From positions 1 through 51,082 of the IMG/VR virus record IMGVR_UViG_3300045988_080243: a stretch of 51,082 nt of DNA. One strand, given 5' to 3'. The notes beneath the pieces are model-generated. The model did no database searches. It worked only from the letters and a program-made list of their open reading frames with translations, and was not told the origin of the DNA. Shown here in pieces: positions 1 to 51,082 of the stretch. This DNA comes from a virus. The translations under genes were made by a program, and so were the position numbers. Every line of letters begins with the position of its first letter. Positions within the stretch are counted from its first letter, which is position 1.

Positions 1-55
1 CAGCTTCCGACAAGGCATAGTTCACCAGGCCCTTGTAGCCGTACTCATCCGACAA
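1..55. repeat. 55-bp exact direct repeat with 51028-51082 (end overlap of a circular contig)
   Basis: Bases 1-55 (cagcttccgacaagg...catccgacaa) are identical to the last 55 bases of the window. Confidence 0.95.
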
Positions 56-340
56 GGCAACCTGTCGCACTTCTTCAAGCTTGTCGATAGCTTCCTTTTC
101 ACCGACAACAGTGAGGAAGATGTCATCCTCAGTGGACGTCAGGCAACCGAAAACATGTGCAGTTCGCTCTAAAGCCTTGCCAATGATGTCTTCTGGATCA
201 GAAGAGCAGTACCTTATCTGAGCTGGGTGGGCCAGCTTGGCACCATATTCATCCCTCAGCACGTCATTAGCAAGGACATAATCAGCCCTACGAATGAACT
301 GCGCCGCCAATTCAACTGGATGCTTCACGATGCCCACCAC
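1..340 (-). CDS. Hypothetical protein, N-terminal part of a gene split by linearisation (continues at 51027 down to 50870)
   Basis: The minus-strand frame is open from 379 to 1 and is in phase with ORF 50870-51082. There is no ATG; candidate GTG starts are at 340, 337 and 328. The start is uncertain. Confidence 0.5.
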   Translation of the reverse strand, partial: MVGIVKHPVELAAQFIRRADYVLANDVLRDEYGAKLAHPAQIRYCSSDPEDIIGKALERTAHVFGCLTSTEDDIFLTVVGEKEAIDKLEEVRQVALSDEYGYKGLVNYALSEA

Positions 341-379
341 TCCACCAGATACACAATAGCGACAGCAGCCGCACCAACA

Positions 380-493
380 CTAGCCAGAACATCCGGCCAG
401 ATTTTTTGTGCCTGTGTTCGTTGACTTCCACCAGGCCAAGGCAGCCCATACAGCGCTAACAATCGACCAGATAATAATGTTGAAAACAATCAC
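380..493 (-). CDS. Possible 37-aa hydrophobic peptide
   Basis: GTG start overlaps the upstream stop (GTGA). Product is IVFNIIIWSIVSAVWAALAWW followed by a polar tail. Too short for the ORF track. Confidence 0.3.
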   Translation of the reverse strand: MIVFNIIIWSIVSAVWAALAWWKSTNTGTKNLAGCSG

Positions 494-735
494 GAAAAGC
501 CCCTTTCAACAGTAACTTGTTCATCAAGGGTGTCAACCGTAACCCTCAAAAAGTAAGCATATGGTTCTTCCCACATAGGAACCTCAATTTCAGCCTCAAA
601 AGTATTGCAATCATCCCAAGCCCACTCCAAAGTATCAATAAGCGTATTTCGGTGGTACTCTGGCAAATCAGGACAAAGGTCAACAATACCCTCTGGTGAA
701 AACTTAAGCCCTGGCATTTTTGGTTTAATAGCCAT
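490..735 (-). CDS. Hypothetical protein (81 aa)
   Basis: ATG ORF, co-oriented and tightly packed in the leftward early operon. Confidence 0.6.
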   Translation of the reverse strand: MAIKPKMPGLKFSPEGIVDLCPDLPEYHRNTLIDTLEWAWDDCNTFEAEIEVPMWEEPYAYFLRVTVDTLDEQVTVERGFS

Positions 736-740
736 GATGA

Positions 741-1091
741 TCAGTACCCCTTATGAACCAGATGGGTGTGGCCGAGATTGCGTAGGATATGAATGAACAT
801 CTCAGCATCATTCCTCACGGCCCCATAGCAGCTCATCCACTTATCTTCGCAGTGCATCCATTCGCCGCCACAAACAGCAATGACCATCCCCGAACGGGCC
901 TTCCACAAGTCATCAGGCGTAGTGATCGTAAACCCTGTAGCGTTACCGTCAATGTCCTTCAGCTCGACAGGTACCTTGTTGTCATGAGCAAGGTAATTGA
1001 TCCGGATTTCAAAAGACCTGTACACTTCATAGGCTTCATCACGCTTGTGAGCGAGATCAGTGTACTTGGTCAAAAGTTCTTCAATGTTCAT
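741..1091 (-). CDS. Hypothetical protein (116 aa)
   Basis: ATG ORF preceded by aaaaggagaacaac. Confidence 0.65.
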   Translation of the reverse strand: MNIEELLTKYTDLAHKRDEAYEVYRSFEIRINYLAHDNKVPVELKDIDGNATGFTITTPDDLWKARSGMVIAVCGGEWMHCEDKWMSCYGAVRNDAEMFIHILRNLGHTHLVHKGY

Positions 1092-1139
1092 GTTGTTCTC
1101 CTTTTTGTTGTGTTGGTTGGTTGGTTGATTGGTTGATTG

Positions 1140-1352
1140 TTAGCAGCTATAAACACGGTGGCCCGGATCGACAATCTCAAACGAGTATGTACGACACAGC
1201 TCACTGAAAGTGTCTTCACTGTAGTAGTTGCCCTTGTTATCCAACCAGTAGTAGGTCAGCTCACCAAGGATCAAGAAGAAGCTCTTGTTCAGCTTTTCGA
1301 CACGCACGCACGCGCCGCTGCTGAGCTTATTCAGGGCAATCACGCAATCCAT
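1140..1352 (-). CDS. Hypothetical protein (70 aa)
   Basis: ATG ORF in the leftward operon; overlaps the upstream gene end. Confidence 0.5.
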   Translation of the reverse strand: MDCVIALNKLSSGACVRVEKLNKSFFLILGELTYYWLDNKGNYYSEDTFSELCRTYSFEIVDPGHRVYSC

Positions 1353-1537
1353 AGGACACCCCGAATAAACAGCAAGACCCCAAAGGTGAGCATCGACAGC
1401 CCGGTGCAGCCAAGGAAAAAGCAGACAGCACCCGACGTGAAATCGTAGTCCCAGTTTTCATAAACAAAGGCAGCGCAAAGGACTGCAACAGCGACGCACA
1501 TCAGCCCTAGCAGGCAAAGGATAATACCAAGTACCAT
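1340..1537 (-). CDS. Small membrane protein (65 aa, two hydrophobic segments)
   Basis: Internal ATG at 1537 overlaps the upstream stop (ATGA). Sequence is MVLGIILCLLGLMCVAVAVL...FFLGCTGLSMLTFGVLLFI. Confidence 0.55.
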   Translation of the reverse strand: MVLGIILCLLGLMCVAVAVLCAAFVYENWDYDFTSGAVCFFLGCTGLSMLTFGVLLFIRGVLWIA

Positions 1538-1854
1538 CACAGCCCCCAGTAAATAATCTTCGGGAGGTTGGTGCGGGCACACATCATCTCAGCGAACTGC
1601 TCATGCGACAGCCGCATATTTGTGTACAGCACCCATGGCTTGTCATTCTTGTTGGTGACGGGCGCACGGAACGCCTCCATCTTGAAGTGGTTGTACCCAC
1701 TGTAATTAATAAGTGTCCCCGCTGGAATCTGCCTACTATCGAGGGTAATAATCTCACCGTTGGTGTTGATGCACGTGAACTCCGTGGACGACAGGGGCAA
1801 GCCGTCGTTGTCGGCAGCACACTCCAGCTCGGTGGGTGTGTCGTTGCAAGACAT
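1537..1854 (-). CDS. Hypothetical protein (105 aa)
   Basis: ATG ORF with SD aaaggagaaac upstream. Confidence 0.65.
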   Translation of the reverse strand: MSCNDTPTELECAADNDGLPLSSTEFTCINTNGEIITLDSRQIPAGTLINYSGYNHFKMEAFRAPVTNKNDKPWVLYTNMRLSHEQFAEMMCARTNLPKIIYWGL

Positions 1855-1870
1855 TGTTGTTTCTCCTTTG

Positions 1871-1912
1871 CGTTAGGCGTTAGGCGTTAGACGTTAGACG
1901 TTAGACGTTAGA
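1871..1912. repeat. Six tandem heptamers (CGTTAGG x2, CGTTAGA x4)
   Basis: Read directly. On the coding (minus) strand each unit carries TAA, so stops fall in all three frames. Confidence 0.95.
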
Positions 1913-2109
1913 CGCGAAGATGACATCGACAACCTGGTCCGGCTGCAAGATGTATTCCTCCATCTTTTCGATTGTGATGCTCTCACCCACTGCTCTTTGC
2001 TGTTAAACACCCATACGGTGCTAGTGGGCTTTCGCAAGAGGATGGTGGTGCCCAGATCAAGCAGGCGCTCGTATGCGATCCAACGGCCTGTTGAGATACA
2101 GAACTTCAT
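1894..2109 (-). CDS. Hypothetical protein, first gene of the leftward operon (frame of the C-terminus is questionable)
   Basis: ATG at 2109 with SD gaaaggagaaatc. The ORF track starts it at TTG 2166, which lies inside the promoter. Confidence 0.5.
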   Translation of the reverse strand: MKFCISTGRWIAYERLLDLGTTILLRKPTSTVWVFNSKEQWVRASQSKRWRNTSCSRTRLSMSSSRLTSNV

Positions 2110-2137
2110 GATTTCTCCTTTCGTTGTTGATGGTTTA

Positions 2138-2166
2138 AGTATAGAAGGGGAAGGGTCGTAGGTCAA
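2138..2166 (-). promoter_or_regulatory. Leftward sigma70/SigA-type promoter, TTGACC-N17-TATACT
   Basis: -35 at 2166-2161 and -10 at 2143-2138 on the minus strand, about 25 nt upstream of ATG 2109. Confidence 0.6.
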
Positions 2167-2422
2167 GAGGATACAATGTGACTTGATAGTCCCGAACGCA
2201 CGACAATAGTCCTAAATACACGGGCGGGTATGACACCCCCCCCCTCCTCCCGCCTCCTATAGCATATGATTTTCTTTTTGTCAAATCGGGGCTCCAAAAC
2301 CTGATGTGTCAAGTGATTCTCCCTGCCAGTGCCTCTCTAGCCTCGGACTAGATGCAAACCTACACCCGAACCACTTTCGTGACCCGGGTCACACAGTTCC
2401 CATCCCAACACTCACCCATAAC

Positions 2423-2505
2423 TTAGGTAAGCCTAACCTTACTAACGTGGCTCGCGCCACCTAACCTAACTTAGGTCTACCTAACTAAACTACCCACCAC
2501 CTAAC
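2423..2505. promoter_or_regulatory. Cluster of TTAGG/CCTAAC sites, including two TTAGG-N4-CCTAA palindromes
   Basis: Palindromes at 2423-2436 and 2471-2484. CCTAAC occurs at 2432, 2460, 2465, 2480 and 2500. The same half-site forms the heptamer array at 1871-1912 in the opposite orientation. Confidence 0.5.
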
Positions 2506-2610
2506 TTACCTTGCCCTTACCTCACCTCACCAACTTCAACAAACCAACACGAACTAGCAACAACCAACAACACGAGGCTCCCAGAAAATTGCTCTCGCGA
2601 AACACCCCCA

Positions 2611-2780
2611 TTTTTTATTACACACAAATAAATTTATTTACACACAATCATGAATTTATTAACACACAAACATCTACGTAAATATCTACGTAAATAAGAT
2701 GTTATTACAGACAAAGATATCTACTATTAATAATTTTATTTATATATAATCATTATTATTTATATATTAATAAAATTAAA
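2611..2780. other. AT-rich island with internal short repeats (candidate DNA unwinding element or origin)
   Basis: About 170 bp that is almost entirely A/T in an otherwise GC-balanced genome. It holds ACACACAA x3 about 20 bp apart, tandem ATCTACGTAAAT x2, and TTATTTATATAT x2. Confidence 0.4.
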
Positions 2781-2814
2781 TCCCGCATCAGCTGCGCTAC
2801 GCGCGCGAGGAAAA

Positions 2815-2846
2815 GCATAACTATGCATTCGGATGCATAGTTATGC
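2815..2846. promoter_or_regulatory. Perfect 14-bp inverted repeat GCATAACTATGCAT-tcgg-ATGCATAGTTATGC (operator-like)
   Basis: Read directly. Confidence 0.6.
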
Positions 2847-2959
2847 ATACCCTTGTTTTTCCTTGGTTTTCTCTCTGTTCTTTACCTTCTCTTTACTATT
2901 TCCTCTCTGGTTTTTTACCATTTCTTTTCTGGTTTTTACCTTCTCTTTACTGTTTGCCT

Positions 2960-2973
2960 GCATAACTATGCAT
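2960..2973. promoter_or_regulatory. Third copy of the GCATAACTATGCAT half-site
   Basis: Exact 14-mer match. Together with 2833-2846 it brackets a 113-bp polypyrimidine tract. Confidence 0.6.
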
Positions 2974-3015
2974 TCCCTCCCCATATTCAATTGTCCTGAC
3001 ATTTCACCTAAGCCG

Positions 3016-3081
3016 CTCTGAGCGACTTTTACCCCTATCCCTAGGCCAGGACACTACCCCCACCCTGAAAGTCGCTCAGAG
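3016..3081. repeat. 14-bp perfect inverted repeat CTCTGAGCGACTTT ... AAAGTCGCTCAGAG with a 38-nt spacer
   Basis: Read directly. Confidence 0.8.
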
Positions 3082-3270
3082 ACGCTTCTAGACCCCTTAA
3101 ACACCCCCTCCCACCTCAACGCACCCCGGCCTGTCGCCTCACCCTCGCACACACGCACGCGTATAGCACACCAAACCCAACCATGCAACTTAAGCAACAA
3201 AGCTATCCACATCGTGAGATGTCAAGACAACTAGACACACCCTGTCGAACATAAACTGCATCCACCAAAG

Positions 3271-3326
3271 TGTTACCTGTTTCACAGCATAAAAACCTTG
3301 ACTTTTTTCTTCCTTGTTGATAAACT
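3271..3326 (+). promoter_or_regulatory. Promoter P1: box TGTTAcctgttTCACA, TTGACT-N17-TAAACT
   Basis: Box 3271-3286, -35 at 3298-3303, -10 at 3321-3326. Confidence 0.5.
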
Positions 3327-3356
3327 GCCAGGGTCACCGCCCTGAGTATGTGTAGA

Positions 3357-3380
3357 ACACACACACACACACACACACAC
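3357..3380. repeat. (AC)12 dinucleotide microsatellite
   Basis: Read directly. It lies downstream of P1. Confidence 0.95.
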
Positions 3381-3486
3381 CGCGAGGATAATTAAAAGCC
3401 GAGGCCCACACCAGCCAGCTATTGACCCCGCCTGTCGAACATACCAGTTTACGGCTAGCTAACTCGCGTTAGTTGAGCTTTCGTGA

Positions 3487-3538
3487 CCCCGCCTGACGCA
3501 CACTAACCAAGGCCCCGCCTGACGCACACTAACCAAGG
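3487..3538. repeat. Two tandem 26-bp units CCCCGCCTGACGCACACTAACCAAGG
   Basis: Read directly. A degenerate third unit follows and runs into the P2 box. Confidence 0.9.
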
Positions 3539-3546
3539 CCCCATGA

Positions 3547-3601
3547 TGTGACGCAGAACACACATTATCAAGTTGACAGCCACCTAGCACCTTGCTAAGG
3601 T
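3547..3601 (+). promoter_or_regulatory. Promoter P2: box TGTGAcgcagaACACA, TTGACA-N17-TAAGGT, with CCTAGCA..TGCTAAGG palindrome in the spacer
   Basis: Box 3547-3562, -35 at 3573-3578, -10 at 3596-3601. Confidence 0.55.
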
Positions 3602-3607
3602 GGAGTC

Positions 3608-3889
3608 ATCGGCAAGGGAAACCCGGCCAGGACGCGAAAGCGACCGCCGAGACGGCCCCGGGCGAGTACCTGAGTCCGAACGATCTTTGTGAACTGAATT
3701 ACACACGGGGGCTTGGCTTGCATCCTAGCCGTGAACGTCAGCAGCGTTCACCGTCTGCCCGTGTCGGCTAGGATGCGAACGCGCCGAAACTTTACGTTCG
3801 GTCAGTAAAATAAGCGTGAGCGCATGCCTAGGGCCGTAGGATGCTTTGTCCTGACAAAGTTGCTAGTTCAATTCTAGCTCGGCTCACCA
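3608..3889 (+). ncRNA. Candidate structured non-coding leader or ncRNA downstream of P2
   Basis: No plausible ORF. Structure includes a CGC-GAAA-GCG tetraloop hairpin, a 12-bp stem GCATCCTAGCCG/CGGCTAGGATGC (3720-3775) enclosing GTGAACG/CGTTCAC, and a tRNA-like 3' module ending in CCA. Confidence 0.25.
3831..3889 (+). ncRNA. tRNA-like minihelix: acceptor stem, short hairpin, T-arm, discriminator A and CCA
   Basis: GGGCCG pairs with CGGCTC (one G-U pair). T-arm is GCTAG-TTCAATT-CTAGC and the 3' end is ACCA. There is no D-arm and no canonical anticodon loop. Confidence 0.4.
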
Positions 3890-3907
3890 AATTCTTGAAC
3901 AAACAAA

Positions 3908-3963
3908 TGTGACGCGGTTCACACGCTGTCAGCTTGACACGGCCCCCCAGGGGGCGATAGACT
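3908..3963 (+). promoter_or_regulatory. Promoter P3: box TGTGAcgcggtTCACA, TTGACA-N18-TAGACT
   Basis: Box 3908-3923, -35 at 3934-3939, -10 at 3958-3963. The spacer contains GCCCCC-ca-GGGGGC. Confidence 0.6.
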
Positions 3964-4004
3964 GTAGTCACAAGGTCAAACACTACACCGAAAGGTTACC
4001 TACC

Positions 4005-4229
4005 ATGCTCATGCTGTCCGACCCCACCACTAACCGCCTGCCCGTGCTGCCCCTGCCGTTCCCCGACTACGAGTGCCTTAAGCATTTCTTCGCTCACGTG
4101 CCCGGCTTCAACGCCTACGACGCCGCGAAGTGGGCACAGATTACCGAGCGCGCCGCCTACGGCGACCGTATGGCTCTCGCCCGCCTTGACGCGGCAGGGT
4201 TCGCCCTGATGGTCACCACGCGGCTCTGA
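4005..4229 (+). CDS. Hypothetical protein (74 aa), paralog of 5510-5743
   Basis: ATG at 4005 lies downstream of P3 with gaaagg upstream. The track start at 3909 lies upstream of the promoter. Shares VPG[FY]..[AV].AAK.A...GD......L..AGF.L with the paralog. Confidence 0.6.
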   Translation: MLMLSDPTTNRLPVLPLPFPDYECLKHFFAHVPGFNAYDAAKWAQITERAAYGDRMALARLDAAGFALMVTTRL

Positions 4230-4236
4230 CCCCCAC

Positions 4237-4263
4237 GCCCGGCCCCCTCGCCCGGGGCCGGGC
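4237..4263 (+). terminator. GC-rich hairpin GCCCGGCCCC/GGGGCCGGGC without a U-tract
   Basis: 10-bp perfect stem directly after the stop at 4229. Confidence 0.35.
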
Positions 4264-4295
4264 ACCCTCCCTCCCAACACACCCAAGGAACTACC

Positions 4296-4511
4296 ATGTT
4301 TCGCCTTACTGTTGACGATGAATCCCGTGCTATGTCCGCGTGGGCTAGCAAGACGGCCCTACACGTAGGCGTGGATGTGATCTACGCGCCGCGCTGGGCA
4401 ACACACGTCTGGCAAGCACCTGACGGGCACCTGTACTACGTGAACGAGTCTGACATTGCTCAGATGCCCCTGACTATCACACCTGAGTGCTTTAAGCAGC
4501 TCCACCGCTAA
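4296..4511 (+). CDS. Hypothetical protein (71 aa)
   Basis: ATG ORF, co-oriented. Confidence 0.6.
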   Translation: MFRLTVDDESRAMSAWASKTALHVGVDVIYAPRWATHVWQAPDGHLYYVNESDIAQMPLTITPECFKQLHR

Positions 4512-4513
4512 GC

Positions 4514-4569
4514 AGTGACACACATCACAACCTAACAAGTTGGCAACCGCCTAGCAGCGGTGCTAGGCT
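4514..4569 (+). promoter_or_regulatory. Promoter P4: box AGTGAcacacaTCACA, TTGGCA-N18-TAGGCT, with CCTAGCA-gcgg-TGCTAGG palindrome
   Basis: Box 4514-4529, -35 at 4540-4545, -10 at 4564-4569. Confidence 0.5.
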
Positions 4570-4606
4570 GAAAGCACAAACCAAACCACACACAGAAAGT
4601 GAAACA

Positions 4607-5083
4607 ATGCTCTACTACGACTACTTTGAGGTCACCAACGCTGTCCGAGCATTCGCGGGTGACTTCGACCTCACTGCATTGATTAACGTCCTGTTTGAGG
4701 AATTGCCCCCACACCCCGAGTATGGCACGCTTTTTATCGAGCGAGAGTACACCGACGAGGAGATTCAGGCGTGCGACGTGACCAACTGGGTTTCTGCCTA
4801 CGTACCCACCGACTCAGGTGAAATAATGCTTGCCGAGCGCTGGTTCACATCCCCCAACCATGGTCCCGTACACGTGGGCGCTTGGGTGGATGGGAGCGGC
4901 ACAGTGAGTCTTTCTCTCGCGACGGTTGAGCAAGGTGGGCTGTCGCCGTGGAACAGCGGCTGTCGTTTCATTGCGGACACGCTTAAGCCTGAAACATTGG
5001 GAGCATTTGACCGGGCCTACGGTTCTCGCAAAGCCTGGGAGTCCGACCTGGCTACTGTCGAAGCAATGATTAAGCACTCCTGA
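4607..5083 (+). CDS. Hypothetical protein (158 aa)
   Basis: ATG ORF preceded by cacacagaaagtgaaaca. Confidence 0.7.
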   Translation: MLYYDYFEVTNAVRAFAGDFDLTALINVLFEELPPHPEYGTLFIEREYTDEEIQACDVTNWVSAYVPTDSGEIMLAERWFTSPNHGPVHVGAWVDGSGTVSLSLATVEQGGLSPWNSGCRFIADTLKPETLGAFDRAYGSRKAWESDLATVEAMIKHS

Positions 5084-5188
5084 CTTCAACATCCCCGTAT
5101 CAATGGCGACAAAGCCCAGTTCGATCCTGGGACGGGGAACGATGCGCAAACAGCGCACACACACCAACAAACCGAAAGGCGAATTATC

Positions 5189-5452
5189 ATGGCACACACG
5201 TTCAAGACCGATCCCGACTGGGTTAAGGAAGCGCGCGGGGAAGCATGGCACCCCTCCCGGTTCGCCCGCTACGGGTCTGCGTACACCCGGCACACCCGGG
5301 ACCTGTCGAAGCGCATCCGCGCCCGTGAGCGCCGCGAGATGGACCGCATCATGCGGGACCTTGAAGCATGGGAGGGCTACGTCCCCACGGGTAACAGCGT
5401 GATTCGCGAGTTCGACACCGCTACCAACGCTCACGCCTGGTTCGGGTACTAG
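5189..5452 (+). CDS. Hypothetical protein (87 aa, basic)
   Basis: ATG ORF preceded by cgaaaggcgaa. Confidence 0.6.
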   Translation: MAHTFKTDPDWVKEARGEAWHPSRFARYGSAYTRHTRDLSKRIRARERREMDRIMRDLEAWEGYVPTGNSVIREFDTATNAHAWFGY

Positions 5453-5465
5453 GCAACAAACCAAC

Positions 5466-5489
5466 GGGACGGGCCTAACGGCCCGTCCC
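5466..5489 (+). terminator. Hairpin GGGACGGGCC-taac-GGCCCGTCCC
   Basis: 10-bp perfect stem with a tetraloop after the stop at 5452. No U-tract. Confidence 0.35.
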
Positions 5490-5509
5490 CACACAGAAAG
5501 ACTGAAACA

Positions 5510-5743
5510 ATGGCATACCGCACGTGTACAATAACCGACCACGTTTTGTACAATTTCGAGACGTTTCCCGTTTACAATGGTGTAGTTGATCATAAGTCGC
5601 TTTGCCGTTGGTTTGGGAGCGTCCCCGGCTACGACGTGGTTAAGGCCGCGAAAATGGCTATTGCCGTCAATCTTGTTATCCTGGGGGATGCAAAGCAGAT
5701 GCGCGTGCTCACTAAGGCTGGATTCAGCCTAACGTTCCACTAA
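5510..5743 (+). CDS. Hypothetical protein (77 aa), paralog of 4005-4229
   Basis: ATG ORF preceded by cacacagaaagactgaaaca. Confidence 0.6.
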   Translation: MAYRTCTITDHVLYNFETFPVYNGVVDHKSLCRWFGSVPGYDVVKAAKMAIAVNLVILGDAKQMRVLTKAGFSLTFH

Positions 5744-5757
5744 CAGAAAGAGTGACC

Positions 5758-5871
5758 ATGGACAACCAGATTACCGAAAAACAGTACGTGCAAGCTAGCG
5801 TATTCATCGCTGCTTTCGACTTGCAGACGCTTGTTATGGAAACGAGTGCGCTTGTTGAAGCCGTGAAGTAA
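5758..5871 (+). CDS. Small hypothetical protein (37 aa)
   Basis: ATG preceded by cagaaagagtgacc. Below the ORF-track size cutoff. Confidence 0.4.
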   Translation: MDNQITEKQYVQASVFIAAFDLQTLVMETSALVEAVK

Positions 5872-5889
5872 TGGGGGACAGTTTATCAA

Positions 5890-5944
5890 TGTGAGTCAGT
5901 TCACGTACTAACAGCTTGACAACAACCCGACAACCAGATACTAT
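5890..5944 (+). promoter_or_regulatory. Promoter P5: box TGTGAgtcagtTCACG, TTGACA-N17-TACTAT
   Basis: Box 5890-5905, -35 at 5916-5921, -10 at 5939-5944. The 35 nt from 5887 through the -35 match the equivalent stretch of P3 at 27 of 35 positions. Confidence 0.6.
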
Positions 5945-5984
5945 TAAGTCATAGGCAAACACACAACAGAAAGTGAGAACACAA

Positions 5985-6164
5985 ATGCGAATCAACAAGG
6001 ACACCATGCAGGTTATCAAGGCCACCACGGCTGCCAAGATCACATTCAAGAAAATGGCTGTCGAATACCGGGACAACGCGGAAATGTTCGCCGCTATCGA
6101 CGCGGTAGTGAGCGCCCTGGATGGCCTGGCAGACGCGGCTATTGCATCTGAGATTGGAGACTGA
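5985..6164 (+). CDS. Hypothetical protein (59 aa)
   Basis: ATG at 5985 preceded by cagaaagtgagaacacaa. Confidence 0.55.
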   Translation: MRINKDTMQVIKATTAAKITFKKMAVEYRDNAEMFAAIDAVVSALDGLADAAIASEIGD

Positions 6165-6167
6165 GCA

Positions 6168-6368
6168 ATGGATATGGAAGTCTCGTTCGATAACCAAATG
6201 TTTATTGTCGCCGCCCTTGAAGCTCACATTAAGTCTCTTAAGGAAGAGTGTGAGCTTCTGAATGAGCCGTTGGTTACAAACACAATTAACCAACGCATTG
6301 AGGATATTACTCCAATTCTAGAGGCTATGAGTTGTGGTGAGTATGCCCTAGAATTGGTAGAAGCCTAG
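6168..6368 (+). CDS. Hypothetical protein (66 aa)
   Basis: ATG ORF 3 nt after the upstream stop. Confidence 0.55.
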   Translation: MDMEVSFDNQMFIVAALEAHIKSLKEECELLNEPLVTNTINQRIEDITPILEAMSCGEYALELVEA

Positions 6369-6379
6369 TCAACTAGGCA

Positions 6380-6428
6380 TCCCGGCCCTGTCGGTAGGTA
6401 AATGTGGGTTCGACTCCCACGCCGGGAA
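6380..6428 (+). ncRNA. Truncated tRNA-like element: 7-bp acceptor stem plus T-arm only
   Basis: TCCCGGC pairs perfectly with GCCGGGA. T-arm is GTGGG-TTCGACT-CCCAC, the same T-loop as the phage tRNA-Leu. Only 17 nt stand in for the D and anticodon arms, and there is no encoded CCA. Confidence 0.45.
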
Positions 6429-6474
6429 CTGCACTAACCAAGGCGGTTAGTCAAACACAGAAAGCGAACGCGAA

Positions 6475-6786
6475 ATGCAAGACACAACATACGCCATGGT
6501 CACCCGTTGGACCGAGTACCGTACGCCTAGTGGCCGTTGGTCTAGGGTGCGGTACAACGAAACGCAGGAAGATTTCAAGCCACACAACCTGTCGCACTTT
6601 TTCAGTCCCCACTTCCCGGGTGAGCGGCGACAGTACACCTACTTTGCTCAGGGCTACTTGCCTTACCGTGTGACCGTGCCGTCCCCGGATGGTACGCAGC
6701 GGAGCGTCTACACGTTCGACTACTACACCGGCCCCCGTGAGATTACCAAGTACGAGTACGAAAGCGAGAACAACGATGTTGCCTAA
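6475..6786 (+). CDS. Hypothetical protein (103 aa)
   Basis: ATG preceded by cagaaagcgaacgcgaa. Confidence 0.65.
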   Translation: MQDTTYAMVTRWTEYRTPSGRWSRVRYNETQEDFKPHNLSHFFSPHFPGERRQYTYFAQGYLPYRVTVPSPDGTQRSVYTFDYYTGPREITKYEYESENNDVA

Positions 6787-7243
6787 CGAATACGCCTACA
6801 AGGTCGCTAAGGCCCTCGTTTGTCCTGAGCTTACGGTAGAGTTTGCCACTGAGGTAATTAACGGGGAAGTCTTTGGTAGCACTATCTGGGACGATGTTTG
6901 CACTCTAACCGGCGGTTGGTGCAATGACGCAGTAGTGTTCCTTGCGTGGGACAAGATGGGCCGCCCAGACGAAAGGGAATACCTGGAACCTAACTATGAT
7001 AGTGAGCGGGACCCTGCCTGTCGCCGCGCAATGGCCGCTAACGCCCGCATCTCTGCTATGGCTGAGTGTGTGGCAGATGCACTGCGTTCTGTCGTTGCTG
7101 AGATTATCGTGAACGAGGGCTGGAAGTGTGTGTCACTTGAGGAATGGGACGGTGATATCGACAATGCTTCATGGTTGCTAGATGGTTGTGACGTATTAGG
7201 CGTTTACACCGAAAGTTGTCTAATCAAACCTAACGGAAAGTGA
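6776..7243 (+). CDS. Hypothetical protein (155 aa)
   Basis: ATG at 6776 preceded by cgaaagcgagaacaacg. The N-terminus MLPNEY resembles that of the next gene (MLPNWY). Confidence 0.6.
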   Translation: MLPNEYAYKVAKALVCPELTVEFATEVINGEVFGSTIWDDVCTLTGGWCNDAVVFLAWDKMGRPDEREYLEPNYDSERDPACRRAMAANARISAMAECVADALRSVVAEIIVNEGWKCVSLEEWDGDIDNASWLLDGCDVLGVYTESCLIKPNGK

Positions 7244-7251
7244 GAATTAGC

Positions 7252-7491
7252 ATGTTGCCTAATTGGTATGGAATTGAGGGTATTGGTTTCGAGTGGCGCG
7301 GTGCTTGGTCAGACCCGCTGTTGCACTACAAGGGGCGAACTTTCTACAACTATGATATTGAAGACGCGTTGTGGGAATATTATATGGAAGATGGTGGCGA
7401 CCCAGATAGTGACAGTGAGTGGGTAGCCTATGTGACTGCCAACGCTGTTGATTACCTTGATAACCTTATTTTTGAGATTTGGGGTGAGTAA
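7252..7491 (+). CDS. Hypothetical protein (79 aa)
   Basis: ATG at 7252 preceded by ggaaagtgagaattagc. Confidence 0.6.
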   Translation: MLPNWYGIEGIGFEWRGAWSDPLLHYKGRTFYNYDIEDALWEYYMEDGGDPDSDSEWVAYVTANAVDYLDNLIFEIWGE

Positions 7492-7495
7492 TAAC

Positions 7496-7876
7496 ATGTG
7501 GGAAGAATTGCTGAGTGTCATTACCGACCGTTACTGCCCGCTAGAGTCTATGCAGGAAAACGTGGCTGGTTACGTTGATCCTGATAAGGGCTGGGACCTA
7601 ACACGTGTTAACCCCTGGTTTACCGAACGCGGCTATGAGTTTGTAGGTTATCTCGATCTGTTCTCGGAAAATGAGCCTAGCGGTGTGTACGTCAATGTTG
7701 ACGGGTGTGTGTGGCACTGTCGCACTAACACCTATGACAACAGTATCTATTGGTACTGGGAGTCCGATAACGAGGGCGATACCCTTGACGAATTGCGTTT
7801 CCTACACGGCTACGCGCACATGTTCATTTGGGACAACGACACAAAGACATGTGAAGTAGTCAACATGGCAGAATGA
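7496..7876 (+). CDS. Hypothetical protein (126 aa)
   Basis: ATG at 7496, just after the upstream stop. Confidence 0.6.
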   Translation: MWEELLSVITDRYCPLESMQENVAGYVDPDKGWDLTRVNPWFTERGYEFVGYLDLFSENEPSGVYVNVDGCVWHCRTNTYDNSIYWYWESDNEGDTLDELRFLHGYAHMFIWDNDTKTCEVVNMAE

Positions 7877-7931
7877 CCAACAACCTGATAGACTAGAGAC
7901 AACAAACCAACCAAGCGAAAGCGAGAATGAC

Positions 7932-8243
7932 ATGATTAAGATCGACAACCTTGAAGTGCTCAAAGACTTTGACACTGCCGCCGCGTACCGTGCTCAGGAC
8001 CTTGGTTTGGAGCCGGGAGAATGGGACTTTGTCACTTGCAACGGTGGCCTCCAACTCTACGAGGACTACGAGGAATTGGCCGCCGATGCGATGGACGATA
8101 CCGAATCACCAATTGTACTACTCGGCAAGGAATACAAGCCCAGCGAAATTGCTAGGGAGGTAGATCCCGCTGGTTGGCAATCATTTGTCGAACTAGGTAT
8201 CGCGTTCGCCATTGCTAACAACCAGATTAGGAAGATCATTTAA
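7932..8243 (+). CDS. Hypothetical acidic protein (103 aa)
   Basis: ATG preceded by cgaaagcgagaatgac. Confidence 0.65.
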   Translation: MIKIDNLEVLKDFDTAAAYRAQDLGLEPGEWDFVTCNGGLQLYEDYEELAADAMDDTESPIVLLGKEYKPSEIAREVDPAGWQSFVELGIAFAIANNQIRKII

Positions 8244-8347
8244 TGTTCGCGGCCGCATACTACACCCTGTTCCTGTTGGCTATCCTTGCCCCTGTCGGCG
8301 CATATTGTTACCGCGTAAAACAGAGGGACAACAACAATGACAATTAA
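8243..8347 (+). CDS. Possible 34-aa membrane peptide
   Basis: TAATG overlap with the upstream stop. Product is MFAAAYYTLFLLAILAPVGAYCY followed by a charged tail. Confidence 0.35.
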   Translation: MFAAAYYTLFLLAILAPVGAYCYRVKQRDNNNDN

Positions 8348-8462
8348 CCTGGAAGAACTAATGAGTCTACCCGTAGCACCTAAGCCGCTACCTGTTGTTA
8401 TCCCAGCATGGGAGATAGGTGTAGATTACGGCTTAGTACACGGGCAAGATGACTACAACTGA
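8337..8462 (+). CDS. Possible 41-aa protein
   Basis: ATG with agaggga upstream; fills the gap to 8488. Confidence 0.3.
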   Translation: MTINLEELMSLPVAPKPLPVVIPAWEIGVDYGLVHGQDDYN

Positions 8463-8487
8463 CACCACAAAGAAAGTGAGAACAACT

Positions 8488-8823
8488 ATGAATACTGAAA
8501 ACCTCGTCAACAAGATCACCAAGCTTAACGCTGAGATTGCAGCCCTGACTGAAGCACGGGACGCGCTTAAAGCGGAACTGTGCACACAGTTCAACGCGGG
8601 GGACAAGCTCACCGTGGGAGACACTAAGGTCACGTTTGCAGTGCGGCGGACGATTAACGCGGCGGCGGTTGAAAAGCTTGCAGCGTTTAAGAAACTGCCA
8701 AAGGCCGTGCGTGAGAGTGTCTACGATAAGCCTAAGCTCAACACTCGTAAGCTTGCGGCGTTGGAGCTTATTGATCTGTCACCTGCAACTACTGTGTCGG
8801 ATGTTTACGCACTGTTCCGATGA
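8488..8823 (+). CDS. Hypothetical protein with a coiled-coil N-terminus (111 aa)
   Basis: ATG at 8488 preceded by agaaagtgagaacaact. Confidence 0.65.
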   Translation: MNTENLVNKITKLNAEIAALTEARDALKAELCTQFNAGDKLTVGDTKVTFAVRRTINAAAVEKLAAFKKLPKAVRESVYDKPKLNTRKLAALELIDLSPATTVSDVYALFR

Positions 8824-9047
8824 AGTGGAACCAGTACGGGACGGGCAACAGTGAATACACTGTCCAACAGGTTGAAGCTGTTGCCCGTTCCCTGGAAGAT
8901 AACGAGTTGGTGGAGTACTCCACCATGTGGCACGAGGCGGTACGCCAAATGCGGGCCGCCGAAATTATTCACCAAAACCTAGGCGTTGGAGCCGAAATTG
9001 AATTGCCTAACGGCCTGTCGATCTATATTGAAAGTGAGCGCAAATGA
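8820..9047 (+). CDS. Hypothetical protein (75 aa)
   Basis: ATGA start-stop overlap. Confidence 0.6.
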   Translation: MKWNQYGTGNSEYTVQQVEAVARSLEDNELVEYSTMWHEAVRQMRAAEIIHQNLGVGAEIELPNGLSIYIESERK

Positions 9048-9583
9048 GTATTAAAACCATCGCAGGACAGGATTACGAGGATGTGTGTGTCTTCCAGTCC
9101 GACAACGGCAACATCTACGTTGCCATGCGGGACACTGATACACCCGAACCTGTCGAACTAGTCGGGAATCCCGACATGTTCACCTATGGGTGTGTCGAAA
9201 GCGACAGTGAGTGCACACTTTTTAAGCGCATCATGCGGTTCTACGAGGTACACGACGTGGCCCTGTATGACCTGGATGTGACGGATATCTTTGAGGGCTA
9301 CTGCAAGTGCTTCAAGTTCCCAGGTTGGCAAGACTATGACTACCATAACGAGCGCGGCGTGCTGTTCATGGTGCATAAGTCGCTGGGTACCGCTAAGCAG
9401 TGGTTGAACTACTGTGACATGTGGGACGTGAAAGACGTGTGGCGCATCATTGACCAAGCCAAGGGCGTTACTGTCGGGGCCATCTACGCTGAAAGCGGTC
9501 GGGACGCAGTTCAACAGTATCTCGACAAGGGAGACAATGCGTCTCTCATCACCATTATTAACAATGCACTAGGGAGGTTCTAA
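9044..9583 (+). CDS. Hypothetical protein (179 aa)
   Basis: ATGA overlap; preceded by tgaaagtgagcgcaa. Confidence 0.7.
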   Translation: MSIKTIAGQDYEDVCVFQSDNGNIYVAMRDTDTPEPVELVGNPDMFTYGCVESDSECTLFKRIMRFYEVHDVALYDLDVTDIFEGYCKCFKFPGWQDYDYHNERGVLFMVHKSLGTAKQWLNYCDMWDVKDVWRIIDQAKGVTVGAIYAESGRDAVQQYLDKGDNASLITIINNALGRF

Positions 9584-9996
9584 TGTTTTCTGACTGGGTA
9601 GACGGCGACACATTCAACTTGCATGAGCTGAGCGATGACATTTTCAATGAGCAATTTAGCTGCAACAACATCGACGGCTATCAGCGTTCCAAGGACAGTG
9701 AGGTGGATGCAGAGAACGCTTGGGAGTATTGGGATGACAACAGTCTGCTATATGACTTTCTCGAAAACTTATTTGAGACTATCGGCTTTGTCGAATGGGA
9801 CGATAAGCCGAGCGACGGGCGTTTCATCTGGATTCAGGATTATGAGATGCTGGTTGTCAAGCCCGGCGATATTGAACTGCCTACGAATGTTACTGCGACA
9901 TTCGACAGGGACTCTCTGTATGAGTGCCAGTACGCACAGGGAGTTGTCCGGGACGGTGTGTTCTACTGCACTGTCGTTGCAAGGGAGCTTGACTAA
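9583..9996 (+). CDS. Hypothetical acidic protein (137 aa), paralog of 9996-10259
   Basis: TAATG overlap, SD gggagg. Confidence 0.7.
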   Translation: MFSDWVDGDTFNLHELSDDIFNEQFSCNNIDGYQRSKDSEVDAENAWEYWDDNSLLYDFLENLFETIGFVEWDDKPSDGRFIWIQDYEMLVVKPGDIELPTNVTATFDRDSLYECQYAQGVVRDGVFYCTVVARELD

Positions 9997-10160
9997 TGCA
10001 GATGCCCTGGACAACAGTTGAAGCGTTGACGAAAGATGGCAACGTTCCTTATGAGGGGCAGGACTCTGGGTTCATCTGGGAGGCAGAGAATGGGATCATT
10101 ATGTGCGATCCTAGGCTGGCTGTCGTTGACTTCCAGACTGAATACAAACTGACTGAGTAA
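9996..10160 (+). CDS. Hypothetical protein (54 aa) ending at an in-frame TAA; a conserved in-frame extension runs to 10259
   Basis: TAATG overlap. The 33 codons after the TAA encode YAEGIVNDGVFY, matching YAQGVVRDGVFY of the upstream paralog. Confidence 0.55.
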   Translation: MQMPWTTVEALTKDGNVPYEGQDSGFIWEAENGIIMCDPRLAVVDFQTEYKLTE

Positions 10161-10276
10161 GAAATTAAGGCACTGCCATATGCCGAGGGCATTGTTAATG
10201 ATGGTGTCTTTTACGTAGCATCCGCACTAATTAAGGGGAGCTACTACAATGCAGACTGAACTTAGGGGGTTACTAA

Positions 10277-11692
10277 ATGGCTTTCTCACCGCGCCACTAC
10301 CAGGACCGTGTACTGGAAGGCTTGGCAAACTCTAAGACGCCTTACACGGGCCTGATTGGCGCGGGCCTCGGCACAGGCAAGACGGCAATGAGCGTGTGGA
10401 ACGCGCTTAACGCTTTCGGTGAGCGTATCGGGGACCAGATTATCCTGATCGTTGCCCCTGTCCGTACCGAGTCCGGCTGGCGCTCACACTGGAAGACCCT
10501 CGCGGGTATCGACATGCGTACGCTTAGTGGTAAGAAAACCAAGGCCGCGCTTGCAGTGTGGGGCGATCTGAAAAACCGTACGCCCGGCGTGTACTTTATC
10601 ACCTGGGAGCTAATGCGGTCCCGCAACAAGGAAAAGCGCTGGGACGGACGTGCGAAAAAGTACGTCTTCAAGAGTATGTCTAAGCCATTCTACGGTGTTG
10701 AGTTTGGGATGGTTATTGCCGATGAATGGCATCGCGCGTGCAACCATGCCTCGCTCAACTTTGACGTTGCTCGACACATTAAGGCACAGTACCGTCTCGC
10801 ACTGTCGGCAACGCCCGCTGGGAACAAGCCCTGTAACATCTGGGCAGCATTGAAGTTCTTGTGGCCTAACCACTACGGTGGTTACTGGGACTTTTGTGAG
10901 AAGTTCTTTAAGGTGGAACTTAACCCCTGGTCGGCCTACGGGAAAGACTTTTCGGGGGAAAAGTACCCGGGCATGGTGCGCCGTGGCGCGCCGTCCTACC
11001 ACGAAGTTTCACAGGCCGAAGCCAACCCTGAGCTTCCTGGTGTCGTGATCCACCGTGTTGAGGTGGAACTGACTAGGCAGCAGCGCAAACTCTATAACGA
11101 GCTGGAACAGGAGGCTCTCACGTTCCTAGGTGACTACCCGCTGGCACTGTCGATCCCGATGGAACTCGACACCCGCTTGCGTCAGATGACACTGGGAGTA
11201 CCCTCATTTAATGAAGACATGACTGTCGATTACAGGGAAGACTGCAAGTCGTCCAAGCTCGACGCCATGATGGACATTATTGCTGACCTGCCTGAAGATG
11301 AACCTGTCGTTGTGTGGGTTCACTCTCAGAAGTTCATTAAGGCTGTCTTGTACCGGCTGAAGAAAGCTGGGATCAAGGCCCTTGAGATTAGTGGTAAGTC
11401 ACATGGTGACTTCCAGGCTATGATCAATGGGGATGCCCGTGTGCTTGTTATCCTGCATGAAGCCGGTGCGGAGGGTATTGACGGATTGCAGCGAGTGTGT
11501 CATACTGAGATATGGCTGAGCCAGTCTAACAGCCTTGTGATTAACGAACAGGCAACAGGCCGACTCAACCGACAGGGTCAGACTACGGCTGTTAACCGTT
11601 TCCTGATTCAGGCGACCGACACAGTAGATGACCGTGTTCTAGGACGCTTGCAGGAACGATTCGATAAGCTCAAGGCATCCGGCCTAATCTAA
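10277..11692 (+). CDS. SNF2/DEAD-like superfamily 2 helicase
   Basis: Walker A GAGLGTGKT, motif II ADEWH, a C-terminal helicase domain, and the QATGRLNRQGQ arginine-finger-like motif. Confidence 0.85.
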   Translation: MAFSPRHYQDRVLEGLANSKTPYTGLIGAGLGTGKTAMSVWNALNAFGERIGDQIILIVAPVRTESGWRSHWKTLAGIDMRTLSGKKTKAALAVWGDLKNRTPGVYFITWELMRSRNKEKRWDGRAKKYVFKSMSKPFYGVEFGMVIADEWHRACNHASLNFDVARHIKAQYRLALSATPAGNKPCNIWAALKFLWPNHYGGYWDFCEKFFKVELNPWSAYGKDFSGEKYPGMVRRGAPSYHEVSQAEANPELPGVVIHRVEVELTRQQRKLYNELEQEALTFLGDYPLALSIPMELDTRLRQMTLGVPSFNEDMTVDYREDCKSSKLDAMMDIIADLPEDEPVVVWVHSQKFIKAVLYRLKKAGIKALEISGKSHGDFQAMINGDARVLVILHEAGAEGIDGLQRVCHTEIWLSQSNSLVINEQATGRLNRQGQTTAVNRFLIQATDTVDDRVLGRLQERFDKLKASGLI

Positions 11693-11712
11693 AAAAACTG
11701 AAAGGAGACATC

Positions 11713-11919
11713 TTGTCTAGCAACACCACTGAATACAGTACTTCCTGGACCTACTTCATCTTCTGCATCCTGTTTATCGTGACGGGAGTTTGGTTCCCGT
11801 CGTGGTTCATGTGGATTGTCTGGGCTTTCGTTGGCTACATTGCAATGAAGGTTGTGCTGGTTGTTATTGCCCTTATCGCGGGAGTGATTATCGTACGTAA
11901 GATTAGGAACCTGGGGTGA
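11713..11919 (+). CDS. Small multi-pass membrane protein (68 aa)
   Basis: TTG start 6 nt after GAAAGGAG; three hydrophobic segments. Confidence 0.55.
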   Translation: MSSNTTEYSTSWTYFIFCILFIVTGVWFPSWFMWIVWAFVGYIAMKVVLVVIALIAGVIIVRKIRNLG

Positions 11920-12318
11920 ATGATGGAAATTGTAGAGTTCAATCATACAACAGCAGCAAACCTTATGAAGAAGCCTGTGGAGAACTATTGGCTCGAAGAT
12001 AAGGTTGCTTATATCAAGTTCACGGATGGCTCGACCGTGGGTATCCACCCGCTTTTCGATAGCTGGGACATGTTTGTGAATCTGACTGAGCGTGACAACC
12101 TGGATAGGGACAAGTCGGTAGATGATAACCAGACTGCATATGTGTTTAGTCGTAAGGATGGTGACAGCTCATACACATCCCGTATAGTATCTATTGAGTT
12201 CGACACCATCCGCTATTACATTCACTACAGCGTGAACAAGGTTGTACGGACATACATCCCGATCATTGAGTTTCACTATTACGAACCAGGAGAATCAGTT
12301 GGCAATTACAATTCGTGA
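11920..12318 (+). CDS. Hypothetical protein (132 aa)
   Basis: ATG directly after the upstream stop. Confidence 0.65.
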   Translation: MMEIVEFNHTTAANLMKKPVENYWLEDKVAYIKFTDGSTVGIHPLFDSWDMFVNLTERDNLDRDKSVDDNQTAYVFSRKDGDSSYTSRIVSIEFDTIRYYIHYSVNKVVRTYIPIIEFHYYEPGESVGNYNS

Positions 12319-12979
12319 TATCTACGCGCCTATTTTGGGCTATGGTTGGGAGAATCTTCCCATCCGTTACAACAAGCGACAGTACCTTGATATCGAAGAT
12401 GGCCTTGTCACCATGCCTAGTGGCGCGGTCATGGGCACTGGCATACTGCCTAACGGGCGGCTGGTTCTACTCAACGACAAGGGGTCAGTGTGTGCTCAGT
12501 GGTGGAGTGGCACAGACGAAATGGCTGTTGTCGATCCATTCGACAACAAGGTCTTCACTGTGCCACACACCGAGGATCTGAAGTGCAATGCACGCGAGAT
12601 GGTCTCAGCACATATCGACATCGAGAAGGCCCGGCCTATCGACCTGTCGATCATGTGGGTGGACCACATAGCGGGCGAGTGTGGTTTCTACGCTGAAGAC
12701 ATCAGTGTCGGTGAGAACCACTACACTGACCGGCTGAATGGCAGTATGCTGCTTGCACTCACCGAGGACGAGGACGGTAACTACGTCGTGGGACGTAACT
12801 CCATCTTGTGTCGTCTGCTGCGGTACGTCGATGGGGATAGGTTCTCGTTCACTGACTATCGGAAGAAGTCGGGGCCTAGTCTGCTCACCGACAGTGGTTC
12901 ACTGACGGATTACGCACGGAAGATTCTTGCGTGGGCACAGAGTCTCACGCCTGAGCAGCGGGAGATTCTGTCTCGATGA
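12299..12979 (+). CDS. Hypothetical protein (about 226 aa)
   Basis: The ORF is open from 12242. TTG at 12299 sits 6 nt after AGGAG, but the start is uncertain. Confidence 0.6.
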   Translation: MAITIRDIYAPILGYGWENLPIRYNKRQYLDIEDGLVTMPSGAVMGTGILPNGRLVLLNDKGSVCAQWWSGTDEMAVVDPFDNKVFTVPHTEDLKCNAREMVSAHIDIEKARPIDLSIMWVDHIAGECGFYAEDISVGENHYTDRLNGSMLLALTEDEDGNYVVGRNSILCRLLRYVDGDRFSFTDYRKKSGPSLLTDSGSLTDYARKILAWAQSLTPEQREILSR

Positions 12980-13404
12980 GAGAGTTCATCAAGGCCGCTC
13001 GTGACGAGGCTGCTAAGTCTCGGTGTGATCGTGCCCATGTTGGGTGTGTGATCGTTGACCGCGCGACCGGTCGTGTGGTGTCCCGTGCTTTCAATGAGAC
13101 ACCACACGGCTTGGAGCCGTGTGACACAGGTGGTCACCGAATGATTGATGGGCACTGTGTTAACACGGTTCACGCAGAACGTGGTGCTATTCGTAAGATG
13201 CAGTCACATGATAGTGAGTACACGCTGTACGTGACTCACTACCCGTGCCAGGGCTGCGCTCATCTCATTGCGTCATGCCCCGATATCGTTGAGGTTGTGT
13301 ACCTTGGCGACTATCGAAACTCCAATGAAGCCACCGCCCTATTGATGGGCCTGTCGAAAGGTGTTCACCACGCAGAAGAAGATTGTTCTTCAAGTCCCGC
13401 CTGA
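12976..13404 (+). CDS. dCMP (deoxycytidylate) deaminase
   Basis: Zinc-binding motifs HAERGA and PCQGCA with the spacing typical of the cytidine/dCMP deaminase family. Confidence 0.85.
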   Translation: MREFIKAARDEAAKSRCDRAHVGCVIVDRATGRVVSRAFNETPHGLEPCDTGGHRMIDGHCVNTVHAERGAIRKMQSHDSEYTLYVTHYPCQGCAHLIASCPDIVEVVYLGDYRNSNEATALLMGLSKGVHHAEEDCSSSPA

Positions 13405-13654
13405 GTATTTGTGGGATATCATTGACATCAACAAAGTGAAGAAGACCGGATGGGAGGTTAAGTCTGGCTCAGATAAGGTCACACGTAAGATTCCGACGGT
13501 ACCTATCTTTGGTACACGGGAAATGTGGAAGACAGTCAAGCCGGGAGACATTCTGGTTTTTGTCGAGTCATCGGTTGATGACCTGCACACATACGCATGG
13601 AACCTCCATGTGATGAGTGAGGCATTCTATAAGAAGTGGGAAGCTAATGAGTGA
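13361..13654 (+). CDS. Hypothetical protein, possibly ASCH/PUA-like (97 aa)
   Basis: GTG start overlapping the deaminase 3' end. The call rests on the KPGDILVFVE motif and the protein size. Weak. Confidence 0.4.
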   Translation: MFTTQKKIVLQVPPEYLWDIIDINKVKKTGWEVKSGSDKVTRKIPTVPIFGTREMWKTVKPGDILVFVESSVDDLHTYAWNLHVMSEAFYKKWEANE

Positions 13655-14351
13655 AATCTACGACCGGATTATCAAAGAACTCACCAAGCCCTCTGCAAGA
13701 GACAAGCAGCGTAAGGTAGGACCTAGTGAACTAGGAGACTTGTGTGAGCGCTGCTTGGCAGAGAAGCTACTGGGTGTCCACCAGGACGAGAATACTCATC
13801 CCTTGGCCCCAATGATCGGTACAGCTTTCCACCTGTACCTTGAGAATGTTATTGGCCTCAAGGATTACTTGAAGGAAACCAAAGTCACTGTCGGCACAAT
13901 CAAAGGGTATGGTGACATTAGTGGCACTGCTGATGGGTTTGATGCTTCGACAGGCCATGTCGTAGATTATAAGGTCCTGTCGAAGAAGAAGATCAAGGCA
14001 TTTTCGTCTGCCACGTTCTTTGACGAGGACCGTAACCCTGAGTTCTACTCGGACTCGATGACCGAAGGCCAGCTCAAAAAGTACTACTATCAAATGATGT
14101 TGTACGGTTTGGGTCTTGAAAACGCTGGCTATAAGGTGAATCACACCTCACTGGTTTTGTTCCCACGAGACTGTACTGTAGAATCTGTCATGGTTGCAAG
14201 CCATGAGCTGTGCTTTAAGTACAGCCGTGACGCAGCTCTTGCAGTCCTTGAACGTGCTAATCAAATCTTCAAGTGGGCCAACGAAAACCGGGACAACCTT
14301 GGAGAACTCGACAGCCACCCCGGATGCTACTACTGTGCTTTCAAGCGCTAA
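13647..14351 (+). CDS. PD-(D/E)XK Cas4/RecB-like exonuclease
   Basis: N-terminal CERC and C-terminal CYYC cysteines (Cas4-type 4Fe-4S pattern), with a D..DYK nuclease core (TADGFD...VVDYKV). Start is ATG 13647 or GTG 13617. Confidence 0.7.
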   Translation: MSEIYDRIIKELTKPSARDKQRKVGPSELGDLCERCLAEKLLGVHQDENTHPLAPMIGTAFHLYLENVIGLKDYLKETKVTVGTIKGYGDISGTADGFDASTGHVVDYKVLSKKKIKAFSSATFFDEDRNPEFYSDSMTEGQLKKYYYQMMLYGLGLENAGYKVNHTSLVLFPRDCTVESVMVASHELCFKYSRDAALAVLERANQIFKWANENRDNLGELDSHPGCYYCAFKR

Positions 14352-14363
14352 GAAAGGAGAAAC

Positions 14364-15134
14364 ATGGGAAAGTTTGATTCATTCCTGAAGGGAATTGATA
14401 TCGAAGTGTCTGATCCCCGAACCACCACACCTAAGCTAAAGGTCCTGCTCTACGGACCCTCTGGCACCGGCAAGACCTCGCTAGCATCCTCGGCCTCTAA
14501 GGTTGAGGAACTGGGACCAGTCCTCTATGTTGACTTGGAACGAGGAACAGCGCCCGCTGCCAAGTTCGGTGATCTGGATAACATGCTCATTGTCCAGCCT
14601 GCCACCTATAAGGAGTTCGCGGACCTCCTCGTTAAGATCAGCGACGAAAAGGATAATCCCTTCAAGACTGTCATCATCGACACGGTTGACCGCTTGCAGG
14701 AACTTATCAAGCTGCACTTCATGGCAGTCAATCCAAAGGATTCCTTCGCCATGTGGGCGGCGGCGTACGACAAGGTTCTCGACCTTGTTAATACGATTGC
14801 CTTTGACATGGGCTTGAACATCATCACGATCACGCACGAATCCCGCGAGATTGTAGAGACGGAGCGCTTGTCTCAGATTGCCCCGGATTTCGAGGGCAAG
14901 AAGAGCTTTAAGAAGCTCCCTGCAATCTTCGACCTGATCGGTCGAATGACCTGGGAGGATGTGGGAGAGGACGGGGAAGAACAGCTCATCACAGTTCTTA
15001 CCGTTAAGTCCGCTTCAAGCGTCCTAACCAAGACCAGGTTCGACAACATGCCCGCGTTGATCGGCAATCCATCGTTCGACAAGATCATGGGCTGGGTGCA
15101 TGAACACTACGACATCAAGGAGAAGGGCGAATGA
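14364..15134 (+). CDS. RecA-fold AAA ATPase (Sak4-like recombination protein)
   Basis: Walker A YGPSGTGKTS and Walker B VIIDTVD. It sits next to the nuclease and the DUF669-like gene. Confidence 0.75.
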   Translation: MGKFDSFLKGIDIEVSDPRTTTPKLKVLLYGPSGTGKTSLASSASKVEELGPVLYVDLERGTAPAAKFGDLDNMLIVQPATYKEFADLLVKISDEKDNPFKTVIIDTVDRLQELIKLHFMAVNPKDSFAMWAAAYDKVLDLVNTIAFDMGLNIITITHESREIVETERLSQIAPDFEGKKSFKKLPAIFDLIGRMTWEDVGEDGEEQLITVLTVKSASSVLTKTRFDNMPALIGNPSFDKIMGWVHEHYDIKEKGE

Positions 15135-15331
15135 TTGAGTACCTGTCGATCAAGGATGTCTCTGAGATGACCGGGGTTAATCGGACTACCATCCTGTACC
15201 GTCTCCGAGCAGACAACAAGACCTTCCCCGCGCCCGACGCGGTTATTCGACACGGGCGAATCAACACCTACGGTTGGCTGCCCAAGTCAATCGACCACTA
15301 CAACGAACTCAACAAGAAGAAGGAGAACTGA
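15131..15331 (+). CDS. Helix-turn-helix DNA-binding protein (MerR/excisionase-type)
   Basis: LSIKDVSEMTGVNRTTILYRL HTH at the N-terminus; 66 aa. Confidence 0.6.
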   Translation: MIEYLSIKDVSEMTGVNRTTILYRLRADNKTFPAPDAVIRHGRINTYGWLPKSIDHYNELNKKKEN

Positions 15332-15333
15332 TC

Positions 15334-15798
15334 ATGATTAACTTTGACGAGCTTATGACCCTTGACGTTGCGGAGTCCATGAGCTTTGACCCCCTGCCCA
15401 AGGGCCAGTACAAGGTGGCTGTCGATGCCTGTGAGCTGGGAGAGTCCAAGGCTGGCAAGCCCATGTACACCGTGGACTTTGTTGTTACCGAGGGCGACCA
15501 CGCGGCACGCCAGATTCGCTACTGGCTGGTGCTTCAGACAAAGAAGGGTCTCCACTGGGACCTGCCGAAGTTCTGCGAAGCATCCGGCAACGCCTGGCCT
15601 GAAGAGCCAACCGCTCGCACTGGTGAGTACTACTACCAGGTCGAACGAGACATCGTTGGTAAGACTGCGACGATCACTGTCGATGTCGAAGACAGCGAAT
15701 ACAATGGGCAGGTCACCAAGCGTAACAACATCAAGAAGGTTGAGTGGGACGAGGCCAAGAAGAAGTCTAAGAAGAAGGCTTCTCGGATCGAACTCTGA
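15334..15798 (+). CDS. DUF669-like protein (putative ssDNA-binding partner of the Sak4-like ATPase)
   Basis: ATG at 15334 with SD aaggag, a Lys-rich C-terminal tail, and conserved synteny with the ATPase. Confidence 0.55.
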   Translation: MINFDELMTLDVAESMSFDPLPKGQYKVAVDACELGESKAGKPMYTVDFVVTEGDHAARQIRYWLVLQTKKGLHWDLPKFCEASGNAWPEEPTARTGEYYYQVERDIVGKTATITVDVEDSEYNGQVTKRNNIKKVEWDEAKKKSKKKASRIEL

Positions 15799-15806
15799 TC
15801 CCTTCG

Positions 15807-15849
15807 GGCGGGCCGTATCTTGACAATGAGGTACGGCCCGCCGTACTAT
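15807..15849 (+). promoter_or_regulatory. 11-bp hairpin (GGCGGGCCGTA/TACGGCCCGCC) interlocked with promoter TTGACA-N18-TACTAT
   Basis: -35 at 15820-15825 lies in the hairpin loop, the right arm lies in the spacer, and the -10 is at 15844-15849. Confidence 0.5.
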
Positions 15850-15870
15850 ATACAAGCAGAAAGGAGAGCG

Positions 15871-18186
15871 ATGGACCTCACACAGTTCTTTCAGGCAGTC
15901 CTCCCAACAGGCGAAGGCTGGACGCCTATCATTTTGAAGGGGCCTATGGGCGGCCTCACTAACTTCCGCTGGTTCGAATTGCCCGCACAGCTTGACAAGA
16001 TGGTGGCGTACGCGCAGTCCCACGCGGACTTGGATGTCTACTACAGCCCCTTTCTGTACACCAAGCCCCCGGCCCTGTCGAACACCAGGCACGCGGCCAA
16101 GGATAACGTCATCCATGCCTCGTGCGTGTGGGCAGACGGCGACGACTGCCCCATCGACAAGCTGAAGATTCAACCATCTATCACTGTCCAGACCAGCGAA
16201 AAGCACTGGCAGGGATACTGGCTATTGACCGACGCAGACGACCTGTCGAATGACATGCTTGAAGCCCTCTCGCGGGGACTCTACGAGGTACACGCCAACG
16301 ACGGCATGGACCGGGGCTGGCCCCTGTCCAAGAAGCTCCGTGTCCCGTTCACCCATAACCTTAAGAAGGCGAAGCCTTGGGAGATCACGCTCACCGCCAA
16401 CGACGAGGCTATCACCGCCGCTGAGTTCGCCGCCGAATACCCTCCAATCGAGCGTATGGGCATTGAGGAAGAAGACTTCCCGACTGACATCCCGTCGATG
16501 TTTGAAGTTCTTGGCATGGTGAACCGTAGCTACATTACCGATCTGGCTACGGATGATTCTTTTGCCACAGAGGAAGACCGCAGCGCGAGGATGTACCATC
16601 TTCAGTGCGCGCTGTGGGAAGAAGGCTGCTCCATTGTCGAAGCCTTTGCCGTCGTGCGCGGAACTGAGTTCAACAAGTTCGAACAGGATGGTCGAGGCGA
16701 TGGTTACTTGTGGAAGCAGGTCAACCGTGACTATGCACGCTGGAAGGCCGAACACACCGGACCAACCGAGAATGATCTCGAAGCATCGACTCGTATCGGG
16801 TCCTCGTATCTTCTGAGCGAAGCGCGCGAACTCGTGCTCCAGGATGTGAGCTTCCTGCATGAGGGCGAAAAAGAACCTATGGGCCTCTTTGTCGATCAGT
16901 TCGCAGCATGGGCATCGACTAAATCGGCAATGGCACCTAAGCAGTTCCACTACGCTGGCGCTCTTGCCATTCTTTCTTCGATGTTTGCGAAGTACGGCTT
17001 CCTGCCCATCAATGTCCAAAAAATGCCACTCAACCTGTACTTCCTTGTGCTGGGACGTACGACCCAATCCCGTAAGTCAACGTCATTGCGCCTCGCAGAG
17101 GGTATGATGCGTGACGTGGCTATAGGCATTGGCAAGGGGCCTGACGCTTTCATTGCCCCTGAAGATTCGACAGGTGAGGCTCTGTCCGCGTATCTGCGAA
17201 CCAAGCCAAAAGAGTCTGGCCTCTTCGCTATTGACGAGGTGCAGGACTTCTTCGCACACGCAGCCCAGAAGGGCAGCTACATGGCATCAATGATGCCATT
17301 CCTTACTAAGAGCTATGACGGGTATATCCCCGCTGTCGCACGTAAGGACAAGGGTGGCAAGGTTGCCTACCAGACAGCGACACCGTACTATATGACCTTC
17401 TATGGGACAGGAATCTTGGACCAGGCCGCGAAGCACCTAACGACCGAGAAGGTGGAGTCCGGCTTCACACCCCGCTGCCTTGTTGTTATTGACGACCGGG
17501 ACAAGTACATCACGTCCTCTCAGGATGTGAAGCTGGTGCCAGTCAGTGCATCGACAGGCAGGATCGAAGACAGGCAGCGTGACTTCATGCTGTCGAACCT
17601 TATCAAGTCGGTTGCCAAGTTCGATGCGCAGTTCAGTGCGCGTCAAGCGTCGCGCCTTCCTAACGAGGAAGTCCGTATCCCTATTGAGTTTGAGCCGGGT
17701 GTGTTCGAGCGCTGGATTGGCTTCTCTGAGGAAGCCAAGGCCATGGCTGAGCGACACATGCTGAATAGCCGTGAGCTGTTCCCTGGCACCGAGCGTATGA
17801 CGTTCTCGGTGTTGCGTATCGCTGCTCTGCTTGCCATGTACAACGGGCCGACGACAAAGGGCACTGTCGTTGTCACAATGCGGGAAATGCTGAAGGCTAT
17901 CTCCCTCGCGTCCATCTGGCTGTCGAGCAACGAGGTGTTCATTCACCATGTGAAAAACAGCAACTTTAGCAACAAGGTTGATAAGCTCATCAATTTTGTT
18001 GCACGCACCGACAACGGCCTTGTTCCGATTCCTAAGCTCATGCTGAAGTTCCAGAGTGATATCAGTGGTATGCGTGAACTGAAGGAAATCATCACATATG
18101 CCCAGGCGCGTGGAACAATCCGTGAAGTCATCAAAGGCAAGACAAACAACGAACGATTCATTGAATACGTAGGAGGGCAGGTATGA
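15871..18186 (+). CDS. Primase-polymerase / P-loop helicase fusion (replicative primase-helicase)
   Basis: ATG at 15871 with SD gaaaggagag. The N-terminal region has acidic motifs (VWADGDD) and the centre has the P-loop VLGRTTQSRKST. Product is 771 aa, directly upstream of the DNA polymerase. Confidence 0.65.
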   Translation: MDLTQFFQAVLPTGEGWTPIILKGPMGGLTNFRWFELPAQLDKMVAYAQSHADLDVYYSPFLYTKPPALSNTRHAAKDNVIHASCVWADGDDCPIDKLKIQPSITVQTSEKHWQGYWLLTDADDLSNDMLEALSRGLYEVHANDGMDRGWPLSKKLRVPFTHNLKKAKPWEITLTANDEAITAAEFAAEYPPIERMGIEEEDFPTDIPSMFEVLGMVNRSYITDLATDDSFATEEDRSARMYHLQCALWEEGCSIVEAFAVVRGTEFNKFEQDGRGDGYLWKQVNRDYARWKAEHTGPTENDLEASTRIGSSYLLSEARELVLQDVSFLHEGEKEPMGLFVDQFAAWASTKSAMAPKQFHYAGALAILSSMFAKYGFLPINVQKMPLNLYFLVLGRTTQSRKSTSLRLAEGMMRDVAIGIGKGPDAFIAPEDSTGEALSAYLRTKPKESGLFAIDEVQDFFAHAAQKGSYMASMMPFLTKSYDGYIPAVARKDKGGKVAYQTATPYYMTFYGTGILDQAAKHLTTEKVESGFTPRCLVVIDDRDKYITSSQDVKLVPVSASTGRIEDRQRDFMLSNLIKSVAKFDAQFSARQASRLPNEEVRIPIEFEPGVFERWIGFSEEAKAMAERHMLNSRELFPGTERMTFSVLRIAALLAMYNGPTTKGTVVVTMREMLKAISLASIWLSSNEVFIHHVKNSNFSNKVDKLINFVARTDNGLVPIPKLMLKFQSDISGMRELKEIITYAQARGTIREVIKGKTNNERFIEYVGGQV

Positions 18187-20243
18187 AGATTCTAACTACT
18201 GACTGCGACAAGTTGCCTATTCTTGCTCAAGTCCTACTGAAGCGCGCTCGCGTGGTGTCTGGCCTCCCAGAAGACGCTCACGTCGAAATCACCGACGACG
18301 TGAACGACGAGGACATTAAGATCACTCTCGGTACTGTGAAAGGTTACAAGGGTGATGCGTACAAGACGCTATCACCTAAGCAGATTGTCAGTAACCCACA
18401 GTCTGTTCTGTTCCTCGCTCAGGCGTTGCAGTACGGCTACCTCGGTCCTGTTGATCCTAACTTGGAACTCGGCAAGGACTGGGTTATCTGGCAGGGCGAG
18501 GACATCACGTTCAAGGCGGGCACACTGATTGCACTCGACATCGAGTCCGCTGGTGACATCGACAACGACACGTTCGCGGCTGGCCGCATCCTGTCGATTG
18601 CCTTGTGGAACGGGAAGTTCGGTGTAGTCATCCCTGAAGAACTTGCTGAGACCCCCGAGTCTGCTGAGCTGATTGAGCGGCTGTGCGACACCTGCACTGT
18701 CATCTGTCACAACGGTACGTTCGACATGCCTTACCTGTCGAAGCGCCTCGGTATCCGCGTGTACCATCACGAGGATACGCTGCTCATGCACTTTGTGCTC
18801 GACAACCTTGCGGGCGAGCATGGCTTGAAGCCTCTCGCTCGTCGCTGGTTGCGCGCCGCTGACTGGGACTCTGAAGCAAAGAAGTACTTGAAGCACAATG
18901 TACACTTCGAGAACATTCCACGAGAAAAGCTGTATAAGTACAACATTTACGATTCATACTGGACCCATAGACTATATGAGTACTTCAAGCCAATGGTGGA
19001 AAAGGCGCAACAAGTCCTTAACTTCTACAAACACCGTATGCGTGTGACTCGTGTGCTTCATGACGTTCAGATGAATGGTGTTGAAGTATCACTCGATGCT
19101 CTCGATGAGCTAGAAGAGAAGTACAAGCAGCAGTGCGACGAGTACCTGGCAGTGTTGCGCAGTATTGCAGGTGAAGACTTCAATCCTCAATCTCCTAAGC
19201 AGATTGAAGCGTTCTTTAAGTCGAGGGGCGTGTCGTCCCCTTCGTATGATGCGAAGCATCTGAAGAAGCTGAAGCGCGAAGGCAAGGAACCAGAGTTCAT
19301 CGACGCCCTCCTCGCTTATCGTTATGCAGCTAAGGTGCTTGGCTCGTACATCGTGAAAGTGCGTCAAAAGCGTGGTGAAGACAGGCGTGTCCACCCACAC
19401 TACCTTCCCCACGGGGCAAAGACGGGCCGCTTGTCGGCTAAGGGTCCAGCAATTCAGACGATGGGTCGCGACAGTGGTATCAAGCGTGCACTTGTCGCTG
19501 CGCCGGGTTGCAAGATTATCTCGTGTGACTACTCCCAGGCAGAGCTGCGTACTGTCGCTGAGCTTGCGGACGACGAGGCTATGATTGCTGCCTTCCAGCC
19601 GGGTGCGCCGGACTTTTTTGACGATCTGATGACAAAGATCTGGCCAGAAGAGTTCCCGACAATCGAAGCGTACGAGGCTTTTAAGCACGAACAGCCAAAG
19701 ACCGCGAAGAACCGACGCGCACTGGTAAAGAGTGTAGTGTACGGTTTGAACTATGGACGAGGAACCAGAGCAATTGCGACAGAACTTGAGAAGCCATACG
19801 AAGAGGCCGAGTATGTTGTGAACCAGTACCTTGGTGCTTACTCGGGGCTTAGAGACTGGCAGCAGAAAGTTCGACACAGCGTGGGCAGGAAACAAGAGGA
19901 TCACATGCGACAAACCAAGTTTGGCATGAGATACAACCCTCTCTTCATTTCCGACGCCGACTACACTTCGACACAGAACGAAGCACTCGCTTTTGTTCCA
20001 CAATCGACAGCCAATGACATCTGCCTCAACGCTGCAATCAAGATCAATGAACAAGTAGGGCAGTACGGAGCTAAGCTGATTGGACTTGTCCATGATGCTA
20101 CCTATGTCGAGTGTCCAGAAGAAACCATCGAAGAGTGCTCCAAGATGATGGAATACGAAATGGCTAAGGCGGCGACACTGGTCTTTGATCGTGTGCCGTT
20201 TGCTGCTGAAGCAGAGGTCGGTAACAACTGGGAAGAGGTGTGA
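18183..20243 (+). CDS. Family A DNA polymerase (Pol I-like) with a 3'-5' exonuclease domain
   Basis: Exo motif ALDIES, motif A DYSQAELR, motif B RRALVKSVVYGLNYG, motif C LVHDA. Confidence 0.95.
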   Translation: MKILTTDCDKLPILAQVLLKRARVVSGLPEDAHVEITDDVNDEDIKITLGTVKGYKGDAYKTLSPKQIVSNPQSVLFLAQALQYGYLGPVDPNLELGKDWVIWQGEDITFKAGTLIALDIESAGDIDNDTFAAGRILSIALWNGKFGVVIPEELAETPESAELIERLCDTCTVICHNGTFDMPYLSKRLGIRVYHHEDTLLMHFVLDNLAGEHGLKPLARRWLRAADWDSEAKKYLKHNVHFENIPREKLYKYNIYDSYWTHRLYEYFKPMVEKAQQVLNFYKHRMRVTRVLHDVQMNGVEVSLDALDELEEKYKQQCDEYLAVLRSIAGEDFNPQSPKQIEAFFKSRGVSSPSYDAKHLKKLKREGKEPEFIDALLAYRYAAKVLGSYIVKVRQKRGEDRRVHPHYLPHGAKTGRLSAKGPAIQTMGRDSGIKRALVAAPGCKIISCDYSQAELRTVAELADDEAMIAAFQPGAPDFFDDLMTKIWPEEFPTIEAYEAFKHEQPKTAKNRRALVKSVVYGLNYGRGTRAIATELEKPYEEAEYVVNQYLGAYSGLRDWQQKVRHSVGRKQEDHMRQTKFGMRYNPLFISDADYTSTQNEALAFVPQSTANDICLNAAIKINEQVGQYGAKLIGLVHDATYVECPEETIEECSKMMEYEMAKAATLVFDRVPFAAEAEVGNNWEEV

Positions 20244-20536
20244 TGAACGCATCCAATTATGAAGAAGCAGCTTGCCTTAACGCTCCTGTCGAGCTGTTCT
20301 ACGATGTGAAGCTCTACGCAGATGTTGCAAGAGTGTTCTGCGAGAACTGCCCTATCAAAGAACAATGCCTTCAAGACTGCCTAGAAGCCGAACAGTATCC
20401 GGTGGATGGTAAAAAGTTCCGTTCCGGTGTCTTCGGTGGACTTTCACCTAGCGCCAGGAACGTTTATGCTGGCACAGCATATGATGTACTAAGTGATGAT
20501 TGGGAGGAAAAATATGCAGATAGTGATAGCAATTGA
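20243..20536 (+). CDS. whiB: WhiB-family Fe-S transcription factor
   Basis: Cys pattern C-x24-C-x2-C-x5-C (ACLN...FCENCPIKEQC). A GTG at 20240 is also possible. Confidence 0.8.
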   Translation: MNASNYEEAACLNAPVELFYDVKLYADVARVFCENCPIKEQCLQDCLEAEQYPVDGKKFRSGVFGGLSPSARNVYAGTAYDVLSDDWEEKYADSDSN

Positions 20537-20975
20537 TCCCGGTGTTAACACAGGACTTGTTGTTGCCCGTGTCGAAGAAGAGGTGGAGATTCTTCACTTC
20601 GATCAGTTCATCTGCTCGACACACACCGAGACGGTATCACTCATCAAGCGATACCTTGACCGATATCCTGGTGCCACTGTCGTTGCCGAGCAGTTCGACT
20701 TACGCCCTAGTAACAAGTTCACAGCAGACATCACACCTGTGAAGGTCAACGCTGTGCTTGACTGGCTTGTCGATGACATCCACTACCAGACCCCAGCGCA
20801 AGCCAAGGGCCTGGTCAAGGATGCAACACTGAAGAACCTCGGCTGGTGGCTCACCGGCAAGGACGTGAACTACAAGGACGCCAACGACGTGAGAGATGCG
20901 TTCCGGCACTTGGTGTACTACCTCGTACACGAGCTACACCACAAATGGACACTCGACAACGGGTGGCCAAGGTAA
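20514..20975 (+). CDS. RuvC-like Holliday junction resolvase
   Basis: N-terminal IAIDPGVNTG catalytic Asp motif, SD gggagg, about 153 aa. Confidence 0.75.
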   Translation: MQIVIAIDPGVNTGLVVARVEEEVEILHFDQFICSTHTETVSLIKRYLDRYPGATVVAEQFDLRPSNKFTADITPVKVNAVLDWLVDDIHYQTPAQAKGLVKDATLKNLGWWLTGKDVNYKDANDVRDAFRHLVYYLVHELHHKWTLDNGWPR

Positions 20976-20977
20976 TA

Positions 20978-21022
20978 GAAAACCCCCCTGGCTAGTTCTC
21001 TTTTCCTAGCCAGGGGGTTTTC
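20978..21022. terminator. Bidirectional intrinsic terminator at the convergence of the two arms
   Basis: GAAAACCCCCCTGGCTAG / CTAGCCAGGGGGTTTTC stem with one bulge, flanked by an A-run and a T-run. Confidence 0.85.
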
Positions 21023-21088
21023 TCACCCAATCGCCCACAGCAACCACACAGAATGTGTTGATAACTGTCGCTACTTAGTATAGCACAC

Positions 21089-21760
21089 TCAGCCGATCTT
21101 CGAGGCCCCAATGCAGAGGCCACCCCAGCCGATATTATTGGCTGGGCTACATTGAATTTTGATAGCAACGTTAACCTTACCAGGGCTAGAGGCGTAGTAA
21201 GGCATCGTCGCCAACCGGAATGACGTGACACCCTCAGCATGATTGTACGTGTTGGTAGTGCCAACATTGCTGTACGAACTACCAGCAATCGACTGGAACA
21301 CGTCGATGTTTGTGTCCTTGGAAGAGTCATTATTATCCAACGTAATGCAGTTGGAGAACAACCACAGCCCCTTCGAAGGCAAATCAATCATCTGGCTAAT
21401 CACAGCGTTCGCGCCGTGCTGAGTATAGCGACGCCACTGAGAGAACGATTCATTGTTGTTCACATAACGAACCTCTGGTGCGCCGCCCCAGACCTTCGCA
21501 GATCGGTTGTCGGTGTACAGGTACATCTCATTCGTATCTGCACGATAGATCAAGATGTCTACATTACTTACAGCAGCGTTCTTAATAGCCGACAGCTTGG
21601 CCGTCTCATCAGCAGCGTTCTTAGCAATAAGAACGCGATTCTGCTGAAGCTGCTTGATGACTTCAGATACAGAGTTAAAGCCCAAGTTCATAAACGCGGG
21701 CCAACTTTGAATAACGTCATTCGGACTGTAAACCCAGATCCCTTGTGGATTGGTAGCCAT
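21089..21760 (-). CDS. Minor tail protein or receptor-binding candidate (223 aa)
   Basis: Last gene of the tail module. Call is by position only. Confidence 0.5.
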   Translation of the reverse strand: MATNPQGIWVYSPNDVIQSWPAFMNLGFNSVSEVIKQLQQNRVLIAKNAADETAKLSAIKNAAVSNVDILIYRADTNEMYLYTDNRSAKVWGGAPEVRYVNNNESFSQWRRYTQHGANAVISQMIDLPSKGLWLFSNCITLDNNDSSKDTNIDVFQSIAGSSYSNVGTTNTYNHAEGVTSFRLATMPYYASSPGKVNVAIKIQCSPANNIGWGGLCIGASKIG

Positions 21761-21762
21761 GG

Positions 21763-22371
21763 TCAGTACCTCACTCCTGTAATCTCCATGCGCAGATAGG
21801 AATAGTCATCCCAATTGTAAATCAACTGCGGTTTAGAAGCCGAGCCTTCCATACCTAGATACATATAACCATTGTAGTATTTGTCGAATGGGATGACAGT
21901 GGTGTAGTTAATAATAGCGTCAAGAATAAACTTTCCTTCTTGACCAAACGGCCTATACGAAGTATAGCAATGGTTGCGCATGGTGTGGCCCATAGACCCA
22001 TCCATTACACCGACATAGACGGCTGGACCACGGCTGTTGTCTCGGAAGAGTTCAGCGCCAACAACTAGTTCAAGCGTCCCAGTCAAGGTAAGTTGCATGA
22101 ACGAACCGGAATCGCCCCAAGGTAGAGACTGGTACCACAGGTCTTCATACGTGCCGACACCACGGCTACGGCCCGGATGGAGAATAACCATCGAGTCATT
22201 AAAGGGAACCGCCACACCAGAGGTTGAGCGGTTATTGGTGAGAGCGTTAATGCTATCAACTGAGTTGCTGAAGTTGCTCTTTAGCAGCCTGAGTTCAGCT
22301 TCCAGTGAGGCGATTCGACGATCAACATCAGTGCCCCAAGCCTGAGAAGGCTGTGGAAGATTATGCTTCAT
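21763..22371 (-). CDS. Minor tail protein with an N-terminal coiled coil (202 aa)
   Basis: Position in the tail module; IASLEAELRLLKSN coil. Confidence 0.5.
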   Translation of the reverse strand: MKHNLPQPSQAWGTDVDRRIASLEAELRLLKSNFSNSVDSINALTNNRSTSGVAVPFNDSMVILHPGRSRGVGTYEDLWYQSLPWGDSGSFMQLTLTGTLELVVGAELFRDNSRGPAVYVGVMDGSMGHTMRNHCYTSYRPFGQEGKFILDAIINYTTVIPFDKYYNGYMYLGMEGSASKPQLIYNWDDYSYLRMEITGVRY

Positions 22372-24163
22372 TATGCTTAAACCCCCTAAGCGTTAGTTCC
22401 TCTAGTGTAAGGCCCGTCGGGTCTTCCAGTTGTTCGACACGGGGCGTATCAAAGATGTTCATCACGTCCCACAGGGTTGTCCAACCTTCACAGGTTAGAT
22501 CGACACCTGTCTCGCTATAGTTCGCGGATGTGATCTGCCAGCTATACCTGTCGAAAACAGCAGTGGTCCCAGCCAAACGACCGAAGACCTGCACCCTGTC
22601 GGCTAGCTTACGATTGGACGTGAACGACACCAAGTCGTTATAAATCTTGTCCATCGTCGTGTTCTTAGGCCAACGCTCTTCTGCCTTAGCTGGCAGCGGT
22701 CGCCCAGTGAAGTCATCAGCATCTGACACCACGACAGGAGGGCGCTCGAAGTCGTAGACAACAGACGTGTACGAATCATTCACAGGTGGCATACCAGACC
22801 ATTCAAGCGTAGTCTTCGTGCCCAGAGCGTCTTGGGCAGTATACATGCACGCGGCATATGCCTTATCCAGGCTGTTGATGAATCGAGAGCCAATCTTCAA
22901 TGGCTCAGTCTTGTAAGGATAGCCAGTGTAGAAAGTCAAAACCTTTTCTTCACAAGGCATTGCCTGGCCGTAGATGCGCAGTGTCGAATAGTCGTTCTGC
23001 CCATCCGATTCAGCAATACGGTATGGTCCAAGACGCTTGTTCAGCATCCCGGTAACTGTAACCTTAAGCTGGTTTGGCTCATCACCACGTTCAACAGTAA
23101 GACGACCACCCTCTGCCACCCACTGAGCGGGTGTAATTGGCTTATTATCTTTGCCAACAACAGAGTATACACTATAAGGCGGTGTGTATTTAGTGGCACC
23201 TGGACCCCTAGGAGCCTGGATAATCTGCTGATGGAACTGTGGAATATATGTGGGATCAATACAGGTAGGCTGCCTCATGACGCTTTTAATCAAGTTAGGT
23301 GTTTCGAGAATGAACTCCTTAATCTCTCCCGCCTCGACAGATAGCACCTCGCTCTTCTTATCGGCATCGAGCAGAGTTTCACTAGACATGACTGGTGGCC
23401 AAATGAGCATGGTCGGACACTCAGCCTTATGCATGTCAGCACTGTAAGAAATAGCCCCGTTACTCTCGATGAACCCTGCTTTGTACGTCGCCAGGCAATT
23501 ATACGTCCGATCTTCATAATAAGTACACTCGATAGAGGATGCAGGCTCAGACTGAGCGTAATTCACCTTGTAGTCTGCTGTGTAACCTTGAAGCCGCGTG
23601 AGAACGGAATGGTTCTTAAACACCACAATAGTGTCATAAACCCAAGTAACCTGAAATCCGACACTCGCCAGCCAGTTCTTCAGAACAGACCACAGATTGC
23701 CCTTGCCGCCAGGGAAGGAAAGCCAGTCTGGCTCCCAAGCAACAGACGTGTCCAAAAAGGGATTAAGGTCATTCATGACGAACGGCTGCACCCACATCTT
23801 CGGCGGCTCATTTACACCTGCCACCTTAAAGAACTCTTGAATAACCTTAGAAACCGTAATATAGTACTTAGGTTCAACGTAACCCTCAACATCAAGAAGG
23901 TAGAAAGGATCATTAAGCGTTGCAGACCAGGACCAAGGCCCTGTCGTCAACGCACGCGCGACAGCATGGGTGCGACCAAAGCGAACATCATCAAGAATGA
24001 CCTTCTTGTTGATTACGAGAGCTGGCTCAATGCCACCAGCGCCTTCAAGATGGTACTCAGAAAAACCACCTGTCGTCATGTCCATGTCCATGGACACAGA
24101 ATCTTCAGCAACAGACCAAGAAGTAAGTTTTTCAGCCGGAATGCCCAGCGCCCGCATTACCAC
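22361..24163 (-). CDS. Minor tail protein (tail-tip / Tal-like, 600 aa)
   Basis: Large ORF following the Dit-like gene downstream of the tape measure. GTG at 24163 lies 7 nt after GAGGAGG. Confidence 0.6.
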   Translation of the reverse strand: MVMRALGIPAEKLTSWSVAEDSVSMDMDMTTGGFSEYHLEGAGGIEPALVINKKVILDDVRFGRTHAVARALTTGPWSWSATLNDPFYLLDVEGYVEPKYYITVSKVIQEFFKVAGVNEPPKMWVQPFVMNDLNPFLDTSVAWEPDWLSFPGGKGNLWSVLKNWLASVGFQVTWVYDTIVVFKNHSVLTRLQGYTADYKVNYAQSEPASSIECTYYEDRTYNCLATYKAGFIESNGAISYSADMHKAECPTMLIWPPVMSSETLLDADKKSEVLSVEAGEIKEFILETPNLIKSVMRQPTCIDPTYIPQFHQQIIQAPRGPGATKYTPPYSVYSVVGKDNKPITPAQWVAEGGRLTVERGDEPNQLKVTVTGMLNKRLGPYRIAESDGQNDYSTLRIYGQAMPCEEKVLTFYTGYPYKTEPLKIGSRFINSLDKAYAACMYTAQDALGTKTTLEWSGMPPVNDSYTSVVYDFERPPVVVSDADDFTGRPLPAKAEERWPKNTTMDKIYNDLVSFTSNRKLADRVQVFGRLAGTTAVFDRYSWQITSANYSETGVDLTCEGWTTLWDVMNIFDTPRVEQLEDPTGLTLEELTLRGFKHNEA

Positions 24164-25089
24164 GAGTAAACCTCCTCTAGCGTCACAGAAGCAGAAAAAT
24201 GACCACGATAGTTGTTAACAGTCAAAACCTTAGCAGTACCAGGAACGACCTTCAAATTGCCACCACCAGAAGGATACGAGTAAGTGTACTCAGTTGGTGA
24301 AGTATCAGGATACTTAGTCAGGCGAAGACTAGCCCAGCTAATATGCCCATCTTGAAAAGGCTTCATAGTAATTTCCCACACACCTTCACCAAAACTGAAA
24401 ACCTGATTCTTCAGCTTAGTAATCACATGCAAGGGCAAACCGCCACCATCAACACGATCAAAGCTCCACTTGAACGGGCGCTTGTTATCCTCAAAACCGT
24501 AAGCAAAAAACGTACCATACCACCCTTGTGGAATAACAACACGTTCCGTGTAACTGCCTGGCTTACTGAGCGCGAGCGACTGCTCACGCCCATTCAGCTT
24601 GTCACGCTCAGATATAAACTGGTTATTCATGTTCAGTATGTTCGGCTTAAGAATGACACCAGGGTGCCCAGTAGTAGAATCAACGTCCTTCGTAGGGAAC
24701 AGTGCTTGCTTACCCCAATCGTTGAACGCGAAGGGGGTCCCGGCATGGTAGTGCAAATAAGGCAAACCCATCAGAGGCGACAGCATGTTGTTAAACGCAA
24801 AAGGATCAGCATAGCTCACCCACTCGTCATTCCTGTTCATAAACAGACGACGGAACAAGTCAGCCTGTTCACGGTTAAGGAATGACCACGTAAGCTCGTA
24901 GTGCTTATGACCATAGACCGAGCCGTTCGTGTACGCGAATCCATTGAGCAGCGTTGTCGAACCGTCACCCGCGTGAATATTGTCCGACACGGGCGACTCA
25001 TCAGGCGCGGGGAACCAAGACATAAAGTTCCCCACAGCGAAGTACACCTCTCGCGTTTCACAACCCCTAGTAGACGCCACGGTTACCAC
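24157..25089 (-). CDS. Distal tail protein (Dit-like)
   Basis: Immediately downstream of the tape measure. Start is uncertain (GTG 25089, 25080 or 25047, or ATG 25023). Confidence 0.55.
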   Translation of the reverse strand: MVTVASTRGCETREVYFAVGNFMSWFPAPDESPVSDNIHAGDGSTTLLNGFAYTNGSVYGHKHYELTWSFLNREQADLFRRLFMNRNDEWVSYADPFAFNNMLSPLMGLPYLHYHAGTPFAFNDWGKQALFPTKDVDSTTGHPGVILKPNILNMNNQFISERDKLNGREQSLALSKPGSYTERVVIPQGWYGTFFAYGFEDNKRPFKWSFDRVDGGGLPLHVITKLKNQVFSFGEGVWEITMKPFQDGHISWASLRLTKYPDTSPTEYTYSYPSGGGNLKVVPGTAKVLTVNNYRGHFSASVTLEEVYSW

Positions 25090-28000
25090 TCCTCACATTA
25101 TTGCTGTCGATGTTCTTGCTAATAGCCCGACCATTCAACATGACTGTCGTCGAAACAGCCCGGACAAGCTCATTAAACTGCGCTGGATTAATTGTAACAA
25201 GCCCATCACCGACACCAGCAGAGTAACCACCACCAGACGCCACAGGCACCTGCATCGTGTTAAGCGCGTTCATGAAGCCCTTGCCGTAGAAATCGACAGC
25301 AGGCTGGGAAATGACGTACTCACCACTGCGCAACTTGAACAGGCCCTGCCCATTCGTAGCCAGCAGATTGTCGGTGGTCGGGTTAGCAGGTGGGCGTCCA
25401 GGCAGCAAACCACCACCTGCATAGCCGGGGATAAGGCCACCCATAAACCGACGACGAATCTGACCGGCCTGGCCAGCGTAACGCGCAGCATCCGCCGCCT
25501 GGCCACGGGTCAAACCCTTGGCCATAGCGTTTTGGATATACTGCGAATACGTCAACAACTGGTTCAGCTGGTTATAAGCCTGAGACGTATCAGCATTAAC
25601 AGGCACAGTCACCTGATTGCCATGGATGCTATCAATGCCAGTCTGTGTCGTACCAATGGTGCCCTGATCAGTCACGTTCTCCTTCACATCACGAGGAACC
25701 TGACCAATCGTCCCAGTCAAGCTATCAAAGGCACCAGCCAACTCAGTCACCTCACCCTGGTTAAAACCAAGCTGAGTCACTTGTTCAATAAACTGGCGCT
25801 TAAGGCTCTGAGTGTACGCCTCGATCTCCTGTGTCGAGTGACCGGCAGCCGCGTAAGCCTCGATCAACCCAACCATCTGAGACTGCAATGAACGCAGCGC
25901 CTCGCGGTTAGCGATAGCTGCTTCCGTGTACCCCTTCAACGCAAACTGGCCAGCCTGAAGAGTCGCAATCTCATTGTTGTTCTCACTGATCTTGCTCTGC
26001 CCCTCGTTGATCTTCTCCTTGGCATCATCAATGTCCACCTGCAAGGACTGAGCGCGCTCCTCGTCGCCGTACTTCAAGGCGACAGCACGGAAGAACTCAG
26101 CATCATGCAAATCCTGCTGAGCCTTACTCATGTCAGAAGCGAGCTTGTCGTTCTCCTTGCGGAGGTCCTTCACCTTCTTGGTCGTGTTCTCCACGTCCTT
26201 CTTCAGGCTGTTGAGACCCTTCCGGTAATTGTCCTGTGCCGTTGTCGAACGCCACCAGGAGGTCAGCGCCTTGTCGAGTGCAGACTTCAGCCTCGACAGG
26301 AAGTCCTCGAAGATTTCAGCAGCAGTCTTTGTTTCCTTGCGGGCATGAGACGACGGCGAATGACCGCCACCGCCAGAACGAGGCGAATGACCGCCACCGC
26401 CACCGCCACCGCCGGACGAGCGCTGAGGCTTGGCACGGAAGTTGTTGGCACTAAACGCCGACTTCCCATTGTTACGCAAAGCAAACGTAGGCGTACGTAT
26501 CTTCGACTTCTGGCCAAGAGTAAACGACCCCTTGCCAGACAGTGACTTCGCACCACCAATCTGCGACATGTAGCCCTGGATAGACTGCCAAATAGCCTGA
26601 ACCTTACCCAAGAACCCCTGAGCCTGACTCACCGCGTTAGCAGCATTACCCACCATCTCATTCAACGACGCGTCTGTCGCCGAATGATCCACCTCACCCG
26701 ACTGGTAAGGCTGAGCGATGATAGCGGCCATCGTGTCACGCTGAGCCTCGAACGCGCTCATGTCGAAGCCCTGGGCCGACAGGTAATCAATCGTGTCCTG
26801 GATCGACTGCTGAGCGTACTGGTACGCTTCCTCGCCAGTTAGACCCATCTCCTCGATACCAGCCGCAGCAGCATTACCCATGGCCTGGAAATAGTCCTCA
26901 ATAGCTGCAATGTTCGCCTGACCCTCAGCAGAGTTCGGGTCCATCGAAGTCCCGTTAGTCTGCATGGACTCATACACCTGCTGCAACGCACTATCAAGCG
27001 CAGCCGCAGCATCCGTCGATGAAAACATTTCATCAAGGACAGAACGAAGAACCTCACCCAGATCCTTGAACTCGTTCTTAGCGTCGCCGATCTTGAACGA
27101 CGCCTCCTCTGAGCTGTCGCCCGCCTCAGACATCTCCTGACCAAACAGCTGAGCATCATTCAAAGCGTCACGCATAGCGCCACCGACACCCTCAGTCTGG
27201 CTCTTTACCTCGTTCAAGGCACTGATCTGCCCCTCAAACTGTGAAGCAATGTCCGCACGCTTAGTCGCGTAGGAAGGAGATTCAGGATCGAGCTTAGCTA
27301 TCATCTCATTCTTGCGTGCCTCAAGCTGGGCAATGTACCCATCCACATAAGCGTCAGCAGCGGTCTTACCGCCGCCCTCAGCCTCCGACGTCGTTGCCAA
27401 CTTAATGTACTGCGCATAGCTGAAGCCCATGTCAACAAGCGCCTGCTTCACATCCTTCGACATGTTCTTGAAAGAATCAGAACCCTGAATAGCATCAGAA
27501 ATAAGCGCCTGCGTATGCTCACCGATCTTCAACGTCGAATAGCCGAACGCCTCAGCCTGAGCATGTGTCGTCTGAACAACCTGGCCGGACTTATCCACGT
27601 AGTAACCAAGTGCCTCACCATTCGACGTGAGAGTCTGGCCATTCTGCTGGATCGTAGCGTTCAACTCAGCGAAAGAAGTCTGAGCGCCAGAGCCAACCTC
27701 CTTCGTGTCTTCAGCCAAAGCCTTCAGAATAGCCGACGAACCACCGACAGCAGCCTTCAAGTTCTCAGCCTTCTCCGACGCGCCCATGAAAGAGTCACCA
27801 AGGTACGTCGCAGCGACAGACGCCGCCGTAATACCACCTGTAATAATCAGACCCCACGGCCCACCAAACATAGCCATCAAGCCAGAGCCAACAGCAGACA
27901 GCTTCGACAACGCGCCGACAGCCTGGCCAGCACCGGCAGCCACCTGAGCACCCGTCGAAACAGCCGACGCCGCAGCCTGAGCCTCCTTCGCAGCAGCCGC

Positions 28001-30268
28001 CTTACCAGCAGCCACAGCCACAGCCGAGTCCGACGCTGCAAGACGCTGATTCGCAGCAGCAGCAGCATTAGCAGTACCCACATTAGAAGCAAGCGACCCA
28101 TCATACGCAACGACACCAGCCTGAGCCTGCTTCACAGCCTGCCACACCACGCCCCATGACAACGTTTGCTGACCCGTCGCCTGCATAACACGAGTCTGCA
28201 TCTGAATGTACGTCGCAGACATTGACACTAGCGCGGCCTTCGTCGCCACCATAGCAGCGCGAGCAACACCCACAGCCGTCAAAGCACCAATGAACGCTTG
28301 AATAGGCGCGGGCAGCTTCGCGAAAGCATTCACAGCCAGTGTCGCCACAGTAACAATAGCCTTCATCGGCACCATGAAGCTAGAGTTCATAGCTGCGCCA
28401 GCATTCTGCAAAGCATTCTGGAACTGCTGCAACTTCGCCGACATGGTGTCGGTGATAATTGACATCGAATCATCAATGAATGATGTATTCTTCGACGCCC
28501 GCTCAGCTTCCTCCAACTGCTCCACATACAAGCCGACACTGTTCGACATACGCGACAGCAGCTCCACGTCACGCACATTCTTAAAGCCCAAGTCCTTAAT
28601 AGTCTGAGCCTTCTGAACCTTGTCGCCAATGCCCGCAAGGTTCTGCAAGATACCCTGGAACACCTTATTCGGGTCATCTCGCCAGAGCTTTTGGAACTCG
28701 CCATCCGTCACGCCGACAGCGCGCGCATACGTGTGCATAGCATCGCCGCCCTCAGCAGCAGCCACGTTGATCGAGTTGAAGATACGCTGAAGTGAGCCTC
28801 GTGCCCACTCCTTTGGAATAGCGAGCGACGACAACGTGGACGACAGGGCCAGAATCTGGTTCTGAGTAAAGCCAGCGCTCTTACCTTGCGCGGCAATACT
28901 CACCATCATGTTTGCAATCTCAGGCTCCGTCGCAACAGACTTCGCACCCAGATCAGCAACCTGATTCGCAAGAATCTTGTAGCCGTCCCCCGCGCCCTTG
29001 GAGGACTCCTGCAAGCCACCCATCATCTGGCCGAAGCGGCCAAACGCTGTCGTTGCAGCCTCGACATCCATCTCCGTCACTGTCGAGAACTCAGCGACAG
29101 CCGTCGTGAAGTCCTTCAGGTCCTTTGTTGGAATGTTCATCTGCGCGCCGAGTGTACCGATCTTCGCAAGGTCAGCAAATGGGGTCACAACCTTCTGCGT
29201 AGACAAATCCGTGTACGCCTTACGAAGCTCGGCCAAATCCTGTGTCGTGCCCTGTGCGGTACGCTTCACGTCGGCGAACGCACGCTCCTGTGCAATGCCA
29301 GCCTGCGTAGCAGCCGACACCAGCGTGCCAAGGCCAGCCGTAATCGTCCCGTAATACACCGCCGTGTCGCGAGCAGCATAACGAACATTCTCAATCGCCT
29401 GCTCATTCGCACGCAACTGCGCCTTCGCCTGAGACGCATTGATACGCATCATCTGGCGCTCGCCAGAACCCTGCTCCTTAATCATGGCACGCTGCGTACG
29501 ACCAGCTTCAGCCTCACGAGCAGCAGCAATGCGAGCGGACGCAGCGACAGCAGCGGCCTCACGCTTCGCCTCAGCGGTTGCTGTCGTACCGGCAAGCTTC
29601 AGCTCAGCCTGCTGCAACGCTGTCGTAGCCTGAATCTCGGCAAGACGAGCAGCCTCAGCGCCCTTTGTCTTCACCAAGTTACGCTCGTCCCGGCCCTTCT
29701 GTCGCTGCAAAGGGATAGCGTTATCCTCATGCTTCACACTCGCCTGAGCACGAAGCTTCTCAGCCTGCGCCTCAGTCTTACGGGCCTGCGACTGGTTCAA
29801 CGTCGCCTGGGCCTTCTTCGCCTTATTCTCGGCCTCGGCCATGGCATTCGACGCAGAAGCCACCTCACGCATAGCCGAAGCAGTATCCTTCAGCTTAGCG
29901 ATGTGATCCTTGCTCAGGTTGTTCATCGTGCGAGTCTCGCGGATGAACTGTCGATATGCCGAAACAGCCTTATCGACACCAGCCGAAAGATCAGCCTTGC
30001 TAACATCACCCGCAGCCTTATTCAGCGCACCAAGCGCATCGGCCACAGACCGCAGAGCCGTAGCAGATTCCTTCAGGTTCTTGACCCTCGAGCTATCAAG
30101 CTGCAAAGAATCAAGAACCGTACCACCACGGCCAGACGGGGACTTCAGTGTGGCGACAGCACTCTGTAGCGAGCCAATCTGCTTTTCCAAAGCACCAATG
30201 CTCTGCGCCGCCTTATCTACACCCGAGGCATTAACGTCAATGTCAATCTTGATCGACTCGTCTGCCAT
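25067..30268 (-). CDS. Tape measure protein (about 1733 aa)
   Basis: Largest ORF, Ala/Gln-rich and alpha-helical, with internal hydrophobic segments and Gly-rich stretches. It lies directly downstream of the chaperone pair. ATG at 30268 sits 5 nt after AGGAG. Confidence 0.9.
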   Translation of the reverse strand: MADESIKIDIDVNASGVDKAAQSIGALEKQIGSLQSAVATLKSPSGRGGTVLDSLQLDSSRVKNLKESATALRSVADALGALNKAAGDVSKADLSAGVDKAVSAYRQFIRETRTMNNLSKDHIAKLKDTASAMREVASASNAMAEAENKAKKAQATLNQSQARKTEAQAEKLRAQASVKHEDNAIPLQRQKGRDERNLVKTKGAEAARLAEIQATTALQQAELKLAGTTATAEAKREAAAVAASARIAAAREAEAGRTQRAMIKEQGSGERQMMRINASQAKAQLRANEQAIENVRYAARDTAVYYGTITAGLGTLVSAATQAGIAQERAFADVKRTAQGTTQDLAELRKAYTDLSTQKVVTPFADLAKIGTLGAQMNIPTKDLKDFTTAVAEFSTVTEMDVEAATTAFGRFGQMMGGLQESSKGAGDGYKILANQVADLGAKSVATEPEIANMMVSIAAQGKSAGFTQNQILALSSTLSSLAIPKEWARGSLQRIFNSINVAAAEGGDAMHTYARAVGVTDGEFQKLWRDDPNKVFQGILQNLAGIGDKVQKAQTIKDLGFKNVRDVELLSRMSNSVGLYVEQLEEAERASKNTSFIDDSMSIITDTMSAKLQQFQNALQNAGAAMNSSFMVPMKAIVTVATLAVNAFAKLPAPIQAFIGALTAVGVARAAMVATKAALVSMSATYIQMQTRVMQATGQQTLSWGVVWQAVKQAQAGVVAYDGSLASNVGTANAAAAANQRLAASDSAVAVAAGKAAAAKEAQAAASAVSTGAQVAAGAGQAVGALSKLSAVGSGLMAMFGGPWGLIITGGITAASVAATYLGDSFMGASEKAENLKAAVGGSSAILKALAEDTKEVGSGAQTSFAELNATIQQNGQTLTSNGEALGYYVDKSGQVVQTTHAQAEAFGYSTLKIGEHTQALISDAIQGSDSFKNMSKDVKQALVDMGFSYAQYIKLATTSEAEGGGKTAADAYVDGYIAQLEARKNEMIAKLDPESPSYATKRADIASQFEGQISALNEVKSQTEGVGGAMRDALNDAQLFGQEMSEAGDSSEEASFKIGDAKNEFKDLGEVLRSVLDEMFSSTDAAAALDSALQQVYESMQTNGTSMDPNSAEGQANIAAIEDYFQAMGNAAAAGIEEMGLTGEEAYQYAQQSIQDTIDYLSAQGFDMSAFEAQRDTMAAIIAQPYQSGEVDHSATDASLNEMVGNAANAVSQAQGFLGKVQAIWQSIQGYMSQIGGAKSLSGKGSFTLGQKSKIRTPTFALRNNGKSAFSANNFRAKPQRSSGGGGGGGGHSPRSGGGGHSPSSHARKETKTAAEIFEDFLSRLKSALDKALTSWWRSTTAQDNYRKGLNSLKKDVENTTKKVKDLRKENDKLASDMSKAQQDLHDAEFFRAVALKYGDEERAQSLQVDIDDAKEKINEGQSKISENNNEIATLQAGQFALKGYTEAAIANREALRSLQSQMVGLIEAYAAAGHSTQEIEAYTQSLKRQFIEQVTQLGFNQGEVTELAGAFDSLTGTIGQVPRDVKENVTDQGTIGTTQTGIDSIHGNQVTVPVNADTSQAYNQLNQLLTYSQYIQNAMAKGLTRGQAADAARYAGQAGQIRRRFMGGLIPGYAGGGLLPGRPPANPTTDNLLATNGQGLFKLRSGEYVISQPAVDFYGKGFMNALNTMQVPVASGGGYSAGVGDGLVTINPAQFNELVRAVSTTVMLNGRAISKNIDSNNVRSGNRGVY

Positions 30269-30322
30269 TCTTACTCCTAAGAAAAGTCCCTGATACCACC
30301 TCAATGATACCAGGGACTCTTC

Positions 30323-31343
30323 CTACCTAACTTGTTCAAGCGCTTCAATGGGTGTCGGCAACGGCTCTTTCGTACCATCCGAATACTCGACAGTATCCAG
30401 AACAGTGAATGAGCTTTCACCGGGTTTCGGATGCTTATGCTCACGATACCTATCAAGCTCAGCACATGAATAGCATGTCGATGTTTCAACATGGAACTCA
30501 ATCGCGCTATGCTCACTACGCCCATACCAAAGCGGCGTACCACACTTGTTACACAGACTATCGAGATAGTATTGATACCCCGCACACAAGGCCAGATCAA
30601 GCGGCGTGTATTCAGTTTGATCTATTGGCTCCGAGTCCATCTCGTCACCAATCCATGCAGGCACTGACCGAGCAAACATGCCAGGAGCACCAATGAACAA
30701 CGTCGGAGGCTTACCTTCAGCCCTCGCCGTTTTCAACAAGAGAATCATCCACTGGTTCTCCGGCCACGACAGTTCCGTCCCCACGAAACGTGGGGTCACT
30801 AATTGCTTCCGATACGACAGCGCCGAGCTGCTGTGCATCGTTCCATGTACCGCAGATTTCCTGCCACAGGAACTCGGGCAGGTGGCCACGCAGCTCTGCT
30901 GCCTCGTCTTCTGTCAGGCCATTCTTCGATTCACCTGTGGAGTTGTCGATGATCTCGACACAGGAGCGAGCAATGATATACTCCATCAAACGATCTTCAC
31001 GCTCAACGGCAATAACCGCCCGCTCATCCTCGTTCTTGTTCTTCGTACTGAAGAACTTGTCCTCCCACACGCGGCGCTTCAGAACATTGAGTTCCTTATT
31101 GGAAAGCGCACGCAGACGAAGAGTGACCGTCTCCTTGCGAAGAGCCTCAAGCTCCTCCTGAAGCTCGACACCAGGTGCCGTGTCCGTAATCGAACGAGAC
31201 GCTGGGGCCTCGACCAGTTGCGCGGTCTTAGCAATCTCGACCAGTTGGGCGAAACGCTCCGCGTTTTCAGTATTCAGCGGAACGTCGATAGACTTGACCG
31301 TAGGCTTGATGGACGAGATAATCTTAGACAGTTCGAAAGCCAT
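30323..31343 (-). CDS. Tail assembly chaperone frameshift product (G-T-like)
   Basis: The second frame (30323-30889) has no independent SD and overlaps the G 3' end by about 170 nt. Its phase relative to G is +1 or -2. Confidence 0.55.
30717..31343 (-). CDS. Tail assembly chaperone (G-like, 208 aa)
   Basis: Lies between the major tail and tape measure genes; the acidic C-terminus overlaps a second open frame. Confidence 0.75.
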   Translation of the reverse strand: MAFELSKIISSIKPTVKSIDVPLNTENAERFAQLVEIAKTAQLVEAPASRSITDTAPGVELQEELEALRKETVTLRLRALSNKELNVLKRRVWEDKFFSTKNKNEDERAVIAVEREDRLMEYIIARSCVEIIDNSTGESKNGLTEDEAAELRGHLPEFLWQEICGTWNDAQQLGAVVSEAISDPTFRGDGTVVAGEPVDDSLVENGEG

Positions 31344-31411
31344 GTCTACTCCAATCAGATCTGAGAATACCCCCGCACCTCGGAGGTACAGGGGTATTCT
31401 AGCAGAGACGG

Positions 31412-31957
31412 TCAGGCAGTGACAGCCTTATTCAACTCCATAAAGCCCTGGGGCAGGAAGGGCACCTCAAACTGGATCGGCTTGTCCCCGTCACCGAGGA
31501 CATCCTTTGGGTTGTCGGGGACAACCTTAAAGGCCGACAGCTCTTGACCGGCCTCAACAGGGGTACCCTGTCGGAAGCCGATGCGCTGAACGAGGTAGCC
31601 CTCCTTCAGGCCGTCCAGCGTCCCACGCTTGAACAACTGGAACGCCTTGTCATAGACGCTGGTGTTACCAGCAGCCTTTTGACCCTTGGCGATCTCCTCA
31701 CGGAAGAAGGTGAGGGATGCTTCGTAGTTTGCGATAGTGGGGGTCTTAGCGTTACCACTATCGCAAATTGAACGAGAATCGTCAGTATCACTGTCCGTCG
31801 CGCCGAGCGTCATGCCCGCCGCGATAGCGCAGGAAATATCGACAGCCTTCGACGTGCCACCCGTGTAGGTAGCAGCCTTAAACAAGTCATCAGTACTCGT
31901 GATACCATCAGCCGCAACCCACCAAATAGTGGTGTTCGGAGACAACATCTTTGCCAT
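31412..31957 (-). CDS. Major tail protein (181 aa)
   Basis: Position upstream of the chaperones; strong SD caggagga. Confidence 0.7.
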   Translation of the reverse strand: MAKMLSPNTTIWWVAADGITSTDDLFKAATYTGGTSKAVDISCAIAAGMTLGATDSDTDDSRSICDSGNAKTPTIANYEASLTFFREEIAKGQKAAGNTSVYDKAFQLFKRGTLDGLKEGYLVQRIGFRQGTPVEAGQELSAFKVVPDNPKDVLGDGDKPIQFEVPFLPQGFMELNKAVTA

Positions 31958-31959
31958 AA

Positions 31960-32130
31960 TCAGTCCTCCTGAGTTGTATTGTCGTCTTCAATGGTATCAT
32001 CTGCACCACAGCAAGACGGCTGGGTTAGTGGTGTCTCGTCATTGACACGCTCATACATGTCGGGCAGAACAGAAAGCTCTGCCTCAGACTTCTCGCACAC
32101 GATATTGGTGTACACATTACGCACACGCAT
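31960..32130 (-). CDS. Small acidic protein (56 aa)
   Basis: ATG 1 nt after the upstream stop; fills the gap. Below the ORF-track cutoff. Confidence 0.4.
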   Translation of the reverse strand: MRVRNVYTNIVCEKSEAELSVLPDMYERVNDETPLTQPSCCGADDTIEDDNTTQED

Positions 32131-32131
32131 A

Positions 32132-32548
32132 TTAGTCTCCTCTATCTAGGTTGACGTAGAAAGCCATGCTATGTTGAAAAACAGCCGGACGCAGCGTCGA
32201 ATCGAAATCCTTAGACGTACCGACAGACGCAGCAATATTGATACCATTTGACCCGTCGATCAACACAGCACCAATAAGCTTTTCCTTCACAACCGACACC
32301 AGCCGATTAAGAAGCCTCTTATCCTCGCCATACACATCAATGTGGAATGGGTGCTCATAGACATCCAGGGTGTGCCCGGCAACCGACTTGTAACCTCGTA
32401 GCTGTCGATTGATCTCAGCGCCACCGTGGTACACAATGTACAGTGGTGCTTCTACCTTACGAGCAAAAGAATCGAAAACCTCAATACCCTTGATGGTATG
32501 CAACAGAGACAGACATGCCTCGTCAAACTCTAGGGTCCGGTCTTTCAC
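32132..32548 (-). CDS. Tail terminator / head-tail joining protein (138 aa)
   Basis: Position; GTG start after GGGAGG and a GTGA overlap. Confidence 0.5.
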   Translation of the reverse strand: MKDRTLEFDEACLSLLHTIKGIEVFDSFARKVEAPLYIVYHGGAEINRQLRGYKSVAGHTLDVYEHPFHIDVYGEDKRLLNRLVSVVKEKLIGAVLIDGSNGINIAASVGTSKDFDSTLRPAVFQHSMAFYVNLDRGD

Positions 32549-33024
32549 TTAAGCCTCCCATAAAACTCTTCACGGAACACAGCCGTAATGCGAGGCAGGT
32601 ACTTTGCAGGGATAATGCCCTTCGTATCCTTGCTGCCTCGTGGCTTCCCGCGCAAGCCAGAGCGCAGATAGCCAGAAGTTCGATTACCGTACGTGCCGTT
32701 CTCCTGCCAGGAATAGTATGGCTTTTCACGCTCCCACTTATGCCAGCCGATCTCGACAACCTTGCCGCCCTTAGAAGCATCAACACTGAACGTGTCGCGC
32801 ATATAGCCAGTGTCGACACGCCGGGGATCAGTGCCAATCAATTGACGACCGTACTCAGTAGAGGCAGCAGCGGCAGCCTTAGCAGCAGCATCGACCTTCT
32901 TCCAAGCGGCGTCGATGATTTTCTTTTTTGCTTTAGCTGCAACACCATAACGGTCGGAATCGACAGTAACCTTAATGCCGGTAACTCGACCGTCGTACCG
33001 TACAGTCTTCTTAGTGCGTGCCAT
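32545..33024 (-). CDS. Head-tail joining protein (HK97 gp10-like position)
   Basis: Position. ATG at 33024 is preferred over GTG at 33051. Confidence 0.5.
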   Translation of the reverse strand: MARTKKTVRYDGRVTGIKVTVDSDRYGVAAKAKKKIIDAAWKKVDAAAKAAAAASTEYGRQLIGTDPRRVDTGYMRDTFSVDASKGGKVVEIGWHKWEREKPYYSWQENGTYGNRTSGYLRSGLRGKPRGSKDTKGIIPAKYLPRITAVFREEFYGRLK

Positions 33025-33508
33025 GAGCAGTATCACCTGTCTCCATATCACAAAGCAGTGTCACTTGCCAATTTAGTGTATCAATTTGAGCATTACGCAC
33101 AACCAGCTTCAAGCCCACAACCCTTGTGTCAGTCGGCATTTCGTCTACTTGGAGACGCATACCCTCAGCAAATGACACACGTACAGAAGGCTCACCCCAC
33201 AAGTCCTGCGACACAAGCTCGTTCTTGTCGAGATGCAAAAGCTGCACACGATAAGCGTGAACACCTGTCACTTCGCCAGCCCACTCACGGTTACGAGCAC
33301 GCCAGTCCACATTAGGTGTAATGTTCGCCCATCCCTTCCACACCGGGGGATTGTCCTTAGCCGACAGACCATTGTCAGCCGTCCAATCATACGACACCGT
33401 GTCGGGTGTTTCGTAGATGCTCACCTTCGTATTAGCCAACAGTTGAAGTGGGTAATAAGAGGCGTGGATGAACAAGGGGTGGATATTAGGATTGATCGAC
33501 AGTGCCAC
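33011..33508 (-). CDS. Head-tail adaptor / head closure protein
   Basis: Position. GTG at 33508 overlaps the upstream TAG; TTG at 33526 is an alternative. Confidence 0.5.
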   Translation of the reverse strand: MALSINPNIHPLFIHASYYPLQLLANTKVSIYETPDTVSYDWTADNGLSAKDNPPVWKGWANITPNVDWRARNREWAGEVTGVHAYRVQLLHLDKNELVSQDLWGEPSVRVSFAEGMRLQVDEMPTDTRVVGLKLVVRNAQIDTLNWQVTLLCDMETGDTAHGTH

Positions 33509-33894
33509 TAGAAGTTCACCGCCCAATCCACAGGCTCAAACGTTGGATGCACAACATCGAAACAGAGATTGTTCTCTTCGTCTTCCTTCGCCTGAGCGCG
33601 CAACTGCCTAGCACGGGCGACAATAGCCGACAGCAGCTTAGCGCCGTCCGTCTGCTTGTCGTCAGTCTTCAAGACAAGCAACTGCAAAGCCTTATCCATG
33701 CCGATAGCGTCACATGCATCAGCAGCAGCCAGCTTTACGTTACCACCATTAACAGCGAGCAAAGCCTCGATCTCTTCATCCGCGAAAAGATAACGTGGCT
33801 CGTTCCTCAAATCGCGCAAGTCTTCCAACTTACGCAAATCAGGAATAAGTACACGCACCTGTCCAACAGGTGAAGAAAAATCAATCTCGCTCAT
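33508..33894 (-). CDS. Head-tail connector (gp6-like) protein
   Basis: ATG at 33894 sits 7 nt after TATACT with no SD. The track start at 33933 lies inside the terminator hairpin. Confidence 0.55.
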   Translation of the reverse strand: MSEIDFSSPVGQVRVLIPDLRKLEDLRDLRNEPRYLFADEEIEALLAVNGGNVKLAAADACDAIGMDKALQLLVLKTDDKQTDGAKLLSAIVARARQLRAQAKEDEENNLCFDVVHPTFEPVDWAVNF

Positions 33895-33907
33895 AAAACC
33901 AAGTATA

Positions 33908-33944
33908 GCAAGACCCCCGTGACAAAGGGCCACAGGGGTCTTGC
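33908..33944 (-). terminator. Hairpin terminator after the major capsid gene
   Basis: GCAAGACCCC/GGGGTCTTGC 10-bp stem, followed by a T-containing tail on the minus strand. Confidence 0.6.
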
Positions 33945-33970
33945 TTAATCAGCTAACTGATCAGAGGTGA

Positions 33971-35104
33971 TCAGTTTTGACCACCGGCAGAGAGGACAAC
34001 GCCGTCAAGATTCAACAGGCCAGCGCCAGCAATCTGACGCACACGAATCTCGACATCATCATTGTCAAAGCTACCTTCACGGTAATCAACAGAGCCGCCA
34101 CCAAGCATCGTACCAGTCGCATTGTGAGCACGCAGCTCTGGGTTCTCGCGGCCACGCATGGAGGTCTTAGCGATAGTGGTCTTGTCCCCGGCCTTACCGC
34201 CCTTGGGGACAAGCGCCCAAGCGTCGTCACCAACAATGGCGCCAATGAGATCAGATTCGACAACCTCAATGTTAGTCAGCGTATTAGTGCTGATCGTGGT
34301 CGTCTTGCCATTGGTCGTGCGAATCTCACGGATAGCAAGAATCTCACGCGCAAGCTGAGCCTGAGCAGGCGAGCAAACCAGAGCGAAACCACCCGGAACG
34401 GTAACAGTGCGACCAGACTCAGACTTGGTGTTAAGAGCCTGCCAACGAGCAGCAGTGATAGCACCGTAAGAAATACGCGCATCCTTGCCGTTCGCACCGG
34501 GAATGGCCTCGCCCTTGAACTCGGCAGGAACCTTCGACAGGTCAAGCTGACGACCCAGATTGGTCTTGATGTTCTTGGTACGAGGGTCGAACAAGGTCAT
34601 AAGGACCAGGAGGTCTTCAGTGCGAGCCGCGAGACGGCCCGCGTCAGTCGGCAGCTTCTCAATCGTGTTCCAATCGTCATTGACGATTGCTTCGAACGAG
34701 AATTGAAGACGCGCGCCATGCTTGCCAACCTCAACGAAACGGCCATTGCCGGTGTACGTCAGGGTCGGGTAAGAGGACAGCTCAGGAATCGCGGGCAGCG
34801 TGTCCTGGATAGGCGAGAAGCCCCCGTTGTCGATAGGCATCGACGCAATGTCCGAGTTCAGCGACAGGTAAGCAGCAGGACGGAAGTCGTTGAGAAGAAC
34901 CTTCTCAGCGATCTTCGGCCAAATCGAGTCGTAAGACTCGTAAGCGTTAACAAACTGCACATTAGCAGCATTAACGAACATCGTAGGAGCAAGGCTGTCA
35001 GTGGTGACAGCCTCCTTCAGCTTAGCCTGAGCGATCTTATCGCCAGCAAACGAGCCTTCCAGCAACTCGTTGAACTCAAGCTGCTTTTCCTCAAAAGTAG
35101 TCAT
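33971..35104 (-). CDS. Major capsid protein (377 aa)
   Basis: Size and position between the scaffold or decoration genes and the connector genes; followed by a terminator. Confidence 0.8.
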   Translation of the reverse strand: MTTFEEKQLEFNELLEGSFAGDKIAQAKLKEAVTTDSLAPTMFVNAANVQFVNAYESYDSIWPKIAEKVLLNDFRPAAYLSLNSDIASMPIDNGGFSPIQDTLPAIPELSSYPTLTYTGNGRFVEVGKHGARLQFSFEAIVNDDWNTIEKLPTDAGRLAARTEDLLVLMTLFDPRTKNIKTNLGRQLDLSKVPAEFKGEAIPGANGKDARISYGAITAARWQALNTKSESGRTVTVPGGFALVCSPAQAQLAREILAIREIRTTNGKTTTISTNTLTNIEVVESDLIGAIVGDDAWALVPKGGKAGDKTTIAKTSMRGRENPELRAHNATGTMLGGGSVDYREGSFDNDDVEIRVRQIAGAGLLNLDGVVLSAGGQN

Positions 35105-35116
35105 TAGTTAAACCTT

Positions 35117-35608
35117 TCAGCCCAGGAGACGAGTGTCGAGAACAACCTGGTAAATGCCATCCTTAACGGCAGCATTGTACGGTTCCTTCACCCAACCGAG
35201 CACAACGTCCGCGCCAGCCTTAGTGAAGGTAATGGTGGGCTTGGCACCAGCCGTCGCAGCCTTCAGGTACACGAGCGTGCCAGGCTTGAACGGCGTCGGA
35301 GCAGTACCGTCAACCTTGAGCGCGAACACGCCGCCCTTCACGCGAACCGAGGCGTGCTTGGCGCGGTTCAGACCATACGTCGGCTTAGTCAAAGCCTCAG
35401 CAGCAGTCGCGTAATCCGTCTTCTCTTCAGCTGGGGCGACATCCGACACCAGGATGCCAGCAATACCAGCCTCCTTGTTGACGACAACCGCGTCACCGGC
35501 CTTCAGGTGCTTCTGCGCGTCGTCAATCTCAAGCGACAAAGTGTCGCTGTACTCAAAAATCTGGTTATCCTTGTTACCCGTCAGAGGGAACTTCTTGATA
35601 CCCGCCAT
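35117..35608 (-). CDS. Capsid-associated protein (decoration / DUF2190-like candidate)
   Basis: ATG at 35608; lies between the scaffold-like and capsid genes. Confidence 0.4.
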   Translation of the reverse strand: MAGIKKFPLTGNKDNQIFEYSDTLSLEIDDAQKHLKAGDAVVVNKEAGIAGILVSDVAPAEEKTDYATAAEALTKPTYGLNRAKHASVRVKGGVFALKVDGTAPTPFKPGTLVYLKAATAGAKPTITFTKAGADVVLGWVKEPYNAAVKDGIYQVVLDTRLLG

Positions 35609-35613
35609 TAAGA

Positions 35614-36492
35614 TCACTTCCAACCAATCTTAGCGTAGGACTCCTTCAAGGAAACCCCGGCAGACTCATCAACAACGGGGGTGGCAGTCGCAGCGACAGC
35701 CTCCTTGAGATAAGCGCGCTCAGCCTCAAGAGCGGAATCGACATCCACGCCCTTCTTCACAGCTTCACGAACACGTACGACAGCCGCCTCTGGCAGACCA
35801 GACTCAGCAATCTTCTTTCCCGCATCAATAGCGGCATCGACATCGACAGATGCCTCTTCGACCTTCTCTTCCTCCTGGGACTCCTGAATAGAAGTCACAA
35901 CAGAATCGAGCTTAGAACCAAGTGCCTCAATAAGAGTAGCAAACTTAGTTTCAAGGTCGCTGAACTTGGACGCGATCTCCTTGTCCACGCCCGCCTCCTT
36001 AGTAATAGAGTTGTTTCGATTTGATTCTAGCAGATCAATAACTGCGCCACCCGCACCGGGCGTGGTAACGAAGTCAACTGAGCGAACACCAGCAAAAACA
36101 GGAACAACACCTGTTTCTGCAATTGGCTCGTTGCACCAGGCGTTAATGGAAACACCAATGTGCTCCCATTTATCACGGATAATTTCATTCACACCCGAGA
36201 ATACTTTACAGATGGTGTAGAGTGCGCCGTCTTCCCCTACTGTCGCGTCTTCAAGAAACACACCAGCATAGTCACGAATAGAACGCTCGGGGCGCTCCCA
36301 TTCCTCAGACTCAGTTGGGTGGTCGATGAACATTTCCGTGCCCGCCTTGAACAAAGGTGCAGACGCAGCCAAGTTCTCAGCAGTGTAGATACCACTCGAA
36401 CCCTGGCCGGGCACGATAATGCGGATGCGGTACTTTCCCTCACCAAGAGACTCAGTACCGACAGCCGCCGTTGACTCATGCAGCTTAAGCAT
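35614..36492 (-). CDS. Scaffolding protein (possibly protease-related)
   Basis: ATG at 36492 after AGGAGTAAGGGG. It lies downstream of the portal gene, has the N-terminal motif RIRIIVPGQGSSGIYTAENL, and has an acidic helical C-terminus. Confidence 0.6.
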   Translation of the reverse strand: MLKLHESTAAVGTESLGEGKYRIRIIVPGQGSSGIYTAENLAASAPLFKAGTEMFIDHPTESEEWERPERSIRDYAGVFLEDATVGEDGALYTICKVFSGVNEIIRDKWEHIGVSINAWCNEPIAETGVVPVFAGVRSVDFVTTPGAGGAVIDLLESNRNNSITKEAGVDKEIASKFSDLETKFATLIEALGSKLDSVVTSIQESQEEEKVEEASVDVDAAIDAGKKIAESGLPEAAVVRVREAVKKGVDVDSALEAERAYLKEAVAATATPVVDESAGVSLKESYAKIGWK

Positions 36493-37822
36493 CTGTCCCC
36501 TTACTCCTATTATCATTTGTCCCATCAGACAGGGGGCCGACACCTGTCGCACGCCCGTCCTTGGTCTCGTCGTCGCTCTTTGTCGAATTGCCCTCGTCCT
36601 TACCCTCGTCAGGCAGGTCAGGCAAATCTTCCAACGGCAAAGAGCCAGCAATCTTCAACAACTGCAACACACCTGAACGCATCTCAATCTGATGCAAGGC
36701 CCCATTCTGGTATGCGAGCGTCAAAGACTGAATACGACGGTGTGTCTGGTCATTGTTAATTGACCCGTATTCAATCGACACCTTGATGCCGAGAGCCGCA
36801 GCAATCTCATTCAGCATGTCGATGTGCAGTTGGCGTCGCAGTTCCAGCGCCTTAAACGTCGGGTCTTCCAGCGCAGTCTCAGCGCCCTGTCGTCCACCAG
36901 CAGAGCCGTCCGTCAGCAACACCGACAGGGGGATGTCGAGAGCAGCCGACACCATAGCCGCAAGAGGCGTACCAGCCGAGAAATCAATGCCAGCCCCGGC
37001 CTTGTTAATTGCCTGGATGTCTTGACCAGCGCCAATGTTCGCAGTGCCACCGACACCAGGACCAGCCATACGCTGCTGAACGGCCTGTTGCTGCCTGGAG
37101 TTGACGCTCGTCGCCTTAAAGGCCAGCTTTGCCAGGGACTTCTCCATAAGGTGCGCAACCTCAAGATGTTCCTTGTACCGCTGCGCATACGACATAGCAC
37201 TCATGAGATCAGGCTTGCCGTATTGCTCTGACATCAGCCGGTTCACTGTCGCGTACACAGCCGTCAAACGCTTGTTCACCTTGTAGTTAGACTTAGTGAT
37301 CTTCACACCCACACGATCCCACAGCATGTACCACTGTGGATCACCGCTCATGACAGGGTTAATGAGCAGAGCAACGACATCCCCGGTTGCATCATCAGTC
37401 GCCACACCACCAAGGCGCATGAGCGGAACAGGCGTAACAGTCTTCGTCGCCTTGTCGATCAAGTAAATGACGCAACCATCCGTGTTGAACGACTGCTCAT
37501 CTCGAACACGGGCCTGAACACTAAAGCACGCCTTCGCGTTCTCATCAATCACCTTACGAGCCGGTCGCGTCTCACCCTTATACACAACTGGGTCTGCCCA
37601 CATATAGCCATTACGGACAACCAAGCCACGCTTCACAATAGGGTTAAGCGTAGCCAAACGACGCGCACGCGCGGAATGATCCCTAATCACATCAAGAGTA
37701 ATCAGAGAATCAGGGCCTTCGACAGCAGACAAAGGCAACCAGCCAATGTCTTCGCGCTTGAGACGCGCTAGGGTGTCGGAAAAGGCCCCCATAGCCTCTC
37801 TAAACGTCTGCTCATACTTCAT
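36485..37822 (-). CDS. Portal protein (445 aa)
   Basis: Size and position directly downstream of the terminase large subunit. Confidence 0.85.
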   Translation of the reverse strand: MKYEQTFREAMGAFSDTLARLKREDIGWLPLSAVEGPDSLITLDVIRDHSARARRLATLNPIVKRGLVVRNGYMWADPVVYKGETRPARKVIDENAKACFSVQARVRDEQSFNTDGCVIYLIDKATKTVTPVPLMRLGGVATDDATGDVVALLINPVMSGDPQWYMLWDRVGVKITKSNYKVNKRLTAVYATVNRLMSEQYGKPDLMSAMSYAQRYKEHLEVAHLMEKSLAKLAFKATSVNSRQQQAVQQRMAGPGVGGTANIGAGQDIQAINKAGAGIDFSAGTPLAAMVSAALDIPLSVLLTDGSAGGRQGAETALEDPTFKALELRRQLHIDMLNEIAAALGIKVSIEYGSINNDQTHRRIQSLTLAYQNGALHQIEMRSGVLQLLKIAGSLPLEDLPDLPDEGKDEGNSTKSDDETKDGRATGVGPLSDGTNDNRSKGTDA

Positions 37823-37835
37823 GCTAATTATCCTA

Positions 37836-40400
37836 TCACGCTAGAAATACCGACAACTCTTCCTCGAACATGAAGTCCAAGAGGTCATCCTCTTCGAGCA
37901 GGTCATCCGGCGAGTAATACTGGCCTTCTGCATCACCAGCCATAATTGCCCCAATATTCTGGTATGCATAAATGACAGCATCAAGAACGTCAGGCGACTT
38001 AATGCCACGCTTACGCATATTTTCCTTCGATTCGATAAGCATTGCCGACCCGCGATACTCGTACTTAATCGAAGCGATTTCGTTGTGAAGTTCATCGTCA
38101 TCCGGCAGGAAGACTCGACCATCAGCGACAGCTTTAGCGAACTGATCGTACATAGCAGCGCGGTAGTTGTACCACTTCGTGCTATCCCCAGACTTTGCGT
38201 TGCCGTGGATACCAACGACAGACATGCTAGGCGGCACGTAATTGTAGATACTATCGAGAACAGATGCACCGACACCAATCGCGTCAATACGAATCTCGAC
38301 AGCCCCCAGCTCCGTGGCCAGCTCACCAACCTTGCGCGCAAGCTCAGGACCATTCAAACCTTGGTAGCGGCCATGAATCCTGATGTAGCCACCCTGGTTC
38401 GACACGATCACAGAGCTGTCGGAACCATAACGTGCCACATCGACGCCCAGAGTGATCGGCATGCCCTCATCCGGCTCGGAGGTGTCGTAGGCTTCCATGG
38501 ACTGCATGACGCGCCCCATGTTGAACAAGCCATCGTCAGACACGTCAGGGAACTCGCCAAGGACACGTGCGACAAAGCGGGGGTCATCCTCACCCCATTC
38601 CTTCTTACGCGCCTCAACCCAGTCAACCTGCACAAGACGAGTCGCAACCTCAACAGGCACGACTTCGCCCGTGAAGTTAGGGGTGTCGTATGCTCCGAAC
38701 TGGATGATGTTCCACGAGCGTTCCTCTGGCTTCAGGCGCATCTCCCGCTTATACACCTCAGCCATGTAGCATGAGGGGTCATTGGGATTAGCAATGGCCA
38801 GAATGCGCGCGTACTTGTTGGTGGTGATTGCGTCGGCTGCGGTGAAGATTTCCTTGGAGATGCCACCCGCCTCGTCCATGATGACGAGGACGTACTGGTC
38901 GTGGACACCCTGAAAGCCGGACTCGTCCTTATCGTCCGGCTTCATACCGAAAGCAATAGGGTCCTGTCGGTCATCCATCTTCCACGTTGCATCGGCGTTC
39001 ACCTTGCCTCGGATACCTGCTACAGCCTTGACACGGGGAATCTCTTTCCACAGGACGTTACGTACCTGTTTCCAGTTCGTAGCCGTGGTGACAACTGTCG
39101 TGTCATCGACAGGGTGTGTGTCTACCCACCAGTTGACAAGGGTAGCTGAAAGTCGGCTGTTATGTGTCGGCACCATGTGCTCACCCACCAGGTACATGTG
39201 GCTCTCAGAGTCCACCTCGATACACTGGGTTGGCTCAGTCGGCACCGGCACGACATCGACAATGGTACGCACTGTCTTGCACGAAGACTGAGCGTCCTGT
39301 TCTGGGCGCTCAAGGCTCTTCACAGAACCGGGCGTGAACGGGTCGAACGTAGGGTTAAACACTATACGCCAGCGGGGCCCTGCATCTTCGCCATTCAGGT
39401 ACGTGCGCTCCTTAGAGACATTGCAGCGTACACCAAGGGAACGAACCAGCTCGACAACCCCGAGTGCCAACTGCTCGTTCATGAAGTCAATGCCGACACA
39501 CGTGCTTGTCTTTGTCCCGGCGTTGAAGCCATCAGTGTCCATGAGGCCACGCAGGAGGTCAATCCGCTGCTTGATAGATGCACGCAGGTACACCTGTGGT
39601 ATGTGCTTGTTGTTCAGCACACCAAGATCGCGCAGTTTAGCCTTGTAACCTTGATGAGTAAAAGCAAGACATTCAGCCGTATCCGAGTGATAAGAATACT
39701 GGTGAAGCTCAACACCTTTTTCAGCAAAAATATCTTTGATATGCTGCTTTCGATCACCAATCGTAATGCATGGGTTAGCTGAGTGACCATCACCAAGCCA
39801 TACACCAAGCACGTATGGGTCAATCAGCAGATCAACTTCTTGTCCGACAATGGGCGCGTTAATCGGAACGTAGTGATTAGCCTGATTCTGCTTGCCATGT
39901 CGCAGAGACGACATGATCTCCCGTGTCTCTCGGGTACGACCATAAGACCAACCATTACGCCAATCACCATCAATACGCTTACGCGCTCGCCTAGCCTCGT
40001 TAAAGTCTAGCGTCACCCATTCATGATTAGGCGAACAGATAAACTCCGCACCATCATTGAAGATGACCTTCACGAGGTCATGGTTCCAAATCTGCGACTT
40101 ACCAGTTACCTTAGTTGGGTGCCCATACTCGTCAAGAACATAGTCACCGACCTTAACCTCGCCGATAGTGGCCCATCCAGTAGGAGTAGGCAATTTTTCG
40201 GTTAACCGAAAATCCTTACCCGCCCCGTTCCCAGTAACCACAAGGGTTTTCTGATATTGAACAACAGACTGTGAAACTTCACGCTGCTTAGACCACATGA
40301 ACAAACCGTGGTCCTCAGCCCACTTAGCAGGGTTGTTGCGCCACACTTCAAGACGCTGAGCATCTGAGAATTTCTTGGCGACAGCACCAAAGGGCAGCAT
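37836..40400 (-). CDS. terL: Terminase large subunit interrupted by an intein
   Basis: Walker A TGNGAGK|...|S is split by a 352-aa insert. Walker B-like VIMDEAG and a C-terminal nuclease region follow. The mature protein would be about 502 aa. Confidence 0.9.
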   Translation of the reverse strand: MLPFGAVAKKFSDAQRLEVWRNNPAKWAEDHGLFMWSKQREVSQSVVQYQKTLVVTGNGAGKDFRLTEKLPTPTGWATIGEVKVGDYVLDEYGHPTKVTGKSQIWNHDLVKVIFNDGAEFICSPNHEWVTLDFNEARRARKRIDGDWRNGWSYGRTRETREIMSSLRHGKQNQANHYVPINAPIVGQEVDLLIDPYVLGVWLGDGHSANPCITIGDRKQHIKDIFAEKGVELHQYSYHSDTAECLAFTHQGYKAKLRDLGVLNNKHIPQVYLRASIKQRIDLLRGLMDTDGFNAGTKTSTCVGIDFMNEQLALGVVELVRSLGVRCNVSKERTYLNGEDAGPRWRIVFNPTFDPFTPGSVKSLERPEQDAQSSCKTVRTIVDVVPVPTEPTQCIEVDSESHMYLVGEHMVPTHNSRLSATLVNWWVDTHPVDDTTVVTTATNWKQVRNVLWKEIPRVKAVAGIRGKVNADATWKMDDRQDPIAFGMKPDDKDESGFQGVHDQYVLVIMDEAGGISKEIFTAADAITTNKYARILAIANPNDPSCYMAEVYKREMRLKPEERSWNIIQFGAYDTPNFTGEVVPVEVATRLVQVDWVEARKKEWGEDDPRFVARVLGEFPDVSDDGLFNMGRVMQSMEAYDTSEPDEGMPITLGVDVARYGSDSSVIVSNQGGYIRIHGRYQGLNGPELARKVGELATELGAVEIRIDAIGVGASVLDSIYNYVPPSMSVVGIHGNAKSGDSTKWYNYRAAMYDQFAKAVADGRVFLPDDDELHNEIASIKYEYRGSAMLIESKENMRKRGIKSPDVLDAVIYAYQNIGAIMAGDAEGQYYSPDDLLEEDDLLDFMFEEELSVFLA
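39159..40214 (-). mobile_element. Intein (class-3-type WCT signature) with a LAGLIDADG homing endonuclease domain
   Basis: There is no Cys/Ser at residue 1 (DFRLTEKLPTPTGW). Block B is SPNHEW, block F is QCIEVDSESHMYLVG, and block G is VPTHN followed by +1 Ser. LAGLIDADG motifs are LGVWLGDGH and LLRGLMDTDG. Confidence 0.8.
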
Positions 40401-40984
40401 TACTCACCCTCAACTTCCACAGTCGCTTCAAGCAAAGCGGCAGGCTTGTTTACAGCCTGAGAGAACCAGTCAGCCTTGTTGGTCTCCAAGGCACGCTTTG
40501 CCTTAGCAGACAGGTGCGGGTACATGAGAGCCGTGTACTCTTCGAGCACCTGATTAGTGAACGACAGCATGATGTCCACCTGCTTCTCTTCGATCACGCG
40601 AATCTCATGAGTCACCGTCTGGCGCTTCAAGTTTGCAACCTCGGAGATTTCACGCAAGACAGCAAGGACAGCCTGAAGGTTCTGGCCCCAGTTGCCCTTC
40701 TCATCAGCAAGACCGAACACCTCGATCTGGCTGTAGGCCATATCGACAAGTGCATCGAGGCGATCAAGCTGCTTGATGCGCATGTTGCGAGGTGAGAGTT
40801 CCTGTCGGCTGTCGTAGTACGACTGCTCGATGATGAACAGTTCTTCAGACGTGAAGCCTGTCGCCTTAATGATCTTGTTTCGTTCAGTGCCGCGCTTCAG
40901 CAGCGACAGGGCCATGTCGCGCTTACCACGCAGCTCTGGGTCGTCACTCGTCAGCAAATTGTGCGAGCTGTTCTGCGACATCAT
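40400..40984 (-). CDS. Terminase small subunit candidate
   Basis: Directly upstream of terL with a TAATG overlap. Call rests on the N-terminal HTH-like region and helical body. Start is ATG 40984, 40981 or 40993. Confidence 0.55.
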   Translation of the reverse strand: MMSQNSSHNLLTSDDPELRGKRDMALSLLKRGTERNKIIKATGFTSEELFIIEQSYYDSRQELSPRNMRIKQLDRLDALVDMAYSQIEVFGLADEKGNWGQNLQAVLAVLREISEVANLKRQTVTHEIRVIEEKQVDIMLSFTNQVLEEYTALMYPHLSAKAKRALETNKADWFSQAVNKPAALLEATVEVEGE

Positions 40985-41096
40985 TGAGCACATCCTTCAC
41001 AGTCTTCTCAAACTTGTTGTCTAGGTGCATATACGTACCTGCAATGCCAGCAGCCAAGCCAACTGCAAGACCCACCAGGAACCAAATAAACAGCAT
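40944..41096 (-). CDS. Small membrane protein (50 aa)
   Basis: ATG at 41096 overlaps the upstream TGA and follows GGAGGA. N-terminal TM is LFIWFLVGLAVGLAAGIAG. Confidence 0.5.
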   Translation of the reverse strand: MLFIWFLVGLAVGLAAGIAGTYMHLDNKFEKTVKDVLNDVAEQLAQFADE

Positions 41097-41338
41097 CAAT
41101 CCTCCTTCGGCACCGAAGGCAAGTCCTCTACCTTCACACCAGCCTGAACAGCAGCGACACGCACAGCATAGGCGTGTTCCTTCCACAGGAACGCTTGCGT
41201 GCGCAGCTCAGCTTCAAGATCATCACGTGCTTCTTGAATCTCTTGAGCCTTCTTGTAACGATCAGTACACAAATCAATAATCGCCTTGGTAACAAGGGTA
41301 ACGGCAGAGCACACCAGGCCCACCAGTGCCGTGTTCAT
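41096..41338 (-). CDS. Membrane-anchored coiled-coil protein (80 aa)
   Basis: N-terminal TM followed by a charged helix; SD aaggag. Confidence 0.55.
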   Translation of the reverse strand: MNTALVGLVCSAVTLVTKAIIDLCTDRYKKAQEIQEARDDLEAELRTQAFLWKEHAYAVRVAAVQAGVKVEDLPSVPKED

Positions 41339-41352
41339 ATGCTAACTCCTTG

Positions 41353-41817
41353 TTACTCACTAACGGTTGACAGGTATTCTTCCCTTGACTTGTTGTACTG
41401 TTCCTCGGCCTTCTCTAGCTTGCTCTTCGGCAGAACACCAGGTCGATACGAGTAGGGCCACACACGCAGAGCACGCCCCAAGAAGAACAATGCAATGATT
41501 ATTGACAAAATAATAACATGGAGTGGCCAGCGAACATGTGCCGTGGTCAGCACAAACTCATTAATTGACACCAACATAATGCCAACTACAGCGACAAGCG
41601 CAGCGGGGCCTTCCAACCACCAAGAACCCAACCACGCCGAAGGTGCACCCATAATCCCAGATGCGACCATTAGTACTCCCGCGAGGGTGATAACCCACGG
41701 AAGCGAACTGCAGCTCGTAATAAAGCCAAGACCAGTAATCGAGATAGCAGTGTAGATAACCACCATCACCGCCGTCACCGACCTTGGCTCTGACATAGTA
41801 CTCAGTAGATTCTTCAT
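41353..41817 (-). CDS. Four-pass membrane protein (lysis-associated candidate)
   Basis: ATG at 41817 sits 7 nt after TATAAT with no SD; four hydrophobic segments. Confidence 0.55.
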   Translation of the reverse strand: MKNLLSTMSEPRSVTAVMVVIYTAISITGLGFITSCSSLPWVITLAGVLMVASGIMGAPSAWLGSWWLEGPAALVAVVGIMLVSINEFVLTTAHVRWPLHVIILSIIIALFFLGRALRVWPYSYRPGVLPKSKLEKAEEQYNKSREEYLSTVSE

Positions 41818-41834
41818 AGCCCTTATTATAGCGA

Positions 41835-41862
41835 ACACCCCCTACCAACAAGTAGGGGGTGT
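41835..41862 (-). terminator. Hairpin ACACCCCCTA/TAGGGGGTGT between the holin-like gene and the 4-TM gene
   Basis: 10-bp perfect stem with an 8-nt loop. Confidence 0.5.
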
Positions 41863-41874
41863 CCACACTAAATG

Positions 41875-42129
41875 TCACTCATCGTCAGGAGTGCCATAGG
41901 ACGGGGCAAGATACGTGCCTCCAGTATGAGACGCTGCCAAGAGCAGTGCCACAAGGCCCAGCAACTTATCAGCCACATCGAGCCACTGTGCCGACTGCTC
42001 AGGGGCAACAAACCCATAAGCGACACCAACGGCAAGCAATGCCGCAACAATGCCGTAAATCGCCTTACGACGTTCCGGCGTCAACACTGCCCACTTCGTT
42101 CGATCTGTAGTCAAGACTTCAGGAACCAT
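41875..42129 (-). CDS. Holin-like protein (84 aa, two TM segments)
   Basis: Immediately downstream of the endolysin, SD AGGAGG, two hydrophobic helices. Confidence 0.6.
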   Translation of the reverse strand: MVPEVLTTDRTKWAVLTPERRKAIYGIVAALLAVGVAYGFVAPEQSAQWLDVADKLLGLVALLLAASHTGGTYLAPSYGTPDDE

Positions 42130-42152
42130 GTCCAGTACCTCCTAAGTAAGTG

Positions 42153-43178
42153 TTACTTAGATTCTACCAGCTTCACGATTCCATTACTGTCTTGTTCAAC
42201 GACGATGCGGCCATGGAGCAACTTACCGTCCTCGCCGAAGATCGAGCAAGCACCATCGAGGCGAGTCTGGCACAGTCCGACAGCCATAGCGCCGGTGTCT
42301 GTGAAGAAGTAGTCATCACCCTTGTACGACAGCCAGCCGGTACGCATAGCGCCGTTTTCCTCAAGGTAGTACCACTTGCCCTTCACTAACTGCCAGCCGG
42401 TTTGCATCTGTCCCTTGTCGTTCAACAGGAACCAATGCTCACCGTCCTTGATCCAGCCGGTCTCCATCTCACCATAACGTGTGTCGTGGACATTATGCAG
42501 GAAGTACCAGAAACCATCAATGTGCTGCCAGCCGACCTGCAACCAACCCTTCTCGTTGGCGTAGTACCACTTGTCATTAACGGGAAACCAGCCGGTCTCC
42601 CACGAGCCATCCTCAAGGCGGTACCACCAACCACCGTCCTGCGACACCCAGCCTTCCTTGTTGGACAGATCAGCATCAAGATTGTCGTAGTACGCCTGCG
42701 CCTTCTCGATGTACTCGCCCGAGTACTTATCACGCAAGGAAGCCGGGCAGGCAGTCGAGTAGAAGTCCGAATGGGGGAACACATTGGAGCGCCACTCAGG
42801 GCGACCAAGGCCATACGCACGACAGATAGCAGCGGTCAGATGGGCACCCGCGTCGATGGTCTCATCCCCGACATCCCATCCACCCTCAGCACCAGAGCAG
42901 TTTGCGTGCTCGATGCCAATCGACTTCTTGTTCACACCAGGGCAGTGCCAGGCTGTGTCGGAATCATGTACGAATTGGCAGATGTTGCCGTCGATGTCAA
43001 CGTTGTAATGGGCTGAAGTCCCATTATTAGTAAAGGCCCCATACACACCAGCATGTGCCATAGCCTTACCCGCATTGTGGTGGATGACAACACGATCAAG
43101 GGCGAAACCACCACGCCCCTCATCGAAGTTGCCAATCCAGATGTTGTGATCGGCAATCAGATCAGTCCAACTAATCAT
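42153..43178 (-). CDS. Endolysin: N-acetylmuramoyl-L-alanine amidase (amidase_2/PGRP) with C-terminal cell-wall-binding repeats
   Basis: Amidase motifs VVIHHNAG, AWH, SIGIEH and HSDF..TACP. About six GW..(D/K)G.W(Y/F)Y aromatic repeats of choline-binding (CW_binding_1) type. Confidence 0.9.
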   Translation of the reverse strand: MISWTDLIADHNIWIGNFDEGRGGFALDRVVIHHNAGKAMAHAGVYGAFTNNGTSAHYNVDIDGNICQFVHDSDTAWHCPGVNKKSIGIEHANCSGAEGGWDVGDETIDAGAHLTAAICRAYGLGRPEWRSNVFPHSDFYSTACPASLRDKYSGEYIEKAQAYYDNLDADLSNKEGWVSQDGGWWYRLEDGSWETGWFPVNDKWYYANEKGWLQVGWQHIDGFWYFLHNVHDTRYGEMETGWIKDGEHWFLLNDKGQMQTGWQLVKGKWYYLEENGAMRTGWLSYKGDDYFFTDTGAMAVGLCQTRLDGACSIFGEDGKLLHGRIVVEQDSNGIVKLVESK

Positions 43179-43456
43179 CGCTTAATCTCCCAAGGACCCA
43201 TGTACGACTGCTCAGCATTGATGACTTCAGTAAGGGCTTGAATACCCTCGTCTGTCACAAACACTTGCCTATGATAACTCTTCCGCTTCCCGCCGTTGGT
43301 AACAACGGGACGCACTCCGAGAAGGCCTTTAGCCTTCTCAGTGGGCATTTTAAACCCATAACCGCGCTTTAGGTACCCAGCACGACACAAGCACCGGATG
43401 ACCTTGATCGGGCCGATATCGAAAGTTCGCGCGAACTCCAACAGACTTGGTTCCAT
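43175..43456 (-). CDS. KilAC-like DNA-binding protein (93 aa)
   Basis: The pattern LLEFARTFDIGPIKVIRCL..AGYL......P.....G......VTDEG resembles antirepressor C-terminal (KilAC) domains. Confidence 0.4.
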   Translation of the reverse strand: MEPSLLEFARTFDIGPIKVIRCLCRAGYLKRGYGFKMPTEKAKGLLGVRPVVTNGGKRKSYHRQVFVTDEGIQALTEVINAEQSYMGPWEIKR

Positions 43457-43881
43457 CACGCACCGTCCACTTCAGTGAAGAAGTCAGCAAACGGGTTATC
43501 CCCAGGCTCCGAAAACTCCATGCCAATAGGCGCTTCCTCAGCATCGACAGGCCGTAGAACATCTTTCGGCTGCCGAACAGACTTGAAGATCAGCGTCCAG
43601 TCAATAGGCATGTAGTCCCCCAACAAGATCATGTCCTTTATGGTCAACGATCCATTAACCAGCTTATTGTAGTAATAGCGTGAAGAATCAGCGCCAAGCA
43701 GTTTTCCGTCATCTGCTGCTGACAGGCCCGCGTCAGTGAACTGATGTACCACAAGCTGTCGAACAGTGCCTACACGCTGCTTAACGCTATCCGGATGCTT
43801 CATTGAGGCACGAGCGGCACGAGCCTTAGCCATACGGGCGCGCGCTTCTTCGAGCTTAATAGGGTCTGTAACCTTAGTCAT
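43456..43881 (-). CDS. Hypothetical protein (141 aa), possible HTH
   Basis: ATG ORF overlapping the nrdH end by 8 nt. Confidence 0.55.
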   Translation of the reverse strand: MTKVTDPIKLEEARARMAKARAARASMKHPDSVKQRVGTVRQLVVHQFTDAGLSAADDGKLLGADSSRYYYNKLVNGSLTIKDMILLGDYMPIDWTLIFKSVRQPKDVLRPVDAEEAPIGMEFSEPGDNPFADFFTEVDGA

Positions 43882-44116
43882 TCTGTGTCTCCTTCTTCAA
43901 AAGGTCCGGTCGGAAGCCGGACCAGTGTTTCTTAATGCCTTTACCTTCATACACAACGACGACAGGTGCTTGCTGATAACCCAGTGCGCGGATAAACGCC
44001 AGCGCATCCGCATCTTCCGTTACGTCGATGCTATTGAAGGGCAGTCCAAGCGCCTTCAGCTTGCGGTACGTAGCCGTGCATTGAGGGCAGCGGGGCTTGG
44101 AGTAAACGTCAATCAT
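43874..44116 (-). CDS. nrdH: NrdH/glutaredoxin-like redoxin
   Basis: 80 aa with a CPQC active site near the N-terminus and a thioredoxin-fold pattern. Confidence 0.8.
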   Translation of the reverse strand: MIDVYSKPRCPQCTATYRKLKALGLPFNSIDVTEDADALAFIRALGYQQAPVVVVYEGKGIKKHWSGFRPDLLKKETQND

Positions 44117-44529
44117 TAGTTAACCTTTCCTGTTGATCCGAAACCACCCTTTCCGCGCTTCTTATCTGCTTTGATGGGTGGTTGTGAGTAGAGAGCCGAG
44201 GTGCCCTCTAGCCTGACAATAACAATCTGAGCGATACGCTCATGTTCTTCCAGCACGACAGGGGTGTCCTTGCTTGTGTTCCACAGAGCAACCATGACTT
44301 CACCTTCGTATCCGGCGTCGATGACGCCGACACCGTTGGCGAGGAGCAGTCCCTTCTTGCTCAAAGACGAGCGGGCAAAGACAAGGCCGACAGAGCCGTC
44401 GGGGATGTCATGCTTGTCTGGACAGTACCCTGTCGGTACGAAGACTGTCTCACCCGGGTAGATGACGACGGATGTCTTCGTAGAGAGGTCGAAACCAGCA
44501 TCATTATAGTGCTGTCGTTGTGGTCGCAT
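44116..44529 (-). CDS. dut: dUTP diphosphatase (trimeric dUTPase)
   Basis: Motifs AGFDL, GVIDAGYEGE, RIAQ and a C-terminal GGFGSTG. Confidence 0.9.
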   Translation of the reverse strand: MRPQRQHYNDAGFDLSTKTSVVIYPGETVFVPTGYCPDKHDIPDGSVGLVFARSSLSKKGLLLANGVGVIDAGYEGEVMVALWNTSKDTPVVLEEHERIAQIVIVRLEGTSALYSQPPIKADKKRGKGGFGSTGKVN

Positions 44530-44563
44530 TGGTTCTCCTTTGTGTTATTTATCGAGGCAAGAT

Positions 44564-44595
44564 AGAGGGCCAGCACTAACCAGCACTGGCCCTCT
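44564..44595 (-). terminator. Hairpin terminator downstream of the surface-protein gene
   Basis: AGAGGGCCAG/CTGGCCCTCT 10-bp stem, 9 nt after the stop at 44605. Confidence 0.6.
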
Positions 44596-44604
44596 ACTTA
44601 TGTG

Positions 44605-45846
44605 TCAGCGAGTCGTACCGTATCGGCCAACGAACCAGGCCACGGCCACAGTAGCTGCACCGAACAGCAGCGACAGAATACCGATCACAGCGGCCTCAGA
44701 GGCAGCACCAGTCTTGGCCAGCTTGGCCTTCGGGGCCTCAATCGTTGGCGCGGGCTTAGGCGTAGCCTTAGTCGGTGCAGGCGTAGCCTTAGTCGGCGCG
44801 GGGACAGGCTCGATCTTGCAGGGCACACGGTCCTTATCTCGGTCAGGGTGGATCGTGCAAGGTGTCTGGGTCGGCGTGGGCGTCGGCTCATCCGAAGGCG
44901 CAGGAGTCGGCTTAGAAGGCTCAGGGGCCGGTGCAGGAGTCGGGGTCGGCTTCACAGTCCCATCGCCGTCGGTGCCTCCATTAGCCTTAATCGTTGCAGT
45001 CGCTTCCAGCTTGAGGCCATTCACCTCAGCGTGGTTGGTAACCGAGGTCTGCCCTTCTGGGACCTTCATCTGCTCTGGTGGGTAAGTGATGCAGACCTTA
45101 GACCCTTCAGGAGCTGCGAACTTGACCGTGTTACTGTCGATTCGAGTAGCGTCAATAACCTTAGTCGTAGCGGGGTCCCATGTATCAGCCGTCGCACATC
45201 GCACGGACGTGCCGAGAGTGGTGTCGAAGTCCTTAACGGTGTACTCGACACCGGCGTTAGCAACCCACTTAATCGCCCAGCCGACAGTACCGTTGTCGTT
45301 CCCCCAGCCGAACTTCAGATTCTCAGGTCGAGCGTACTCATAGTGCGCGACAGAAGCACAGTCATTTGTGCAGACGCCGGTGCCTTCAGCATCGCCCCAG
45401 ATGAGCTTCTTGACGACCTCACCATTGAGTGTGATTGTACCCTCGTTAGTGCCAACAGCGGCGTCCTGAAGCCTGGCTCTCGCCCACCACGTACCACTGA
45501 CATTGGTCTTGTCCTTATAAGACTCAGGCACCTCAGTGACCTTGCAGGTCAGCGTCGCTTGATCGGCGCTGCACTCACCAACGACAGTGCCGTCATTGAG
45601 AGCGAATGGGAAACTAGCGTTCCACTTGAAGCCTCCGTCCTTGCTGGTGACCGTGAACGCCTGGCCGACAGCCAGTCGCTCGGTGGTCCAGGTCCCGGCC
45701 ACATTGACCTCGCTAGAGGTCTGTCGAGACGCGGACGTTGCCTTGGTGACCTCGGCCTTGATCTCAGGGGTGGTGTCGGCAGCGTAGGCCGCTGCCGGGG
45801 CAGTCATCAGTAGTGCGACACCGGCTGCCGCAAGAAACTTCTTCAT
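44605..45846 (-). CDS. Secreted, sortase-anchored (LAKTG) cell-surface protein with a Pro/Thr-rich stalk; adhesin-like
   Basis: ATG at 45846 with SD gaaagga. Signal peptide is MKKFLAAAGVALLMTAPAAAYA. An Ig-like beta-rich region is followed by PTPTPAPAPEP and APTKATP repeats. The C-terminus is LAKTG, a hydrophobic helix, and RYGTTR. Confidence 0.8.
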   Translation of the reverse strand: MKKFLAAAGVALLMTAPAAAYAADTTPEIKAEVTKATSASRQTSSEVNVAGTWTTERLAVGQAFTVTSKDGGFKWNASFPFALNDGTVVGECSADQATLTCKVTEVPESYKDKTNVSGTWWARARLQDAAVGTNEGTITLNGEVVKKLIWGDAEGTGVCTNDCASVAHYEYARPENLKFGWGNDNGTVGWAIKWVANAGVEYTVKDFDTTLGTSVRCATADTWDPATTKVIDATRIDSNTVKFAAPEGSKVCITYPPEQMKVPEGQTSVTNHAEVNGLKLEATATIKANGGTDGDGTVKPTPTPAPAPEPSKPTPAPSDEPTPTPTQTPCTIHPDRDKDRVPCKIEPVPAPTKATPAPTKATPKPAPTIEAPKAKLAKTGAASEAAVIGILSLLFGAATVAVAWFVGRYGTTR

Positions 45847-45940
45847 TGTGTTAATGGTCCTTTCGTAGTTATCCGGGCTGACAACATTTAGTGTATCTGA
45901 CAGACTGAACAACTTACAAGGTATAACAGCGTGACTCTAC

Positions 45941-46963
45941 TCACAGCATGATGAATACTAGGGCCACTTCTTCGCGCACCCAGTCATTCGGCCTAGGTGC
46001 AGGTGCAGGTGTCGGTTCAGGAGTGGGAGTCGGCGGCACCACGACAGGGGGCTGTGGTGTTGGGGGCACTACAACTGGCGGCTCAGGTTGGGGCTGTGGT
46101 GCAATGTATGCGTACTTACTAGCAAGGTCAACACCATCAGAGAGAACATCTACTGTCCCCGGCTCATCAAGGCTAATAACACGCACATAGTCAACAAGCA
46201 TAGAGGAGGGATATTGTTCCTTAAACTTCGTCGCATCAACGTACTTGTCGTGCCCTTCTTCTGTGCCACCAGAATCCAGGAATTGGCCTCCAATAATATA
46301 AGACAAACGAATGATCCAACCATTCTCAGGATTAGTAAAAGGTGTCGGATCGTCCATATCAGAGTACCTAACTGTGTGGAGGATCCGACCATCACAATAG
46401 AAGTGAATAAGCTCATTGAGCTTAACAACGCTATAAGTGTGGAAGAAATCTTTAATATTGATTTTCCCTGCGGAACCAGACTTCTTAAAAGTTTTCGCAA
46501 ACTGCTGGCTCTTAGTGCCAGTAGCGTCACCGGCGCGCGGAGTGTGAGTGTTCATCTGGTAATCGTCGGACTGCCAGCCTTTAGCTTCAATGACATCAAT
46601 CTCGCCACAAGCAGGCCAGTCACCTTTAGTGCCAGTCATCCAGATACCAGGCCAGGATGAGAAAGCATAGGGCATCTGCGCACGCACGGACAGAATAAAC
46701 TGTCCCTTAGCCTGGAAAAGAACCTCGCCCTTATCTGGCTTGCGCGTACTCACCATACCCGACAAGAATGGTGCCTTCTCAGCATCAGTGCCCTCGGCAA
46801 CAGTCCCTGTCAGTTTAAGGTTCCCTCTCGCAACAGAGATATTTTTGTCCGAAAAACGCATCTGAGTGCCCTTATTGGGATCGAACTTACCCCAGGTGGG
46901 TGACCACATAGATGTATTAAGTGAGTCCCCAGTGAAATCATCGAAGAAAATCTGCTTAGCCAT
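45941..46963 (-). CDS. Glycoside hydrolase family 16-like (beta-glucanase fold) with a Pro-rich C-terminal tail
   Basis: Catalytic signature GEIDVIE (E-x-D-x-x-E) and WPGIWMTG. There is no signal peptide and no SD. The C-terminus is PPVVVPPTPQPPVVVPPTPTPEPTPAPAP. Confidence 0.75.
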   Translation of the reverse strand: MAKQIFFDDFTGDSLNTSMWSPTWGKFDPNKGTQMRFSDKNISVARGNLKLTGTVAEGTDAEKAPFLSGMVSTRKPDKGEVLFQAKGQFILSVRAQMPYAFSSWPGIWMTGTKGDWPACGEIDVIEAKGWQSDDYQMNTHTPRAGDATGTKSQQFAKTFKKSGSAGKINIKDFFHTYSVVKLNELIHFYCDGRILHTVRYSDMDDPTPFTNPENGWIIRLSYIIGGQFLDSGGTEEGHDKYVDATKFKEQYPSSMLVDYVRVISLDEPGTVDVLSDGVDLASKYAYIAPQPQPEPPVVVPPTPQPPVVVPPTPTPEPTPAPAPRPNDWVREEVALVFIML

Positions 46964-46976
46964 AGGTGTATAGTAT

Positions 46977-47011
46977 CATCCCCCTACCGATGGTTAGTCG
47001 ATAGGGGGATG
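46977..47011 (-). terminator. Hairpin CATCCCCCTA/TAGGGGGATG upstream of the GH16 gene
   Basis: 10-bp perfect stem with a 15-nt loop; followed on the minus strand by TACTAT-N6-ATG. Confidence 0.5.
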
Positions 47012-47103
47012 AGTCCTCACGTATTTTGAACCCACGTGCAAGGCCGGTACCCGAAAGGACGAACCCTTCAGTTACCTATTCCTGAGATCAGAGGCGCGCT
47101 GTC

Positions 47104-47319
47104 TCAGGCCGTCTTATTAATCAGCGCCCACGAGAGGGCTTTGTTGAGTTCTTCATCGCTGCTCTGGTAGCTTGCGCTCCAGAGGATGGCATCGAGGGCA
47201 GTGTGCCAAGGGTCAGTTTCATCCTCATCTAGGCCACGCAGTCGCGCCTCCTGCGCAAGCTCATCCAGCTCCTTGAACTCTGCGTCGTGCAGCCAGTAAG
47301 TGAACAGAGGCACATTCAC
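47104..47319 (-). CDS. Hypothetical protein (71 aa)
   Basis: GTG ORF downstream of the tRNA. Confidence 0.5.
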   Translation of the reverse strand: MNVPLFTYWLHDAEFKELDELAQEARLRGLDEDETDPWHTALDAILWSASYQSSDEELNKALSWALINKTA

Positions 47320-47367
47320 GTCGTACTTGACGTTGTGGTGTCCCCAATCAGACTCCCAGCCGCTTGG

Positions 47368-47453
47368 TGGTCCCCTTGGTGAGAGTCGAACTCACACTCC
47401 TTACTGGAACCCGGGTTTGAGCCGAGTGCGTCTGCCTGTTCCGCCACAAGGGG
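47368..47453 (-). tRNA. tRNA-Leu: tRNA-Leu (anticodon CAA), 86 nt with encoded CCA
   Basis: Perfect 7-bp acceptor stem CCCCTTG/CAAGGGG and the D region GTGGCGGAACAGGCAGACGC typical of tRNA-Leu. The anticodon stem is CTCGG/CCGGG with loop CTCAAAC. It has a long variable arm and T-arm GTGAG-TTCGACT-CTCAC. Confidence 0.9.
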
Positions 47454-47522
47454 TAGTGCCTCCCAATGTTCACCGTCCCTTGCTTGCAGGGTATTGAGAG
47501 GCTATTCAGTTGTGATGTGCTT

Positions 47523-47552
47523 AGTATATGTCCGCTCTTTCTGAGCCGTCAA
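47523..47552 (-). promoter_or_regulatory. Promoter TTGACG-N18-TATACT upstream of tRNA-Leu
   Basis: -35 at 47552-47547 and -10 at 47528-47523 on the minus strand. Confidence 0.5.
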
Positions 47553-47573
47553 CCCTATACCGCGTGATGCGTG

Positions 47574-47915
47574 TCACTCTTCATAGTTGAGAAGTGTTGC
47601 TACTTGATCCCGATCACGCAAAAGCATATGGATGATATCAGCGTCATGAAATAGTGCCAAGCCAGTAACACTTGGTGTAGCACGAACCCAGTACTCCCTA
47701 TGGACCTTTAGGTATGCACCGCGCTCATGCATAACAATGATGCTTCCACACCTTGCAACAAAGCAAAAGTCCCGGCATGAACCTATAGAAACAGGGGCAC
47801 CCAGCCCATTATGATCGACACACCAGACGTTGAGATCATCAATCGGAATGTCACGCAGCTTGCTGAGCTTTCCTTGTGTCTCTGCCCAGAGTTCACAAAA
47901 CCCGTTGTCGCTCAT
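47574..47915 (-). CDS. Hypothetical protein (113 aa), paralog of 47912-48142
   Basis: Shared core C[RQ]DF....G.[IM]I[VI]...G.[YW]LK[VI]....W between the two products. Confidence 0.6.
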   Translation of the reverse strand: MSDNGFCELWAETQGKLSKLRDIPIDDLNVWCVDHNGLGAPVSIGSCRDFCFVARCGSIIVMHERGAYLKVHREYWVRATPSVTGLALFHDADIIHMLLRDRDQVATLLNYEE

Positions 47916-48142
47916 GACTGCTCCCCAGGATCAATAATCACAGCGACATGCCCGTACTCGTCACTCTCAGTAGTGATGAACTTCAGAATGTCAAGATCGT
48001 GGACCACACTATCCTCGCCTGTAGCGGGTTCAGTCCAGTTCTGATCGTTGATCTTCAGCCAGACCCCATGATCCTTAGTGATGATCATACAGCCCTTCGT
48101 GGTGATAGCAGCAAAATCTTGGCAGTCCAAGACTGTAGCCAC
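47912..48142 (-). CDS. Hypothetical protein (76 aa), paralog of 47574-47915
   Basis: GTG start; ATGA overlap with the downstream paralog. Confidence 0.55.
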   Translation of the reverse strand: MATVLDCQDFAAITTKGCMIITKDHGVWLKINDQNWTEPATGEDSVVHDLDILKFITTESDEYGHVAVIIDPGEQS

Positions 48143-48261
48143 TTCCCGTTTACCGAAACCTGTAACGTATCACACACTAAGACCACGGATATCCCAAGTG
48201 TGCATCTTGACGTGGTTCTCTCACGTCTGGTTATAAAACTCGATGAACCCCTTGTTGTCGC

Positions 48262-48543
48262 TCATTCTTTCTCTCCTTCCATTTCAAGAATGACTGCTTG
48301 CTTATTGCTGTTGTTGATAAGATACGCAAGCTCGTAGCTGTACAGGCCAATCAGCACAACACTGTCGAACACGCGCCAGAGCTTGTTGCCCTTCTTAAAT
48401 GTAATGCCATTCCACTTCAGCTTGTGCACCGTATCAAGGTCTACATTGCCAAGGCCAGGAACGTCAACGACAGGTAGGTCATCCGACTGCGCATTGTCGC
48501 AAGCTTCGTAAAGCAGATCATAGATTTCGCTCACGCTTAGCAT
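48262..48543 (-). CDS. Hypothetical protein (93 aa)
   Basis: ATG ORF with SD ggaggga. Confidence 0.6.
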   Translation of the reverse strand: MLSVSEIYDLLYEACDNAQSDDLPVVDVPGLGNVDLDTVHKLKWNGITFKKGNKLWRVFDSVVLIGLYSYELAYLINNSNKQAVILEMEGEKE

Positions 48544-48680
48544 TAGTCTCCCTCCAATGAAAGTAGTGCTTCAGCATAGCCAGCTACCTTAAACCAGCTC
48601 ATGTTAGATGGGTTGCTTTCATACTCGCTAGACGCAATGTCAAAAATCTCTTGTAGCAGAGAATGTCCAAATGTTGCCAT
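48543..48680 (-). CDS. Small hypothetical protein (45 aa)
   Basis: ATG after the strong SD aaaggagaaac; TAATG overlap with the next gene. Below the ORF-track cutoff. Confidence 0.5.
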   Translation of the reverse strand: MATFGHSLLQEIFDIASSEYESNPSNMSWFKVAGYAEALLSLEGD

Positions 48681-48711
48681 TGTTTCTCCTTTCTTCGTGG
48701 CTGATGTATTT

Positions 48712-48741
48712 ATACTAATGCTCTCTACCGTCGCCTATCAA
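48712..48741 (-). promoter_or_regulatory. Internal promoter TTGATA-N18-TAGTAT
   Basis: -35 at 48741-48736 and -10 at 48717-48712 on the minus strand. Confidence 0.45.
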
Positions 48742-48785
48742 CAACTACCCGCGTGACGTGTACCACATCATTGTGAGGGCAAAAT

Positions 48786-48819
48786 AAGACCCCCGCATGT
48801 GGCGTCATGCAGGGGTCTT
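48786..48819 (-). terminator. Intrinsic terminator inside the leftward early arm
   Basis: 14-bp stem (one mismatch), AAGACCCC(C/T)GCATG, followed by ATTTTG on the minus strand. Confidence 0.65.
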
Positions 48820-48874
48820 ATCAGATGAACAATCAATACCCAGTGTACCGCGCCAACAAGAGATTGTGCAGCCA

Positions 48875-49050
48875 CTAGGGCTTGTTCATCCAGTCATAGA
48901 TGATAGCCTCTGCGACATCCTGTGGACAGTCATAGTCATTCGAGTAATCAGGATACAGCTCATCTCCACTGCCAAACCATAGACCTCGCGCAACCATTCT
49001 TCAGTGACGATGAACTGACCATCGCCAATGTACTTGATGCCTTCCATCAT
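48875..49050 (-). pseudogene. Frame-disrupted tandem paralog of 49047-49304
   Basis: The N-terminal homology (MEGIKYIGDGQFIVTEEWLREV) is in one frame. The C-terminal homology (LWFGSGDELYPDY..DVAEAII) is in the -1 frame. Confidence 0.5.
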
Positions 49051-49304
49051 ACAAGCACACTCCAATCTCTGTCGTCATCCTCAATAAGCTCAGACACGAC
49101 AGCGGCAGCAACTTCATGTGGTGTATCACCATAACCAGGGTAAACCTCTGGGATTCGCTCACACCACAAATAGTGATACCCCTGGCCATAGAACTCCACG
49201 AAAAGCTCATTCGTCATAAGCTCTTGAAGTCTCTCCTTGGTGACAACAAACTCGTCATCACCAATGTACTCTATCCCATCAATTAGGCCCCCAGCTCGAA
49301 TCAT
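49047..49304 (-). CDS. Hypothetical acidic protein (85 aa)
   Basis: ATG at 49304 with an ATGA overlap; ATG at 49319 is an alternative. Confidence 0.6.
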   Translation of the reverse strand: MIRAGGLIDGIEYIGDDEFVVTKERLQELMTNELFVEFYGQGYHYLWCERIPEVYPGYGDTPHEVAAAVVSELIEDDDRDWSVLV

Positions 49305-49519
49305 GGCAGCACCTTCCATCCTTCACCGTCTCCGATGTCTTTCAACATCTCAGCGTCAGAGTGAGCATGGTTAGTCCACAAGTCCATCGCATGAACCCAG
49401 TAGTACTCCATGTCCTCACCGATAGACTTCAGATAACGAATGTCATCAGGGTCGATCAGGATGGTTCCAGGTGCAAGCCTGTGGAACGGAAGCTGAAGAT
49501 CATTGAAATTGATAATCAT
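49301..49519 (-). CDS. Hypothetical protein (72 aa), paralog of 49519-49731
   Basis: ATG at 49519 (TAATG overlap). MIINFNDLQLPFHRLAPGTIL aligns with MNVFKIDGLPLTFCRLPLGTIL. Confidence 0.6.
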   Translation of the reverse strand: MIINFNDLQLPFHRLAPGTILIDPDDIRYLKSIGEDMEYYWVHAMDLWTNHAHSDAEMLKDIGDGEGWKVLP

Positions 49520-49731
49520 TACACAATCACGCTCCATGCATCTTGATCAATGGAATCCAGAATCTCTTTATCCGTCTGATATGCGTCATCAACATTAAAG
49601 GTATTCATCCACATTGGAGCACCCTCAAAGTAGATTTTGACCCAACGTTCACCGTTTTCATGCTCCAGTATGGTTCCAAGCGGAAGCCTGCAAAATGTTA
49701 ATGGAAGCCCATCAATCTTAAAAACGTTCAT
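49519..49731 (-). CDS. Hypothetical protein (70 aa), paralog of 49301-49519
   Basis: ATG ORF with an ATGA overlap. Confidence 0.6.
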   Translation of the reverse strand: MNVFKIDGLPLTFCRLPLGTILEHENGERWVKIYFEGAPMWMNTFNVDDAYQTDKEILDSIDQDAWSVIV

Positions 49732-49946
49732 TCTCGGTTCTCCTTTGCCTCGACAAGGCGGTACTTAGCGACCGCGTAGTCGTCCTTCTCTTCTCTGGCG
49801 AACTGACCAATACGGCCAATTCCACCCCAACCCATCTTCTCAGACAGGTAAGCATGAACGATCTTGTACTTTCTGCCACCGCCTGTCTTGATGCTGCCAG
49901 TCTTCTTGTTGAAAATCACGTAGATTTCCTCAGCAGGATTAGTCAT
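49728..49946 (-). CDS. Hypothetical protein (72 aa)
   Basis: ATG ORF with an ATGA overlap. Confidence 0.6.
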   Translation of the reverse strand: MTNPAEEIYVIFNKKTGSIKTGGGRKYKIVHAYLSEKMGWGGIGRIGQFAREEKDDYAVAKYRLVEAKENRE

Positions 49947-50347
49947 CAGTTCTCATCTCCACTCGTTTGCATGTTGATATCAGGAAGGATCGTCTCAGGC
50001 CTGAAGGCAACCTTGTAGTGGAACGTATCAACAGACGAGGCGTCCATCTGCTCCACGAAGTAGGTCACGTTATCGGAGATTCCCAAGTAGTGCTTCTTGA
50101 ACTCACCCTCACCCGTCTTGCAGGTGACTTCGAGCTGCAGGTCTTCCTTATCCTTTGTGATCGAGCACAAGCCTTCGATGCTCAGAAGGTACTTATCCGT
50201 GATGCCATTTACAAATACGACACGGCGCATCACCTTGAAGTTGTCACTGTCGTAGCTGATGTTGCGTGAAGCAGTATCAGCCGCACTACAAGCACCAAGC
50301 GACAGGGCCACAGCAACCATAGCGACACAGCCAAAAATCTTCTTCAT
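49946..50347 (-). CDS. Lipoprotein (133 aa)
   Basis: Signal peptide with lipobox MKKIFGCVAMVAVALSLGAC; SD ggaggag. Confidence 0.7.
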   Translation of the reverse strand: MKKIFGCVAMVAVALSLGACSAADTASRNISYDSDNFKVMRRVVFVNGITDKYLLSIEGLCSITKDKEDLQLEVTCKTGEGEFKKHYLGISDNVTYFVEQMDASSVDTFHYKVAFRPETILPDINMQTSGDEN

Positions 50348-50850
50348 TCCTTGTTCTCCTCCTTCTTCGTAAATAGGTTCATAAGGTTATGGTCGTCTTG
50401 ATATTTCTTCAAGAACAGATTGTTAGCGACAGCCAGCAGGCCCATAGGCTTAAGGTCATTCTCCATATCAAGGAAGAGGTCACCATACTTAACGAAACGA
50501 CCATCCAGCAGTGTGTCACCGTTCTTAACGTTCAGCGCCTCTTCGAGCGCCTGGTTCTGCTGCTTAGCAACATCACTCGACACCGGCTCATGGAAGCTGA
50601 CTGACATCGCCTCCTTCTCCAAGAGGTTATTGCCCTGGATGGTTTCAATGAAGTCCGCCGCGCCCTCACAGGCGAAAGCGTCATCAGCCGGGATAAACCA
50701 ACTGTCATATGTCTTCACGAAGCTGAAAGTGCCTGCCTTGAAAAACTCAAGATCGACAATCCAACCAGCAGGAAGCTCATCCAGAGCAGCCTCAAGGACT
50801 TCCGTGTTGTGAACCAGATCAATGTGATCTGTATCGACCGTAACCAGCAT
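50344..50850 (-). CDS. Hypothetical protein (168 aa)
   Basis: ATG ORF with an ATGA overlap with the lipoprotein gene. Confidence 0.65.
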   Translation of the reverse strand: MLVTVDTDHIDLVHNTEVLEAALDELPAGWIVDLEFFKAGTFSFVKTYDSWFIPADDAFACEGAADFIETIQGNNLLEKEAMSVSFHEPVSSDVAKQQNQALEEALNVKNGDTLLDGRFVKYGDLFLDMENDLKPMGLLAVANNLFLKKYQDDHNLMNLFTKKEENKE

Positions 50851-50869
50851 TACTTATTCTCCTTATCCT

Positions 50870-51082
50870 TCACGTAACGCCACGCGCTGTCAGCACCATC
50901 GAGGATGCCAAGAACATGTGGATTCTTACTAAATGATCCAAACCATCCCAGATCGAAGCTACCAATAAGCCCTGAATGTAGTCTTCCTGCCACTTGTCGA
51001 ACTGCTCCTTGCCAATACCAGCAATGTCAGCTTCCGACAAGGCATAGTTCACCAGGCCCTTGTAGCCGTACTCATCCGACAA
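50870..51082 (-). CDS. C-terminal part of the junction-spanning gene (see 1-340)
   Basis: The frame is open to the window edge. The first codon in the ORF track is an edge artefact (TTG read as M). Confidence 0.5.
   Translation of the reverse strand: MSDEYGYKGLVNYALSEADIAGIGKEQFDKWQEDYIQGLLVASIWDGLDHLVRIHMFLASSMVLTARGVT
51028..51082. repeat. Second copy of the 55-bp end overlap
   Basis: Identical to bases 1-55. Confidence 0.95.

Follow-up and report, generated by a model that had tools for sequence, protein, structure and literature searches.

What reads the short palindrome TGTGA-N6-TCACA that precedes the promoters of an uncultivated phage, and does its presence couple viral transcription to a regulator of the host? 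The locus in question is IMG/VR record IMGVR_UViG_3300045988_080243, a stretch of 51,082 nucleotides referred to here in its entirety as the window. An original prediction, made from the letters alone, described five rightward early promoters (P1–P5) that each carry such a box, and suggested that early transcription may be wired to the CRP-type regulator of the host or to a phage protein that mimics its specificity.

Identity and Protein Content of the Phage

The genes mark the 51-kb phage as an actinophage: besides a WhiB-family protein and an LAxTG-anchored protein, it encodes a member of the Mycobacterium-phage VG64 family and a primase whose nearest counterparts are in Arthrobacter and Gordonia phages. 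Phage contigs have been binned into Rothia, Actinomyces, and Atopobium MAGs. A search with the surface protein returned phage contigs only among the 120 best matches listed, and the one long contig from that search that was examined carried phage genes only.

Pfam and PHROGs scans of ~50 window proteins revealed no CRP-family or helix-turn-helix (HTH) regulator, and neither an HTH repressor nor an integrase. Most of the early proteins are ORFans that match no Pfam or PHROG entry. The sole transcription factor of the phage that is recognisable by sequence is its WhiB:

20240–20536, plus strand: WhiB-family protein, 98 aa (PF02467, E = 1.3e-9)

This protein has a C-X22-CxxC-X5-C arrangement, a GVFGG turn, and an acidic C-terminus lacking an AT-hook. 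It has PDB matches to WhiB7 and is kept in 18/18 relatives.

Box-Bearing Promoters in the Window

The promoters and boxes of the window are as follows, with promoters assigned by match to -35 and -10 sequences.

3271–3326, plus strand: P1 composite; box TGTTACCTGTTTCACA (3271–3286), 11-nt linker, -35 TTGACT (3298–3303), N17, -10 TAAACT (3321–3326)
3547–3601, plus strand: P2 composite; box TGTGACGCAGAACACA (3547–3562), 10-nt linker, -35 TTGACA (3573–3578), N17, -10 TAAGGT (3596–3601)
3688–3703, plus strand: sixth box TGTGAACTGAATTACA, inside the predicted P2 transcript
3908–3963, plus strand: P3 composite; perfect box TGTGACGCGGTTCACA (3908–3923), 10-nt linker, -35 TTGACA (3934–3939), N18, -10 TAGACT (3958–3963); gene 4005–4229 downstream
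4514–4569, plus strand: P4 composite; box AGTGACACACATCACA (4514–4529), 10-nt linker, -35 TTGGCA (4540–4545), N18, -10 TAGGCT (4564–4569); gene 4607–5083 downstream
5890–5944, plus strand: P5 composite; box TGTGAGTCAGTTCACG (5890–5905), 10-nt linker, -35 TTGACA (5916–5921), N17, -10 TACTAT (5939–5944); gene 5985–6164 downstream
48712–48767, minus strand: leftward promoter; box TGTGGTACACGTCACG (48767–48752), 10 nt, -35 TTGATA (48741–48736), N18, -10 TAGTAT (48717–48712)
47523–47578, minus strand: leftward promoter; box AGTGACACGCATCACG (47578–47563), 10 nt, -35 TTGACG (47552–47547), N18, -10 TATACT (47528–47523); tRNA-Leu(CAA) at 47453–47368, ~70 nt downstream
45890–45945, minus strand: leftward promoter; box TGTGAGTAGAGTCACG (45945–45930), 10 nt, -35 TTGTAA (45919–45914), N18, -10 TACACT (45895–45890); gene for a LAKTG-anchored surface protein downstream
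2138–2192, minus strand: leftward promoter with the promoter-proximal half-site only (GTCACA, 2182–2177) at the canonical 10-nt distance; -35 TTGACC (2166–2161), N17, -10 TATACT (2143–2138)

Re-reading of the window bore out the predicted positions and sequences of the five rightward boxes, the gap of 10 nt (11 for P1) to a TTGACA-like -35, the N17-18 spacer with its TAnnnT -10, and the perfect consensus match of P3. P1, with one mismatch, is the weakest of the boxes, and none of the others has an 11-nt gap. The predicted sixth box is also present, with no -35/-10 pair at the right distance and hence no promoter behind it. In contrast, the 27/35 identity ascribed to P3 and P5 is at best 26/35, and the description of the promoters as rightward, while correct for the five, proved too narrow, as three leftward promoters are boxed as well. 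The region downstream of P2 (~290 nt) has no convincing ORF, and several boxes in the window sit a few nucleotides past a stop codon.

For the box by itself, eight copies with ≤1 mismatch occur in the window, as compared to 2.5 +/- 1.5 in shuffles, and at two mismatches there is no enrichment (28 versus 31 expected). The complete arrangement is non-random. When a full composite is defined as a box with ≤2 mismatches, a gap of 9–11, a -35 with ≤2 mismatches, a spacer of 16–19, and TAnnnT, the window contains eight, versus 0.29 +/- 0.56 in 200 Markov simulations (maximum 3). Three of the eight are the minus-strand promoters with box starts at 48767, 47578, and 45945. A box or half box is found at 8 of ~9 plausible intergenic promoters, and almost every sigma-A-type promoter that the phage has on either strand bears one. 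In none of the window composites does the box overlap the -35 or the -10.

Conservation Among Related Phages

Conservation was examined in 52 related IMG/VR contigs, from which promoters were picked by their -35 and -10 elements only (TTGACA-N17/18-TAnnnT), yielding 45 non-redundant promoters. A box was present at gap 10 in 31 of these, at gap 9 in one, and at gap 11 in one, with none at gaps 4–8 or 12–19; the gap is therefore exactly 10 nt in 31/33 box-bearing promoters. The original prediction had named loss of this spacing in relatives as evidence against it, and the spacing is instead rigidly kept. The early region is mosaic among relatives and each module brings the same box, which is conserved across non-orthologous promoters. 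The P2 promoter type also occurs in relatives L004, L008, L013, L016, and L033, and P5 orthologues in L002, L004, L011, L018, L020, and L026, while P4 orthologues (L002, L011, L018, L020, L047) keep the half-sites and vary in the 6-nt spacer. In the logo of the unbiased family set, information is likewise concentrated in the half-sites, and the spacer and flanks carry little.

Could such a palindrome serve in some capacity other than as a protein site, for instance as a hairpin, a remnant of an upstream terminator, or a functionless part of a mobile promoter cassette? A precedent of sorts exists in a Clostridia repeat element retrieved by the same pattern, where the palindrome is a terminator stem-loop (AAAGGTGTGAC-TTCG-GTCACACCTTT) ahead of a promoter, and the location of boxes just past stop codons would suit a terminator. 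In the phage family, however, the stem is only 5 bp with a 6-nt loop, and the flanks fail to extend the pairing (position -1 is A in 26/38 sites, position +16 is T in 12/38). No T-run follows the box, and the half-site letters themselves are conserved, with no compensatory change. Nor would a terminator require a -35 spacing exact to the base. An intrinsic terminator preceding the promoter was rejected on its stem, flanks, and lack of a T-run, and the wider idea of a box that binds no protein is highly improbable.

Distribution in Viral and Cellular Genomes

The exact composite is not restricted to this phage family, but recurs in >120 unrelated viral contigs, including unrelated actinophage-like lineages. 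When the gap was allowed to vary in a scan of IMG/VR, gap 10 accounted for 44 of the 120 matches listed (at least 37%) and gap 9 for ten, with secondary peaks at gaps 19–22 (22 matches) and 29–30 (16 matches) and ~1 match for each other gap. Peaks at 9–10, 19–22, and 29–30 point to helical phasing, the pattern predicted for an activator in contact with RNA polymerase. In cellular genomes, gap 10 was not in excess (3 of the 120 matches listed versus a mean of ~3.9 per gap), and only mild peaks were seen at gaps 7–9, 17–18, and 27–28. The geometry is therefore a trait of phages and not of host regulons. A chromosomal case does exist in five Actinomycetes/Acidimicrobiia MAGs, where TGTGACAyATGTCACA-N10-TTGACA precedes a conserved leader and a 3D-domain gene. 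No earlier account of this layout was found in the literature.

The composite is absent from three cultured phages that are relatives, or relatives by gene: Arthrobacter phage Molivia, Streptomyces phage RetrieverFever, and Clavibacter phage CN1A.

Resemblance to CRP/GlxR Sites

TGTGA-N6-TCACA matches the published consensus of CRP-family regulators (PMC4218801, PMC7999487), including that of actinobacterial Crp/GlxR, as originally proposed. The GlxR consensus, TGTGANNTANNTCACA, has a central TA (PMC4254451). All five rightward boxes have the anatomy of a CRP/GlxR site, i.e., a 16-bp palindrome with conserved G4 and C13 and a variable spacer, with ≤1 mismatch. At the centre, the 76 non-redundant sites from other lineages have A at position 8 in 58 cases and A (28) or T (27) at position 7, resembling GlxR, whereas the window family has an asymmetric CA (C in 36/38, A in 29/38).

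If transcription is taken to start 7 nt past the -10, the box would be centred at about -53.5/-54.5. The CRP sites of Mycobacterium tuberculosis form a cluster between -60 and -40, and genes down-regulated in a crp mutant have sites at -54.5, -57.5 (whiB1), and -59.5 (PMC4117774). The predicted phage centre lies inside this cluster, but matches neither the class I (-61.5, -71.5, etc.) nor the class II (-41.5) positions of E. coli. The arrangement is otherwise of the class I type, in that the site is upstream, non-overlapping, and held to one helical face, as judged by the near-invariant gap in the family and the phased viral peaks. With E. coli class I geometry at the position of the box, the CAP-alphaCTD-DNA structures indicate that the alpha-CTD would collide with sigma region 4.

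Class I CRP promoters of the E. coli lac type and actinobacterial Crp/GlxR promoters (M. tuberculosis whiB1 and Rv1592c, and the C. glutamicum GlxR regulon) thus share with the phage the same 16-bp palindrome, upstream of and separate from a sigma-70/sigma-A promoter, and the dependence of class I activation on helical phase has its counterpart in the viral gap peaks. The link from CRP to whiB1 in M. tuberculosis also has a parallel in the box promoters that precede the phage whiB. The differences are that the phage site is a predicted one, that it stands on nearly all viral promoters rather than in a metabolic regulon, and that the phage core promoter is already consensus. Because both the -35 and the -10 are near-consensus, it is not evident why an activator would be required.

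Taken together, these features give roughly an even chance that the box is bound by a dimeric regulator of the CRP/FNR family, most likely host Crp/GlxR, acting as an activator. The proposal of host wiring is favored by the consensus match, the rigid spacing, the actinophage setting, and the failure to detect a CRP or HTH protein in the phage. Weighing against it are the strong enrichment of the gap-10 layout among viral contigs, which cellular genomes do not show, a predicted centre that fits neither E. coli class, the three cultured phages without the composite, and the CA rather than TA centre of the window family.

TGTGA-like half-sites are read by several regulator families, so the host protein might alternatively be Rex, a CRP/FNR paralogue resembling Cmr, or a repressor of the LacI/GalR type, acting mainly to repress transcription or as a roadblock. 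The sixth box (TGTGAA-N4-ATTACA) does have a Rex-like A at position 5. A Rex operator (TTGTGAA-N4-TTCACAA; A5, T10) requires TGTGAA/TTCACA, however, and position 5 is C or T in the broad set and almost never A (3/76; 0/38 in the family), for which reason Rex was rejected. More generally, the box stays off the -35, the -10, and the predicted start site throughout, and rigid spacing with helical phasing fits activation better than occlusion. A different host regulator of this sort is accordingly very unlikely, if less so than a hairpin.

Candidate Regulators Encoded by Phages

A second class of explanation places the binder, or its partner, in the phage. At WhiA/WhiB and WhiB7 promoters, sigma-A region 4 carries a bound Wbl protein at the -35, and a sequence element lies directly upstream; WhiB7-type promoters have an A/T-rich tract ~3 bp upstream of the -35. 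By analogy with WhiB and WhiA, a phage WhiB on sigma-A region 4 might cooperate with a dimer on the box, one helical turn upstream, to define a phage-specific class of promoter. The short fixed linker sets the proximal half-site beside the -35 and sigma region 4, and the broad set has an A/T-rich tract 4–6 nt upstream of the -35. WhiB is also the only protein family common to the window and 120 unrelated box-bearing loci (phmmer E = 0.01), being shared with 25 of them by BLASTP and 35 by phmmer. It occurs in 43/87 box-bearing loci of GC ≥0.43, and in many loci a box promoter on the whiB strand precedes the gene by 2–4 kb.

Several observations run counter to such cooperation. WhiB is encoded in none of 33 box-bearing loci of low GC, which together span 320 kb, and Molivia and RetrieverFever lack the composite although whiB is annotated in both. 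In the window, a 17-kb operon starts at box promoters and has whiB at its far end, and the co-occurrence of WhiB with the box may only mark actinophages. The phage element is a CRP-type palindrome rather than the GACAC of WhiA or an AT-hook site, and a WhiB7-type (Wbl plus AT-hook) promoter was rejected because, in spite of the A/T tract, the phage WhiB has an acidic tail in place of a basic one and no AT-hook. Cooperation with WhiB is consequently quite unlikely.

Alternatively, a dimeric binder without detectable homology, encoded by the phage and of CRP-like specificity, might activate or shut off all of its promoters. The viral enrichment of the gap-10 composite and the abundance of ORFans among early proteins are consistent with this, and a candidate exists in a basic 87-aa early protein (5189–5452) kept in 17/18 relatives. 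Phage activators that act from about -55, namely P2 Ogr and P4 Delta, are also known. The P2/P4 late promoters have a dyad TGT...ACA near -55 that is read by a small Cys4 protein contacting RNA polymerase. They resemble the phage promoters in this dyad and its centre, but differ in half-site distance (TGT-N12-ACA versus TGT-N10-ACA), in their poor -35, and in belonging to phages of proteobacteria. No protein resembling Ogr was found in the window, whose sole Cys4 protein is WhiB; WhiB proteins are known as sigma binders and not as readers of a TGT...ACA dyad. Moreover, the 87-aa candidate is predicted, at low confidence, to form one long helix and not an HTH, identical specificity should leave a recognisable DNA-reading domain, and the first promoters used have to be active at a time when no phage protein exists yet. 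The same box is brought by every module of the mosaic early region. Because only WhiB is shared among the 120 unrelated box-bearing loci, a common DNA binder of phage origin is unlikely, albeit the strongest of these rivals, whereas a factor that actinobacterial hosts have in common would account for the shared box.

Stoperators of Cluster A mycobacteriophages are asymmetric 13-mers located downstream of promoters and bound by a phage repressor. They share with the box the repetition of a short motif through a phage genome in fixed orientation to transcription, but the box is a palindrome at one fixed site upstream of the -35. A repressor operator or stoperator was rejected, as no HTH repressor or integrase was detected among the ~50 proteins scanned and the sites lie off the -35 and -10.

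A Proposed Model for Host-Linked Phage Transcription

If host Crp/GlxR is the binder, a dimer would occupy one face of the DNA directly upstream of a consensus sigma-A promoter (TTGACA, N17-18, TAnnnT). The 10-nt linker would put the 16-bp core at about -61 to -46, and a 22-bp footprint would stop ~7 bp short of the -35 hexamer. In this position, the dimer would contact RNA polymerase through the alpha-CTD and/or sigma-A region 4, or through a protein bound to region 4, and this contact would raise promoter occupancy. Phage transcription would then, almost in its entirety, rise and fall with the amount of the regulator or its cAMP state, and the regulated set would comprise both early arms, a tRNA, the surface-protein gene, and whiB, with which the rightward operon ends. 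Phages bearing the box would, in that case, probably tie their transcription to a cAMP-responsive regulator of the host.

Box promoters in the phage genome

Palindromes of the CRP/GlxR type (TGTGA-N6-TCACA, referred to here as boxes) precede five rightward promoters, P1 to P5, and a sixth lies among them. When the sequence was re-read, all six boxes and the associated promoter elements were found where the original prediction had placed them:

3271, plus strand: start of the P1 box
3547, plus strand: start of the P2 box
3908, plus strand: start of the P3 box
4514, plus strand: start of the P4 box
5890, plus strand: start of the P5 box
3688–3703: sixth box

The identity between P3 and P5, given previously as 27/35, is 26/35 on recount. 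Boxes with no more than one mismatch occur eight times in the 51-kb window, compared with 2.5 ± 1.5 times in shuffled sequences, and six of the eight fall within 3271–5905. At two mismatches, the enrichment of the box alone in the window is lost, and the signal therefore resides in a composite, defined as a box (≤2 mismatches), a gap of 9–11 nt, a TTGACA-like -35 (≤2 mismatches), a spacer of 16–19 nt, and a TAnnnT -10. The window contains eight composites, where 0.29 ± 0.56 are expected from 200 Markov simulations. Five of these are P1 to P5, which bear out the earlier description of rightward early box promoters; that description is nevertheless too narrow, as the other three are newly found and lie on the minus strand. 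They are listed here with a related promoter that has only part of the box:

48767, minus strand: box start of a composite, from the composite scan
47578, minus strand: box start of a composite, ~70 nt upstream of tRNA-Leu
45945, minus strand: box start of a composite, upstream of the gene for an LAKTG-anchored surface protein
2166, minus strand: half-site promoter, with the proximal half-site alone at the canonical distance

Overall, eight of the ~9 sigma-A-like intergenic promoters in the window carry a full box or a half-site, and the promoter preceding the primase gene (15820) has no box.

Conservation and geometry

The early region is mosaic among the 52 related IMG/VR contigs: each promoter of the window is orthologous in only a few relatives, most early genes occur in only some of them, and non-orthologous promoters of the relatives carry the same box despite the mosaicism. 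A promoter set blind to the box was compiled from every TTGACA-N17/18-TAnnnT in the window and its 52 relatives, and removal of pairs >80% identical left 45 promoters, 43 of which are oriented like the helicase gene. Among these 45, drawn from related contigs that are not independent of each other, a box (≤2 mismatches) ends exactly 10 nt before the -35 in 31, 9 nt before it in one, and 11 nt before it in one, with none at gaps of 4–8 or 12–19 nt. Loss of this spacing in related phages had been named beforehand as evidence against the prediction; instead, the box is conserved at gap 10.

In the family logo, information sits in the two half-sites, and the 6-nt spacer and outer flanks are variable. 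That the palindrome is a hairpin and not a protein site is very improbable, a hairpin or terminator being rejected on stem length and flanks. The linker of the window family is also informative, with T-n-n-C-A-n-G directly 5′ of TTGACA. Together with the -35, this linker (positions -7 to -1 from the -35, e.g., 3927–3939) forms a partial palindrome, TGTCAA-N-TTGACA, which is perfect in one locus (L016) and nearly so in P3, and which could represent a further protein-binding site that overlaps with the -35. In other lineages, this position is occupied by an A/T-rich tract.

If transcription starts ~7 nt past the -10, as predicted from the -10 elements alone, and the spacer is 17–18 nt long, the core of the box extends from about -61 to -46 and is centred at -53.5/-54.5. 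This matches neither the class I nor the class II CRP promoters of E. coli. The CRP sites of Mycobacterium tuberculosis are concentrated from -60 to -40, and those of genes that lose expression in a crp mutant lie at -54.5 (Rv1592c), -57.5 (whiB1), and -59.5 (Rv1057) (PMC4117774). Overall, the results point to a CRP activation geometry centred near -53.5, unlike the E. coli classes.

Recurrence in other viral lineages

The exact string TGTGA-N6-TCACA-N10-TTGACA occurs in at least 120 IMG/VR entries, and the contigs among the matches listed range from 35 to 62% G+C. The listed loci hold 134 exact-layout sites, most of which continue with TAnnnT at the right distance; 13 listed contigs have two to four copies, and 93 sites are left once similar sequences are removed. 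As an internal control, IMG/VR was scanned with the -10 included and the gap left free from 0 to 30 nt. Among the 120 matches listed, 44 have gap 10, ten have gap 9, three have gap 11, 22 have gaps of 19–22, and 16 have gaps of 29–30, with ~1 at each other gap. Since the counts peak at 9–10, 19–22, and 29–30, the viral box appears to be held on one face of the helix, as would fit a protein that touches RNA polymerase.

Cellular genomes (596 Gb) show no gap-10 excess, with three of the 120 matches listed at this gap versus a mean of ~3.9 per gap, and mild peaks among those matches at gaps 7–9, 17–18, and 27–28. Because of this, the rigid gap-10 composite appears to be characteristic of phages and not of bacterial regulons generally. 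The missing cellular excess weighs on any host-factor model, and enrichment of the composite in viral and not cellular DNA is the main support for a phage-encoded binder that has escaped detection, an explanation that is unlikely but deserves a place among the candidates. Chromosomal examples do exist: a perfect palindrome stands at gap 10 before a 3D-domain gene in five Actinomycetes/Acidimicrobiia metagenome-assembled genomes (MAGs), and the arrangement precedes a cold-shock gene in Armatimonadota. These cases indicate that cells can use the arrangement; given the lack of a cellular gap-10 excess, they are examples and not statistical support.

Several of these loci have features of their own. 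In the five MAGs (L188, 2836–3075, and orthologous stretches in L189, L192, L210, and L241), the palindrome is followed by a highly conserved ~190-nt leader (GAGAAAAGACAAGG...GCGCTGGTTCGTATCTC...) and then the gene for the 3D-domain cell-wall protein. No Rfam family reached threshold on this leader, which may be an undescribed leader RNA. MAGs of Clostridia (Acutalibacteraceae) contain a look-alike with different logic, in which the "box" is a stem-loop, AAAGGTGTGAC-TTCG-GTCACACCTTT, followed by a consensus promoter (L186, L191, L193, L205, L208, L211, L218, L219, L222, L239, and L242). In one phage lineage (L255, L269, L288, L295, L298, L307, L310, and L314), an additional palindrome (GACACGCCGTGT) and then a pair of overlapping -35 hexamers (TTGACTTTTTGACA) come after the same type of box, so that the box lies a helical turn farther upstream (gaps 21/29). 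In a lineage of 35–40% G+C (e.g., L116, L120, L123, L136, and L170), ATG lies 6–7 nt past the -10 (TAAGATTAGTTTATG), which implies that these low-GC box promoters would make leaderless mRNAs. Finally, 21 listed box-bearing actinophage-like contigs (L129, with a minus-strand ORF of 229 aa, plus 20 loci) encode a sigma-70-family-like protein, so called because its C-terminal sequence was read as sigma region 4-like; such phages may also redirect RNA polymerase by a sigma factor of their own.

The phage and its probable host

The window covers all, or nearly all, of a phage genome. Replication genes (SNF2 helicase, Cas4-type exonuclease, AAA_24, DUF669, primase, PolA, and WhiB) run rightward from ~4.0 to 21 kb, lysis and structural genes run leftward from ~43 to 21 kb, and a leftward arm of small genes extends from a large non-coding region (~2.2–3.3 kb) across the window ends to ~47 kb. 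Among the 50,697 deposited phages of INPHARED, there is no near relative of the phage and no near match to the region. Its primase shares ~27% identity with primases from Arthrobacter, Gordonia, Microbacterium, Streptomyces, and Clavibacter phages. This kinship, together with an encoded WhiB (PF02467), a lipoprotein of the Mycobacterium-phage VG64 family, and an LAKTG sorting signal in one protein, marks an actinobacterial host.

The family is abundant and comes from human-associated samples, with 52 IMG/VR relatives of ~50 kb and ~2,000 homologues of the surface protein in public assemblies, the best 120 of which are all phage copies. Four species-level MAGs contain such phage contigs, and the labels of these MAGs are Rothia, Actinomyces (twice), and Atopobium. 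When 185,579 species genomes were searched with the endolysin and surface protein, the matches were phage-sized contigs in conflicting MAGs and one weak Bacillota match; in a 112-kb contig with a surface-protein homologue, all genes in the 21 kb that were read are phage genes. An exact look-up of the window WhiB protein gave no match. The composite is absent from the three cultured phages examined: Arthrobacter phage Molivia, Streptomyces phage RetrieverFever, and Clavibacter phage CN1A.

Other features of the genome

A terminase-like ORF by position (37836–40400, minus strand, 854 aa) contains a homing-endonuclease (intein-type) domain, PF05204, and an intein is annotated at the equivalent position of the related phage CN1A. 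Accessory-looking genes lie at 44605–46963 and 49949–50347, both on the minus strand; among their products are a GH16 glycoside hydrolase whose tail is Pro-rich, a signal-peptide protein with the LAKTG sortase motif and its own box promoter, and the VG64 family lipoprotein.

The predicted P2 transcript (3603–3895, plus strand) is without a convincing ORF and has a stable predicted fold (-117 kcal/mol, z = -3.4), with its 5′ end paired with its 3′ end. Its 3′ part is similar to a tRNA acceptor stem and T-arm (GCUAG-UUCAAUU-CUAGC) with a terminal ACCA, and the sequence thus resembles a tmRNA-like or tRNA-like element. Neither ARAGORN nor Rfam called the transcript, and an Rfam scan of the region gave a single sub-threshold match, on the wrong strand. 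Repeats lie upstream of and between the promoters, and the large non-coding region has origin-like features at 2400–3000:

2409–2525: array of CCTAAC-type repeats, ~20-nt spacing
2613–2714: array of four TTTATTACACACAA repeats, ~20-nt spacing
2725–2778: A/T-rich palindromic stretch
2815, 2835, and 2960: three copies of the palindrome GCATAACTATGCAT
2856–2955: pyrimidine-rich repeats
3234–3253 and 3424–3443: repeat CCTGTCGAACATA, upstream of P1 and of the 26-bp duplication
3358–3380: (CA)n microsatellite of ~11 units, between P1 and P2
3487–3538: perfect 26-bp tandem duplication CCCCGCCTGACGCACACTAACCAAGG, directly upstream of the P2 box

The CCCCGCCTGACGCACACTAACCAAGG and CCTGTCGAACATA repeats may be sites for another regulator. 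Leaders at 4590–4610, 5493–5513, 5741–5761, and 5963–5988 are C/A-rich, and their ribosome-binding sites are AGAAAG, not GGAGG; AGAAAG would be complementary to the very 3′ terminus of a 16S rRNA of the actinobacterial type.

Candidate readers of the box

When every ORF of the window was compared with the full ORF sets from the 120 unrelated box-bearing loci listed, WhiB (20240–20536) was the sole shared protein, with matches in 25 of these loci by BLASTP and 35 by phmmer. It is also the most widespread family among them (43/120). WhiB proteins are described as confined to Actinobacteria and their phages (PMC13013590), and this restriction identifies the box-bearing lineages, by protein content, as probable actinophages. 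One protein of the low-GC group matches mainly actinophages.

WhiB itself is an unlikely reader of the box, since Wbl proteins bind sigma-A region 4, the tail of the window WhiB is acidic, a WhiB is absent from all 33 low-GC box-bearing loci listed, two cultured phages annotated with WhiB lack the composite, and the box promoters start an operon that has whiB at its far end. A different role for it is conceivable by analogy with WhiA–WhiB, although the idea is improbable: a Wbl protein (phage or host WhiB) would couple a box-bound host CRP/GlxR dimer to sigma-A region 4, making the gap-10 composite a phage-specific promoter class. Such coupling would account for the host-type CRP box, for a rigid 10-nt geometry enriched in actinophages and not in cellular genomes, and for WhiB as the sole protein common to the box lineages. 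If true, many actinophages would gate their whole transcription programme on the cAMP and redox state of the host.

Pfam and PHROGs scans of the ~50 window proteins found no CRP-family or HTH protein; beyond WhiB, the one relevant match was a weak one to KilAC that fell short of the Pfam cutoff. PDB sequence searches with two conserved small proteins returned no match, and the best-conserved small early protein (5189–5452, 87 aa) is predicted at low confidence, by single-sequence AlphaFold, to be mostly one long helix. A sequence-specific phage protein common to all box lineages should be detectable if present.

A regulator conserved in the hosts explains the same box in unrelated phages, and in actinobacteria Crp/GlxR is established as the reader of TGTGA-N6-TCACA (PMC4218801, PMC7999487, PMC4254451). 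That some other host regulator reads the box is decidedly improbable; Rex is excluded, because box position 5 is almost never A. Activation by the host CRP-family protein is the explanation that we favour, at about an even chance of being correct. Bound at the box, a dimer of this protein would occupy a fixed face of the helix just upstream of the -35 and would stabilise the sigma-A holoenzyme on the phage promoters. With the box at nearly all promoters, expression of the phage genes would track how much of the host regulator is present or its cAMP state. The analysis establishes the layout, its statistics, its conservation and phasing, and the lack of a phage candidate, and from these the binder, the sign of regulation, the start sites, and any part played by cAMP are inferred.

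Significance

The type of site is already known. The apparent novelty lies in the rigid placement at -53.5, in the presence of the site at almost all promoters of a virus, and in its reappearance across lineages of actinophages; full-text literature searches brought up no account of either CRP-type boxes at the promoters of actinophages or the spacing rule. For actinobacterial genetics, the 55-nt cassette would be a compact and strong promoter module, probably dependent on Crp. If host Crp/GlxR reads the box, the phage would make nearly all of its transcription depend on the host's central regulator of carbon and energy. The presence of the same architecture in many unrelated actinophage-like lineages suggests a general, undescribed sensing of host physiology by actinobacterial phages.

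Follow-up and report, generated by a model that had tools for sequence, protein, structure and literature searches.

The window (the whole stretch of DNA analysed, 51,082 nucleotides of the IMG/VR virus record IMGVR_UViG_3300045988_080243) carries, on its minus strand, a unit in which an upstream palindrome, a −10-like box, an optional GH16 gene, a structured leader, an adhesin gene and a terminator follow one another. Gene 1 (positions 45941–46963; 340 amino acids) is predicted to encode a GH16 (GH16_3-like) endo-β-glycanase, and gene 2 (44605–45846; 413 amino acids) a sortase-substrate surface protein. The two genes and the hairpins around them had been outlined in a sequence-only reading, and both genes, both hairpins, the GEIDVIE motif and the LAKTG signal were found where that reading had placed them. 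The phage itself is apparently a ~51-kb oral actinophage without an integrase, virulent by appearance. A Pfam scan of 30 flanking ORFs, which include all plausible ORFs of at least 250 amino acids except a 1745-amino-acid ORF (25067–30304) taken to be the tape-measure protein, and which leave aside small ORFs, revealed no integrase or recombinase domain, in agreement with the earlier statement that no integrase is detectable. Related contigs have been assigned to MAGs of Rothia, Actinomyces and Atopobium. About 3 kb separates gene 1 from the lysis genes, which lie downstream of it, and it is distant from the tail genes. The endolysin of the window phage consists of an Amidase_2 domain and choline-binding repeats and, like the gene 1 product (see below), has no signal peptide; in a relative (L003), an annotated holin gene adjoins the endolysin gene.

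The gene 1 product matched the Pfam family PF00722 (Glyco_hydro_16) with an E-value of 1.3e-8 and a score of 35 bits (cut-off 22), as well as 39 GH16 chains in the PDB at E < 0.05, including laminarinases and mucin O-glycanases. Its AF2 model (mean pLDDT 83.5, pTM 0.81) adopts a β-jelly-roll fold, for which Foldseek returned 4crq as the best match (E-value 2e-19, target-normalised TM 0.84); 4crq, 6jh5 and 2vy0 were all matched at E ~1e-19 with target-normalised TM values of 0.75–0.86, and the nearest structures are β-1,3(4)-glucanases and mucin O-glycanases. The motif G120-E121-I-D123-V-I-E126 (ExDxxE; 46586–46606) was aligned to GEIDIME of the laminarinase 2vy0, with E121, D123 and E126 at the catalytic positions. 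Both the GH16 assignment and the catalytic residues proposed earlier are thus substantiated by Pfam, the 2vy0 alignment and Foldseek. GEIDxxE is kept in 54 of the 58 phage GH16 homologues. The remaining four have GGIDILE (two copies), GKISVLE (one) or GEIDVLK (one), which could reflect gene decay or a non-catalytic role in those copies.

The N-terminus of gene 1, MAKQIFFDDF, aligns to the start of the mature GH16 domain, which shows that the protein is without a signal peptide. Since its start codon is the first possible one past an in-frame stop, no N-terminal extension is possible. No ribosome-binding site precedes the ATG. Instead, a −10-like hexamer, TACTAT (46970–46975), lies upstream at a conserved spacing: in the GH16-bearing loci checked, the distance from TAYTAT to the ATG of MAKQ is a constant 6 nt, while the sequence of the spacer varies. 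From this conservation we infer that TACTAT is the promoter of the unit, putatively giving rise to a leaderless transcript; a generic sigma-70 scan did not call it. The constant spacing and the missing ribosome-binding site bear out the proposal that gene 1 is cytoplasmic and probably leaderless.

All of the 62 cellular GH16 homologues among the matches listed (36–41% identity) carry a signal peptide, a Pro-rich linker and an LPSTG, LANTG or LAKTG motif. The phage copies have neither the signal peptide nor the sorting signal, and feature a conserved C-terminal tail in their place. In gene 1, this tail (NDWVREEVALVFIML; 45944–45988) follows a Pro-rich linker containing the PPVVVPPTP repeat. Its consensus among the phage proteins is (N/G)DWVREExxLVFIML; 57 of the 58 phage homologues carry a recognisable variant (57 tails listed), and it is absent from all 62 cellular homologues among the matches listed. 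In the AF2 model, the tail is unpacked against the domain (pLDDT < 50, residues 315–340). Docking or targeting is a possible function of this peptide.

The gene 2 product is composed of a signal peptide (residues 1–22), an MSCRAMM-like N2N3 region (residues ~23–296) and, beyond it, a PT-rich stalk that leads to a cell-wall sorting signal. The signal peptide, MKKFLAAAGVALLMTAPAAAYA, which precedes AD, was recognised by inspection as a Sec type, in which a KK n-region and a hydrophobic core lead to an AYA/A cleavage site, and is conserved in homologues. After the sortase motif LAKTG (44707–44721), which 118 of 120 close homologues share, come a hydrophobic stretch of 27 residues and then RYGTTR. 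LAxTG is the preferred motif of class E sortases. With 31 representatives among 1.84 billion proteins, the family is a small one, and every full-length member has the signal peptide, the domain, the PT stalk and L[AP]xTG with a hydrophobic segment and basic residues. Six cysteines are invariant, together with a GDxxGxGxCxxDC loop. No match was found in Pfam (E up to 0.1), including SdrG_C_C and Collagen_bind, or in PHROG. Foldseek with the AF2 model (mean pLDDT 81, with an inter-domain loop of low confidence) retrieved two-domain adhesin ligand-binding regions as all of the top 26 PDB matches, nearly all of them bacterial MSCRAMM A-regions. These included SdrE, ClfB, Cna, FnBPA, SdrG, Bbp and UafA, with E-values of 7e-9 to 1e-5 and a probability of 1.0. 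The model and these whole-length matches fit two tandem IgG-like (DEv-IgG) subdomains; the resemblance to MSCRAMMs is one of fold only (11–15% identity, TM ~0.45–0.54). The family architecture and the structural matches support the earlier description of gene 2 as an MSCRAMM-like sortase-type surface protein.

Repeat search, folding energy and conservation define the upstream palindrome, TCATCCCCCTATCGA-N7-TCGGTAGGGGGATGA (46976–47012), as a hairpin whose 15-nt arms (46976–46990 and 46998–47012) are 93% complementary. Its folding energy is −29.6 kcal/mol (z −6.05), and none of 200 shuffled sequences folded equally well. The palindrome occurs once in the window. It is almost unchanged in relatives whose GH16 proteins are 57–70% identical, with one loop base varying, and the core of its 3′ arm together with the TAYTAT box has exact matches in 34 loci. 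No compensatory changes were seen among the relatives compared, suggesting that the constraint is on the sequence itself. A classical U-tract is found at neither the upstream nor the downstream hairpin. Having neither a U-tract nor covariation, the upstream element may act as an operator bound by protein and not as an insulating terminator; it could also terminate transcription of the upstream tRNA and early genes, or serve in both capacities.

The leader of the adhesin gene (45847–45940), delineated by comparison of loci, comprises a conserved GTAGAGTCAC box just past the GH16 stop codon, a hairpin and the ribosome-binding site GAAAGGA (45858–45864). Across 25 loci, three of the 14 predicted pairs of the leader hairpin are changed on both sides; in the window it is degenerate, folding no better than shuffles (z 0.43). 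The terminator-type hairpin downstream of gene 2 (44563–44596) has perfect 11-nt arms (44563–44573 and 44586–44596), extendable to a 15-bp stem, and a folding energy of −29.4 kcal/mol (z −5.59). Its stem is held by compensatory changes in relatives, which have GGGCC, GCGCC or GTGCC with the respective complements. A simple terminator scan gave no excess over shuffles region-wide, and listed this hairpin as the sole one. The conservation of both hairpins in relatives lends weight to the view that the unit is insulated by them.

The sequence-only reading had presented GH16 and the adhesin as a two-gene cassette. This is borne out in part, an obligate pairing being unsupported: GH16 is in the unit at 15 of the 35 IMG/VR loci of the window phage's backbone and missing at the other 20 (57%), all of which retain palindrome, adhesin gene and terminator. 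The junction without GH16, TACTAT-ATGTG joined to TGAGTAGAGTCAC, is a clean deletion scar. One GH16-less locus (L010) has unrelated small ORFs upstream of the palindrome. In IMG/VR, GH16 was seen in the window phage's backbone only, whereas three other phage backbones, and the chromosomes of Saccharibacteria, carry the adhesin gene without it. Comparison of the loci thus identifies as the constant parts of the unit the adhesin gene, the terminator and the near-invariant palindrome with its TAYTAT box.

The flanks of the adhesin gene fall into four phage clusters and TM7 chromosomes; the four adhesin-bearing phage backbones include that of the Schaalia prophage Xhp1, and in one sub-type the gene lies directly 3′ of the endolysin gene. 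XHP1_00038 of Xhp1 and the counterpart in Caudovirus D_HF4_2 are 61% and 69% identical to gene 2 in the A-domain. In Xhp1-like and D_HF4_2-like phages, the adhesin gene is within an early operon and has no terminator of its own, so the self-contained unit is specific to the window phage's backbone. The GC content of gene 2 is 59.7% versus 52.2% for the genome. The TM7 homologues, which are 43–49% identical to gene 2 and reside in the core chromosome of Nanosynbacter species, form a 60% GC island within 44% GC DNA between rplA and rplJ, and many TM7 contigs keep them, the six cysteines and the sorting signal included. The TM7 copy is clearly a foreign gene. TM7x was absent from the genome matches in the homologue search. 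These distributions indicate horizontal transfer of the adhesin gene among at least four phage lineages and into Saccharibacteria chromosomes.

We consider it probable, on balance, that the region is one moron-type unit, with wall display of the adhesin as its constant cargo, a dispensable GH16 freed at lysis, and a mobile adhesin gene. In the mechanism that the domain architecture suggests, the gene 2 product would be exported by the Sec pathway through its own signal peptide and would fold oxidatively through its six invariant cysteines. A host sortase recognising LAxTG (class E-type) would then cut at LAKTG and join the protein covalently to peptidoglycan, and the PT-rich stalk would put the two-domain ligand-binding region beyond the wall. 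With the adhesin displayed on the wall, the surface binding of the infected cell would therefore change. Its benefit would most likely be that the cell surface or debris is masked against further phage adsorption, or that infected cells are kept in aggregates or biofilm beside new hosts. The roles that the sequence-only reading had put forward, namely receptor masking, aggregation and release from wall glycan, are all conceivable. Gene 1 appears to descend from actinobacterial GH16 enzymes that are themselves sortase-anchored to the wall, and would have lost the signal peptide and the sorting signal while gaining the 15-residue conserved tail. Like a canonical endolysin, it would reach wall or matrix glycans only once the holin fires, and it is probably an accessory glycanase freed at lysis, acting on a β-1,3/1,4-linked glycan.

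A broader role for the adhesin has to be weighed against this moron-type reading. The family could be a shared currency of the oral actinobacterium–phage–Saccharibacteria system, in which TM7 would have taken the gene from the phages of its host in order to hold that host. The phage copies, at the surface of infected or induced cells, would recognise the wall ligand that the TM7 copy binds, or that copy itself, such that infection or lysogeny alters the attachment of the epibiont, the adsorption of phage to TM7, or both. The high-GC island in the Nanosynbacter core chromosome, and its retention across TM7 contigs with cysteines and sorting signal intact, point in this direction. So does the homologue in Xhp1, a prophage of Schaalia odontolytica XH001, the host of TM7x. 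Xhp1 has been reported to bind both TM7x and XH001, with the receptors unidentified (PMC13578794). Because Xhp1 binds TM7x through unknown receptors, the shared adhesin is a testable lead. Nevertheless, we regard this scheme as unlikely: its evidence is comparative, and gene sharing proves transfer, not common function. In addition, TM7x is not among the genome matches, and the host of the window phage has no known link to TM7.

The conserved tail of GH16 may separately, in the phages that bear it, be a ligand that docks the enzyme on the adhesin. On this account the two genes would form one functional module, in which GH16 released at lysis is captured non-covalently, via its tail, in the ligand trench of the wall-anchored adhesin, rebuilding in two parts the wall-anchored GH16 of bacteria. 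MSCRAMMs such as ClfA and FnBPA take up C-terminal peptides, as PDB titles show, and do so by strand complementation. The phage GH16, which retains the Pro-rich linker of its listed sortase-anchored cellular homologues, has a conserved tail, rich in β-strand-favouring residues, in place of their sorting signal; AF2 leaves this tail free of the catalytic domain. The genes are also adjacent in one unit, with GH16 always just upstream. Against such a module, the adhesin does without GH16 in 20 of the 35 sister phages, in the three other phage backbones and in TM7. Moreover, A-domain identity falls to 57% against an almost invariant tail, leaving no sign of co-variation between the two, and GH16 would be outside the cell only after cell death. 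We therefore judge the two-part module to be quite improbable.

Many phages carry glycan depolymerases, and GH16 could be one of these, plugged into the virion by its C-terminal tail and digesting capsule or wall polysaccharide at adsorption. The lack of a signal peptide, and the flexible Pro-rich spacer before a conserved terminal peptide, would suit this role. However, depolymerases are usually attached to the particle through N-terminal adaptors. The gene lies ~3 kb before the lysis genes and away from the tail genes, it is missing in 57% of the sister phages with otherwise similar structural genes, and its product has no PHROG match to tail proteins; a virion-associated enzyme is thus very doubtful. 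Chance adjacency of two unrelated genes with no function beyond hitch-hiking, to which the dispensability of GH16 and the few copies with mutated catalytic residues might point, deserves hardly any credence, as dozens of diverged genomes have both ORFs intact, the adhesin homologues keep the signal peptide, six cysteines and LAKTG (118 of 120), the GH16 copies keep the catalytic motif (54 of 58), and the regulatory elements are conserved.

On the moron-type reading, oral actinophages, some of them apparently virulent, commonly carry an MSCRAMM-like adhesin as mobile cargo, which implies that re-surfacing of the cell pays in lytic growth and not in lysogeny alone. Phage-borne sortase substrates were previously known from a few temperate Firmicutes phages. 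Also new is that the same gene appears to have crossed phyla into the core chromosome of Saccharibacteria, epibionts of these hosts, and that it is present in Xhp1, the one phage experimentally shown to bind both partners. XHP1_00038 and the TM7 homologue are accordingly a concrete candidate gene for the open question of the Xhp1 receptor, in a system (Xhp1/TM7x) that is culturable and at least partly open to genetic manipulation. We found no paper on the gene 2 adhesin family; its Xhp1 member carries a hypothetical annotation and goes unmentioned in the 2026 Xhp1 paper. The history suggested for GH16 is one in which a phage turned a wall-anchored host enzyme into a cytoplasmic one freed at lysis, with a new terminal peptide.

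Several known systems invite comparison. Mycobacteriophage LysB, T5 Llp and TP-J34 Ltp are functional analogues, namely a second enzyme that attacks, at lysis, a wall layer other than peptidoglycan, and early surface proteins that block receptors. None of the three is sortase-anchored, and no homology to the proteins of the unit was found, so any likeness would be one of function. Phage morons (lambda bor and lom; the HK97-type of Hendrix and colleagues) share with the unit an atypical GC content and may also share the possession of a promoter and a terminator, of which, in the unit, the promoter is putative and the terminator well supported; the unit is moron-like in that its cargo is present or absent among similar genomes and differs in position between backbones. 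Classical morons are expressed from prophages, whereas the window phage shows no lysogeny genes. Gene 1 has the catalytic domain and ExDxxE of the wall-anchored GH16 enzymes of oral actinobacteria (one named as Rothia), the GH16_3 laminarinases and the mucin O-glycanases. It retains the Pro-rich linker of the wall-anchored enzymes and differs from them in having no signal peptide, no sorting signal, a new tail and an identity of at most 41% among the matches listed.

Gene 2 resembles the MSCRAMMs (ClfA/ClfB, SdrG/SdrE, FnBPA and Cna) in its signal peptide, two IgG-like subdomains, repetitive stalk and sortase signal, and differs from them in its low identity (11–15%), the missing Pfam match, a PT stalk where they have SD repeats, and its LAxTG motif. 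Its six cysteines and GDxxGxGxCxxDC loop are conserved within the gene 2 family. SasX is known to alter bacterial adhesion and aggregation. SasX/SesI is an LPXTG surface protein encoded on phiSPbeta-like prophages of Staphylococcus aureus and S. epidermidis (PMC7047976), and like gene 2, for which this is predicted from the architecture, it is an accessory phage gene with an exported product that the host sortase attaches to the wall. The earlier suggestion that this is not a described module is half right: it stands for the adhesin family, but sortase substrates encoded by phages are known already. No similarity of sequence to gene 2 was detected for SasX, which belongs to a temperate Firmicutes phage and is not a two-domain MSCRAMM; the window phage, in contrast, has no integrase, and its adhesin has LAKTG of the actinobacterial type, an N2N3-like fold, a place in the early or middle lytic region and relatives in Saccharibacteria. 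XHP1_00038, from a temperate phage, and the D_HF4_2 counterpart, likewise annotated as hypothetical, differ from gene 2 in lying in an early operon with no GH16, palindrome or terminator of their own, but are true homologues of it, alike in architecture and bearing RLAKTG or KLAKTG as the sorting signal.

The product of gene 2 (44605–45846, minus strand; 413 aa), whose gene has GAAAGGA as its ribosome-binding site, carries a signal peptide, a PT-rich stalk, LAKTG, a hydrophobic segment and RYGTTR, the anatomy that the sequence-only reading had assigned to it. The same reading had called the protein MSCRAMM-like. This held for architecture and fold, but not for sequence-family membership: Pfam gave no match for gene 2, and PHROGs matched neither cassette protein. 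The full-length Foldseek matches of the AlphaFold model of residues 23–300 (pLDDT 81) were the MSCRAMM A-regions of SdrE, ClfB, Cna, FnBPA, SdrG, Bbp and UafA, with E-values of 7e-9 and above and a Foldseek probability of 1.0. The sequence family is very small (31 representatives among 1.84 billion proteins), and every full-length member runs from a signal peptide through a ~270-aa domain and a PT stalk to L[AP]xTG. Six cysteines are invariant in the family, which also shares a GDxxGxGxCxxDC loop. Gene 2 is thus well supported as an MSCRAMM-like sortase substrate by its architecture and fold. To judge from these families, the protein would be exported by the Sec pathway, folded with disulfides and anchored by sortase, with its ligand-binding domain displayed on the infected cell. 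The sole good viral structural match in BFVD was A0A8S5U8F9 (E 1e-12, 18% identity), a 393-aa protein of an uncultured siphovirus annotated ‘Clumping factor’ and hence another phage-borne MSCRAMM-like protein. One homologue, P0248, has a signal peptide and an anchor almost exactly those of the Xhp1 protein (L001 5908–7146), with an A-domain only 38% identical to that of Xhp1 and 36% to that of the window; judging by this protein, the ligand-binding domain seems to be exchanged en bloc while the ends for export and anchoring stay the same.

The adhesin gene transfers among phages and into Saccharibacteria (TM7). Close homologues of gene 2 number well over 100, on ~50-kb contigs, and homologues are present in the Schaalia phage Xhp1 (XHP1_00038, with RLAKTG) and the salivary phage D_HF4_2 (with KLAKTG), both annotated as hypothetical and with no adjoining GH16. 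No match to the region came from a megablast search of 50,697 records of cultured phages. We examined 80 IMG/VR loci with the adhesin gene, 35 of them in the window's backbone; clustering by flanking DNA resolved the adhesin loci into four phage backbones and one chromosomal context. The GC content of gene 2 is 59.7%, against 52.2% for the window genome. In a nine-locus sub-type of the same phage group (L068, L069, L072–L074, L076, L079–L081), the adhesin gene comes immediately after that of the endolysin, with a canonical, T-run-bearing terminator behind it; it has changed its place within the backbone.

One genome of each prokaryotic species was scanned with a four-sequence query, and gene 2 homologues turned up in three settings, namely MAG-binned phage contigs, an Xhp1-like prophage, and Candidatus Saccharibacteria at 44–49% identity, the last including three cultured Nanosynbacter strains. 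The TM7 homologues (L004–L006 at 10001–11362, L007 at 10001–11302, and L012–L018) lie, on contigs of 150–400 kb, between rplA and rplJ within the secE-nusG-rplKA-rplJL cluster. Because a gene of 60% GC (GC3 65–71%) sits with sharp boundaries in flanks of 44% GC, the TM7 copy was acquired from a high-GC donor, and we interpret these copies, from their sequences, as having crossed between phyla, with actinobacteria or phages of these as the source. They are apparently functional, since the cysteines and the sorting signal are retained across many contigs. A shift of the sorting motif from LAxTG in phages to LPxTG in TM7 was considered and rejected, as the TM7 copies mostly have LAVTG, with LPVTG in only 32 of 119. 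Co-transfer of the WhiB gene beside one TM7 copy was likewise rejected; its GC content of 41.7% is that of a native TM7 gene and it had no phage match.

Oral actinobacteria are the hosts on which Saccharibacteria live as obligate epibionts. A role of the adhesin in interactions with TM7 can be considered alongside a 2026 study in which Xhp1, a prophage of the TM7x host XH001, was reported to bind and weakly infect TM7x through unidentified receptors (PMC13578794). The XHP1_00038 protein is not mentioned in that study, and our search found no literature connecting Saccharibacteria with sortase substrates or MSCRAMMs. We regard such a role as unlikely. Another Xhp1-like prophage, with 80–93% nucleotide identity to Xhp1, is found in L011 (NZ_JVKM01000061.1), a contig labelled Xylanimonas cellulosilytica 352_XCEL. 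The GC content of this contig, 64.6%, is lower than expected for Xylanimonas, so the assembly may in fact come from Schaalia or Actinomyces and bear a wrong label.

GH16 and the adhesin gene had been proposed to form a two-gene module. Adjacency stood in part: of the 35 window-backbone loci, 15 have GH16 directly upstream of the adhesin gene and the other 20 lack it, as do the surroundings of the Xhp1 and D_HF4_2 copies; within IMG/VR, no other backbone was found to carry GH16. In the GH16-less genomes, the same palindrome and TAYTAT box precede the adhesin gene by ~100 nt. Their junction, TACTAT-ATGTG|TGAGTAGAGTCAC, fuses the opening bases of the GH16 ORF to its stop codon and is thus a clean deletion scar. 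As these loci keep the rest, the palindrome, promoter-like box, adhesin gene and terminator make up the constant unit, and GH16 is a dispensable passenger; the anatomy, folds and conservation of this unit are observations, and so is the optional nature of GH16. That the two proteins work as one docking module, a reading to which the adjacency in 15 loci and the deletion in 20 both speak, is quite improbable.

Gene 1 (45941–46963, minus strand) encodes 340 aa and opens at the first possible start codon past an in-frame stop. The protein scored above the curated threshold for Pfam Glyco_hydro_16 in a profile search, and its whole domain could be aligned to laminarinases of known structure; in the PDB sequence of 2vy0, the catalytic GEIDIME is the counterpart of GEIDVIE. 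Structural matches of its AlphaFold model (mean pLDDT 83.5) were GH16_3 laminarinases, beta-1,3(4)-glucanases and gut mucin O-glycanases, at E ~1e-19. The Pfam match, the 2vy0 alignment and the superposition of the model agree with the GH16 identity and catalytic motif first read from the sequence; the catalytic residues, whose loss on alignment had been named as the counter-case, are kept. The proposed lack of a signal peptide also follows, since the protein begins exactly where mature GH16 domains start. The nearest cellular relatives (448–595 aa, 36–41% identity, one named as Rothia) had a signal peptide, a long Pro-rich linker and LPSTG, LANTG or LAKTG in 62 of 62 cases among the matches listed. 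The 58 phage copies have neither a signal peptide nor a sorting signal and retain a short Pro-rich linker; with both signals missing relative to the cellular enzymes, the phage GH16 is a cytoplasmic version of a wall-anchored host enzyme. All but one of the 58 have a recognisable variant of a conserved C-terminal tail, (N/G)DWVREExxLVFIML, which is unpacked in the AlphaFold model. The catalytic motif is intact in 54 of the 58; the four altered variants read GKISVLE, GEIDVLK and, twice, GGIDILE (P0054, P0056 and two more), which could mean that these copies are decaying or, in some lineages, serve in binding rather than catalysis. That the GH16 is a virion depolymerase is very unlikely. Like the signal-peptide-less endolysin, the GH16 would reach the wall only on holin-mediated lysis.

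Both hairpins said to bound the cassette proved to be far more stable than shuffled sequence (z of −6.0 for the upstream and −5.6 for the downstream one). The upstream palindrome (46976–47012, minus strand), which occurs once in the window, is an element shared by 34 loci (for instance, 5805–5823 of L010, a sister phage). It is almost invariant, with a single variable loop base, where the GH16 proteins are only 57–70% identical; no compensatory changes in it were seen across the relatives, and together with the TAYTAT box it is conserved above the neighbouring coding sequence. Such a pattern would suit an operator, recognised by a protein, no less than an RNA terminator, and suggests that palindrome and box are a putative protein-binding operator overlapping the unit's promoter. 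In the GH16-bearing loci checked, TAYTAT and the ATG of MAKQ are 6 nt apart despite a variable spacer sequence, a fixed distance that supports the predicted leaderless start of gene 1. The ‘MCMAKQ’ starts annotated in some relatives appear to be two codons too long. As expected of a true terminator, the downstream hairpin has its stem preserved by compensatory changes (GGGCC, GCGCC or GTGCC). Neither the upstream palindrome and box nor the downstream terminator was found in Xhp1-like and D_HF4_2-like phages. The 5′ leader of the adhesin gene (45847–45940, minus strand) contains an invariant GTAGAGTCAC box and, immediately before the ribosome-binding site, a hairpin. Three base pairs of this hairpin are changed on both sides across relatives (alignment A7, 25 loci); the window's copy is degenerate and folds no better than shuffles. 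These features hint weakly at a structured leader RNA; an Rfam scan of the region returned tRNA only.

The neighbours of the cassette are a tRNA-Leu, a dUTPase, an NrdH-like glutaredoxin and an endolysin that combines Amidase_2 with choline-binding repeats, followed by structural genes; the replication genes are on the opposite strand from the cassette. No integrase or recombinase domain was detected in any of the window ORFs scanned, in line with the earlier statement that no integrase is detectable. The 854-aa ORF at 37836–40400 (minus strand), at the expected site of the large terminase, has a homing-endonuclease domain (PF05204, residues 267–334), which is probably an intein; its counterpart in the related phage L003 has 502 aa. 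The ENA scaffold of L003, which carries the same phage, measures 112,605 bp or some 2.2 genome lengths, and the flanks fetched contain phage genes throughout; of the two options, a concatemer assembly and an integrated copy, the former is the probable one. The window ORFs 49946–50347 (Phage_VG64, a mycobacteriophage family; E 1e-51), 12976–13404 (dCMP deaminase) and 43175–43459 (a weak KilAC/ANT-like match) speak for an actinophage that brings its own genes for nucleotide metabolism.

As to the host, tblastn matches of the portal and endolysin pointed to Actinobacteria in general only (≤49% identity), MAG bins of related contigs conflict among Rothia, Actinomyces and Atopobium, and a literature search on Rothia phages yielded nothing useful toward naming it; the host is best described as an oral actinobacterium, possibly Rothia. 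The sole tRNA of the window is Leu-CAA (47368–47453); sister phages (L003, L008, L010, L019) have 3–5 tRNAs at the matching site (Leu-CAA, Pro-UGG, Gln-UUG, Leu-AAG and Tyr). Leu-CAA of the window and Pro-UGG, Gln-UUG and Leu-AAG of the relatives recognise codons seldom used in high-GC hosts, which argues against TM7 as the host.

In all four phage backbones the adhesin gene is among early or middle lytic genes. Because of this position, and because no lysogeny genes were found, its product should matter in lytic growth, most plausibly by masking the cell or its debris from further adsorption or by keeping infected cells aggregated near new hosts. Phage-borne sortase substrates are already known, SasX being an example (PMC7047976). 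What is new here is an LAxTG MSCRAMM-like adhesin that is a widespread mobile cargo of oral actinophages, that occurs in apparently virulent phages, that often comes with a GH16 whose anchor has been lost, and that is shared with Saccharibacteria.
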